This document shows positions 1 through 35,570 of a stretch of 35,570 nucleotides of DNA, in pieces (the stretch's first letter is position 1; each line of letters opens with the position of its first letter). The translations under genes and the position numbers were made by a program. The DNA is taken from contig JBILDU010000020.1 of assembly GCA_044352465.1 (NCBI GenBank), positions 1 to 35,570 on the forward strand, read 5' to 3'. Source of the stretch: Bdellovibrionota bacterium (GTDB lineage: Bacteria > Bdellovibrionota_C > UBA2361). The notes beneath the pieces were generated by a model. That model ran no database searches. It was not told the DNA's origin and saw nothing but the letters and a program-made list of their open reading frames with translations.

Positions 1-1524
1 CAACATGACCTTCTTTTGGTACGCATCCATCGTCGAGGGGGTCGTCATCTGCTGGTAAATCATGCTGACGCCCATCAGCAGCACCATAACCGGAATACCG
101 ATACCGAAGACGTAGAGGTGCTCCGGTGCGGATAGGTCGGTGATCCACAGAGCGAACGGTGCGTGCCGAAGCTCGATCGAGTGGAGGAGCGCATTGTACA
201 GTCCGATAAATACCGGGATCTGGATGAGGACGGGTAAGCAGCCACCCATCGGATTGACTCCGCGGCGTTTGTAGAGCGCCATCAGTTCTTGGTTCAGTTG
301 AGTCGGATCGGTGATTCGATCTCGCAGCGCCTTCATCTCCGGTTGAAGTTGCGCCATCTTCTGCATCGAGTCGAAGCTCGCCTTGGTGAGCGGGAGAAAC
401 AGGAACTTAATAAAGAGGGTAAGCAATATGATCGCGAGACCGTAATTGCCGAGAAGGTCGTTGAACATTCTCAAGAGGGCGAGGAGCGGTTGGGCGAGGA
501 CCGCAAAGATGCCGAGATCGATCGCCCGTTCGAGTTCGAGGCCGTATTTCTCAAGGAGGCGATCATCTTTGGGCCCGATAAACACCCCCATCGTGACGCC
601 TGTGGCCGCTCCGGCCGCTCGCGATGTGTAGTTCAAGCCGGTAGAATCCCGGGTAAACAACCCCGCTGTGGGTCCCGTGGCAGGGATCAGCGCCGCCAGG
701 AAATACCGCTCACTGTAGGCGAGCCAACGCACGGCACCGACATCGGTAACCGTAGCGTCGACATCGTAGTAGTGTTTAACCGAGTCGCTCGAATTGAGCG
801 CCGAGAACGAGGGGAGATCGTTACGAACATGTTCCAATCCGGGGGGAACTCCGTGCGTCCATTCTACCCAGACCGGTTGTCCACCGGGGGTCGGGCGATC
901 GAGGGACACCTCAAGATTGAAGAGATAGCTATTCGGTTTAAAACGGTAAGTCTTGCGGATGCCGATGCCGGACGGGAGTGTTCCGCGTAACGTGATCGTC
1001 AGCTCGGTTTCGCCGCTCCGAAGATCGTACGTTCCGTCGGAGCTCGGTGCGCCCCGACTCGTTGATTCGACAACGTAGGTGACCCTGACGTCGTTCTCCG
1101 TGGCTGTATAGACGCCGAGCGGCAACGGTACCCCCGGTGCAACACCGACCATGTCATAGCGCTCGTTGGTCACCGTATCGCGTCGATAATTTTGCAGCGT
1201 ATAGTGTTCGAGGCGTCCACCGATAAGTGAGATAGAGGTGTGTGCAACGTCGCTCGTGACAGCGAGAGATCCGCCTGCCTTTAACTCCTCAGCTCCGGGA
1301 GGGGTGAGCAGGTTCGGTGCCACCGGGGAGAGGGCCGGCTGCTGGGCGCCGGGGGCTGCGGTTGCGGCCGGCGCACTGAGCGGCGTTTGTTCACCGTTCG
1401 AGCGTTGTTGCTCCTCCGCGTAGCGGCGGACCTCTTGCTGATACGGCGTGAGCACGTACTCGGAGTAGAACATCACGATAATGATGCATAGGAGAACCGC
1501 AAAGGTTGTCCGTTTGTCTTCCAT
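1..1524 (-). CDS. yidC: Membrane protein insertase YidC (3' end runs off the window)
   Basis: Not in the ORF track because it is truncated. ATG at 1524 reads MEDKRTTFAVLLCIIIVMFY. The distal part encodes GVNPMGGCLPVLIQIPVF, ELRHAPFALWITDLSAPE and QKKVML. It lies after rpmH-rnpA-yidD. Confidence 0.96.
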   Translation of the reverse strand, partial: MEDKRTTFAVLLCIIIVMFYSEYVLTPYQQEVRRYAEEQQRSNGEQTPLSAPAATAAPGAQQPALSPVAPNLLTPPGAEELKAGGSLAVTSDVAHTSISLIGGRLEHYTLQNYRRDTVTNERYDMVGVAPGVPLPLGVYTATENDVRVTYVVESTSRGAPSSDGTYDLRSGETELTITLRGTLPSGIGIRKTYRFKPNSYLFNLEVSLDRPTPGGQPVWVEWTHGVPPGLEHVRNDLPSFSALNSSDSVKHYYDVDATVTDVGAVRWLAYSERYFLAALIPATGPTAGLFTRDSTGLNYTSRAAGAATGVTMGVFIGPKDDRLLEKYGLELERAIDLGIFAVLAQPLLALLRMFNDLLGNYGLAIILLTLFIKFLFLPLTKASFDSMQKMAQLQPEMKALRDRITDPTQLNQELMALYKRRGVNPMGGCLPVLIQIPVFIGLYNALLHSIELRHAPFALWITDLSAPEHLYVFGIGIPVMVLLMGVSMIYQQMTTPSTMDAYQKKVML

Positions 1525-1537
1525 AACGCCGCTCTTC

Positions 1538-1834
1538 TTATTTCAAACGTTCTGACGAAATCGTGGCTGCCCCTCCGGCGCACTGTTCGGCTCCCGGAGG
1601 AGCTGTTTTCAGCGGTACCGGATCGTGACCCCCTGCGCACCACGGGTTGCACCGGATGAGTCTCCGGAGGGTCAACGCCGTGCCCCGTAGGTACCCGTGC
1701 CGTTCAATCGCCTCAACCGCGTAGTAACTGCAGCTCGGCTCGAAGCGGCACACGTCCCCGATAAGTGGGGGGATGATCGCGCGGTACCAGCGGTGGAGCC
1801 GATGGATGACGCACATTCCTGTTCGCTGACTCAT
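1538..1834 (-). CDS. yidD: Membrane protein insertion efficiency factor YidD
   Basis: [10 protein letters not shown] and [14 protein letters not shown] motifs; canonical position between rnpA and yidC. Confidence 0.95.
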
Positions 1835-1856
1835 CTCGCCGTCATTTCTATACCAT

Positions 1857-2243
1857 TCAGCCCCGAGGGGTTAAAGGTGATGGTGAAGGTTTCCACAATT
1901 TGTGCGATCGGAGCGCCGTTTTGAACTCGGCGTCGATGGCTGCACTTGAGAGGGCGCAGGCCCCCTGGCGGGCGACCACAACGATGTCGAGCGGCTTTAT
2001 CAGTCCCGGTCGGGTGTACCGAAACACCTCGCGCAGTTTGCGTTTGAGCTTGTTCCGGTAGACCGCGCGTTTGTCTATCTTGCGCGTGACCGTCAGTCCG
2101 AGCCGACTGTCTCCGGTGGTGCTCGGTGCGATGACCAGCAGGAAGTGCTTTGCGTAGATCTTACCCGCGGAGCTCTGAAGACGACCAAAGTCGCTCTTCT
2201 TCTTTATGCGCTGTTGGGGGGATAGTGTGAAACGGTGGCCCAT
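1857..2243 (-). CDS. rnpA: Ribonuclease P protein component
   Basis: [10 protein letters not shown] and [13 protein letters not shown] (RNR motif); position after rpmH. Confidence 0.95.
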
Positions 2244-2318
2244 CGAGGTTGATCGATTCTCCGAGATGAGCCGTGCCAGTTCCGTTACCGCCCTCGGATG
2301 ATGCGGGCGGTGCGGTTG

Positions 2319-2480
2319 CTACCGATAGTGGCCCTTACGCGGGGTGGTAACCGAGATCCGTTTGCGCCCTCGGGCGCGACGGGCGTTCAACACCTTGCGT
2401 CCCCCGGCGGTGGACATGCGTTTCCGAAAGCCGTGAGTGGTCTTTCTGCTCTTTCTGCTCGGTTGATATGTGCGCTTCAT
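2319..2480 (-). CDS. rpmH: 50S ribosomal protein L34 (53 aa)
   Basis: Translated by hand: [53 protein letters not shown]. Below the ORF-track size cutoff. Confidence 0.97.
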
Positions 2481-2519
2481 GGTACAGCCTTCGGCCAATT
2501 AACTTAGTAGGGGAGAGGC

Positions 2520-2548
2520 GTTATAGATGTTTTCCACCTTTAAATCAA
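2520..2548 (-). promoter_or_regulatory. Candidate sigma70 promoter of the rpmH operon
   Basis: Minus strand reads TTGATT (2548-2543), a 17-nt spacer, then TATAAC (2525-2520), about 40 nt upstream of the rpmH ATG. Confidence 0.6.
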
Positions 2549-2663
2549 ATCCGCTGGATACACATTTCTTGGTAGTGGATTCGCGCCAAGGGGTATAATT
2601 TTAGTAAAATCAGAGTGTTAGCTTGGGTGCGCGTGCGGGTTGAGCGTGTGAAAAATGGTTGCG

Positions 2664-3638
2664 CTACGCCGTTAAATAAGGGTCTTTTCCGAGGAGGTAG
2701 TTTCGCACGTAATCCAGAACCGCGTTTTCAAGTGAATGAAACCGGACCGGGCATCCTGCGGCAACAAGACGGCCCATCGTTGCTTCGGTGAAATTTTGAT
2801 ACTGACGGTGAAGCTGTGGGGGCATCTCCATGTACTCAATGACGGGAGCGACCCCCATCGCGGCGAACACCGCTCGGGCTAAGTCGTTCCAGGTACGCGC
2901 CATCCCGGTGCCGAGATTAAAGAGTCCGTTTATCTTGGGCTGGTGGAGTAACCACCCGATGATTGCCGTGCAGTCTTTGACGTACACGAAGTCGCGCATC
3001 TGTCCTCCGTCGGCGAAGCGCTCCTCGTTCGATTTAAACAGACGCATTTTCCCGGTTGAGCCTATCTCGCCGAAGGCTTTATGGACGACGCTGCGCATGG
3101 AGTCTTTATGGTACTCGTTCGGGCCGAAGACGTTGAAGAACTTAAGGCCGACGATGTCTTTAAAATGTCCGCCGCGGAGCGCCCAGAGATCGAAAAGCTG
3201 CTTTGAGTAGCCGTACATATTGAGGGGTTTGAGCTGTGGCACGAGAGCGAGATCGTCGTCGTAGCCGTATTGCCCATCCCCGTACGTTGCCGCGCTGCTC
3301 GCGTAAATAAAGCGGGCGTGGCGTTTTAGTGCCCAGGTGGCGAGCTCGCGGGAGTAGTGGAAGTTATTCGCTAAGAGATAGTCACAATTCGTTTCGGTGG
3401 TGGAAGAGCAGGCGCCCATGTGAATGACCGCTCGAGCGAGGGGGGCTTCGTCTGCGCGAATGAGATTCAAAAAGCGGTCTTTATGCACGACGTCGAGGAA
3501 GGTGAGATTGCGCAGGTTCTTCCATTTCTCTCCTGTTCCAAGAGAGTCAACGATAAGAATATCGTGGATTCCTTCTTTGTTGAGCTGGGCTACGACCGCG
3601 CTTCCGATGAAGCCGGCACCACCGGTCACGATTATCAC
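2664..3638 (-). CDS. hldD: ADP-L-glycero-D-manno-heptose 6-epimerase
   Basis: IIVTGGAGFIGS Rossmann motif, HMGACSSTTE, YASSAATYG, PLNMYGYSK, FNVFGPNEYHK, YQNFTEA. GTG start. Confidence 0.95.
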   Translation of the reverse strand: MIIVTGGAGFIGSAVVAQLNKEGIHDILIVDSLGTGEKWKNLRNLTFLDVVHKDRFLNLIRADEAPLARAVIHMGACSSTTETNCDYLLANNFHYSRELATWALKRHARFIYASSAATYGDGQYGYDDDLALVPQLKPLNMYGYSKQLFDLWALRGGHFKDIVGLKFFNVFGPNEYHKDSMRSVVHKAFGEIGSTGKMRLFKSNEERFADGGQMRDFVYVKDCTAIIGWLLHQPKINGLFNLGTGMARTWNDLARAVFAAMGVAPVIEYMEMPPQLHRQYQNFTEATMGRLVAAGCPVRFHSLENAVLDYVRNYLLGKDPYLTA

Positions 3639-3920
3639 GCGAGTGCTCCGTTAAAAAATATTGGGCGAATGGGGGCTGCTGTGGCGGCTCGAGAGCAAGC
3701 TGGCCCACTCCGAATTCTGCTCTTTAGAACGAACCGACGATACCACAGCTGGGCGCTGAGGGGCAGAGCGCCGCTCGATCTGTCTGGGCGCGGTGCCACG
3801 GCGGTGTGGGGTTGATACGGCGCTGGATTCGCTCCTCCCCCTACCGCTGTGCTGCGGCTAATCGACTGAAATGAGCAGCATTTTTGTGGTGTCGGTGCCA
3901 TGAGGGCGTAGCTCCTTTGG

Positions 3921-3950
3921 TTGACACCCCCGGGGGGAAATTCCGATACT
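3921..3950 (+). promoter_or_regulatory. Candidate sigma70 promoter of ctaA
   Basis: TTGACA (3921-3926), an 18-nt spacer, then GATACT (3945-3950), 10 nt before the ATG at 3961. Confidence 0.45.
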
Positions 3951-3960
3951 CGAGGGCGTT

Positions 3961-5016
3961 ATGAATACCGTTACTCATCCCCTTACTGCTTCGCCGCGCT
4001 CACGTCGTTCGGTCGACTTTCGGCGTGGCTTATCGCGTTATTCCGTCTGCGTCGCTTTTGCGGTGGCGCTTCTCATCTTAAAGGGAGCGCTCGTGACGAG
4101 TCACGATGCCGGTCTCTCCGTGCCGGATTGGCCGACCTCGTACGGGGAGAATATGTTTCTGTTCCCGCCGAGCCTCTGGATCGGACCGATTTTTTACGAG
4201 CATGTCCACCGCCTCCTCGCCTCCTTCGTTGGGTTGCTGACGGTCATTTTAGCGGTGTGGGTATGGTGTGTTGAGGGGCGAGCTTGGGTCCGCTGGCTCA
4301 GCCTGGGCGCGGTTCTGGTTGTCGTGCTCCAAGGTATCCTGGGGGGACTGACCGTCATCTTTCAGCTCCCCACCGCTATCTCGGCCGCGCACGGTGTGCT
4401 TGGGCAGACGTTCTTTATCATCACCATCGTTATCGCTTACAGCCAGTCGCGGGAGTGGTTCGCCCGACAAGGCGAATCGACACCGCAAGGTTGGTCGGGA
4501 TACTTCCGGGGTACGCTTGTTGTTTTGGCGCTGGTCTATCTTCAACTCGTGATCGGAGCGGTAATGCGTCATGCAGGGGCAGGGCTCGCTATCCCCGATT
4601 TTCCGAAGATGGGTGGGGCGTGGTGGCCAGCTTTTACGGTTGACTGGATCGCGGGCATCAACGAAGTGCGCCGGGCTCAAGGTCTGGCCGCCGTTGATGT
4701 GAGCCAGATCGGATTACATCTTTTTCATCGCGTCTGGGGGGTTCTTGTGGCGGCGGGGATGCTGTTGCTCGTCGTCCGGCTACGGCGGTGGGGCGAAGCT
4801 GCACCGCGGGTACGCCGCGCGGCCCTCGTGCTCGGTATCTTAGTGCTGGTCCAATTCTCCCTAGGGATCGTTGCTGTAGTGAGCGAGCGGGAGCCCTTTT
4901 TGACCAGTTTTCACGTTCTCGGTGGGGCTCTGACCTTAGCCCTCACGGTCATACTGGCGTTACGGTTATATCCACTACTTCGAAGCAACCCTAAAGCTAA
5001 AGGAGCGGCGGCATGA
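3961..5016 (+). CDS. ctaA: Heme A synthase (COX15/CtaA family)
   Basis: AGLSVPDWP, YEHVHRL, LQGILGGLTV, SAAHG, HLFHR and TSFHV histidine motifs; multiple TM segments. Confidence 0.92.
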   Translation: MNTVTHPLTASPRSRRSVDFRRGLSRYSVCVAFAVALLILKGALVTSHDAGLSVPDWPTSYGENMFLFPPSLWIGPIFYEHVHRLLASFVGLLTVILAVWVWCVEGRAWVRWLSLGAVLVVVLQGILGGLTVIFQLPTAISAAHGVLGQTFFIITIVIAYSQSREWFARQGESTPQGWSGYFRGTLVVLALVYLQLVIGAVMRHAGAGLAIPDFPKMGGAWWPAFTVDWIAGINEVRRAQGLAAVDVSQIGLHLFHRVWGVLVAAGMLLLVVRLRRWGEAAPRVRRAALVLGILVLVQFSLGIVAVVSEREPFLTSFHVLGGALTLALTVILALRLYPLLRSNPKAKGAAA

Positions 5017-5552
5017 CCACTATCCCCCGTGAGCTTGAGCGTGCCACGGTTTATGAGGGGAAGAAGTTCTCGCTTGAGCGTCGTGTGCTCGAGTATTCAA
5101 CCGGCTATCGAACTGTCTTTGAGGCGGTTCGTCATCCGGGGGCGGTTGTGATAATCCCGCGAACCTCTACCGGGGAGCTTCTCGTTGTCCGGCAGTATCG
5201 ACCTGCTCTCGGTGCTGCGATCCTGGAATTTCCTGCGGGAACTCTCGAGGTGGGCGAGAGTCCCCAAGCGTGTGCCGCGCGGGAGATCGTCGAAGAGGTC
5301 GGGCACCGTGCCGGCACGATGCTCGACCTTGGGATCCTTTTTCCGGCCCCCGGATTCTGTGATGAAAAGCAGTTTTTATTTTTGGCAACTGACCTTACGT
5401 CGGCGTCAGCGCCAGCTGATGAAGATGAGATTATCGACGTTGTTCCCCTGTCAGTTGTAGCGGTAAAGGAAGCTATTAAGAGCGGTGAGATGAACGATGC
5501 GAAGTCGATTGCCGCATTCTATCGCGCTGAGCTCCGCGGGCTTCTCGGATGA
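5013..5552 (+). CDS. NUDIX hydrolase, ADP-ribose pyrophosphatase-like
   Basis: HPGAVVI, VRQYR, Nudix box GTLEVGESPQACAAREIVEEVG, PGFCDE, DAKS. ATGA overlap with ctaA. Confidence 0.9.
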   Translation: MTTIPRELERATVYEGKKFSLERRVLEYSTGYRTVFEAVRHPGAVVIIPRTSTGELLVVRQYRPALGAAILEFPAGTLEVGESPQACAAREIVEEVGHRAGTMLDLGILFPAPGFCDEKQFLFLATDLTSASAPADEDEIIDVVPLSVVAVKEAIKSGEMNDAKSIAAFYRAELRGLLG

Positions 5553-5606
5553 GGGGTAGGAAGTTAAGCCCTTCTATCCGGGTCGAGCCTTCGCTAGAGT
5601 GTCTGG

Positions 5607-7034
5607 GTGAGTGATCGAATCGCGGCTGTTTCTATCGTTATTTTCGTCGCCCTCCTCGGGGCAGTGCTCCGTATACTCGGAGGAGAGGGGGACCTGTGGT
5701 TCGACGAGGTGTGGACCCTCGAAACGCTCCAGCGGTTCGATGCACCCACTCAGATCCTCTCGCTCTATCGTCATCACACGAATCATCTACTCAACTCTTT
5801 CGTTCTCAATCTGCTCCCCCCGCTTCAACCTGATATAGTCTACCGTTTGCCCGCGATAGCTGCGGCTATCGCAGCGCTTCCGCTATTTTGGGCGTTCAAC
5901 CAACGTCAGCTCGGGAGCTATTCGCTCGGCGCATGCCTTTTGTTCGCCGTATCGGTCCCGGTTATCGCGTTTTCTACAGAGGCTCGGGGATTCAGTCTGC
6001 TGATCTTCGGGAGCCTCGTGGCTCTCTTGGTGCTCGATGACAATCTGCGTGATGAAGACTGGCGACTCATCGGTCTTTATTGGCTAGCGTGTATCGTCGC
6101 GTTTCTTGCCCATCCAAGCTTCGTGGTCTTTTTCTCGGCGCTGGTGGTGTGGTCGCTTTCCCTTGATTTCTCGGCTCGTTTCACCCGTACTATAGAGATT
6201 CTGGGAAAGTGCCATCTTGTCCCAGCGGCGGTCGGCGCGATCGTGTATCTGAGGTTCTATCAGTTCGTACCTCCGGAGAGTCTGGGAGCGCCCCCGCCCT
6301 TTCTTGATCTTTTCATCTCGGCGATGAGCCTTGCGGTGGGTGGTCCTGAGCTGATGGAGGCGGCGATCGGCGGGGTGTCGTTAGCGCGGCTCGTTGCAGG
6401 CTCGGTCGTCATACTCCTGGTAACCGAAACGTACCTTACCCTCCAGCGAGGTGGGCGCTATTGGATGTTGTACCTCGGTGGGGTCTTTGTGGCGCCATAC
6501 CTGTGGTATCTCTCGCCGCTCGTGCGTACCGACTCGGTCGCGTACTTTCTCCTGCCGACGATCGTGCTCTACCTCGCCCTTGGTTCTTTCGTAGCGCGGC
6601 TGATGAGTTTTAGTCTGCTCAGTCGCACAACGGCAGCGTTGCTGCTCGGCCTCGTCTGCTTCGGCAGTCTTTCGGGGCTCCATCTTGCAAGCGATAGCGG
6701 CCGCGGGAAGGTTCGACGAGCGTTTGCCTACATGGCCCAAAGCACGCAGGCCCCAATCGTTACGATCGCTGGAGATGACGATGTCGGCAACGAATTGTTT
6801 GTCGACTTTTATCTCCACCGGGTCGAGGTGGGGAAGCCGATCGTCTATCGCACCGCGGGTGAGCCCGGGCCCGCTGATGCGGAGTGGTACCTCGTTCGTC
6901 GGGATACCCTCGCAGCTGAACTCGATCACGAGATCGTGATGAGTGGCGGGCGACCATTCGAGCTTAAGAAGATTTTTCGACGGATGCTCCCTGCCGGGAC
7001 GAATCTGTACGTCTATCAACGGGCGGGGGAGTAG
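5607..7034 (+). CDS. GT-C fold integral membrane glycosyltransferase (PMT/ArnT-like)
   Basis: First loop carries DLWFDEVWT; also YRLP and TEARGFSL motifs, many TM helices and a soluble C-terminal tail. Confidence 0.75.
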   Translation: MSDRIAAVSIVIFVALLGAVLRILGGEGDLWFDEVWTLETLQRFDAPTQILSLYRHHTNHLLNSFVLNLLPPLQPDIVYRLPAIAAAIAALPLFWAFNQRQLGSYSLGACLLFAVSVPVIAFSTEARGFSLLIFGSLVALLVLDDNLRDEDWRLIGLYWLACIVAFLAHPSFVVFFSALVVWSLSLDFSARFTRTIEILGKCHLVPAAVGAIVYLRFYQFVPPESLGAPPPFLDLFISAMSLAVGGPELMEAAIGGVSLARLVAGSVVILLVTETYLTLQRGGRYWMLYLGGVFVAPYLWYLSPLVRTDSVAYFLLPTIVLYLALGSFVARLMSFSLLSRTTAALLLGLVCFGSLSGLHLASDSGRGKVRRAFAYMAQSTQAPIVTIAGDDDVGNELFVDFYLHRVEVGKPIVYRTAGEPGPADAEWYLVRRDTLAAELDHEIVMSGGRPFELKKIFRRMLPAGTNLYVYQRAGE

Positions 7035-7753
7035 CTTCCTGACGCATCCCCGGCTGTGCGAATGAATGCTTCGAGATTCACCCCCGCTCCGCGTCCGAGG
7101 ATATGGGCGAGGACCCGGAAGGTATCGTCGGCGAGAAGCTGTGCAGAGTCACGGGTAGTGAGCCGCTCGTGCTCAAAGACGACACGAATCACCTCCTTGT
7201 CTGCGTCGATAAGCACCGTGCGCTCAACCGTGGGGGTATAGCCAAAGAAGTTGGTGCGGCGGCTTCGGAAAAGCTCGAGCCCAAAGCGTATTCGATCGAT
7301 GACGAGGGGCCACATCCGACCGATCCTACGAACGTCGAGTACTTCGCTGAGAGCTCCGTGTCGCTCGATCGCAGTGCGGTGAGCGATGTGGTGGTCCCCA
7401 ACAAAGCTCTCGAACGCTGTGGTGATCGAGACATCGAAAGGTTCGCTCAGGCTCGCCGGTGTAATCTCCTCGACCTCTTCCTCGGGGGTTGGCGTTCGAC
7501 CTGCCACGAAAAGGATCTCTTCTCGCCGTGGGGTGAGATGCGACGGGGTCGCCACGTCGAGTATGACCGTTGGGTCGCGTCCTTTGCGGTCGGTGATGAT
7601 CTCCCCCTTGAGTGCTCCAGCGGGAACTAACTCGTTTACGAGTTCGGTGTAGAGGTCGCCGAGACCCCGCTTCGGCGAGGGGATGAGAAGCTCCAGGTGC
7701 GCGGTGAATCCCCACGGTATGAATGATCGCTTAAATAAGATCGAGCCGTGCAT
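7016..7753 (-). CDS. Hypothetical soluble protein (245 aa)
   Basis: Long ORF with protein-like composition converging on the glycosyltransferase; no motif recognised. Confidence 0.65.
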   Translation of the reverse strand: MHGSILFKRSFIPWGFTAHLELLIPSPKRGLGDLYTELVNELVPAGALKGEIITDRKGRDPTVILDVATPSHLTPRREEILFVAGRTPTPEEEVEEITPASLSEPFDVSITTAFESFVGDHHIAHRTAIERHGALSEVLDVRRIGRMWPLVIDRIRFGLELFRSRRTNFFGYTPTVERTVLIDADKEVIRVVFEHERLTTRDSAQLLADDTFRVLAHILGRGAGVNLEAFIRTAGDASGSYSPAR

Positions 7754-8563
7754 AATTCGATGCGCTTCCGTTCGTCTGCCTCACGACGCTTTTGTGCAGT
7801 CGTGGGTCGAAATGCGGACCCAGTCGCCCCCACTTCTTTGTTGCTCGAGCTCTCTTGCCTCATCTTGAGCAGAATGTCAGAGCCGAGTCGTTGCAAAATA
7901 CTTTCGGTTTCTTGAGGGACAACTCGGCAAGCTCAGAGCAGGGTGCTTGATGTAACTCTTTCGCCAGAAACTCTGCGACGCTTGGGCGAATCCCTCTCCT
8001 AATGACTACCACAGGGGATGCCGCGGAAACAGCCTCTATGCTTGGTGGCTGAGGTGAGTACTCCGTGAGCCACCCCCGGGACTCAAGGTCTGTTCTCCTC
8101 GGGTAAGGAGGAGGAGTTAAGCGTCGGGCTGTCGTCGTGAAACCACGAACTCCCGTGCCTTAACGCCATTCATCGGTCGACAGATGTCGGTATTGGAAGG
8201 ACTCCCGAGTGTGAGGCATCCTCGATTCGATTTTTCTTTAAATTCCGGATGGAGGATTGCTATAGCCCAAGTTGGAAAAAACGGAGCGTGCTCGCGCTGA
8301 CTCTTGGGGTGGCGGGCAGACACTTTTTCCCGCAGAGGCAACGTTGCGGCGAAATCGCCGATAACGCTGGGGGCTGCTCTCGCGAAGCTGGGCGTGCGCG
8401 GGTGCGCGAATGCCGCAGTGACGCGGTTAGTTTTCATGCGGCACCGCGAGTGAGCGCGACGCTGGTGTCCGCGTTTCTTGGTCGTCAGGTTCAGTGAGGC
8501 ACCGTCTTTGGGGCAGGCCTTACCGGTTTCTCAATCGAGTTATTTCTTTCGGAGTGACTGCGA

Positions 8564-10033
8564 ATGTTGAAGCTCGTCGTTGTCGATCGGTCAGCCGAAT
8601 CGCGCCATCGTCTCGTCGAGCGGCTGCAGTGTCTTCTTGGCGGAGAGGTTCCAGACGCTCGATTCATTCCGCGGGTGAGCGTGATTCCGCGGGCACTGCA
8701 GGAGATAAAATTTCATGCGACCCCTGATATCTGCATTGTCGGCCGGGAAATTGCGGAGTCGGCGAGCGGAGAGTGCGCCGAGCTACGGCGAGCGCTACCC
8801 ACCACTCCTCTGATCGCTGAGCTTGGGTGCTCGGTGCCGCGTCTCGGCGATATCGAGCAGCTGGCCCGATACGGTATCGACGACGTACTACCCGCGGAGT
8901 TTCAAGCTACCGAACTGCTGCAGCGACTTGTCTTGCTGCTTCGTAAGCGAAACCTCGGGCGGTCGGGCCGGCTTGTCGTCGTCGAATCAGCCAAGGGTGG
9001 GTTGGGGGTGACCTCGGTTGCGGCTGGGCTTGCTGACGTCGCCACCGCTGCTGGAAAGAGCGCGGTGCTCGTCGATTTCGATACCGACACCCAAGATGCG
9101 GCGCGCTTTCTTGGGGCGCGCCCGTACCTGAATGAAATGCTTCAACAGATCTGTGAGTTGCGGCGGCCCCTTACTCAAGAGTTTGTTGAGCAGTGTCTCG
9201 TTTCGACTGGGGGTGCGGAAGGCGGTTTCAAGGTCGTGCCACCGATGCCCGGGGGGAGCTTCGTTGAGGGGGATGACGGCTCACTTGCCCGGACCCTTCT
9301 TGCGTTCCTTGAGATACTCGATCAGATGTTCGACGTCACGGTGATCGACGTCGGCAGCTCGCGTGGAGCGGTGCGTGAGCTTTTTCATCGGGTGGCCGAT
9401 GTCGTGGTGCTGGTAGTTTCAACCGACCCAGCGGCGCTGTATGCCACGGTTGAGTTCGCACGACGGCTCTCAGGCACCCTGGGCCCAACCGCTCGGCTTG
9501 TTGTCGCTGAGAATCGTACTGGGGGAGCTGGGCTCGCGAGTTCGTTTGTTCGCAGCGAGATCGCCCGCGCGGCTCGATTGGGTGAGGCCAAGCAGGCAGG
9601 TGTCGTTATTCCGTATTGTGCCCGCGCGGCGCTTTGGCCCGGCTCGGGCGAAACGTTTTTTCGCCACGGCGGGCGGGGTTTGAGTCGCGCCTTGGAGACC
9701 CTATGGAACGAGGTCGTCAGCGGCGCTCAACCGGTGGATCGGCCCGTCTCGATGGGCGAATTGAGTGGGGCCCGTGTCGTTGAGAGGGTGCGCAGTTTCG
9801 GAACGTTTGCTCTTCGAGCGATTCGCGCAGTGCGGTTCGGGGTGCTCTTCGGTCGTTCCGCTCCTACCCCAGTCGGTGCTGATTCCGCGGAACCCCATGC
9901 GGTCACGGGGCCATGCGAGATTCGTCAACCGAAGCTTCTCGAGTTGCCGGAGCCGCACAGGGCGCTCCCACTCGACCCGCGATCTCTTGTTTCCGGTCTA
10001 CAACAACGTCTAGCAACTGTTACGGAGGGCTAA
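8564..10033 (+). CDS. CpaE/TadZ-like protein: pseudo-receiver plus MinD/ParA-type domain
   Basis: N-terminal receiver-like fold (MLKLVVVD, PDICIVG), deviant Walker A SAKGGLGVTS, VLVDFD, DVTVIDVG. First gene of the Tad-like operon, with GGAG upstream. Confidence 0.8.
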   Translation: MLKLVVVDRSAESRHRLVERLQCLLGGEVPDARFIPRVSVIPRALQEIKFHATPDICIVGREIAESASGECAELRRALPTTPLIAELGCSVPRLGDIEQLARYGIDDVLPAEFQATELLQRLVLLLRKRNLGRSGRLVVVESAKGGLGVTSVAAGLADVATAAGKSAVLVDFDTDTQDAARFLGARPYLNEMLQQICELRRPLTQEFVEQCLVSTGGAEGGFKVVPPMPGGSFVEGDDGSLARTLLAFLEILDQMFDVTVIDVGSSRGAVRELFHRVADVVVLVVSTDPAALYATVEFARRLSGTLGPTARLVVAENRTGGAGLASSFVRSEIARAARLGEAKQAGVVIPYCARAALWPGSGETFFRHGGRGLSRALETLWNEVVSGAQPVDRPVSMGELSGARVVERVRSFGTFALRAIRAVRFGVLFGRSAPTPVGADSAEPHAVTGPCEIRQPKLLELPEPHRALPLDPRSLVSGLQQRLATVTEG

Positions 10034-10234
10034 ATGAAAAAGAGAATAGTTCGAGTGATTCGCCTTAGTGGAGGCGGGGAGCGAGGCTATACCCTGCTTG
10101 AGTATGTCGCCGGAGCTGCGATTATCGGTGGGATCGTTTTCACCGCTCTGACGAGCTTTGGAAACGATATGGCGGGATTCTTGGGAAATCTCGGCTCGTG
10201 GACTCAGGCCCGTGGCGCCGAGTTAGCTCAGTAG
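10034..10234 (+). CDS. flp: Flp-type (Tad) prepilin
   Basis: 66 aa; basic leader ending ERG, then YTLLEY (Glu+5/Tyr+6 Flp motif) and a hydrophobic helix. Confidence 0.88.
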   Translation: MKKRIVRVIRLSGGGERGYTLLEYVAGAAIIGGIVFTALTSFGNDMAGFLGNLGSWTQARGAELAQ

Positions 10235-10244
10235 GTCGAGCGCC

Positions 10245-11156
10245 ATGGCGAAGCGAACGATGGAGCGGCCCCACGCGAAGCGGGGAAGGCACACGCTCGT
10301 TGGATTAGTACTCCTTGGCACGGCGATCGTCGGTGCGGCGTTCATCCTCCGGGAGGGACGGTACCCGACGGTCGCCCAGCCGCCTCCTCCGGTTGTGGCT
10401 CAATTCGATGTGGTGCCGGTTCCGGTCCCTGTCGAACCGGTCGCGGGGGGGACGCGGATAAAGCAGATAAAATTTAAAAATGTGATGTATCCGCGTCACC
10501 AACTACCGGAAGGAGCTCTCCTCGATATCGCCCCGGTTCGTGAGGGGATCGTGGCGGCACCACTTCCCGCGAACCTCCCCCTCTTTCGGGCCAATATCAC
10601 CCTCACGGTGCCAGGGAATCCGGTGACGGAGCGTATTCCGCCGGGGATGCGCGCGATGACCCTGAAGGTTGATGCGACGGCGGCGGTTGAGGGATGGGCC
10701 GGTTCAGGCACGATCGTTGATGTTCTCTTAATCGAGAAAGATCGGACGACGGTCGTGGCCGAGAAGGTGAAAATTCTCTCGGCTGAGCGGTCGGTGTCTC
10801 CGGTGGAGGGCGGCGGTACCCCGCACGTTCCGAGCACCGTCACCCTACTGGTAACTCAAGAGCAATGTCTCGCCATTAATACCGCGATCCCGCGCGGACG
10901 AATCGCTTTTGCTCTCCGTAGTGGGCGTGATGAAGCGACGTGGGGAGATCCGATTTACACCGCGGAGAGACTCAAAGGTGGGGATGCCCTGAGCGAAAGC
11001 ACCCCCGATACGATCTCAGGCTATGCCATCGTCCACGGATCGTCGGGCGGTAACTCGTTCGCGCTTGCTAACGGTCGTTGGGTGCGCGCCGAGGCTGTAC
11101 CGGAGGGCTTTCTTGTCGCGCGGGGTGTTGATTCGCGCATACCTATGAAACGGTAG
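10245..11156 (+). CDS. cpaB: Flp pilus assembly protein CpaB/RcpC
   Basis: N-terminal TM and SAF-like segment, IPPGMRAMTLKVD, VEGWAGSGTIVDVLL, VKILSA, TVTLLVT. Confidence 0.9.
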   Translation: MAKRTMERPHAKRGRHTLVGLVLLGTAIVGAAFILREGRYPTVAQPPPPVVAQFDVVPVPVPVEPVAGGTRIKQIKFKNVMYPRHQLPEGALLDIAPVREGIVAAPLPANLPLFRANITLTVPGNPVTERIPPGMRAMTLKVDATAAVEGWAGSGTIVDVLLIEKDRTTVVAEKVKILSAERSVSPVEGGGTPHVPSTVTLLVTQEQCLAINTAIPRGRIAFALRSGRDEATWGDPIYTAERLKGGDALSESTPDTISGYAIVHGSSGGNSFALANGRWVRAEAVPEGFLVARGVDSRIPMKR

Positions 11157-11168
11157 AGGAACAGTCGG

Positions 11169-12527
11169 ATGCAACCAGCAACCACCTTGCCCCGTGTTTT
11201 CGAGCCCACGGATCCCCCCGCGGTCATCGCGACGCGTACCCCCCGGTACGGCTCTACGGGGTCGACCCCGGCTATCGTGCATATACTCGAATCGGTGCGG
11301 CGTCAGCGGGGTGACGCGGGACCGATGCAAGTCGAGGCCTCGCTCGGTGAGGTCGAGCTTGATGCGACGATTCGGGAGGTCGCTCAATCGTTCGGTTTTG
11401 AGCTCTCGCCTTTTGAGTATGACGAGATCAAGGCTCATCTGGAACGGGATCAAAAGCTGTTCGGGGTGCTGCAGGTGCTCGTTGATACGCCGACCGTCTC
11501 GGATATCATCGTCACAAATTTTTCCCAGATCGCGGTCCAGCAGGGACGGCGGACTGTCGGCACCGATCTTTCGTTCACCTCTCTCGAGGCTTACGAAGCC
11601 TTTGTGGAGCGACTCCTTCACCGTGCGGGCACGAGTTATTCGACGAAGAGGCCGATCGCTGATGGAATGATCGGAGATTTTGCCCGTATTCACGCGGTGC
11701 ATCGGTCTCTGTGTGAGTCGGGTCCTTATCTGACGGTGCGGCTTAACCGATTCTCCTCGGTAGCGCTTGAGGACCTCGAGCGGGCGGGGTTTGCGCCCCG
11801 CCCGGTGCTTGATTATCTGCGTACCCTCGTTGGCTGGGGGCGGACCGTTCTTGTCGTTGGCGAGGTCGGCACGGGGAAGACGACGCTCACGCGGGCACTG
11901 GCGGCGAGTATTCCGCCCTCTGAGTCGATCCTTGTCATCGAAGACACGCCTGAAATTCGACTGAAGCATCCCCATGTGCGCTATGTCTCAACCCGCGAAG
12001 CCAATGCGGAGGGAGCCGGCCGGGTATCTCCGACCGAATGCATCCGGGCCGGGATGCGTATGGCGATGAACCGCATCATCTTCGGGGAGATTCGCGATGC
12101 CGAGGCGGCGGAAGCCTTTGTTGATGTGTGTGCCTCGGGGCATCCCGGTCTGTCGACCCTCCACGCGCGGAGCGCTCTCGAAGCTATCGCTCGGATGGAG
12201 CTTTTTCTAGGGCGGGCTCAACGTGGTGCTGATCGTGCGGTCCTCACCGAGCAGATCGTCACCGCTGTCCAGGTGGTGGCTTTCGTTGATGTTTGCCGTG
12301 ATACCGGGCAGCGTCGCATCAAAGAGGTTCGTGAGATCGGTCCGGTCGCGGATGGAGTTATTCGTCATCGGGAGATGTTTCGTTATGCCGTTGAGGGTGG
12401 CGTGCCGGTGTGGCGCGTGCAGGGCCGTTTAAGCGCTCATCGCGATCTCCTTGAGGGAGGTAGTAATCCCGTGGTGTTAAGCGCCTTGCCGCCGCGCCTC
12501 ACCGTCTTGAGGGGAGATTCGGCATGA
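11169..12527 (+). CDS. cpaF: Tad pilus ATPase CpaF/TadA
   Basis: Walker A GEVGTGKTT, Asp box IEDTPE, Walker B IIFGEIR, His box GHPGLSTLHA. Confidence 0.92.
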   Translation: MQPATTLPRVFEPTDPPAVIATRTPRYGSTGSTPAIVHILESVRRQRGDAGPMQVEASLGEVELDATIREVAQSFGFELSPFEYDEIKAHLERDQKLFGVLQVLVDTPTVSDIIVTNFSQIAVQQGRRTVGTDLSFTSLEAYEAFVERLLHRAGTSYSTKRPIADGMIGDFARIHAVHRSLCESGPYLTVRLNRFSSVALEDLERAGFAPRPVLDYLRTLVGWGRTVLVVGEVGTGKTTLTRALAASIPPSESILVIEDTPEIRLKHPHVRYVSTREANAEGAGRVSPTECIRAGMRMAMNRIIFGEIRDAEAAEAFVDVCASGHPGLSTLHARSALEAIARMELFLGRAQRGADRAVLTEQIVTAVQVVAFVDVCRDTGQRRIKEVREIGPVADGVIRHREMFRYAVEGGVPVWRVQGRLSAHRDLLEGGSNPVVLSALPPRLTVLRGDSA

Positions 12528-13309
12528 TCGGATATCGAGCGCGATTGCAGGCGCAAGGGGAATTTTTGCTGAGTCGGCCACGTGCGCCGAAGAGAGGGAG
12601 AAATCGTGTCTCTCGACCTTGGGTAGGCACAGCTCTTGTATGGAGTGGTGTGGCCGCAGCGCTATCGCTGGGTGCTCTTTATGGTCCACTCAAAGCGGCT
12701 TTGGCGCTTTTCCTCGGTGTTGGAATCGGCGCGATGCTGCGAGGGCGGCGTAAATTCGCCCAGATGGAGGCGTTTGAGCGGGACTACCCGGCATTACTGG
12801 TTTCACTGGCATCTTCGGTTCGGGCGGGGCTCGACCCGTTAGTAGCGCTGATGTCCGCGCGAACGTTGTTCCCACCTGAGGGATCCGTTCGCCGAGAGCT
12901 CGACGTTTTCGCCCAAGCGATCGAGGCTGGCGCGAGAGAAGAGGACGCGCTCAGACGTTTCGGTGCGACGGTTGCACATCCCGATGTCGTCCTTCTTCAA
13001 AACGCTTTTCTCCTCGCTCGGCGGGAGGGAGCTTCGCTCGGCGAGTGCTTACACCGCTTAGCGCGGGTGACCCGGCAGCGCCAATCTTTTCGCCGCAAGA
13101 TTCGCGGAGCGGTAGCGATGCAGCGGATGTCGGCGATCGGTATCGCGGGTTGCGCTGTGGTGATCGGGGTCTTCCAATCGATCTCAAATCCTCAAGGCAT
13201 CGCCAATGCTGTGGCCGATACGCGGGGTGTGATGGCGCTGTCGTTTGGTGGTGCCCTCGTCGCGGGAGGGCTTATCTGGATGATCTATCTCGTTCGCGCA
13301 CGGATATAG
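12524..13309 (+). CDS. tadB: TadB-like inner-membrane platform protein (T2SS F domain)
   Basis: LASSVRAG, REGASLGECLHRLARVTRQR, two C-terminal TMs; ATGA overlap with cpaF. Confidence 0.82.
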   Translation: MIGYRARLQAQGEFLLSRPRAPKRGRNRVSRPWVGTALVWSGVAAALSLGALYGPLKAALALFLGVGIGAMLRGRRKFAQMEAFERDYPALLVSLASSVRAGLDPLVALMSARTLFPPEGSVRRELDVFAQAIEAGAREEDALRRFGATVAHPDVVLLQNAFLLARREGASLGECLHRLARVTRQRQSFRRKIRGAVAMQRMSAIGIAGCAVVIGVFQSISNPQGIANAVADTRGVMALSFGGALVAGGLIWMIYLVRARI

Positions 13310-13312
13310 GGT

Positions 13313-15511
13313 ATGGATGCGTTTTTAGGGCTCCTCGGGTGTGTGGTCTTGGTTTTGTGCGGTAGCGCCTTCCTTCTGGGGACGCAGCGCCGGACCCCGG
13401 TTGATGTGGTGATCGATCTAGCGGAAGAGGGTCCTCAGGGGGGAGTTGGCCCAACGGCAAGGAAAAGTTCCGCTAAAGCACAGGCTCCCATCGCTACCGG
13501 GACGCAGGCCGCTTTACTCGGAGGGAGCGGTGGGGCGCTCGTGGGCTGGTTGGCTGGCTTAGCACCCGGCCAGGTCGCGGTATTCGCTGCAGCGGGGATT
13601 GCGGCGGGCTATCTCCTTATCCAGGCACTTTTCCGACGGAGTAAAGAGCGCCTCCGGCAAAACTATATCTTTCACCTTCCCCTGGTGATGGAGAGCGTCG
13701 TCATGGCGGTTGAAGCCGGTGCGGATGTGTTGGGTGCGATCGGACGGGTCGTGAAGCTCGAAGATGACTCGATGTCTCGAGTGTCCATCGATCCGGTGAC
13801 GTCACTCCTCGGTGTTGCGCTCGAGCGGGTGGAGCAAGGCGCCGGTCTCGAGGAAACCTTACGCGAGCTCGGCGCTGAGTGCGAGGTCACGGCGGTACGC
13901 CACGCTTTTCTCCATCTCGCGCTGGCCCACCGTGAGGGGGGAGAGTTGGTCCAACCGCTTCGCGAGCTCGGCAACTCCACCCAGGTCTTTTTCCAAGAGA
14001 CCGTGGAGGAGGAGATCGCCAAGCTCCCGGTTCGGGCAACAGCACCGCTCCTTTGCATGTTTACGGGGCTCATCATCTGTTTTGTTACCGTGCCGCTTCT
14101 TCAGGTCAGCTCAATGACCAAGCGGGCGTTGCCGGAAAAGGCACTTCCGCCCCTTTCAGGGGAGCGAGGTTCGATGACGTTGTTTGTCCTTTTTTTTGTT
14201 TTTCCGATTATCTACCTCCTCGCCACGCTCTCGCTCGATCTCCGGGCGGCAACCATCGAGACCTCCGCGCGCCAACGTATTCTGGATGAGGCTGTTCTTG
14301 CCGGTGTCCGGGGTATGCCCCGGCCCGAGGCAGCGCGAGATTTTACCCGTCAGTACCTCAATCGTTTTGGTTTCACCGCGGAGGCTGCGGTGAGAGCCGA
14401 TGCTTCGACGGTGAGCGTCACGGTAGAGGGGGTCACGAAGTTGTCGTTCCCGAGCCTGCTCGGAGTCGATGCTGGTGTACCGTATACCTTGCATGCGCGT
14501 GCGCGTGCCCGACCAGTCGACGCTGTCATCGCTCTCGATCTGGGCGCGTATCTCGCTCCATCGGAGAGTGGCTTTACTGCCTGGGGTGCCGAGTCGGAGT
14601 GGGGCGCAGCGGAGTATTTCGTTCGTATAGCCGATCGATTCGTTCCCCCCGCCGACCCGCGCCTGTCGACTGCACGATGTTTTAATTTCACCGTGTCAGC
14701 GCTCAAACGCGCTGCTATCGGGGCGCACGATTACCTCGGTGCCTTTAGCGATAGCCGGATCGGGCTAGGGCTTTTCCCCGGGGACGGGCTGCCGTTTCAG
14801 TTTGTGCGATCGTTCGCCGCGACTGGGGATACGGTGGCGGATCTCCCAACGTATGCAACCCGCACCGTCACTGCCGACGACTGCGCCGCCGCAGCGGTGG
14901 AGGAGCGCTGGTTCGAGCAATACCGTTTCCCGGCAAACCCGTATCGAAACGGGTCGCCGCCTGAGGAGGGGCTGGGATGGGGCGAGGCCGGTGCGACGAC
15001 CCCTCGAACGGTGGGAGCCGCTGTGTGGATGAGTCCGGTACGAGAAGTCAGCCCGGTGTCAAACGGAATAGGGGATTTCGGAGCCGTTCTCGAAGGTGTC
15101 CTGAGCGCACTTCTCGGCGCTCCCGCGGCTGATGGGCGGGGTGGCTTTAGTCGGAATCCCCGCCGTCTGGGATTGATTTTAATGGGGGATCTCCCCCACG
15201 TGGGCGGGTTTCGTTTCCCGAGCGAGGAGGTTTCCGAACGTATCGATTCGATCCTTGAAACGTTTCGACCGATGATTGTGGAACATCAACCAAGAGTCGT
15301 GATCTACGTGGTGATTCTACCACCACCCGGCCGTGAGCTCGACTCGTTCGAGCGACAGGCGCTCGATCAATATTTCACTTCGCGCGAGGTGCGAGCAGCG
15401 GAGTTGCTCCTCGATATCGAACCGATCTTTCCAAGCGATCCAGAGGCCCTTCGAGATTCGATTCTTCCCGCGATATTGATCGACCGTAGCGGCGGAGGGA
15501 TCGCCCGGTGA
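13313..15511 (+). CDS. TadC-like platform protein fused in frame to a TadG-like pseudopilin with a degenerate vWA domain
   Basis: Residues ~1-267 are TadC-like (MAVEAG, EGGELVQPLREL, EEEIAKLPVRATAPL plus a TM). ERG|SMTLFVLFFVFPIIYLLATLSLD, RILDEAVLAG and PVDAVIALD follow. No stop codon in 14101-14180. Confidence 0.78.
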   Translation: MDAFLGLLGCVVLVLCGSAFLLGTQRRTPVDVVIDLAEEGPQGGVGPTARKSSAKAQAPIATGTQAALLGGSGGALVGWLAGLAPGQVAVFAAAGIAAGYLLIQALFRRSKERLRQNYIFHLPLVMESVVMAVEAGADVLGAIGRVVKLEDDSMSRVSIDPVTSLLGVALERVEQGAGLEETLRELGAECEVTAVRHAFLHLALAHREGGELVQPLRELGNSTQVFFQETVEEEIAKLPVRATAPLLCMFTGLIICFVTVPLLQVSSMTKRALPEKALPPLSGERGSMTLFVLFFVFPIIYLLATLSLDLRAATIETSARQRILDEAVLAGVRGMPRPEAARDFTRQYLNRFGFTAEAAVRADASTVSVTVEGVTKLSFPSLLGVDAGVPYTLHARARARPVDAVIALDLGAYLAPSESGFTAWGAESEWGAAEYFVRIADRFVPPADPRLSTARCFNFTVSALKRAAIGAHDYLGAFSDSRIGLGLFPGDGLPFQFVRSFAATGDTVADLPTYATRTVTADDCAAAAVEERWFEQYRFPANPYRNGSPPEEGLGWGEAGATTPRTVGAAVWMSPVREVSPVSNGIGDFGAVLEGVLSALLGAPAADGRGGFSRNPRRLGLILMGDLPHVGGFRFPSEEVSERIDSILETFRPMIVEHQPRVVIYVVILPPPGRELDSFERQALDQYFTSREVRAAELLLDIEPIFPSDPEALRDSILPAILIDRSGGGIAR

Positions 15512-16227
15512 GAAACAGAGGAGGAATCGGTGTGCGAATTCGGGACGTACGAGGGTCCTGCGGGGATAATGGCGTAGCTCTTCTCGAGCTGGCACTTCTC
15601 AGCGTGGTTGTACTCCCAGTCCTGCTCATGGGTCTCGCGCTCGTTCGGTATATGGAGTTAGGACGCGAGCTTTCGATTGCGGTGGAATACGCCCTTCGTG
15701 CGGAAGAGGGGGTGCCGTGGCGGATAACTCCTAATTCTCGCGGGGAGAGCGTGATTGAGGTTGATCGGGAGGCGATCGATCGAGCCGTTGAGGACTCGGT
15801 GCGGCGAGTGGAGCAAGTCATCGTTCGAGATTCGTTGGGTGTCAACTCGGGGCGATACCGGGTCGAGTCAGCGATGGTCCTGGTGGGGATAGACCGGGTG
15901 ACCGGTCGACCTGAGATCGAGGGAGCTGAGATCCGCTCTCGAGCCGTGGGTGGGTTGCCGGTGAAAAGCCGTGATCTGACCGCGACCGCCCCCTCCGCGC
16001 TTGTGGCAGCGCTCGCCCGTTCGTCCCCCGCGGAGGGCCAGAGCGCTTTGTCTGTTCGGGATAACCCTGGCGCGGCGGGATACTTCGGTCTTGTGCCGGT
16101 TGTTGTCGTGCGCGCCTTTCGATCGATCGGATCTGAGGAGATGGGCTTTTTCCTTGAATCAATGGGTCTCCCCTCTTACGTTTTTGCGGCTGAAGTCGGC
16201 CTCGTTCGAGTGGAGGCGGGGGTATGA
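15508..16227 (+). CDS. TadE-like pseudopilin
   Basis: Basic leader ending DNG, then VALLELALLSVVVLPVLLMG (Glu at +5). GTGA overlap with the preceding gene. Confidence 0.78.
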   Translation: MRNRGGIGVRIRDVRGSCGDNGVALLELALLSVVVLPVLLMGLALVRYMELGRELSIAVEYALRAEEGVPWRITPNSRGESVIEVDREAIDRAVEDSVRRVEQVIVRDSLGVNSGRYRVESAMVLVGIDRVTGRPEIEGAEIRSRAVGGLPVKSRDLTATAPSALVAALARSSPAEGQSALSVRDNPGAAGYFGLVPVVVVRAFRSIGSEEMGFFLESMGLPSYVFAAEVGLVRVEAGV

Positions 16228-17492
16228 AGTTACGTCGGTGGTGGCAACGTCTTTGTCGGAGTTTCGCCGTTGGTCGGGGACTGGGCTTTAGGGGCGGAGT
16301 TTCTCTCGATGACTTTTTACTGGGTTACGTGACGCGAACGGAGTACGCCCATATCGTCGCCACGACCCCCGATCGTCGCATGATTATCGATGCGGTGGCG
16401 ACGTCTCGTGGAATCGAGTCTCTCGACATAGTAAGAAAATGGGGGGCTCAGCGGGGATGCCGCTCTTTGGAGCGCCCCGCGTGCGCTGATTTCACGGTCT
16501 TACCGGCGGATGTATCGCCCGAGCTTTTGGCGCGAAGTGGCGCAACGGTGGTGACAAGCGGCGCTCTTATCGAGGCGTTAGTCTGCGTCGATCCAGATAC
16601 GATTGAGCACCTCCGGGTAGCGCTGGGGGATGTTGAGATCGTTGTCGCGCCGTGGCGTGAGATTGAGCGACAGCTCGGTGAATCAACGGGGGCTCTCGCA
16701 GAGATAAAAGCTGCCGAACAGCGGGAGTCGATCGAACGGTTGCGCGAAACGACCGCGGCGGTCTTGGGGATCGTTGTCCAAGAAATAGTCGATCGTGGTG
16801 CCTCCGCTGTTTATCTCGATCTGACGATGGAGGACCCAACCTATACCCTTGGCGAGAGCAGCCAGAGCGGAGTGCAGGGGGTCTTACACGCGATGCTACG
16901 CCCGACACTTGAGGAGACCTTGGGCTGCGACACCGCTGAGATCGAGCTTCCCTCCGGTGTTCGTATCGCCGCGACGATAGAGCGAGATGCCGCGAGGAAA
17001 TGCTTCACCTTGCGGTGGGCTCACGCGAGACCGGCGGCGCCGACTCCCCCGGCGGTTTCGTCGGGCCCTCCCACGCCCCACCCGAAAGGGATAGCGTCGC
17101 CGCGGTTACGGAAAAATGTCTTTGTCATCGAAGATAATCCAAGTTTTCGGGCGATTCTGACCGCCTATATCGAGCGGCAGGGCTTCGGTGTGACCCCTTT
17201 CTCCGCTGCCATAGATGCTTGGAGCGCCCTTCAAGAGGGGGTCGATCTTGATGTCATCGTCTGTGATCTCCATATGGTCGAGATGAGTGGGTACGATTTT
17301 ATCCGGCGCCTCCGCGCTACTCGGGTAGGCCGAAACGTTCCGGTGATTGCGTTAAGCTCGGCCGATGATGTTGAGACGGAGCTGCAGATGCTTCGCGCCG
17401 GGGTTGCGGCGTTCATCTCTAAGGGAGCGGATCCGCGGATTCTCGGAGCTCATATCGAACGACTGTGCCTTGGCCTCGAAGGGGAGAGCTGA
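16224..17492 (+). CDS. Response regulator: PilB/GspE N-terminal-like domains plus C-terminal receiver, no ATPase
   Basis: Receiver motifs VIEDN, IVCDLHM, LSS, SKG. N-terminal segments LVCVDP...IVVAPWREIERQL and IVVQEIVDRGASAVYLD resemble the PilB/GspE N1 and N2 domains. No Walker A. Confidence 0.75.
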   Translation: MKLRRWWQRLCRSFAVGRGLGFRGGVSLDDFLLGYVTRTEYAHIVATTPDRRMIIDAVATSRGIESLDIVRKWGAQRGCRSLERPACADFTVLPADVSPELLARSGATVVTSGALIEALVCVDPDTIEHLRVALGDVEIVVAPWREIERQLGESTGALAEIKAAEQRESIERLRETTAAVLGIVVQEIVDRGASAVYLDLTMEDPTYTLGESSQSGVQGVLHAMLRPTLEETLGCDTAEIELPSGVRIAATIERDAARKCFTLRWAHARPAAPTPPAVSSGPPTPHPKGIASPRLRKNVFVIEDNPSFRAILTAYIERQGFGVTPFSAAIDAWSALQEGVDLDVIVCDLHMVEMSGYDFIRRLRATRVGRNVPVIALSSADDVETELQMLRAGVAAFISKGADPRILGAHIERLCLGLEGES

Positions 17493-17497
17493 GACTC

Positions 17498-19375
17498 ATG
17501 TCGATCCGCGGAGCCGTCGTCAGCTGTGTTGGTGCGGGATGTCTCGGTGTCGCGGGATATGAGGTTGCAGGTCTAGGGACGTTGGTGCTCCTATTCCTCC
17601 TCTGCGCGAGTCGATTTGATCGGGGGGTGCGTCGTCTCGAGGGGGTTCTGGATATTCCCATGGCGCAGCTATCGTCTGCTCGGGCGAATGGATGGGGTGT
17701 CCGAATGGGACTCATCGAGTCGGCGCTCCGGTACCTCAAGACGAAGAGTGAGGTGATATCGGTGCCCTCTCTTTATCGACGCGAAGCCGGACGGCGCGAT
17801 ACCCCGGATTCCCACTCTGAGGCGCAATTGTGGCCGCGGGCGCTGAGCGAAATCGGTGCCCTCAGCGGCGTGGCCGGAGCCGCGCTCATAACCTCCGCGG
17901 CTGGAGGTCGCCCCATCGTTCACGGTGCCCTAGGAGAGTCGAGTCGATTTCGTGGGGTGGTTGAGCGGCTTTACGGTGGTTATTTCTTCCATGGAGAGCC
18001 TCCCGAGGTGGGCGGCACCGACCGGGTGGTGCGTTGCTCCGTTTTCGGTGATTTCGCTCAGCTGGGTTATCGCTATTCGCTCGCCTATCCGTTTGGCTTT
18101 ACTCGAAATGGGGAGGTCTGGCGAGGACTCGTGTGGCTCGGGTTCGCCGCTCCTTGTCCGCCGCGAGAGAAGCATGTCGTCGTGGTGGAGAGCCTCGTCC
18201 GCCGATTGGAGGAGGACCTCCGGCTGCTTGAGGCAGTGCGCGGCGTCTCGGCGCGAGCGCGGCTCGCTGAGACCTCAAGCGCCCGTAAGTCAGAATTTTT
18301 AACCCAGGTGTCCCACGATATTCGGTCGCCGCTCCATAATATCCAAGCTGTTCTAGGGTGTCTTAAAGAGCAACTCTCGGACCCCCGTGCTCACGAACTT
18401 ATCGATACGGCGGCGCGAAACTGCGACGGTGTGGGCGAACTTGTCGAAGATGTTCTTGATTTCACCCGCTTCAAGGAGGGGCAGTTGCCGGTGCGGGCCG
18501 ATGAAGTCGGAGTTGTCGCGGTGGTTGAGGAGTTGGTGCGGCGTTTTACCGTGGCCGCTGCGGCAAAGGGGCTTGAGTTAGTTCGGAGTTACCCGAACAG
18601 CGAGCTCTTCGTGCGGGTCGATCGCCGCCACCTCAGACGGATCGTCTCCAACCTCGTCGGGAATGCGATTAAGTACACCGAGCGCGGCGCCGTGAGGATT
18701 GAGATAGCGCCTACCCATTCCCATGGCCTTATCAGAGTGCACGACACCGGCATCGGTATGTCTGAAGCTGAAGTCGCGGCGCTTTTTACACCGTTCAGCC
18801 GGTGTGGAGATAGGAGTATCGAAGGGATCGGGCTCGGCCTCTTTGTGACACGCGCGCTGGTTGAGCTCAACGGAGGCAGTGTCACCGTCTCTTCCACCCC
18901 TCATGTGGGCTCCGTTTTTTCCGTCTGCCTGCCTATTTCGGCGCCCCAAGCCGATATCTGCCCACATCCGACGGCGATCATACATACCCCCACGGACAAT
19001 TCGAGCGTTCGTCAGTTGGATACCCGCCCGACCGTACTGATCGTCGATGATGATCGCGATTCGTGTACAAGCCTGGCGCGTGCATTCTCGCGCTACCCAG
19101 TAGAAACGACGATAGCGACCTCGATTCCCGAGGCGATAAGCCTCTTTAACTTTTCCGCTCCCGATGTAGTCATCACCGATTTGGGGATGCCGTTAGGGGG
19201 CGGAGAACGTCTCCTCGAATACGTTCACTCGTGTGGGCGTGCGACCCAGCTGTACTGTCTGACGGGTGGAAGCGCCCCTCCCGCAGCGACCCGATTAAGA
19301 ATTAACGGTGTATTTCAAAAGCCGGTCGATGTCAGTGAGCTCTGGCGTTCAATCCTCGTTACTGCGGCGCCATAG
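17498..19375 (+). CDS. Membrane-anchored hybrid sensor histidine kinase
   Basis: H box SHDIRSPL, N box NLVGNAIKYT, G1 HDTGIGM, F box LFTPF, G2 GIGLGL; C-terminal receiver (IVDDD, TDLGMP, QKP). Likely ATG at 17498. Confidence 0.92.
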   Translation: MSIRGAVVSCVGAGCLGVAGYEVAGLGTLVLLFLLCASRFDRGVRRLEGVLDIPMAQLSSARANGWGVRMGLIESALRYLKTKSEVISVPSLYRREAGRRDTPDSHSEAQLWPRALSEIGALSGVAGAALITSAAGGRPIVHGALGESSRFRGVVERLYGGYFFHGEPPEVGGTDRVVRCSVFGDFAQLGYRYSLAYPFGFTRNGEVWRGLVWLGFAAPCPPREKHVVVVESLVRRLEEDLRLLEAVRGVSARARLAETSSARKSEFLTQVSHDIRSPLHNIQAVLGCLKEQLSDPRAHELIDTAARNCDGVGELVEDVLDFTRFKEGQLPVRADEVGVVAVVEELVRRFTVAAAAKGLELVRSYPNSELFVRVDRRHLRRIVSNLVGNAIKYTERGAVRIEIAPTHSHGLIRVHDTGIGMSEAEVAALFTPFSRCGDRSIEGIGLGLFVTRALVELNGGSVTVSSTPHVGSVFSVCLPISAPQADICPHPTAIIHTPTDNSSVRQLDTRPTVLIVDDDRDSCTSLARAFSRYPVETTIATSIPEAISLFNFSAPDVVITDLGMPLGGGERLLEYVHSCGRATQLYCLTGGSAPPAATRLRINGVFQKPVDVSELWRSILVTAAP

Positions 19376-19401
19376 CCCTACTTGATTCTGTCTGGATAGA
19401 A

Positions 19402-20268
19402 TCACTCGAGCTCCGGAGCGACCTCTTGTAAAAACTGCCGATTTAAGGGGTTTGCAAGATTCGTAAATACGCTCGTGTCTCCAGCGTCGCACGAATCGAG
19501 AGTTCCCGAGGAGACGAGCCCGACAAGCTGAAGACGCTGAGTCGCCGCTCCGAAGGTAAACGCCGGTCCGCCCGAATCCCCCCGGCACGTATTGGCCGTA
19601 GCGCCGTTATAAAATGCGTCGATGTACAGATCGGAGACCGCGGAGACGTTCATCGTTCCTGCGGAGAGTGGTGCTGTCAGAGGGGGCTCGCTCTCTTCTA
19701 CGGTGGTGCGGCCATACCCAAAGATATACACGGTCTCTCCCAGCGCTGGTGTCGGGCCCAAAGCCACGGGAACGACGGAGATCTCGAGCGGCGGCTCTAC
19801 GATACCGATGGCGAGATCGTGTTCGAAACGATTATCGATAAATCGTGCGTTTGGATGGGAGGTGACGCTGACGATATCGCTCGATGAGCCACCGGCGGTG
19901 ACCGTCGCACGAAAAACAAATTCATCAAAGCAGTGCGCAGCGGTCAGTATCTTGTTTGGTGAGAGCACGACCGCGCTGCAGGTAAGGGCGTTGTCTTCCT
20001 CGTCGAACAGTTTGAGGCGAGCAACCGTGGGCTCAAGTGGGGGACAGGGCGCACCGTTAATAATCTTTTGTAGCCCCCTTTCCTCCGTGCAGAGCTCGCT
20101 GAGTGAGGGCGGGGGGCTCTCGGCTCCCCCACCACACCCAGCGAGTATCGGAGCGAGGGTCATAAAAAGAAACGACAACACTGCCGTTTTTTCACCCAAG
20201 AGCTTTCGATGCATTTGGGGCCTATCAGGGTTCGTAACTTGATCGGCCATTCCTTTCTTCTTGCGCAT
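19402..20268 (-). CDS. Trypsin-like (S1) serine protease, probable lipoprotein
   Basis: LAGC lipobox, IING activation site, LTAAHC, HDLAI, CRGDSGGP. True start may be the ATG at 20214. Confidence 0.9.
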   Translation of the reverse strand: MRKKKGMADQVTNPDRPQMHRKLLGEKTAVLSFLFMTLAPILAGCGGGAESPPPSLSELCTEERGLQKIINGAPCPPLEPTVARLKLFDEEDNALTCSAVVLSPNKILTAAHCFDEFVFRATVTAGGSSSDIVSVTSHPNARFIDNRFEHDLAIGIVEPPLEISVVPVALGPTPALGETVYIFGYGRTTVEESEPPLTAPLSAGTMNVSAVSDLYIDAFYNGATANTCRGDSGGPAFTFGAATQRLQLVGLVSSGTLDSCDAGDTSVFTNLANPLNRQFLQEVAPELE

Positions 20269-20382
20269 ATCAATCGGTCGAGAGACAATCAGAGTCTCGC
20301 ATAATAAAGGGTGTTTGAGGTTTCCCCTACGGTGATTTTTGGGGACGAACGCAGAAAAATCGTTAAAGGAGCTGGTGTCGAC

Positions 20383-20880
20383 ATGAAAATGTTTTTAAAA
20401 GGTGTTCTTTTTGTTGTGGCGCTGAGCGGTTTTGTAGGGGTGGCTGAAGCCGATCTCGCGAGTGTGTGTCCGACGATTAAATCGATCACGAACCGAAGCG
20501 CGCTGGGGGTGACCGTTCAGTATAAGAATAATCAGGTGCAGCGCACCGGTGGGGTGGGTACGCCGATTACCTTTTTTAAACGTAATCCTACCATCATTGA
20601 GACTCGAGGGCGGCGCACTTTTAAGAACTCACGAGCCACGATCTACGACAAAGATGGTAAGGCGATTTGCACCAGCGCTCCCCGTCAGGGATGTTCGGTA
20701 ACTCGGGGGGAGTGTCTCGGTCGGTATAAATTTGATTGTGCGACTTCGAGTGTCCGCCGGGCGACGAGCAACGGTGGCGCTTTTATCAAGGTCAGCTCAA
20801 ATCTTTGTGTCGCCGTGCCGAACGCAGGGAAGTGTTACAACGTGAAGGTCCGCGACCTGTGTGACGGGCGCCAGTTGTAG
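20383..20880 (+). CDS. Secreted, basic, 8-cysteine protein of unknown function
   Basis: AAGGAG upstream of ATG 20383; signal peptide MKMFLKGVLFVVALSGFVGVAEA; 8 Cys in the mature part; followed by a terminator. Confidence 0.8.
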   Translation: MKMFLKGVLFVVALSGFVGVAEADLASVCPTIKSITNRSALGVTVQYKNNQVQRTGGVGTPITFFKRNPTIIETRGRRTFKNSRATIYDKDGKAICTSAPRQGCSVTRGECLGRYKFDCATSSVRRATSNGGAFIKVSSNLCVAVPNAGKCYNVKVRDLCDGRQL

Positions 20881-20909
20881 CTCTGAATCTATTGCGACTC
20901 TTGTAATAG

Positions 20910-20941
20910 GCGCGCCCCGATTCGAGGGGCGCGCTTTTTTT
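20910..20941 (+). terminator. Intrinsic terminator
   Basis: GCGCGCCCC-GATTCGA-GGGGCGCGC followed by TTTTTTT. Confidence 0.88.
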
Positions 20942-21067
20942 GTGCCTTTTTTGTACCGCTGGTAGGAGGCCAGTGAAATGGGGCCTCTGCTCGTGCGCTG
21001 AGTAGAGGATAAACGCCCTGGTAACACCGGACCAGGAACTTTAAATGAGTGGCCGAATTTAAGGGAA

Positions 21068-21625
21068 CTACACCGCCTTATGGAGCCCGGTGTCGATGGT
21101 GTCCCCCAGGAGCTCGGGGAGCTCCGGGTGAGGTTGGGCTCCACCGTGCTGCGCCGCGATCTGTTGACGCGAGCGGTGAATGTTCCTTTGAAGATGCATC
21201 AATGCATCGAGCACCGTCTCTGGTCGGGGTGGGCAGCCGGGGATGTACATATCAACCGGGATAATCTTATCTATTCCCGCCACCGTGGTGTAATTGTCGT
21301 AGAACCCCCCAGACGAGGCGCACGCCCCGAACGCGACCACCCACTTCGGCTCCGCCATCTGTTCGTAGACCCGCAGGAGAACGGGCGCGAGCTTGTGGGT
21401 TATCGTGCCGACGACGAAGAGGAGGTCGGACTGGCGCGGGGTAAAGCGCGGTAGCGCTGCGCCAAAGCGGTCGGTGTCGTAGTGTGAGCAGCTCACCGCC
21501 ATGAATTCCATCCCGCAGCATGCCGTCACAAACGGGTATGAAAACAGTGAGTATTTTCTCGCCCACCCAATCGCGGACTCAAGGGTTGTGAGGAGGTAGG
21601 GGGACTCGTCGGCGCGTGGTGACAT
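21068..21625 (-). CDS. nuoB: NADH-quinone oxidoreductase subunit B
   Basis: TACCGMEFM, PRQSDL, YEQMAEPKWV, GACASSGG, YIPGCPPRPE (all four Fe-S cysteines). Confidence 0.95.
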   Translation of the reverse strand: MSPRADESPYLLTTLESAIGWARKYSLFSYPFVTACCGMEFMAVSCSHYDTDRFGAALPRFTPRQSDLLFVVGTITHKLAPVLLRVYEQMAEPKWVVAFGACASSGGFYDNYTTVAGIDKIIPVDMYIPGCPPRPETVLDALMHLQRNIHRSRQQIAAQHGGAQPHPELPELLGDTIDTGLHKAV

Positions 21626-21671
21626 GGTTTGTCTGCTCTTAAAATCGGGCTTGCTGACCCTTTTTCCACTG

Positions 21672-21701
21672 ATTATAGAAACGCCCCCTTTTAATTGTCA
21701 A
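21672..21701 (-). promoter_or_regulatory. Consensus sigma70 promoter of nuoB
   Basis: Minus strand reads TTGACA (21701-21696), an 18-nt spacer, then TATAAT (21677-21672). Confidence 0.75.
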
Positions 21702-21788
21702 AACGAATAATTCTTGGGGTTTAATTAGGGCTCGAGCCCCCTGAGAATCCTCAGAAAATAGCCTGCTCAGCGGCCTTCCGCGGAGAGC

Positions 21789-22760
21789 TCAGTTTGTGGC
21801 TTTTTTCGAACGTCGCTCGGTGTGGAGCGAAGCTAAAACGCCTATCCCCAAGAGGCCACCGATCACCACCAGCGATAGCTCTGGGGAGATATGGATATGT
21901 CCGGTGAGGGTCATCTTTAGCCCTACGAAGAAAAGCACCGCGACGAGGCTCGCTTTCAGGTATTTCACCCGGTCCATAAAAGCTGCCAGAGCGAAGTAGA
22001 GCGAACGGAGATTTAAGATCGCGAAGATATTCGAGGTAAAGACGATGAAGGGGTCGCTGGTGATAGCGAATACGGCCGGGATTGAGTCCACCGCGAAGAG
22101 TACGTCGGTGCTTTCGATGATAAGTAACACGAGAAAAAGCGGGGTGATCGCCCGCCGGCCATCGATTCGGGTGAAGAACTTCTCCCCATCAAGTTGGCTG
22201 CTCACGGGATAAAGTCGCTTCGCGAGACGAAAGAGGATGTTGTGTTCCGGGTTCAGATCCATCTCTTTGGCGAGCATGATCTTCATTGCGGCGTAAATCA
22301 GTAGCGCCCCGAATACATAGTGAATCCATGAAACATGGCGAATGAGCGCGACACCGAGCGCGATCATCACTCCCCGCATTATCAGCGCTCCTAAAATTCC
22401 CCAGAACAGAACGCGGTGTTGGAATTGGAGCGGCACTTTAAAATACGAAAAGATGAGCGCGATGACGAAGACGTTATCGAGGCTTAAACTTTGCTCGATA
22501 AGCCATCCGGTAAAAAACTGAAGCGCAGCCTGTTGTCCGGTAAGGGGGTTGTTTGGATCGGTTCCGAGTCCGAAGAGTTGGACGGAGTACATCCACCAGA
22601 GGAGTGCGTTAAAAAGAAGCGCCAGGACCACGCATACCCCGGTCCATCGCAGCGCTTCGCTCGCGGAGATTACTCGGGGTCCCTTATGAAAAGCTCCAAG
22701 ATCGAGGGCGAGCATGAAGAGCACGAAGGCGATAAAACCGATCCAGAGGAAAGCAATCAT
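21789..22760 (-). CDS. TerC family membrane protein, Alx-like
   Basis: LALDLG, EQSLSLDNVFV, QHRVLFWGILGALIMR, DVLFAVDSIPA, FTSNIFAILNLRSLYF. Confidence 0.92.
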   Translation of the reverse strand: MIAFLWIGFIAFVLFMLALDLGAFHKGPRVISASEALRWTGVCVVLALLFNALLWWMYSVQLFGLGTDPNNPLTGQQAALQFFTGWLIEQSLSLDNVFVIALIFSYFKVPLQFQHRVLFWGILGALIMRGVMIALGVALIRHVSWIHYVFGALLIYAAMKIMLAKEMDLNPEHNILFRLAKRLYPVSSQLDGEKFFTRIDGRRAITPLFLVLLIIESTDVLFAVDSIPAVFAITSDPFIVFTSNIFAILNLRSLYFALAAFMDRVKYLKASLVAVLFFVGLKMTLTGHIHISPELSLVVIGGLLGIGVLASLHTERRSKKATN

Positions 22761-22927
22761 CGTTGGATTTGTGAGCTAAACATGGAGCATTAAAAATGCG
22801 CTGGAGTACCGATTCTTTCTCGTTAGGGGAGCGAATTCAAGGCCGTTTTCGCTGCGGAGATACGATAAAAATGCGCCTATGACCTCGTCACCATGTTTGA
22901 TAGTATCGCGCCCGTTAGGAGCGAGCT

Positions 22928-23344
22928 ATGAACGAACCTCTCCCGCCGAGACGCCAGAGTCCCCTTGCTTTCATCGATTTGGGATTCCTCGCCACCTTTG
23001 CGATCCTCATATTTGTCGGTGTCTTGGCGGGCAAATCGCCTGCTCAGATTTTGCCGAGTCCGCTTCCTCCGAACGGAGAATTGCTTTTCCTCGGTCTGGG
23101 AGGGCTTGCGATCTTACTCGCTCCTCGGATAGCGCGGGGAAAGATGTTTTCTGGGCGTGGCGGAGAGCCGGCCAAGTTTTTTCGAGGACTGATTCGGAAC
23201 GTCATCACTGAATTCGGGGTGATCCTTGGGTTTATTGTTTCTTATATAACGCGCGAGCCGTGGCCTGTCGTTGTGCTTGGGGTGATGGGTATGATCTCAA
23301 CCGTTATCGCGATGCGTTCGACTGAGTCGGGTGGGGAGTCGTAG
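22928..23344 (+). CDS. Hypothetical small membrane protein (~4 TM)
   Basis: AGGAG upstream of ATG; four hydrophobic segments. Confidence 0.7.
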   Translation: MNEPLPPRRQSPLAFIDLGFLATFAILIFVGVLAGKSPAQILPSPLPPNGELLFLGLGGLAILLAPRIARGKMFSGRGGEPAKFFRGLIRNVITEFGVILGFIVSYITREPWPVVVLGVMGMISTVIAMRSTESGGES

Positions 23345-23411
23345 CGCTGTCGCACGAAAAGCCCGCAACACCATTTCAGAAATAGGCCGGCGCCCCTTTT
23401 AAAAGCCACTT

Positions 23412-24248
23412 TTAGATCGAAACCTGCTGCCCCAGGGCGAACTGCCCCCGTTCATCTCGGACAACTCGGCCCGCCGCAACCGCGGGATCGTGTTGAAAAA
23501 CCACGATCGCGTTCCTGGCGACACAGTTTGCGAGGAAAGCCTCTTTCTCCTTCAGAATCGTCTCGGCGCAGATGTCGTACCCCATATGGAACGGAACGGG
23601 GAGGTGGTGGGTGGTCGGTATCAAATCGGTCGGGAAGACGAGTGAGGTCCCACCGTCGCGGAGCTCGACCGTTTGTTGCCCCCGGGTATGGCCGTTGAAG
23701 GTATGTACCCAAAGGTCGGGGAAAATCTCGGTTTCCCCCTCAAGGAGGTGAAGCTTGGCGCTCTGTAGGATCGCGCAGTTCTCTTTGAGATAGCTCGCCC
23801 GTTCTTTGATGTTCGGGTTGGCCGCGTTCTCAAAGTTGGCTTTTTGCACATGCACCGTTGCTTGCGGGTATACGAGTTCGAGTTCGTCGGTGGAACCGCT
23901 TTTGTACCGTGAGATTCCCCCCGCATGGTCAAAGTGGAGATGGGTAAGGATGATATCGGTGATCAGTTCCGGATTAACGCCGAGTTCGTTCGTCGGGGTG
24001 TTGCGTATCCCGAAAATAGCGCGTTGCTTGTCGGTCCACTTTTCGCCGATCCCGACATCAACCAGGATCGTTCGGCCGTCACCCTCGATAAGCAGAGAGC
24101 GCAGCGCGAGCGGGATGCAATTTTCGGCATCACCGGCGATTTTTTTCGACCAGAGATTTTTGGGTACCGAGCCGAACATCGCCCCACCATCGAGGCGAAA
24201 TGAGCCGAAATCAACCAGGGAAACACGAAATCGCCCGAAGTGTATCAT
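23412..24248 (-). CDS. Metallo-beta-lactamase fold hydrolase (YtnP-like)
   Basis: LDGGAMFGSVPK, THLHFDHAGG, GHTRGQQ, MGYD, FQHDP. Confidence 0.9.
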   Translation of the reverse strand: MIHFGRFRVSLVDFGSFRLDGGAMFGSVPKNLWSKKIAGDAENCIPLALRSLLIEGDGRTILVDVGIGEKWTDKQRAIFGIRNTPTNELGVNPELITDIILTHLHFDHAGGISRYKSGSTDELELVYPQATVHVQKANFENAANPNIKERASYLKENCAILQSAKLHLLEGETEIFPDLWVHTFNGHTRGQQTVELRDGGTSLVFPTDLIPTTHHLPVPFHMGYDICAETILKEKEAFLANCVARNAIVVFQHDPAVAAGRVVRDERGQFALGQQVSI

Positions 24249-25114
24249 GTTGGCTCGTTCCCAATTTTAAAAAATCGAAGGGCGTTCGCTGTGGTAACGC
24301 GGGCCACCTCTTCGAGCGAGATTCCCTTGATCTGAGCCACCATCTCCGCGGTCTTTACCATAAAGCTCGATTCGCACCGTTTACCCCGATGAGGCTCCGG
24401 TGCAAGGTATGGAGCATCGGTCTCAAGCATAATCTGATCAAGCGGTGTTCCCGCCACTGCCTCCCGAATGTTCTGGGATTTTTTGAAGGTAACGATTCCG
24501 GGGATTGAAATCATGAAGTTAATTTTGCGGAGCGCAGCGGCGAATTCGGCCGATTCAGAATAGCAATGAAAAACCCCGCCGATCTGGTGAGCATCGTTCT
24601 CAATAAGTAGCTGAAGACACTCTGGCCCAGCGTTACGGGAGTGGATGATCAGAGGTTTGTGCAGCTCCTGAGCGAGAGCGACTTGCGTCTTAAACCAACG
24701 CGCTTGGTCAGTCTTCGGTGCAAAGTCGTAAAAAAAATCGAGTCCGGTTTCGCCGATTGCAACTGCACGGGGGTGCTGGGCTAGTTGTCGCAGGTCGGCC
24801 TGGTGGCGCTCAAAGCTCTCCTCCGATTCGATGCGCGCATCGTGAGGATGAACCCCTACGGAGGCCCAGATAAAAGGCGAGCTCTCGGCGAGTTTTAAAG
24901 CTTGGGGTGCCGAGGCGAGCGGAGTTCGGAGCGGGTTCATGTCGGCTCCGCTCGGTGCTTTTGAACTTTCCGGGGTCGGTGCCGCCGGCCCAGCGCCTGC
25001 GCCGATGGACACGAAGCGGGTGACTCCTGCCGCTCGAGCGCGCGCCAGTACGTCCGCACGGTCGGTGTCGAATACCGCGCTATCGAGGTGGATATGGGTA
25101 TCGAATAATTCCAC
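24245..25114 (-). CDS. tatD: TatD family deoxyribonuclease
   Basis: DTHIHL, GVHPH, IGETGLD, IIHSR, GVFHCY, LETDAPYLAP. Confidence 0.93.
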   Translation of the reverse strand: MELFDTHIHLDSAVFDTDRADVLARARAAGVTRFVSIGAGAGPAAPTPESSKAPSGADMNPLRTPLASAPQALKLAESSPFIWASVGVHPHDARIESEESFERHQADLRQLAQHPRAVAIGETGLDFFYDFAPKTDQARWFKTQVALAQELHKPLIIHSRNAGPECLQLLIENDAHQIGGVFHCYSESAEFAAALRKINFMISIPGIVTFKKSQNIREAVAGTPLDQIMLETDAPYLAPEPHRGKRCESSFMVKTAEMVAQIKGISLEEVARVTTANALRFFKIGNEPT

Positions 25115-25120
25115 AACGTA

Positions 25121-25543
25121 TCAGCGAACGACCGATCCTGGGGGGATAGAGCTCGGCTCAAGGATGCAGAGCTGACTGCCGTCGTCGCTCGAGGCTGCGA
25201 GAAGCATCCCCGCGCTTTCAAGCCCCATCAGCTTCGCTGGCTTTAAGTTTGCAACAACAACGATATGCTTTCCAATGAGCGACTCCGGTGTATAAAACTT
25301 GGCGATACCGGAGAGAATCTGTCGTTTGCCGAGCGGCCCAAGGTCGAGCTGGAGCTTCAGCATCTTCGTCGATTTCGGTACGGCTTCGGCACTTTCGATG
25401 CGAGCCACTCGAAGTTTCACCTTCATGAAATCGTCGATCGAGATCAGCTCTTCAGCCACGGCGGAGGGACTCTCAGCGGCCACAATTGGCGGGATGGGTG
25501 GTGTCGCTGGGGTATTTTCGGCAGGTGGCTTTGTCTCTTCCAT
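25121..25543 (-). CDS. Stand-alone tRNA-binding OB domain (MetRS C-terminal/Trbp111-like)
   Basis: ISIDDFMKVKLRVA, RQILSGIA, VANLKPAKLMGLESAGMLLAA; no MetRS catalytic domain upstream. Confidence 0.9.
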   Translation of the reverse strand: MEETKPPAENTPATPPIPPIVAAESPSAVAEELISIDDFMKVKLRVARIESAEAVPKSTKMLKLQLDLGPLGKRQILSGIAKFYTPESLIGKHIVVVANLKPAKLMGLESAGMLLAASSDDGSQLCILEPSSIPPGSVVR

Positions 25544-25558
25544 AGGGCACTCTGAGAT

Positions 25559-26551
25559 TTAGTAATTTATGACTGAGTGAAGCAACGTACCACCGTTTGC
25601 GAGGGTCGTAAACGAACCGAGCTCGGGCGCTCCAGCGAGATGGAGAAAGGTAAAATGAAGCACGTACGCTGGGCTCAGGTTGCGCTCGGAGATAGCGTGC
25701 TGAGCGGTTAATACGTTCGTCAGAAAAGTAGCCCACGCCGAGCTGTCAGCGGGGGAAGCGGCCCGATGAAGCTCCTTGCGGGCGACAATCCGCATTAAGA
25801 GCAGCGCTACAGGGATATCCTCCTTTTTCTTGGCGAGAGCCTGCGAGAGCTCGTGGGCGAGGTAGGGATCTCCGCTCCGAATACGGATTAGTTTGTCTCT
25901 CAGATCTCGCCAGAGGGGAAGGTGCTCCCGCAGCACCGCGATGTTCGAAAGCGAGCCGTCAGCGAGTGTCACCAGCTCAGCGGTTGTCATCGGAGTATCG
26001 TTCTCCGTTTTCGTCTCGGGATATCGCTCGATGTAGCTTTTCACCGCCTCATCTGAGAGTTGGTCAAAGAACGTCACCTGGCAGCGCGAGAGCAGGGTTG
26101 GAGGGAGTTCAGCCGGATTCGCTGAAACGAGTATAAAGTAGGTGTCTGGGCGGGGCTCCTCAAGCTGCTTTAAGAGGATATTGGCTGTTTGGGTGGACAT
26201 CGCCTCGGCGTCGTTAAAAATGACGATCCGACGGGAGCCCGCGAACGATTTCAAGTTCAGCGAATACAGGAGCTCACGGATAGCTCCCACGTTCGCGGCT
26301 TCGCTATCGGCGCATTCGATGACGCGCAGGTCGGGATGATTGTCGTGAGTGACCAACCGGCACGGATGACACTTCTCGCACCCTCCGAATTCAGCGTTCT
26401 CGCATAGCAGTGAGCGCGCGAGAAGCTTTGCTATCCGTTGCTTTCCGATCCCGGTTGGGCCCGCAAACATCGCGGTCGTGGGGAGCTTCCCGGCTGCAAA
26501 AAGCCGCGCAAACGAGTTCAGCTGTGTGGTGTGCCCGACGATGTCCGACAT
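25559..26551 (-). CDS. holB: DNA polymerase III subunit delta'
   Basis: GPTGIGK, Zn module C...CEKCHPC, HPDL, NILLKQLEEP, TLLSRC; follows tmk. Confidence 0.92.
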   Translation of the reverse strand: MSDIVGHTTQLNSFARLFAAGKLPTTAMFAGPTGIGKQRIAKLLARSLLCENAEFGGCEKCHPCRLVTHDNHPDLRVIECADSEAANVGAIRELLYSLNLKSFAGSRRIVIFNDAEAMSTQTANILLKQLEEPRPDTYFILVSANPAELPPTLLSRCQVTFFDQLSDEAVKSYIERYPETKTENDTPMTTAELVTLADGSLSNIAVLREHLPLWRDLRDKLIRIRSGDPYLAHELSQALAKKKEDIPVALLLMRIVARKELHRAASPADSSAWATFLTNVLTAQHAISERNLSPAYVLHFTFLHLAGAPELGSFTTLANGGTLLHSVINY

Positions 26552-26688
26552 AAGGCTGAAATTCTACACCCATTTTTGAGCGGAGGGGAGTTTTTTCGCC
26601 CTGATTTCAGGGGTTGGAGCTGGATTAACACTCGGAAAAAGCCCGTTATGAGTCTTTTTGAAGCTTGGAGGGTGTCTCTTGTGAGTTC

Positions 26689-27390
26689 CTACTTTCCCAA
26701 AGATCGCGGGGTTCCGAGTCGCTCTTTAAAGGCATCGAGCCACCCCTCGAGTGTCGGGCGCAGCTCAGCAAAGATCGCGTCGGGTGCCTGCGAGGCGTCG
26801 ATAACGATGAAGGGTACCGATGAACGCTCGGCGATCTCTAAAAACCCCATGCGTATGCGATTGTGGAAGTCGATCGCCTCGTTCTCCATAGCATCGGAGT
26901 CAGGCGCCGCTCTTCCCTGTGTCCGGGCGAGTCCTGTTTGAGCATCGAGATCGAGGAGGACAACGAAGTCGGGGAGGGTGTCACCGCTCGCAATCGTGTT
27001 GAGTGAGTCGATGGTTTGGCGGTTTAATCCACGGCCGTACCCCTGAAACGCCACCGTTGAGTAGAGGTAGCGATCGGAGATCACCGCAGCGCCGCGAGCA
27101 AGGGTCGGTCGAATGAGCTTCGCGACGTGCTCCGCGCGGTCAGCTGCAAAGAGCAGGAGCTCCGCCTCTGCGGAGAGTTTGTCCTCGCGGGGAGTGAGGA
27201 CAAGGGAGCGAATTGCCTGTCCTGCCGGAGTCGCGCCCGGCTCGCGGGTAGTGACGACATCGACTCCGTGGGAGGCCAGAAACGAAGCGATCGCTTTTTG
27301 AAGTGTCGTCTTCCCTGCGCCGTTGACCCCTTCGAGCACGATGAAGCCATTCGGGTTTTTAAATGACGCGTTGTGGGGCGAAATCTTCAT
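26689..27390 (-). CDS. tmk: Thymidylate kinase
   Basis: FIVLEGVNGAGKTT, TREPG, LLFAADRAEH, SDRY, AFQGYGRG. Confidence 0.95.
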   Translation of the reverse strand: MKISPHNASFKNPNGFIVLEGVNGAGKTTLQKAIASFLASHGVDVVTTREPGATPAGQAIRSLVLTPREDKLSAEAELLLFAADRAEHVAKLIRPTLARGAAVISDRYLYSTVAFQGYGRGLNRQTIDSLNTIASGDTLPDFVVLLDLDAQTGLARTQGRAAPDSDAMENEAIDFHNRIRMGFLEIAERSSVPFIVIDASQAPDAIFAELRPTLEGWLDAFKERLGTPRSLGK

Positions 27391-27397
27391 CTGAGGC

Positions 27398-27772
27398 TCA
27401 GGAGAGGAAGATCCGTATGCCGTAGTCGAGTTGCTTCGCTGTGAACGGTTTCGTGATGTAGTAATCTGCGCCGCTTTGATAGCCTTGCAGGATCTCGCTA
27501 TCTTGATCCTTCGCGGTCACCATAATGATAGGGATATCTTTGAACTCAGGAAGCGCCTTAAGCGCTTTCATGACCTCGTAGCCGTTCATCTCAGGCATCA
27601 TAATATCGAGCAAGGCCATGTCGATCTTCTGGCCTTTGATTTTTTCGAGCGCCTCTTTGCCTGAAGCAAATCCGGTGTAGCTGAAGCCCAACGCATCGAG
27701 CATCGCGCACAGGGCGTTCCGGCTATCGTTGTCGTCTTCGACGACGAGGATCTTCTTTTTGGTTGCAGTCAT
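27398..27772 (-). CDS. Single-domain response regulator
   Basis: VVEDD, LLDIMMP, MVTA, YITKPF. Confidence 0.92.
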   Translation of the reverse strand: MTATKKKILVVEDDNDSRNALCAMLDALGFSYTGFASGKEALEKIKGQKIDMALLDIMMPEMNGYEVMKALKALPEFKDIPIIMVTAKDQDSEILQGYQSGADYYITKPFTAKQLDYGIRIFLS

Positions 27773-27802
27773 ATCGGCACCGTATCATTACGGGGCAGAA
27801 TG

Positions 27803-28840
27803 TTAAAGATTCTTGTTGGGGGCGGTCGGGTTCGCGGTGCGCGGAGCCCCTTCGGCGGCGGCTCGCGGCGCTGGTGCTGGCTTTGCCGAGCGTTGCGGGG
27901 GAGGGCGACGCAGCGATTTGGCCAGACTCAACACGGTATCCACGTAAGCATCGCTCCGATTATACTTCCAGATCACTTCGCGGTGCTTCACGTGGGGATC
28001 TGACTCGTTCCACCCACTTTGTGCGAGGAAGTTCGCCGTCGACCAGATCGCGTCCTCGGGGTCGAAAAGGGAGACGGCGCCGTCTTGGTCCCCGTCGTAT
28101 CCAAATCTCTGGAACGACGTAGGGAGAAATTGGGGGAGGCCGAAAGCGCCGGCAGAGGAGCCTTTGAGCTCGAAAGGGTCGATTTTTTGCTCAGCGACTA
28201 TCGTGAGCAGCGCCTTCACCTCTGGGTAGAAGGTTCTTTCGAGATATTCGGCGCGCGCCTCGACCTCGGAGACGGTAACCGTTGGGTCGTCTTTGAGCAG
28301 GCGGCGATGGTTGAGAATGAGATTGGTTGGCTCCCGAACTGACGCTACTCGGGAAAGCCGATTAATGACGAGTTCGCGGCCGGTGTTCTTTCCGAAATGG
28401 GTTTCGACGAGCAAGATCGCTGCGATCACGGCGCGGTTTACCTGCAGCGCCTCTTCCGCTTGAGCGAAGGTTGCAGCATGAAGTTTTAAGAAATCTCGCG
28501 CCAGACTGAGCTTGTGCGGCGATAGCAGGGGGGAATACATCGCTGTTGATTCCCGCGGTTTAAGCGCAAACGGCACCTGTCCTAGAAACGGCATGCGTGG
28601 GTCGGCGTATATAGACCGCAGGGTCTCCTCACTGACCCCATCAGCGCGGAGTTTTTGAACAAGGTAATCCCAGCCACGAAATGACGCGGGGGGGAGAGGG
28701 GTGAGTGTGACCGCTTGGTTTGTCAAAGCCGGGGATTGGAACGGGGTGAAGGCGGTTCTCTCGGGGCCCTCTCCCATGGCGTACCGTGGCGCTGTTAAAA
28801 GCGTGAAGCCGAGGAACGTGGTAAGCCAAGGTCGAAACAT
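27803..28840 (-). CDS. mltB: Lytic murein transglycosylase B family protein
   Basis: Signal peptide, ILLVETHFG, GSSAGAFGLPQFLPTS, EF-hand-like DGDQDGAVSL, STANFL, YNRSDAY. Confidence 0.88.
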   Translation of the reverse strand: MFRPWLTTFLGFTLLTAPRYAMGEGPERTAFTPFQSPALTNQAVTLTPLPPASFRGWDYLVQKLRADGVSEETLRSIYADPRMPFLGQVPFALKPRESTAMYSPLLSPHKLSLARDFLKLHAATFAQAEEALQVNRAVIAAILLVETHFGKNTGRELVINRLSRVASVREPTNLILNHRRLLKDDPTVTVSEVEARAEYLERTFYPEVKALLTIVAEQKIDPFELKGSSAGAFGLPQFLPTSFQRFGYDGDQDGAVSLFDPEDAIWSTANFLAQSGWNESDPHVKHREVIWKYNRSDAYVDTVLSLAKSLRRPPPQRSAKPAPAPRAAAEGAPRTANPTAPNKNL

Positions 28841-29339
28841 AAAAATGATGGCTATCTTAGAGCAGGTATCAAAATAAAACTCTACCGCGGACTGAAAACG
28901 GGCGAAATCTGTGGCGGGTCGGGTGTCGTGGCATGGAAAATCAGCCCCTCCGGTGCTGCCGATCCCCGCCGATATCTTCCCCCCGTAAGCTCCCCACCAC
29001 GAGCTGATTCTTTGACCGAATTTCTAAGCTAGTCTGGCTGAATGAATCGGTACCAAGAAGCAAGGGTGAAGGTGACAGGGGGAGCGCTCTTTCACAACTG
29101 AGCTTACTAGGGCGCGCCAAGCTCCTGAAATCATGTGGTTTTCGTGGTGGCGCAGCCCGAGTCCTGCGGAAAGGAATGAGGCGAAGTCGTATCGTATTGC
29201 CTCGGTATCAATTTGGGAGGGCACCGCGAGGTCGAGTGGGTCATAACCGTTCTGAGATGCGATTCTCAGTGGGGGAAGCGATGCAAGGAATTTGCACCGT
29301 TCACCTGACGAGAGTTGGAGGCTTTTACGGAGAGCGTGT

Positions 29340-29612
29340 ATGGGCCCTGAGAAGTTTAATGAGTTTAAAGCCGGTAACGTTGAGGGCCCCCTCGAGGGAC
29401 GCGAAACCTCTCAGCCTACTAAAACTCCTGTGCCCCTACCCGGTAAGGTTACGAATCCAAGCGGCCCATCCGTCTCCGACCTCTGGGGAGCTGACGCGAC
29501 GATGCCTTCGATACCGGCCGGTGGCGAGAGCGCTCCGCGAAGCCTCCGCGTTGAATCGCCGACATCGCCCGAACCCCGGCGGGTCGAGGATATCTACCGC
29601 TCTGGAAAGTAA
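29340..29612 (+). CDS. Putative 90-aa Pro/Ser-rich disordered protein
   Basis: GGAG ~7 nt upstream of ATG 29340; reads MGPEKFNEFKAGN...EDIYRSGK; fills an otherwise empty gap and is followed by hairpins. Confidence 0.45.
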   Translation: MGPEKFNEFKAGNVEGPLEGRETSQPTKTPVPLPGKVTNPSGPSVSDLWGADATMPSIPAGGESAPRSLRVESPTSPEPRRVEDIYRSGK

Positions 29613-29721
29613 TCGACTCGAAGCCGCTATCGAAATAGCTGCGGGTGCTCCGTCCACGGCAGCTTACTTCATACAGAAAGTGTTTGTGGGGGGTAGGCGA
29701 GAGGCTCGATCGCCCCCACCC

Positions 29722-30765
29722 TCATGGCCGCCCGGCATGCGAACTATTTCTTGAGACCGGCAGTTGAAGATCGGTGCACAGCCCGCTTATGACCTCGTCG
29801 GGCCCCAGAGATCTATTTTTAAGCTTTGCGTCGGCGCGGATGATCGCCTGTACCGCTTCGGCTAGCTGCTGTGTTGTATAGCGGCGTAGTCCCTGCACCT
29901 GTTTATCAAATACCCATTGGGTCATCCCCATAAGCTGCCGCACATCTCCGGGGGATCGGCCGGAGTCGAGGAGTCGCTTTATCACTAAGAAATTCGAAAA
30001 GGTCCGCCCGAGCAACGCGAGTATGAGGAACGGATTCTTCCCGTCTTCGAAAAGTTCGTGGAGAAGAACCTCGACGGTGGCTGGATTACTCCCCGCGATC
30101 GCATCGATCAGCGCAAACTCATTCGGGTCCGGAGTGGCTGAGAACAGGCTGCGCACCGCTTGGGTAGTTACCTTGCCTTCCCCGACAAAAAGACTCACCC
30201 GTTCGACGATCCCAACGATCCGATCGGGATCGCCATCGCCGACATCGGCGATCGCATCTGGGACACCGTTCTCAACTTCAGAGAACCCAACGTTTTTTAG
30301 CTCTTTCTGGATCCAGCGTTTGAGATCGATACCTTCAAGCAGTGGGAGTTCAACGAGCCGATTTGCTTTGGAGAAAAGCTTCTGAAGCGGATTCGATGAT
30401 TTCAGCTCCGCAGCTGTGACGATGATGTGTGATCCACCGGGAATCGCCGCGATAATTTTAGGGAGCTCCTTTTGGGCGGCCGCGTTTGCCCGCTCGATCT
30501 CTCGAATGACGACGTACCGTTGGGAGGAAAATAGTGAAATCGCTTGGAGGTCGTTCTTGAGCTCCTCGATCGCTCGGCTGTTCAGATCTTCGCCTCTGAG
30601 TCGTTTCACCGCGACCGGGTCAGCGGTATTTACAAACGGCTTTAAAAGCATCTCAACAAGCCGTTCGCGGCGTACGCGGTCTGGTGCCACGACGGCGATG
30701 CTGGGCGCACATTCGGGGAGCGCGGCGAGCTCTTGGGCAAGTTTGATCGGATCGGTCTGAGTCAT
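29722..30765 (-). CDS. holA: DNA polymerase III subunit delta
   Basis: ISLFSSQRYVVI, WIQKE, FALIDAI, ADAKLK; size fits. ATG at 30765 is preferred over the upstream TTG. Confidence 0.88.
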   Translation of the reverse strand: MTQTDPIKLAQELAALPECAPSIAVVAPDRVRRERLVEMLLKPFVNTADPVAVKRLRGEDLNSRAIEELKNDLQAISLFSSQRYVVIREIERANAAAQKELPKIIAAIPGGSHIIVTAAELKSSNPLQKLFSKANRLVELPLLEGIDLKRWIQKELKNVGFSEVENGVPDAIADVGDGDPDRIVGIVERVSLFVGEGKVTTQAVRSLFSATPDPNEFALIDAIAGSNPATVEVLLHELFEDGKNPFLILALLGRTFSNFLVIKRLLDSGRSPGDVRQLMGMTQWVFDKQVQGLRRYTTQQLAEAVQAIIRADAKLKNRSLGPDEVISGLCTDLQLPVSRNSSHAGRP

Positions 30766-30809
30766 CGCCAAAGAGCATACCTCGCCCCTTCCCAAATAAC
30801 GAGATTCCG

Positions 30810-30857
30810 CCTACCTCCTAGTCCCTACCTCCTAGTCTCAGAGACTAGGAGGTAGGG
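30810..30857. repeat. Tandem 14-mer plus perfect 17-bp-arm palindrome
   Basis: CCTACCTCCTAGTC occurs at 30810-30823 and 30824-30837; CCCTACCTCCTAGTCTC-A-GAGACTAGGAGGTAGGG spans 30823-30857. Confidence 0.92.
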
Positions 30858-30951
30858 GGGCGATGGGTCGCAAGGGGGTCGCTGGGTGCTTTGGGGGAGT
30901 GTTTCGTTGGGGGAGGATCGAATAGGGGGTCGGCTGGGGATCGGGAGGATG

Positions 30952-31024
30952 TGCCCAGGGGCGGAATCGAACCACCGACACGTAGATTTTCAGTCTACTG
31001 CTCTACCGACTGAGCTACCTGGGC
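30952..31024 (-). tRNA. tRNA-Phe (GAA), CCA not encoded
   Basis: Reverse complement GCCCAGGTAGCTCAGTCGGTAGAGCAGTAGACTGAAAATCTACGTGTCGGTGGTTCGATTCCGCCCCTGGGCA folds as a full cloverleaf; followed by CAT rather than CCA. Confidence 0.97.
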
Positions 31025-31176
31025 ATCTGCTTGAACCGACAGTCATTTCAATGGTTTATTGAAATGAGCCGGAGGCAGGTGATTGTGTTATCACATAAGC
31101 GTCGGTGATTACAAGGGAAGGGGCAGCGTGGTGACTCCGGGTTCTATAGTTTTCAATAGGTTGTAGAGGAGGGGCT

Positions 31177-31698
31177 ATGGCTTACCACGTCCGCCGACTC
31201 GCGGTGGGTGATGTGGAGCAGTTTCGCGCGCTTCGGTTGCGGGGGCTTCTCGAAAGCCCCGCGGCGTTCGGTGAGACCGCCGCCCACTTTGGTGGTGTTT
31301 CGATTGCGGAGCTGAGGAGTCAGTTCGAGCTCTCCGCTGGGCGGGGTGGGTTTCGGCTCGGCGCGTTTCATCCGCGCGGTGAGCTCCATGGCGTGGTTGG
31401 ACTATTTCGTGAGGAGGGCGAGAAGAGCTCCCATCGGGGGGTCGTTTGGGGGATGTACGTGGCACCCGAGGCGCGGGGTCAGGGTCTCGGTCGGGCACTT
31501 GTGGCCCAGCTTATCGAGGAGGCGAAGAGTGTGCCGGGACTTCTGCAGCTCCATCTCGCGGTTGTGACAACGAACGAACCGGCGGTAAAGCTCTATCGCT
31601 CACTCGGATTCGCCCCCTACGGAACCGATCCCGGGGCTCTTAATATCGATGGTCAGTTACTCGATGAGTATCTTCTCTGCTATCGTTTGAAGCCATGA
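31177..31698 (+). CDS. GNAT family N-acetyltransferase
   Basis: GMYVAPEARGQGLGRAL, NEPAVKLYRSLGF; GAGGAGG RBS. Confidence 0.92.
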   Translation: MAYHVRRLAVGDVEQFRALRLRGLLESPAAFGETAAHFGGVSIAELRSQFELSAGRGGFRLGAFHPRGELHGVVGLFREEGEKSSHRGVVWGMYVAPEARGQGLGRALVAQLIEEAKSVPGLLQLHLAVVTTNEPAVKLYRSLGFAPYGTDPGALNIDGQLLDEYLLCYRLKP

Positions 31699-32192
31699 CT
31701 CAACCTATTCCACCTGGTTTTCTACCGCACGCCGTCAAGCGCTCCGCTATCGTCGGAGCTTCACGCGAAAAAGTATGGGCGTGGCTCTGTGATCCCAAGA
31801 CCTTCACTCAAGGAAATCTCCCCCCGTGGCAGGTTGAGTTTTTGCCTGGATGGGAGGGCGGTCCCACCGACTTCACCCCCGGGGTCTACAACAATCATCA
31901 CGGTCCGTTCATGAATCTGCCGGCGGTAATCACCGAGGTGCGCTCGCCGGAATACCGTGCGATGGATTACCTCTATGGCAGTTCAATTATCACTCTGCGG
32001 ATGATTCGACCGACGCGGCTCCAGTTCTGGCTCGAAGAGATCGACGGCAAGACCAGGGTTACTCTTCAGCTTGATTCTCTCGTTCACCGGTGGTGGGGGT
32101 GGTTTTGGACTGTCGGCCAATCGATCTTTTGGGGGAGCTTTTTCGGCGGAATGAAGGGACTTTTTTGGTGCCGCGGGATCGCGGGCCGTTGA
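31695..32192 (+). CDS. SRPBCC/START-like family protein
   Basis: ASREKVWAWLCDP, VITEVRSPE, GKTRVTL and a C-terminal helix; ATGA overlap with the GNAT gene. Confidence 0.7.
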   Translation: MTQPIPPGFLPHAVKRSAIVGASREKVWAWLCDPKTFTQGNLPPWQVEFLPGWEGGPTDFTPGVYNNHHGPFMNLPAVITEVRSPEYRAMDYLYGSSIITLRMIRPTRLQFWLEEIDGKTRVTLQLDSLVHRWWGWFWTVGQSIFWGSFFGGMKGLFWCRGIAGR

Positions 32193-32216
32193 GCGGTTCA
32201 TAAAGCGGAGATTTTT

Positions 32217-32427
32217 GTGAGAGAAATTCTATCGACCGCTGAACGAAAGGTGCTTTCAGCGATCCAGATGGATTGGCGCCTCGATGTGCCTGAGATCGTT
32301 CGGGCAACCGGTCTTCGATCGCATGCAGTGATCTACGCGCTGAAACGGTTGCGCCGATAAGGTGATCCAATACGCTGTAGAGTCGCCTTTGACGGTACAT
32401 GACGTGATTTATGAGGCGTTGTCATAG
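32217..32427 (+). pseudogene. Truncated/frameshifted Lrp/AsnC-type winged-helix regulator
   Basis: GGAG then GTG at 32217 reads MREILSTAERKVLSAIQMDWRLDVPEIVRATGLRSHAVIYALKRLRR, stop at 32360. An adjacent frame continues DKVIQYAV until TAG 32427. Confidence 0.6.
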
Positions 32428-32597
32428 CGGCGCGATATCTTCCCTTAAATGCTCGCGATGATTATTATTATACGTGAGTTGCGAATGCGCCGGCGATAAT
32501 CCCCGCGAGGCGCCCCTTCGATTTTGCTCCATAACCACCTTGTGTTGTTAGAAAAGCCCCTCAAAGAGGGCTCGGGAGCCTGTTTTCTTTCGGCTGT

Positions 32598-33383
32598 ATG
32601 TCACCAATGAAATCATCGACCGGTGTTGCCCCTTCGTTGCCGAGTGGGTGGTCACCTGAAAGCGATCGGAACGTTTCTCGTCCAGTGAGCGACGCGGTCA
32701 TCGATCTGAGAGCGGCGTGCCTTCATCCTCTCGCCGAGCCGATGCTCAAGCCGGAAAACCAACTTCAAATTGCTCCGACGTCCCCGGATATTCGGCCTCT
32801 TCTGCAGGACCTGCGTTCCCCCACACCCATCGTGCGACTAGAGGCCGCGCGCGCTCTTAGTCTTTTCGGAAAAGCCGCTGCGGAAGCGACGCCGCTCCTT
32901 ATCGAAGAGATCAAAGATCCGCGGAACCGTCGTCTGGCGGTCTCCCACTTGCAAGCTTTAGTTCTCACCCTCGGCGAAGTTGGGCGGAGAGATGGGGAAA
33001 CGTATCAGGCCCTTGCTGGGGAGCTGGGGACCCCTATGGTTGGAGAGATCGCTCGAAACGCCCTTATCGAGATCGGTGCGGGTGCCATTCCGCACCTCCT
33101 GCCAGCTCTCGGTGGTATCCGGGCGCGTGCCCAACATAATGCAATCATGGCTTTAGGGGCTATCGGCGCGGAGGTGGTAGGCCCTCTCATCAAAGTCCTG
33201 CGTGAGGGAACCTCGATCGAACGATGTAATGCGACAACGGTGCTGGGCGGCTTTGGAGATCAAGCTGTCGAAGCTCTTCCTGCTCTTAAGACATGCGCTC
33301 GAAGTTGGTGGCGCCCCTCGGTTTTCTGGGCGGCGCGTGAAGCGCTCCGGCGGATCGAGGCCTCGGTCGTTCGCCCCGAATGA
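32598..33383 (+). CDS. HEAT/PBS-lyase-like repeat protein
   Basis: Repeated units VRLEAARALSLFG, ARNALIEIG, NAIMALGAIG, RCNATTVLGGFG, AAREALRRI. Start uncertain. Confidence 0.82.
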   Translation: MSPMKSSTGVAPSLPSGWSPESDRNVSRPVSDAVIDLRAACLHPLAEPMLKPENQLQIAPTSPDIRPLLQDLRSPTPIVRLEAARALSLFGKAAAEATPLLIEEIKDPRNRRLAVSHLQALVLTLGEVGRRDGETYQALAGELGTPMVGEIARNALIEIGAGAIPHLLPALGGIRARAQHNAIMALGAIGAEVVGPLIKVLREGTSIERCNATTVLGGFGDQAVEALPALKTCARSWWRPSVFWAAREALRRIEASVVRPE

Positions 33384-33401
33384 GCGGCAGAGATGTTTCA
33401 G

Positions 33402-33440
33402 CTTAATTACCTTCTTAAGATTTTAAGAAAGGCAGTTAAG
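33402..33440. terminator. AT-rich inverted repeat between convergent genes
   Basis: CTTAA..CC-TTCTTAA-GATT-TTAAGAA-.GG..TTAAG; lies between the HEAT gene stop and the small ORF stop. Confidence 0.4.
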
Positions 33441-33469
33441 TCCGATCCATTCCTGCCAGCTTCGGTGCT

Positions 33470-33568
33470 TTACTCCTCGTCCTCCACCGTGATGCAGCAG
33501 ATGAGGTAGGCCATGAGGGCGAAGAGAATGAAAACACCGACGTACAAGATCGGAAGAAGCACTGCCAT
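33470..33568 (-). CDS. 32-aa single-pass membrane microprotein
   Basis: GGAGG 5 nt before ATG 33568; MAVLLPILYVGVFILFALMAYLICCITVEDEE. Confidence 0.7.
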   Translation of the reverse strand: MAVLLPILYVGVFILFALMAYLICCITVEDEE

Positions 33569-33996
33569 CGTAACCTCCGCGAATTTGAATTTCAAAAAAC
33601 CTTGCGTGTGCTGAGGAACACCTCTGCGCCTCATTAGGGTACGGTTTTCATTCGGCCAAGCCAAATTCGCTTCGCCTCAAAATTTCCCAAGCGTGGTCGC
33701 GATCGGTTTATCTCTCTCACGGCGTTAAGAGTTGGCGATGCGGGTCTTCTCCCTTTGGCGGAGCGGTGGGGGGCGAGCTTTGAAAAAGTACTGCTTATCC
33801 ATTGTGGTGGCTCTCCCCGGTTCACAGGAGCGGCGCCGCTTGTAACGGTCTCACGTCCGTACCGGCCCTCTCACAACCCGTCTAGCTGTTTCAACAAAGC
33901 TTGTATAGGCTAGGACCACCCTCGCATAGAGGTGAGAGGACCGTTTTAGAGGCGGTCGAAATAAGTCTTATTTTTTTGGTTCGGTCCCTACTACCC

Positions 33997-34716
33997 ATGG
34001 AACTACTCAGCGATCCTAATATCTGGGCGACGCTTCTTCTTCTCATCGGTCTGGAGCTTGTCTTAGGGATCGACAACATCCTGCTTATCTCGATCCTTGT
34101 GGGACGGCTGCCGGCTGAGAAGCGCGAGTTCGCACGGAAGCTTGGCTTGTTTGCGGCGCTCGGATTCCGCTTATTATTTCTTTTCGGGGCGGCGTGGATC
34201 CAGAAGCTTCAGAATCCGCTCGTCTGGGGACTCACCGGGAAAGAGCTGGTGTTGATCCTTGGCGGACTTTTTCTCCTCTATAAAGCGGTCAAGGAGATGC
34301 ACTACGTGGTCGAGAGATACGGGATCGAGGAGCAGGGTGAGCTCGGAGTTGCTACGGCCACGGTCAGCGGCGTTCTCGTTCAGATCGTCCTGCTCGATAT
34401 GGTCTTCTCGATCGACTCAGTTATAACCGCAGTCGGATTGACCGAACATCTTCTCGTTATTTATGCCTCGGTTCTCGTCTCGTTTGTTGCGGTGCTGCTC
34501 TTTTCGAAGAGCATCTCCGACTTCGTCCAGGCACGGCCGTCGCTCAAGATATTGGCGCTCGCATTTCTCGTCTCTATCGGCGTCACCCTCTTTGCTGAAG
34601 GGCTCGGGGCAAAGATTCCGAAAGGGTATATCTACCTCCCGATGGGCTTTGCGCTCGGTATCGAACTCCTGCAGATGCGCTTCGATGCGAAGCGGAAGAG
34701 GCTTGCGGCAAAGTAG
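33997..34716 (+). CDS. TerC family membrane protein (YegH/YoaE N-terminal type)
   Basis: LELVLGIDN, GGLFLLYK, DMVFSIDSVITAVG, LALAFL, IPKGYIY. Likely start ATG 33997. Confidence 0.92.
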   Translation: MELLSDPNIWATLLLLIGLELVLGIDNILLISILVGRLPAEKREFARKLGLFAALGFRLLFLFGAAWIQKLQNPLVWGLTGKELVLILGGLFLLYKAVKEMHYVVERYGIEEQGELGVATATVSGVLVQIVLLDMVFSIDSVITAVGLTEHLLVIYASVLVSFVAVLLFSKSISDFVQARPSLKILALAFLVSIGVTLFAEGLGAKIPKGYIYLPMGFALGIELLQMRFDAKRKRLAAK

Positions 34717-34761
34717 CGGGCGGTCAGCACCCCGGTTCATTCCAACGACGGTAGTCCAGTC

Positions 34762-35570
34762 CTATTGGCGGTCGAGCGTCATGCTGGCTGCGGCGAGATC
34801 TTCCGCTACCGTGAGCCCCATCATCGCCAAGCATTGAGTGGGTTCGGTGCTGTCGATCCCCGGAGGTCCAGAGGGCTCCGGCATGAGGAGGAGCGTCTCG
34901 AGGTCGAGGATAAACGGATCTTCGTAGAGGTCCCAGGAAAAATGGGTGCATTGATCCACCGAAGGGATCATATCGCGAACCTCTGCTGGAGTTTTCCCGA
35001 GCAGTTTGGCGAGGAGGAGAAGAAAATAGCTTCCACAGTTGAGTGAGTTATTATCCCCCGAGCCCCAGATACAGTATTTCCGCCCTCCGAAAAGCTCTTG
35101 CTGGCGCGCCTCGTACCACTCCCAGAATTCCCGGAAACGATCTGGGGAGATCTCGCTTGGTAGTTCCGGTGCGGAAAACGTGCCCCGGCGAGCTTTCGGT
35201 TTACGATAGTCGCTGGGAAAGATCTCGAGATCCCCATTCGAGTTGCCTCCGGCATGAAAACAGAGTCGTTCCGTGTTGGGGCCCTGATCGCCCGGGCAGA
35301 TGAGGGATATATCCAGGCAGAAAATCGGATGGAGGATCGTGCGGCCGAGCGGACAAGCGAAGAAGTCGAATTCGATCCCCGGCCCGATAAACGGTCCTGA
35401 GTAGGAAACCCAGTACTCGAGGTGTGGTCCATCGACTGAGAAGACAGTGCAAGTTGGGTCGAATTTGGGTAGTTCACCGGACGGTCCGGAAGGCGGGCGC
35501 AAGAAATCGGCGTGAGCGGTTGAGAAGAGAAGCATAAATAGAATCGCTGTGCAGGATTGGGCGGCCGATA
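34762..35570 (-). CDS. Secreted cysteine-containing hypothetical protein (5' end probably outside the window)
   Basis: Frame is open to the window edge (SAAQSCTAILFMLLFSTAHA|D, signal-peptide-like); stop at 34762. Confidence 0.7.
   Translation of the reverse strand, partial: SAAQSCTAILFMLLFSTAHADFLRPPSGPSGELPKFDPTCTVFSVDGPHLEYWVSYSGPFIGPGIEFDFFACPLGRTILHPIFCLDISLICPGDQGPNTERLCFHAGGNSNGDLEIFPSDYRKPKARRGTFSAPELPSEISPDRFREFWEWYEARQQELFGGRKYCIWGSGDNNSLNCGSYFLLLLAKLLGKTPAEVRDMIPSVDQCTHFSWDLYEDPFILDLETLLLMPEPSGPPGIDSTEPTQCLAMMGLTVAEDLAAASMTLDRQ

Follow-up and report, generated by a model that had tools for sequence, protein, structure and literature searches.

A class-wide Tad pilus locus carrying a putative two-component switch in an uncultured lineage related to Bdellovibrionota

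A single ATPase drives both the extension and the retraction of Tad pili. In Caulobacter, the pleC gene lies apart from the cpa genes. The product of this gene, acting with PodJ and CpaE, is a membrane kinase tied to the Tad machine for which a pilin-sensing model has been put forward (PMC13234629, PMC12637624), and its output runs through PleD/c-di-GMP and the cell cycle (PMC13234629). In Pseudomonas aeruginosa, the flp-rcp-tad locus itself encodes a histidine kinase together with a response regulator (PprA-PprB); PprB, a DNA-binding protein of the NarL/LuxR type, controls tad transcription, and the locus comprises five transcription units (PMC3510237). The Kil system of Myxococcus has a Tad-type core that works with a needle-less type III system, T3SS* (PMC8460266, PMC12075869). 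It is distinguished by an ATPase with an N-terminal FHA domain, a short KilC secretin and FHA-rich accessory genes, and is encoded in two clusters (PMC8460266). Receiver domains also occur on pilus motors, in the MshEN-T2SSE-receiver ATPases and the MshEN-receiver regulators, among which Bd2402, mentioned in PMC5013675, has been placed.

We analyzed a 35,570-nt stretch of DNA (hereafter the window) in which nine co-oriented ORFs occupy positions 8564-19375 of the + strand. The initial annotation had read them as tightly packed Tad genes followed by a receiver protein (hereafter the regulator) and a hybrid kinase, with 4-nt overlaps at 12524, 15508 and 16224. All nine ORFs are found at these positions, and the junctions from cpaE to the regulator (0, 10, 12, -4, 3, -4 and -4 nt) reproduce the three overlaps. 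The regulator and the kinase either overlap by 28 nt, with a GTG start, or are separated by 5 nt, with an ATG start. The features are as follows, with a slash marking prepilin cleavage.

8564..10033, + strand: CpaE/TadZ-like docking ATPase; pseudo-receiver and MinD-type domain, Walker A KGGxGxT
10034..10234, + strand: Flp major prepilin, 66 aa; G/YTLLEY motif conserved in 58-59/59
10245..11156, + strand: CpaB/RcpC periplasmic alignment subunit; TIGR03177 and PF16976 both over cut-off
11169..12527, + strand: CpaF/TadA assembly ATPase; Walker A (GEVGTGKT) and Walker B (IIFGEIR) intact, no FHA domain
12524..13309, + strand: TadB inner-membrane platform; PF00482 (T2SSF) over cut-off
13313..15511, + strand: TadC::TadG in-frame fusion; TadC at about residues 1-270, then a TadG-like large minor pilin
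15508..16227, + strand: TadE-like minor prepilin; G/xxxLE motif in 48/49, one predicted membrane helix
16224..17492, + strand: regulator; PilB/GspE N1D, N2D-like domain, linker and receiver, no ATPase and no DNA-binding domain
17498 (ATG) or 17465 (GTG)..19375, + strand: membrane-anchored hybrid histidine kinase; HisKA, HATPase_c and receiver matches

The assignments rest on matches of different strength. CpaB is clear (TIGR03177, 106 bits against a cut-off of 71), as is CpaF, which matches T2SSE (E 9e-32) and the Caulobacter CpaF structures (E 3.5e-39). For the cpaE product, the MinD/Ssd-type matches (Pfam CbiA/AAA_31 and TIGR03815) are weak and fall below cut-off, the latter at 28/154 bits. 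In the alignment of CpaE-like proteins, G145/G146/G148 are present in 74/74 sequences and G60 in 71/74; we read G60 as occupying the position of the phospho-Asp, which would make the domain a pseudo-receiver. The flp gene has no Pfam match in the window and was called from the prepilin G/xxxxE motif across relatives (G18 58/59, E23 59/59, Y24 58/59), and its paralogue at a sister Tad locus matches Pfam Flp_Fap. The TadE-like protein likewise lacks a Pfam match in the window, with G22 and E27 each present in 48/49 relatives. TadC gives a T2SSF match under the Pfam cut-off, and the paralogous TadB/TadC pair was found by local profiles.

The locus thus holds what is expected of a Tad system in its CpaF/TadA-type ATPase, TadB and TadC, short Flp pilin, TadZ/CpaE and RcpC/CpaB, and lacks a dedicated RcpA/CpaC secretin and a TadV/CpaA peptidase. 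With the canonical Tad/Cpa loci (Caulobacter, Aggregatibacter and the plasmid loci L327-L329) it shares Flp, CpaB, CpaE/TadZ, a single CpaF, TadB/TadC and TadE/G. Unlike them, it contains no RcpA/CpaC, CpaD, TadD or TadV, in agreement with the initial annotation, which had contrasted it with canonical loci that usually include rcpA, tadD and tadV, and it has a kinase and a regulator appended. The cpaE gene comes first here, whereas in L327-L329 it stands just before cpaF. We conclude that this uncultured lineage encodes a predicted complete inner-membrane Tad core. In ATPase trees, which were built without KilF and Bdellovibrio TadA, the window ATPase falls outside the clade of 13 reference CpaFs (support 0.982) and forms a separate clade with the sister-locus ATPases (0.996). 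The family of actinobacterial Ssd-associated TadA, TIGR03819, is below cut-off (203/373 bits) and is still the best NCBIfam match of CpaF. Among Atlas clusters, those closest to the ATPase come mostly from the monoderm Actinomycetota; we note this as a lead.

We then looked for the missing pore. A Pfam census found at most two secretins in 121/124 genomes, and the two in the genome of the window are PilQ and GspD. A CpaC N-domain over cut-off was found in 0/124 genomes, with the Caulobacter control detected. A CpaC-type secretin was therefore not seen by the census, the N-domain search or CpaC queries, all of which a very divergent pore could escape. Queries for CpaD and TadV (two for the latter) gave no match in the genome. 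The locus has no TadV/CpaA prepilin peptidase, and the genome encodes one A24 peptidase. Prepilin peptidases can be shared between systems and secretin loss is known from monoderm Tad systems, while exchange of secretins between type IV filament systems is described as rare (PMC6668835). The sister Tad locus has neither a secretin nor the kinase-regulator pair, and the regulator is therefore not needed to work without a secretin. Two Tad machines apparently running without a Tad secretin would be unusual, be it by sharing a pore or by an envelope-internal pilus.

Linkage of the pair to the pilus genes, on which the initial annotation had staked its claim, holds in related genomes. The kinase follows Tad genes in 73/75 informative loci from 31/34 families, numbers that come from genomes of one class and are not independent observations; the best non-Tad neighbors of Tad loci reach 12 and 9 families. 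Of 106 genomes with the regulator, 91 place it on the contig and strand of cpaF, 1.7-7.2 kb downstream of that gene; in 12 of the remaining 15, a contig break separates it from a tad gene immediately upstream. Where tadG-tadE are missing (20/68 loci), the pair stands directly behind tadC. Overlaps of 4 bases join the regulator to the upstream gene in 34/68 loci and to the kinase in 28/68. Exceptions are the kinase without the regulator (5/73 loci, and also L224), two Tad loci lacking both genes (L082 and L094) and one genome, G026, with the pair on another contig. Scanning metagenomes with the CpaF alignment returned 55 loci, 16 of them with at least 3 kb downstream: 14 carry the regulator and/or the kinase, one ended at an edge and one (L267) has other genes. 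Several metagenome loci appear to duplicate genome loci, so these counts are not independent either. The same gene order recurs throughout the class next to changing flanking genes, and so reflects more than chance. Counts of predicted promoters and terminators (3 and 16) hardly differed from those in shuffled sequence (3.1 and 13.5), which makes that scan uninformative.

The Pfam matches of the regulator are limited to a receiver domain (residues 299-411), with no T2SSE match and no helix-turn-helix output domain; the remainder matches PilB-type N-terminal domains. Profiles of this N-terminal part match PilF (E 1.5e-9), PilB (2.5e-5) and MshE (0.0047); among the proteins of its own genome they match the GspE and PilB ATPases only, which bears out the PilB-like N-terminus proposed earlier. 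No likeness to CpaF appeared in the comparison. Conservation of the N-terminus is low (mean column identity 19%), and the best 150 relatives of the regulator are all at most 521 aa long. The ATPase domain and both nucleotide-binding motifs are lost, the RxRxDG loop is found in 0/52 regulators and the MshEN c-di-GMP motif RLGxx(L/V/I)(L/V/I)xxG in 0/65; imperfect MshEN motifs may still bind c-di-GMP (PMC5013675). The phosphorylation residues Asp348 and Lys400 are each kept in 64/66 of the rows having the column.

The receiver points to the same origin. Its profile scores five MshEN-T2SSE-receiver ATPases at 97-112 bits and every other receiver of its own genome at 87.5 bits or less. In the receiver tree the regulators group with the MshEN-T2SSE-receiver ATPases (support 0.981), apart from one unrelated receiver inside the regulator clade and one regulator outside it. 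Against one such ATPase the regulator gives a collinear profile match over 185 columns (probability 79.5, E 1.5e-5). The regulator thus shares its domain order and the ancestry of its receiver with the MshEN-T2SSE-receiver and MshEN-receiver proteins (Atlas clusters; L254-L258), with the difference that in the regulator the ATPase domain is deleted, an N2D-like domain is kept and the c-di-GMP and RxRxDG motifs are gone. N1D is absent in 5/70 regulators and the receiver in 4/70, one of them a split gene, and both N1D-N2D and the receiver are kept in 61/70. From its sequence, the regulator is a PilB/GspE-type MshEN-N2D-ATPase-receiver motor minus its ATPase domain, a clear example of how deleting the engine can make a signaling adaptor out of a motor. 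It is fixed in a Tad operon although its domains belong to the PilB/GspE branch.

The kinase retains phospho-His and the N/G boxes, just as the regulator retains the receiver Asp, Thr/Ser and Lys, so that the two-component signature is kept in the pair. His and N-box are invariant in 73/73 kinases and the receiver Asp in 63/63 of the rows having the column. One or two hydrophobic helices open the protein (helices were found in 49/56 relatives), followed by a GAF-like domain, DHp, CA and the receiver (model pLDDT 84.9), with no sizeable periplasmic sensor. The putative GAF-like domain is called from model topology and from phytochrome alignments running through the region; a profile of this region had no significant match in PDB (best E 0.05, a designed protein; NreA 1.8). 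Fold searches with structure models of the whole regulator and the whole kinase were filled by receiver and kinase domains. Descent from the kinase beside an ATPase-receiver gene (L255) was not supported, as that kinase ranks below several ordinary ones. The locus has no HPt (the genome has five HPt matches, all outside it), so the label "phosphorelay" given to it at first is not supported by the locus itself. The receiver column is empty in 10/73 kinases, and a multi-step relay is thus not common to all of them.

A kinase in a tad locus is already known from PprAB (PMC3510237), and the initial claim of an undescribed system stands in a narrower form: judged by its sequence, the locus is a new variant of the Tad system, for which we propose a mechanism. 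Unlike PprB, the regulator lacks a DNA-binding domain; what it carries are the N-terminal domains of a pilus motor. As the ATPase domain and nucleotide-binding motifs are gone too, it probably signals by protein contact with a pilus motor. We therefore lean, by a modest degree, towards a class-wide, vertically kept type IVc locus with a built-in two-component switch that acts by protein contact and not by transcription. The presence of a kinase and a phosphorylatable, engine-less motor remnant in a Tad cluster suggests a form of pilus switching by protein contact that is undescribed: the literature searched, which left most subscription journals aside, contained no paper on the locus or the regulator. 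Table S3 of a Kil survey across Bdellovibrionota (GTDB R220; PMC13200544) may list these loci.

Most confidently among its three steps, the kinase would phosphorylate Asp348 of the neighboring regulator directly, its own receiver serving as a sink or tuner. With less confidence, it would read the state of the pilus in the membrane, either returned Flp pilin or the conformation of the platform, by analogy with the role of PleC at the Caulobacter Tad pilus (PMC13234629, PMC12637624); alternatively, its input could be a small molecule bound by the GAF-like domain. Least confidently, N1D-N2D of the phosphorylated regulator would occupy a docking site of a pilus motor and turn the motor on or off. 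A type IVa machine (PilM/PilB) is a possible, if doubtful, target, and the Tad motor in cis a rather unlikely one. We rank them in this order because in PilB/GspE homologues the stator is the docking partner of N1D (PMC11656802) and because PilQ is the sole secretin left in genome G062, a single contig. The same genome, which keeps the regulator and has no GspE-level match, weakens the idea that the regulator is specific to type II secretion. Surface or cell contact sensing, with hand-over between pilus systems, is the likely role. Quite unlikely would be a chimeric pilus in which Flp exits via PilQ and the regulator is a phosphorylation-gated adaptor that passes the PilM-PilQ conduit from the type IVa to the Tad motor when the kinase senses contact. 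This would leave two sister Tad machines with one common pore, under a His-Asp switch in one case and Ser/Thr-FHA with a needle-less type III gate in the other. Either way, the operon is a compact candidate for switching the Tad motor or coordinating it with other pilus systems of the cell, and the working parts of kinase and regulator are soluble, making phosphotransfer and binding assays possible without culturing.

Other readings divide the pair differently. The kinase alone may be the pilus partner, signaling outward to transcription factors or c-di-GMP enzymes, possibly via HPt, with the regulator as an accessory sink or localization factor. It is kept more often (73 against 70 loci, including the kinase-only cases), nine of the 70 regulators lose one half, HPt proteins are available elsewhere in the genome and PleC-PleD is a precedent of the same kind (PMC13234629). 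A mere sink, however, needs no pairing of N1D-N2D with a receiver such as most regulators keep, and kinases without a filled receiver column also speak against it; we regard this reading as unlikely but credible. That both genes are co-transcribed passengers regulating something unrelated is highly improbable. They are separable, as the two loci without them and the displaced pair illustrate, and a single ancestral insertion can persist by inheritance; yet the pair outlasts the minor pilin genes and every flanking gene, tight junctions were re-formed after the loss of tadG-tadE, and the regulator output domain is itself a pilus-motor part.

The machine itself may also differ from an external pilus. 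A pseudopilus-like sensor inside the envelope, pushing on the wall or outer membrane while the kinase reports load, would fit the missing CpaC-type secretin, CpaD and TadV, the loci without the tip pilins and, as a lead only, the monoderm affinities of the ATPase. It is nevertheless decidedly unlikely, since every locus with a visible upstream part carries CpaB, a protein aligned with the secretin in Caulobacter (PMC12637624), PilQ is available for sharing and a very divergent pore could evade our queries. A contact-killing machine akin to Kil, with the pair gating attack on prey, is very unlikely. Besides a flagellar set, the lineage has two type III export sets that are non-flagellar and lack a secretin, the combination that accompanies Kil in Myxococcus (PMC12075869), and in some orders a protein of about 950 aa with a pilin-like start lies between tadC and tadG. 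Kil and this locus share a Tad-type core and a related, possibly predatory lineage, but here there is one cluster, with no FHA domain on the ATPase (Pfam) and neither FHA genes nor a KilC-like secretin at the locus, features that mark Kil in PMC8460266. FHA, Ser/Thr kinase and SctV genes sit instead at the sister locus, the closer Kil analogue, and the literature consulted shows no member of the lineage to be a predator. The predation role suggested at first is thus not borne out for this locus, and switching of a pilus motor by protein contact remains our preferred reading.

The TadC::TadG fusion, initially listed as part of the architecture, proved to be local. It was seen in two examined loci, the window and L031, both of one genus, whereas tadC and tadG are split in 48 other listed loci, usually with a 4-nt overlap; this excludes it as a defining trait of the system. 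A sequencing error was ruled out because a second species carries the fused gene. The two fused copies are 53% identical in the TadC part and 51% in the TadG part, the latter keeping a prepilin cleavage site (ERG/SMTLF), and where TadG stands alone, the proteins from two relatives pass the Pfam Tad cut-off.

The window is one entire contig of a 3.13 Mb genome (94.9% complete) from a lineage that we take to be class UBA2361. Re-examination of the sequence bore out the nine ORFs of the Tad operon and their junctions. CpaB, CpaF, TadB, the kinase and the receiver obtained firm names in the family scan and CpaE and TadC weak ones; Flp and the TadE-like protein were named by prepilin motifs conserved among relatives. 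The kinase starts either at GTG 17465, overlapping the regulator gene by 28 nt, or at ATG 17498, leaving a 5-nt gap. Class UBA2361 has been taken out of Bdellovibrionota in GTDB R226 (PMC13200544, in part), and class-level and phylum-level searches returned the same 124 genomes, of which 121 match CpaF with an E value no higher than 1e-60, mostly twice per genome.

Around the CpaF closer to that of the window, we fetched 83 loci from roughly 120 listed, selected by family spread and contig position (two are second copies within one genome), giving 84 loci from 34 families with the window included. According to the initial annotation the signalling pair appears to belong to the pilus operon, and this linkage holds in relatives, where the kinase lies behind Tad genes in 73 of the 84 loci; of the rest, nine run off the end of a contig, and the other two, L082 and L094, genuinely have no kinase there. 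The regulator precedes the kinase in 68 loci and the kinase stands alone in five. When tadG-tadE is absent (20/68 pair loci), the regulator directly follows tadC. Counted per family, the kinase is found in 31 of 34, and the best non-Tad neighbours are a NuoB-like gene (12) and a divergent upstream ORF (9). With start codons chosen mechanically, the junction upstream of the regulator is -4 nt in 34/68 loci and at most 24 nt in 65/68, and the regulator-kinase junction is -4 nt in 28/68 and at most 12 nt in 63/68.

A profile of the regulator N-terminus, built on 52 proteins from the fetched loci, matched in 106 of the 124 genomes, almost always once. The regulator sits 1.7-7.2 kb downstream of cpaF in 91 of these. 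All the other 15 were fetched: a tad gene lies directly upstream across a contig break in 12, two regulators are at a contig edge, and in genome G026 the pair is on a different contig and the Tad locus has other neighbours. Related genomes not being independent, these counts represent one old, retained linkage rather than many origins.

The regulator (16224..17492, +) belongs to a small family: a search of 1.84 billion representatives gave 488 matches, and none of the top 150 exceeds 521 aa. Both halves are retained in 61 of 70 regulators; five are without N1D and four without the receiver, one of these being a split gene. DNA-binding and ATPase domains are absent. The receiver is intact (Asp348 and Lys400 each in 64/66). 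The N-terminal 270 residues have a confident predicted fold and match the N-terminal regions of PilF, PilB and MshE; Pfam MshEN matches weakly in 4/52, and the other matches of our profile in the window's own genome are GspE and PilB only. The RxRxDG loop was found in 0/52 regulators and the MshEN c-di-GMP motif, as defined in part of PMC5013675, in 0/65. MshEN-receiver proteins are an already known class (PMC5013675, in part), and MshEN-T2SSE-receiver ATPases of 663-758 aa are also encoded in this class of bacteria. All five such ATPases examined rank above every other own-genome receiver with the regulator-receiver profile, a receiver tree joins them to the regulators at 0.981 (two rows misplaced), and one of the five aligns collinearly with the N-terminal profile, from residue 15 on and extending into N2D. 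From these three sequence tests we infer that the regulator descends from such an ATPase and corresponds to it minus the ATPase domain.

All 73 kinases have the His, the Asp and the two N-box Asn, and the G boxes are almost as constant; wherever the C-terminal receiver domain is present (63 proteins), it keeps its Asp. One or two hydrophobic helices form the N-terminus in 49/56, leaving no space for a periplasmic sensor. The structure model (pLDDT 84.9) lends modest support to a GAF-like domain ahead of the DHp helix. No HPt was found within the Tad locus; five occur elsewhere in the genome. CpaE is unlikely to be the kinase substrate because Gly replaces the receiver Asp in 71/74, the position being read from the alignment by eye.

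Beyond the pair linkage, the intact phosphorylation sites and the regulator ancestry, all established at the sequence level, we propose that the kinase would pass phosphate directly, His to Asp, to the regulator. By analogy with PleC (PMC13234629 and PMC12637624, in part), it may sense pilus state in the membrane, and by analogy with N1D-stator contacts (PMC11656802, in part), the regulator N1D-N2D might dock on a motor site. We hold this mechanism as a whole to be somewhat better than an even bet. As target, a type IVa machine is slightly likelier than the Tad motor. PprAB is likewise a two-component system inside a tad locus, but its output is transcription (PMC3510237, in part). Our literature searches turned up no account of the locus, nor of any Tad operon with a PilB-type regulator that lacks the ATPase; the supplement of PMC13200544 may list these loci (for background, parts of PMC12428579, PMC6581867 and PMC10469934).

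A recognisable Tad secretin is absent, as judged by the following profiles and queries. Pfam Secretin matched at most twice in 121 of the 124 genomes and three times in three, and the CpaC N-domain passed the cut-off in 0/124, with a Caulobacter positive control matched. The window's own genome has PilQ (pilMNOPQ cluster) and GspD (gspCDEF cluster) and no third secretin; CpaC queries matched only these long secretins, and likewise only long secretins in five few-contig genomes. CpaD and TadV queries gave no match in the own genome and TadD queries only general TPR proteins. The single-contig genome G062 contains both Tad loci and the pair with one secretin, adjoining pilM; it gave no match at the GspE level, and its PilB matched in two frames.

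The second CpaF lies in a sister locus with the same core gene order. The two CpaF clades are sisters (FastTree support 0.984, and 0.996 in a second tree excluding the degenerate C134 ATPase) and stand apart from 13 reference CpaFs (0.982) in trees that do not include KilF, Bdellovibrio TadA or Caulobacter CpaF. The window ATPase falls outside the 13-reference clade in a tree without KilF. None of the sister loci examined has the regulator-kinase pair. An FlhA/SctV-family gene follows tadC in 19 of 21 with a visible downstream part, and PP2C, FHA, Ser/Thr kinase and YscD-like genes are the usual flanks.

Sister-type loci and type III export sets
L034:941-12039, contig C47, own genome: secretin-less Tad locus with an SctV/FlhA-family gene and a kinase-like/HEAT gene
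L229-L246, L259, L264, L265: further sister-type loci
L261:4929-10422, L262:502-4473, L263:2347-9058, own genome: two non-flagellar type III export sets

At the sister locus a single operon unites Tad components with needle-less type III components, which occupy separate clusters in Myxococcus. By the features described in parts of PMC8460266 and PMC12075869, the Kil/T3SS* analogue is the sister locus and not the window operon. The own genome has three FHIPEP loci, three FliP loci and one flagellar P-ring gene; the sets of L261-L263 comprise extra FliP, FlhB, YscJ/FliF, FHA/YscD and SctV beside the flagellar set.

The TadC::TadG fusion is limited to the window and L031; the genes are split in 48 other loci, commonly joined by a 4-nt overlap. 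The fused TadG part keeps its pilin cleavage site and equals TadC in conservation. In a single continuous chain the TadG helix would come after the last TadC helix and could be inverted; a candidate internal start, a Met 19 residues ahead of the cleavage site, would avoid this. In several other orders tadC and tadG are separated by the gene of an 880-970-aa protein that begins like a pilin (L084:9018-11885, L086, L087, L091, L114, L115; no Pfam match in three scanned), a candidate large tip adhesin.

Some variant loci have the kinase and no regulator (L224:981-11556; L076, L077, L311): one type is a third paralogue in which tadE/tadG are divergent, the other a reduced form in which an ORF of 122-128 aa separates tadC from a short kinase gene. 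Stand-alone, N-terminally extended CpaFs of 532 and 596 aa without Tad neighbours (L223:5790-7385, L225:2768-4555) branch within the window-CpaF clade. On metagenome contig L267, a CpaF of that clade runs on as a frame of at least 759 aa, followed by long unrelated ORFs in place of tadB-tadC. In the own genome, L260:9510-12675 (C134) encodes, ahead of gyrase/topoisomerase IV genes, a degenerate CpaF-like protein of 499 aa that matches nothing in Pfam and whose P-loop reads GAPGSGRT, then a single receiver and a CpaE-like protein; it is a third CpaF-CpaE module, pilin-less and with its own receiver. An orphan cluster of TadE, Tad and CpaB with a HEAT-repeat Ser/Thr kinase (L124:2756-7803, -, own genome, C55) could supply alternative pilus tips, and at L125:8452-10465 (-) an orphan cpaB adjoins a flagellin gene.

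Other window features
7016-7753, -: 245-aa ORF transcribed divergently from cpaE, unmatched in Pfam; in 9/34 families a member of its protein family lies immediately upstream of the locus
19402-20268, -: trypsin-family protease, convergent with the kinase gene, its N-terminus resembling that of a lipoprotein
20311-20880, +: small secreted-looking protein, common, with the protease, only to the window and same-genus L031
21789-22760, -, and 33901-34716, +: two TerC-family membrane proteins
27398-27772, -: single-domain receiver beside SLT transglycosylase and thymidylate kinase

What the first reader, a model, noticed from the sequence alone, without database searches (positions are those of the whole stretch)
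16224..17492. ATPase-less PilB/GspE N-terminus fused to a phosphorylatable receiver inside a Tad operon
Seen: a segment like the T2SSE N1 domain (SPELLAR...LVCVDPDTIEHLRVALGDVEIVVAPWREIERQL). It is followed by IVVQEIVDRGASAVYLD, echoing the RGASDIHIE motif of PilB/GspE N2, then a Pro-rich linker and an intact receiver (ED, D in CDLHM, S, K). There is no Walker A or B. The extreme N-terminus may be a degenerate MshEN-type pair lacking the RLG arginines. Known: these N domains dock type IVa pilus/T2SS motors on their platforms and are not Tad components. Inference: a phospho-controlled decoy or adaptor that could cross-regulate a T4aP/T2SS machine or gate the Tad motor.
Basis: partly seen in the sequence, partly recalled or inferred. 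Interest (0 to 1): 0.75.

Follow-up and report, generated by a model that had tools for sequence, protein, structure and literature searches.

The report
Motor-less PilB half fused to receiver
A gene inside a Tad pilus operon encodes a response regulator whose output part is a folded copy of the front half of a pilus or secretion motor without its ATPase engine, probably a phosphorylation-controlled regulator of the pilus machine whose function nobody has yet tested.

Summary
ORF 16224-17492 (+) encodes 422 aa. Its C-terminal receiver is intact: Pfam Response_reg E 9.5e-20, with acidic pair, D348, S379 and K400. It has no Walker A.

Pfam, NCBIfam and phmmer against PDB sequences see nothing in residues 1-295. 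An exhaustive HMMER search found 65 clusters, 276-521 aa. Of the 67 aligned proteins, 65 carry the receiver.

With that alignment AlphaFold2 gives pLDDT 90.6. The model has a four-helix bundle, an alpha/beta N1 subdomain, a 47-residue helix and an N2-like domain.

Foldseek against PDB puts PilF GSPII-B, MshE-N, GspE and PilB at the top: 15 hits at E<=1e-3, probability 0.98-1.00. EpsE, PilB and PilF cores follow, matching over about 100 columns.

Sequence evidence is weak. In total 15 of 67 members have sub-threshold MshEN hits in one register. An hhalign test did not beat a reversed control. The c-di-GMP motif is absent in 0 of 67.

The gene overlaps its Tad and kinase neighbours. A 'MshEN - REC' architecture is already catalogued (PMC5013675). 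I class this as a new variant of a known kind.

The parts
16224..17492 (+). Whole gene (422 aa, P0001). GGAGG lies 9 nt upstream. The ATG overlaps the upstream stop codon (ATGA).
16224..16301 (+). aa 1-26: basic, Trp/Phe-rich leader, modelled as a helix (aa 2-16). The character, not the sequence, is conserved in the family (median K+R fraction 0.25).
   Evidence: a membrane- or partner-docking role is inference
16302..16454 (+). aa 27-77: four-helix bundle like the MshEN_N subdomain. Family-invariant D50 (66/66) and R52 (65/66). The canonical c-di-GMP motif is absent.
16476..16652 (+). aa 85-143: alpha/beta subdomain like MshEN_C / T2SSE N1. Holds the C121-V-D-P124 motif (P124 in 66/67).
   Evidence: sub-threshold PF05157 hits of 15 relatives map to this region
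16653..16793 (+). aa 144-190: one long helix that starts at invariant W144 (67/67) and links N1 to N2. Median charged fraction 0.36.
16794..17018 (+). aa 191-265: N2-like domain (three strands, helix, three strands). Y207 in 66/67, G219 in 65/67. The segment GASAVYLD occupies the place of GspE's GASDIHIE.
   Evidence: (EpsE 1p9w, PilB 5zfr/5tsh, PilF 5oiu/5it5; 97-108 columns, prob 0.99-1.00)
17019..17114 (+). aa 266-297: Pro-rich, low-confidence linker. Its length varies in the family (0-128 aa, median 43).
17115..17468 (+). aa 298-415: receiver domain. The phospho-acceptor D348 is encoded at 17265-17267.
17465..19375 (+). Hybrid histidine kinase (HisKA, HATPase_c, REC; no Hpt found). It starts at GTG 17465 (28-nt overlap) or at ATG 17498 (5 nt after the stop).
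8564..16227 (+). Upstream Tad genes: CpaE/TadZ-like 8564-10033; Flp-like pilin ORF 10034-10234; CpaB 10245-11156; CpaF/TadA 11169-12527; TadB-like 12524-13309; TadC-like with a long C-terminal extension 13313-15511; a 239-aa protein with a hydrophobic N-terminal segment 15508-16227.

Best explanation
What it is (shown). P0001 belongs to an uncharacterised family of response regulators of about 430 aa. In the searches that reported a source, members came only from metagenome collections. The receiver sits at the C-terminus. The output module is the non-catalytic front half of a PilB/GspE/MshE-type secretion ATPase. That module consists of a GSPII/MshEN domain (four-helix bundle plus N1 alpha/beta subdomain), a long connecting helix and an N2 domain. 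The RecA-like ATPase domain is missing.

What it does not do (shown). It cannot hydrolyse ATP, and it lacks the canonical c-di-GMP-binding motif.

How it most likely works (inferred). It is translated together with the Tad genes and with the downstream hybrid histidine kinase. The kinase, directly or through an unseen Hpt protein, sets the phosphorylation state of D348. The receiver then changes how the N1-N2 module is exposed or oligomerised. That module docks on the cytoplasmic face of the Tad machine: the CpaF hexamer, the TadB/TadC platform or the CpaE/TadZ-like organiser. The basic aromatic leader may help at the membrane. Docking would tune pilus assembly or retraction.
For: Receiver: Pfam 71.3 bits, with all phospho-chemistry residues conserved.

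Family: 65 clusters at 50% identity have E<=1e-3 to aa 1-295, with lengths 276-521. Of the 67 aligned proteins, 65 carry Response_reg.

Selection on the N-region: mean pairwise identity is only 24%, yet D50, R52, P124, W144, Y207 and G219 are near-invariant.

Fold: the AF2 model of aa 1-295 has pLDDT 90.6 and pTM 0.76 from family sequences alone. Foldseek/PDB finds PilF GSPII-B (8pfa_A, E 1.4e-4, target TM 0.54), MshE-N (5htl_B, E 2.2e-4, target TM 0.60), GspE with GspL (4pht_B, 192 columns), a PilB model (3jc8, 204 columns) and XpsE-N / X. citri PilB-N. ATPase cores of EpsE, PilB and PilF match over 97-108 columns with probability 0.99-1.00.

Independent lead: the ESM Atlas feature and structure searches point to MshEN/T2SSE clusters.

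Sequence: sub-threshold MshEN hits in 15/67 members share one register, while unrelated noise families hit one member each.

No ATPase: no Walker A and no T2SSE hit.

Operon: the ATGA start/stop overlap, GGAGG upstream, and a kinase start that overlaps or lies 5 nt downstream. Terminator-like sites are no more frequent than in shuffles (15 against 12.6). The neighbours are Tad genes.

Background: N1 binds GspL, PilB-N binds PilZ, and N2 packs on the neighbouring ATPase domain. The first two rest on PDB entry titles (4pht, 7lkn); the third is recalled. PMC11656802 (passages) describes CpaF as one bifunctional motor.
Against: The Tad linkage is seen in this one window only. The context of the 65 relatives could not be fetched. 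The one genome-contig scan returned only receiver-level matches.

Sequence-level homology is not established:
- P0001 has no PF05157 hit at E<=10.
- phmmer and a 3-sequence profile against PDB sequences gave no PilB/GspE hit.
- hhalign against a GspE N-terminal profile scored 25.1, but the reversed control scored 26.8.
- hhalign against one PilB was colinear but had P 0.069.

The N2 assignment rests on Foldseek E values of only 7e-3 to 1e-2.

The kinase is hybrid and no Hpt domain was found, so direct phosphotransfer to D348 is uncertain.
Confidence: 0.5

Rival explanations
1. Nucleotide receiver. The MshEN_N-like bundle binds c-di-GMP or another small ligand through a non-canonical site that uses invariant D50 and R52. 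The protein would then integrate second-messenger and phosphorylation inputs for the Tad system.
For: The closest folds are c-di-GMP-bound GSPII-B and MshE-N. D50 and R52 are invariant at the start of helix 3. PMC5013675 (passages) states that perfect motif conservation may not be needed, and that the REC-MshEN_N protein Bd2402 binds c-di-GMP (Kd 0.4 uM, supplement).
Against: Neither the relaxed nor the strict 24-residue motif matches any of 67 members, while NfrB matches twice. By my own reading of the sequence, the RLG glycine and the closing Gln have no conserved counterpart. XpsE lost binding through similar substitutions (PMC5013675 passage), and PilF GSPII-A does not bind (PMC11731258 passages).
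Confidence: 0.15
2. Cross-talk decoy. The N1-N2 module titrates partners of a different machine encoded elsewhere (GspL or PilM, PilC, PilZ of a T2SS or T4aP). Tad expression would then silence or redirect that machine.
For: The known partners of N1 domains are T2SS/T4aP parts (GspL in 4pht, PilZ in 7lkn). Tad systems lack GspL/PilM homologues (recalled).
Against: No T4aP or T2SS gene is among the window ORFs I scanned. The family is very far in sequence from real PilB/GspE N domains: no PilB or GspE appears among the 65 hits, and the family HMM gives E 1.9 on a real PilB and 2.9-4.4 bits on E. coli GspE. That distance argues against mimicry of a resident motor's surface. The rest of the genome is unknown.
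Confidence: 0.1
3. Phosphate sink or phosphorelay connector. The receiver only drains or relays phosphate from the hybrid kinase, and the N-terminal region is a structural relic with no binding function.
For: The adjacent kinase is a hybrid without Hpt. Single-purpose sink receivers are known (PilH is described as a potential sink in PMC11656802, passage).
Against: The N-region folds with high confidence. It keeps six near-invariant residues across 65 clusters at 24% mean identity. That is not what a relic looks like.
Confidence: 0.08
4. Convergent or unrelated fold. The N-region merely resembles GSPII/N2 and is not descended from a secretion ATPase, so inferences from PilB/GspE do not transfer.
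For: No calibrated sequence test reached significance.
Against: Three consecutive elements (bundle, N1, N2) occur in the same order as in PilB/GspE, with 192-204 aligned columns to full-length GspE/PilB chains. Fifteen register-consistent MshEN sub-threshold hits were found. The three weak sequence alignments place 'VCVDP..W' and 'GASAVYLD' opposite the equivalent N1 and N2 segments of HofB, GspE and a PilB.
Confidence: 0.07

Closest known systems
'MshEN - REC' proteins, e.g. Geobacter lovleyi Glov_2262 (Wang et al. 2016, PMC5013675, Supplementary Table 4; seen)
   Same: N-terminal GSPII/MshEN domain followed by a C-terminal receiver, with no ATPase domain. Uncharacterised.
   Different: Glov_2262 carries a recognisable MshEN_N motif (alignment row seen). 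This family matches the motif in 0/67 and escapes Pfam. Whether Glov_2262 has an N2 domain or lies near Tad genes is unknown to me, because its sequence was not retrievable here.
Bdellovibrio Bd2402 (REC - MshEN_N - unknown region)
   Same: A two-component receiver combined with part of the MshEN domain.
   Different: The domain order is reversed (receiver first). [quoted passage not shown]
N-terminal halves of PilB/PilF/MshE/GspE/XpsE ATPases (PDB 8pfa, 5htl, 4pht, 2d27, 7lkn, 1p9w, 5zfr, 5oiu)
   Same: Same succession of folds: bundle, N1, linker helix, N2.
   Different: No ATPase domain. The nucleotide-related motifs of N2 are not conserved (only Y207, G219 and W265 stand out). No c-di-GMP motif. 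Sequence similarity is below every threshold tested.
PilB with an added receiver (P0206, 813 aa; MshEN + T2SSE + Response_reg; named 'type IV pilus assembly protein PilB' by JGI)
   Same: Shows that receivers are fused to this motor family in nature.
   Different: P0206 keeps the ATPase. The family HMM does not recognise it (E 1.9).
CpaE/TadZ with an atypical receiver domain (the Tad organiser)
   Same: A receiver-like regulator encoded in Tad loci. The window has one at 8564-10033.
   Different: TadZ has a receiver-like N-domain plus a MinD/ParA ATPase. It has no GSPII or N2 domain.

Membership tests
Response regulator receiver (PF00072) | Profile match above the curated cut-off | tested here: met
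   71.3 bits against 30.2, aa 299-411
Response regulator receiver (PF00072) | Acidic pair, phospho-acceptor Asp, Thr/Ser, aromatic switch and Lys | tested here: met
   E303/D304, D348, S379, F397, K400. Family counts: D304 65/66, D348 65/65, S379 63/65, K400 65/65
MshEN / GSPII domain (PF05157) | Profile match above the gathering score | tested here: not met
   P0001 has no hit at E<=10. The best relative reaches 19.1 bits, below 23.1. In total 15/67 have sub-threshold hits in one register
MshEN / GSPII domain (PF05157) | Fold: four-helix bundle joined to a three-stranded alpha/beta subdomain | tested here: met
   AF2 pLDDT 90.6. Foldseek hits to 8pfa_A, 5htl_B, 6ejf_G, 2d27 and 7lkn_A with probability 1.00 and target TM 0.46-0.60
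MshEN / GSPII domain (PF05157) | Tandem 24-residue c-di-GMP-binding motif RLGxx(L/V/I)(L/V/I)xxG(L/V/I)(L/V/I)xxxxLxxxLxxQ | tested here: not met
   Strict and relaxed patterns from PMC5013675 match 0/67. The NfrB control gives 2 matches
PilB/GspE type II/IV secretion ATPase (PF00437) | Walker A/B ATPase core | tested here: not met
   No PF00437 hit. No Walker A in P0001. In the family 2/67 match by chance at non-homologous sites, against 92/93 GspE controls
PilB/GspE type II/IV secretion ATPase (PF00437) | N2 domain fold preceding the ATPase domain | tested here: inconclusive
   Foldseek hits to 1p9w, 5zfr_C, 5oiu_C, 5it5_A and 5tsh_C: 97-108 columns, rmsd 4.5-6.3, probability 0.99-1.00, but E only 6.6e-3 to 1.9e-2. 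Residue ranges are not shown. The secondary-structure order fits. A sequence test failed its reversed control
Tad (type IVc) pilus system accessory component | Encoded within a Tad operon | tested here: met
   Codon overlaps with the upstream Tad-linked ORF. CpaE-like, Flp-like, CpaB, CpaF, TadB and TadC lie upstream
Tad (type IVc) pilus system accessory component | Linkage to Tad genes conserved across relatives | not testable with these tools
   The relatives are protein records without contigs.
Tad (type IVc) pilus system accessory component | Physical interaction with CpaF, TadB/TadC or CpaE | not tested

The most novel reading that the evidence does not exclude
The family is a new class of pilus regulator: a phospho-switchable 'motor front-half mimic'. 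Its N1-N2 module would occupy, on the Tad platform or on the CpaF ring, the sites that PilB-type motors use. It would thereby gate, or set the direction (extension versus retraction) of, the single bifunctional Tad motor in response to the adjacent kinase.
Probability: 0.2. Interest if true: 0.8.

Novelty: new variant of a known kind. Interest (0 to 1): 0.5.

Why it matters
Tad pili use one ATPase, CpaF, for both extension and retraction. How that activity is switched is described as unclear in the review passages I read (PMC11656802).

This gene encodes a conserved regulator that has kept the docking half of a PilB/GspE motor, lost the engine and gained a receiver. Its position in the operon makes it a concrete, testable candidate for coupling an environmental signal to Tad motor activity.

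It also shows that at least 65 protein clusters, which Pfam sees only as receiver-domain proteins, carry a hidden GSPII-N2 module that current profiles miss. That bears on censuses of MshEN proteins and of response-regulator output domains.

Tried and rejected
Sequence searches on aa 1-295 that gave nothing useful:
- phmmer against PDB sequences: 0 hits at E<=10.
- A 3-sequence receiver-free profile (A3) against PDB sequences: 5 hits, all unrelated, E 0.14-1.2.
- Family HMM against E. coli GspE and HofB: 4.4 and -1.7 bits.
- hhalign against single GspE and HofB N-termini: probability 1.6% and 0.4%.
- hhalign against a 93-sequence GspE N-terminal profile: score 25.1, P 0.0071. I rejected this as evidence because the reversed family alignment scored 26.8; 25 column shuffles scored 10.0-21.3.
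- hhalign against the N-terminus of a real PilB (P0206): colinear over 170 columns, but P 0.069.

Searches for relatives and context:
- The word-indexed search with P0001 found one relative at 90% identity.
- The same search with the family alignment was swamped by receivers. It returned only 3 true members among 46 hits. The apparent hit P0188 is a triple-receiver GGDEF protein, not a member.
- The genome-contig scan found only receiver-level matches (L001, L002). The family HMM finds no member on them.
- tblastn against plasmids: no match.

Other attempts:
- The single-sequence AF2 model was useless (pLDDT 40.7).
- Complex prediction (CpaF with aa 20-270 of A2) never ran. The queue was full, and then the tool was declared unavailable.
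- The second ESM Atlas call (aa 176-270) did not complete three times.

Considered and rejected:
- That the ORF is spurious. It has 65 related clusters and a confident fold.
- That it is an active ATPase. It has no Walker A.

Literature searches:
- 'Bd2402', and 'GSPII' with 'receiver domain', and 'tad'/'CpaF'/'response regulator'/'histidine kinase' gave no paper describing this family in the listed titles and abstract starts. I opened only one of these hits, the review PMC11656802, through term passages.
- The 'MshEN' with 'response regulator' search held 51 papers. Of these I read only passages of PMC5013675, PMC11731258 and PMC11656802.
Full report
**The gene and its setting**

ORF 16224-17492 (+) encodes 422 aa, stored as P0001. 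A GGAGG lies 9 nt upstream. The ATG overlaps the stop codon of the preceding ORF as ATGA. The next ORF is a hybrid histidine kinase with HisKA, HATPase_c and REC domains. It starts either at GTG 17465, inside P0001, or at ATG 17498, 5 nt after the P0001 stop.

The upstream genes, all on the + strand, are:
- a CpaE/TadZ-like ParA/MinD ATPase (8564-10033);
- a 66-aa Flp-like pilin ORF (10034-10234);
- CpaB (TIGR03177, E 1.6e-30);
- CpaF/TadA (T2SSE, E 8.8e-32);
- a TadB-like T2SSF protein;
- a 732-aa TadC-like protein;
- a 239-aa protein with a hydrophobic N-terminal segment.

Terminator-like sites are no more frequent than in shuffled sequence, 15 found against 12.6 expected. The flanks carry yidC with its periplasmic domain, rnpA, an SLT_2 transglycosylase, holB, tmk and tatD. 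This is therefore chromosomal DNA of a probable diderm bacterium. No secretin, prepilin peptidase, T4aP gene or T2SS gene appeared among the ORFs I scanned.

**The receiver**

Pfam Response_reg matches aa 299-411 at E 9.5e-20, 71.3 bits against a cut-off of 30.2. NCBIfam matches cover only the receiver. E303/D304, D348, S379, F397 and K400 are in place. In the family alignment D348 is present in 65/65 sequences, K400 in 65/65, S379 in 63/65 and D304 in 65/66.

**The N-terminal 295 residues: sequence**

Nothing in Pfam matches at E<=10. NCBIfam has no match outside the receiver. phmmer against PDB sequences gives 0 hits. The word-indexed search found one relative at 90% identity.

The exhaustive HMMER search of 1.84 billion cluster representatives found 65 proteins at E<=1e-3. 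Twelve of these are at E<=1e-10 and 2 at E<=1e-30. Lengths run from 276 to 521 aa, and none has the length or domains of a real PilB or GspE.

I aligned these with P0001 and P0002 to give 67 sequences (A1). Of these, 65 carry Response_reg. This is a family with a fixed architecture.

The N-region is much less conserved than the receiver, with mean pairwise identity of 24% against 42%. Even so, it keeps these residues:
- D50 in 66/66;
- R52 in 65/66;
- P124 in 66/67, within a C-V-D-P motif;
- W144 in 67/67;
- Y207 in 66/67;
- G219 in 65/67.

Where a source is given, members come from metagenome collections. One is named 'CheY-like chemotaxis protein'. The Atlas cluster that looks like this family has no member with a known phylum.

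**The N-terminal region: structure**

A single-sequence AlphaFold2 run failed, with pLDDT 40.7. With alignment A2, which holds family sequences only and no PilB or GspE, the model of aa 1-295 reached pLDDT 90.6 and pTM 0.76. Its elements, in order, are:
- a leader helix (aa 2-16);
- four helices (aa 28-76);
- an alpha/beta unit (aa 99-141);
- one long helix (aa 144-190);
- a strand-strand-strand-helix-strand-strand-strand unit (aa 195-264);
- a disordered Pro-rich tail.

Foldseek against PDB returned 15 hits at E<=1e-3. The 11 shown are all N-terminal domains of type IV pilus or type II secretion ATPases, and the tool states that the rest are further chains of the same entries. The hits include:
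- T. thermophilus PilF GSPII-B (8pfa_A, E 1.4e-4, probability 1.00, target TM 0.54);
- V. cholerae MshE-N with c-di-GMP (5htl_B, E 2.2e-4, target TM 0.60);
- a PilB model (3jc8, 204 columns);
- V. vulnificus GspE with GspL (4pht_B, 192 columns).

Below these come ATPase cores matched over 97-108 columns with probability 0.99-1.00: EpsE 1p9w/1p9r, PilB 5zfr/5tsh and PilF 5oiu/5it5. XpsE-N (2d27) and X. citri PilB-N with PilZ (7lkn/7lkm/7lko) are also listed. Unrelated hits such as ribosomal proteins and GAF/PAS domains have probabilities of 0.11-0.87.

The ESM Atlas pointed the same way at lead level. Feature scores of 0.84-0.85 go to MshEN/T2SSE clusters, and structure TM values of 0.33-0.47 go to PilB/GspE clusters covering query residues from about 6 to 287.

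**Sequence-level tests of the same claim**

These are weak, and I report them as such.
- Sub-threshold PF05157 hits occur in 5/67 members at E<=0.01 and in 15/67 at E<=1.
- Per member, all 15 map to protein residues of about 66-155 against profile positions of about 1-90. The best score is 19.1 bits, below the 23.1 cut-off.
- Noise families hit one member each. The exceptions are receiver-like models.
- The family HMM barely scores E. coli GspE.
- hhalign against single sequences and against a 93-sequence GspE profile places 'VCVDP...W' opposite the HofB N1 strands and 'GASAVYLD' opposite 'GASDIHIE'.
- The profile score of 25.1 was, however, matched by a reversed control at 26.8. That test therefore carries no weight.
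- A real PilB with a fused receiver (P0206) aligns colinearly over 170 columns, but only at P 0.069.

My conclusion is that the fold match is solid. Common descent is likely from the colinear three-element order and the register-consistent hits, but it is not proven by a calibrated sequence statistic.

**What the module lacks**

P0001 has no Walker A. In the family 2/67 match the loose pattern, at non-homologous positions, against 92/93 GspE controls and CpaF's GEVGTGKT.

The c-di-GMP motif defined for MshEN was tested in its strict form and in the relaxed form used by its authors (PMC5013675: abstract, results and methods passages). It matches 0/67 members, while E. coli NfrB matches twice. 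The same paper reports that XpsE lost binding through substitutions at these positions. PMC11731258 (passages) reports that PilF GSPII-A does not bind. A non-canonical site around D50/R52 remains possible.

**A feature not in the finding**

The first 15-25 residues are basic and rich in Trp/Phe throughout the family, for example MKLRRWWQRL in P0001. The median K+R fraction is 0.25. This is compatible with an amphipathic membrane- or partner-docking helix. That reading is inference.

**How it probably works**

Shown:
- the domain composition;
- the loss of the ATPase domain and of the c-di-GMP motif;
- the intact receiver;
- the codon-overlap coupling with Tad genes and a kinase.

Inferred:
- the kinase controls D348;
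- the receiver controls exposure or oligomerisation of N1-N2;
- N1-N2 docks on the Tad motor or platform and modulates it.

The inference leans on what these domains do in real motors. N1 binds GspL (4pht), PilB-N binds PilZ (7lkn), and N2 packs on the neighbouring ATPase domain (recalled). It also leans on the review statement that CpaF alone drives both extension and retraction by an unclear switch (PMC11656802, passages).

I could not test binding, because complex prediction never accepted the job. I could not test whether relatives also sit in Tad loci. The supplementary figures of PMC5013675 were seen only as extracted text.

**Comparison with what is known**

MshEN is reported to combine with REC, GAF, CheA, cyclase and kinase domains (PMC5013675 passage). 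Its Supplementary Table 4 lists 'MshEN - REC' (Glov_2262; Deltaproteobacteria, Deinococcus-Thermus) and 'REC - MshEN_N - UNK' (Bd2402).

The architecture class is therefore known, though uncharacterised. What differs here is:
- a family invisible to PF05157;
- no c-di-GMP motif;
- a retained N2-like domain and long linker helix;
- in this window, a place inside a Tad operon.

I file it as a response regulator, for which membership is met. I describe it as 'GSPII/N2-fold-bearing', not as a PF05157 or PF00437 member. The profile criterion and the catalytic criterion were both tested and not met.

**Verdict**

Novelty is a new variant of a known kind. Interest is 0.5.

Noticed in passing
10034-10234 (+): A 66-aa ORF between the CpaE-like gene and cpaB. 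It has a Flp-pilin-like N-terminus (…GGGERGYTLLEYVAGAAIIGG…) and is likely the Tad pilin. The assignment rests on the motif as I recall it, not on a profile hit.
   Followed up: no
13313-15511 (+): A 732-aa ORF. A weak T2SSF match (aa 154-258, E 4.2e-4, below the cut-off) is followed by about 450 aa with a second hydrophobic segment and no Pfam hit. It may be a TadC fused to a TadG-like protein. No frameshift was checked.
   Followed up: partly
15508-16227 (+): A 239-aa protein with a TadE-like hydrophobic N-terminal segment (recalled resemblance). It has no Pfam or NCBIfam hit. Its stop overlaps the start of the gene under study.
   Followed up: partly
8564-10033 (+): In the CpaE/TadZ-like ATPase, the first roughly 130 aa look receiver-like by eye, but Pfam gives no match on aa 1-139. 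The ParA/MinD-type matches are all below their curated cut-offs.
   Followed up: partly
whole window: No secretin (CpaC/RcpA) and no prepilin peptidase appeared among the ORFs I scanned. The YidC periplasmic domain and an SLT_2 transglycosylase nevertheless suggest a diderm host.
   Followed up: no
27398-27772 (-): A stand-alone CheY-like receiver (E 6.6e-29) about 8 kb downstream of the kinase. It could be another partner of the hybrid kinase.
   Followed up: no
17465-18280 (+): The kinase's N-terminal roughly 270 aa (hydrophobic start, then about 200 aa) match no Pfam family at E<=1. No Hpt domain was found in the kinase.
   Followed up: partly
21789-22760 (-) and 33901-34716 (+): Two TerC-family membrane protein genes lie in one 35-kb window.
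   Followed up: no
5607-7034 (+), 7016-7753 (-): A 475-aa polytopic membrane protein and a 245-aa protein lie just upstream of the Tad cluster. Neither has any Pfam or NCBIfam match.
   Followed up: no
P0015 (294 aa) and P0045 (276 aa), relatives: Two family members lack the receiver. They may be stand-alone N1-N2 proteins or truncated records. I could not tell which.
   Followed up: no
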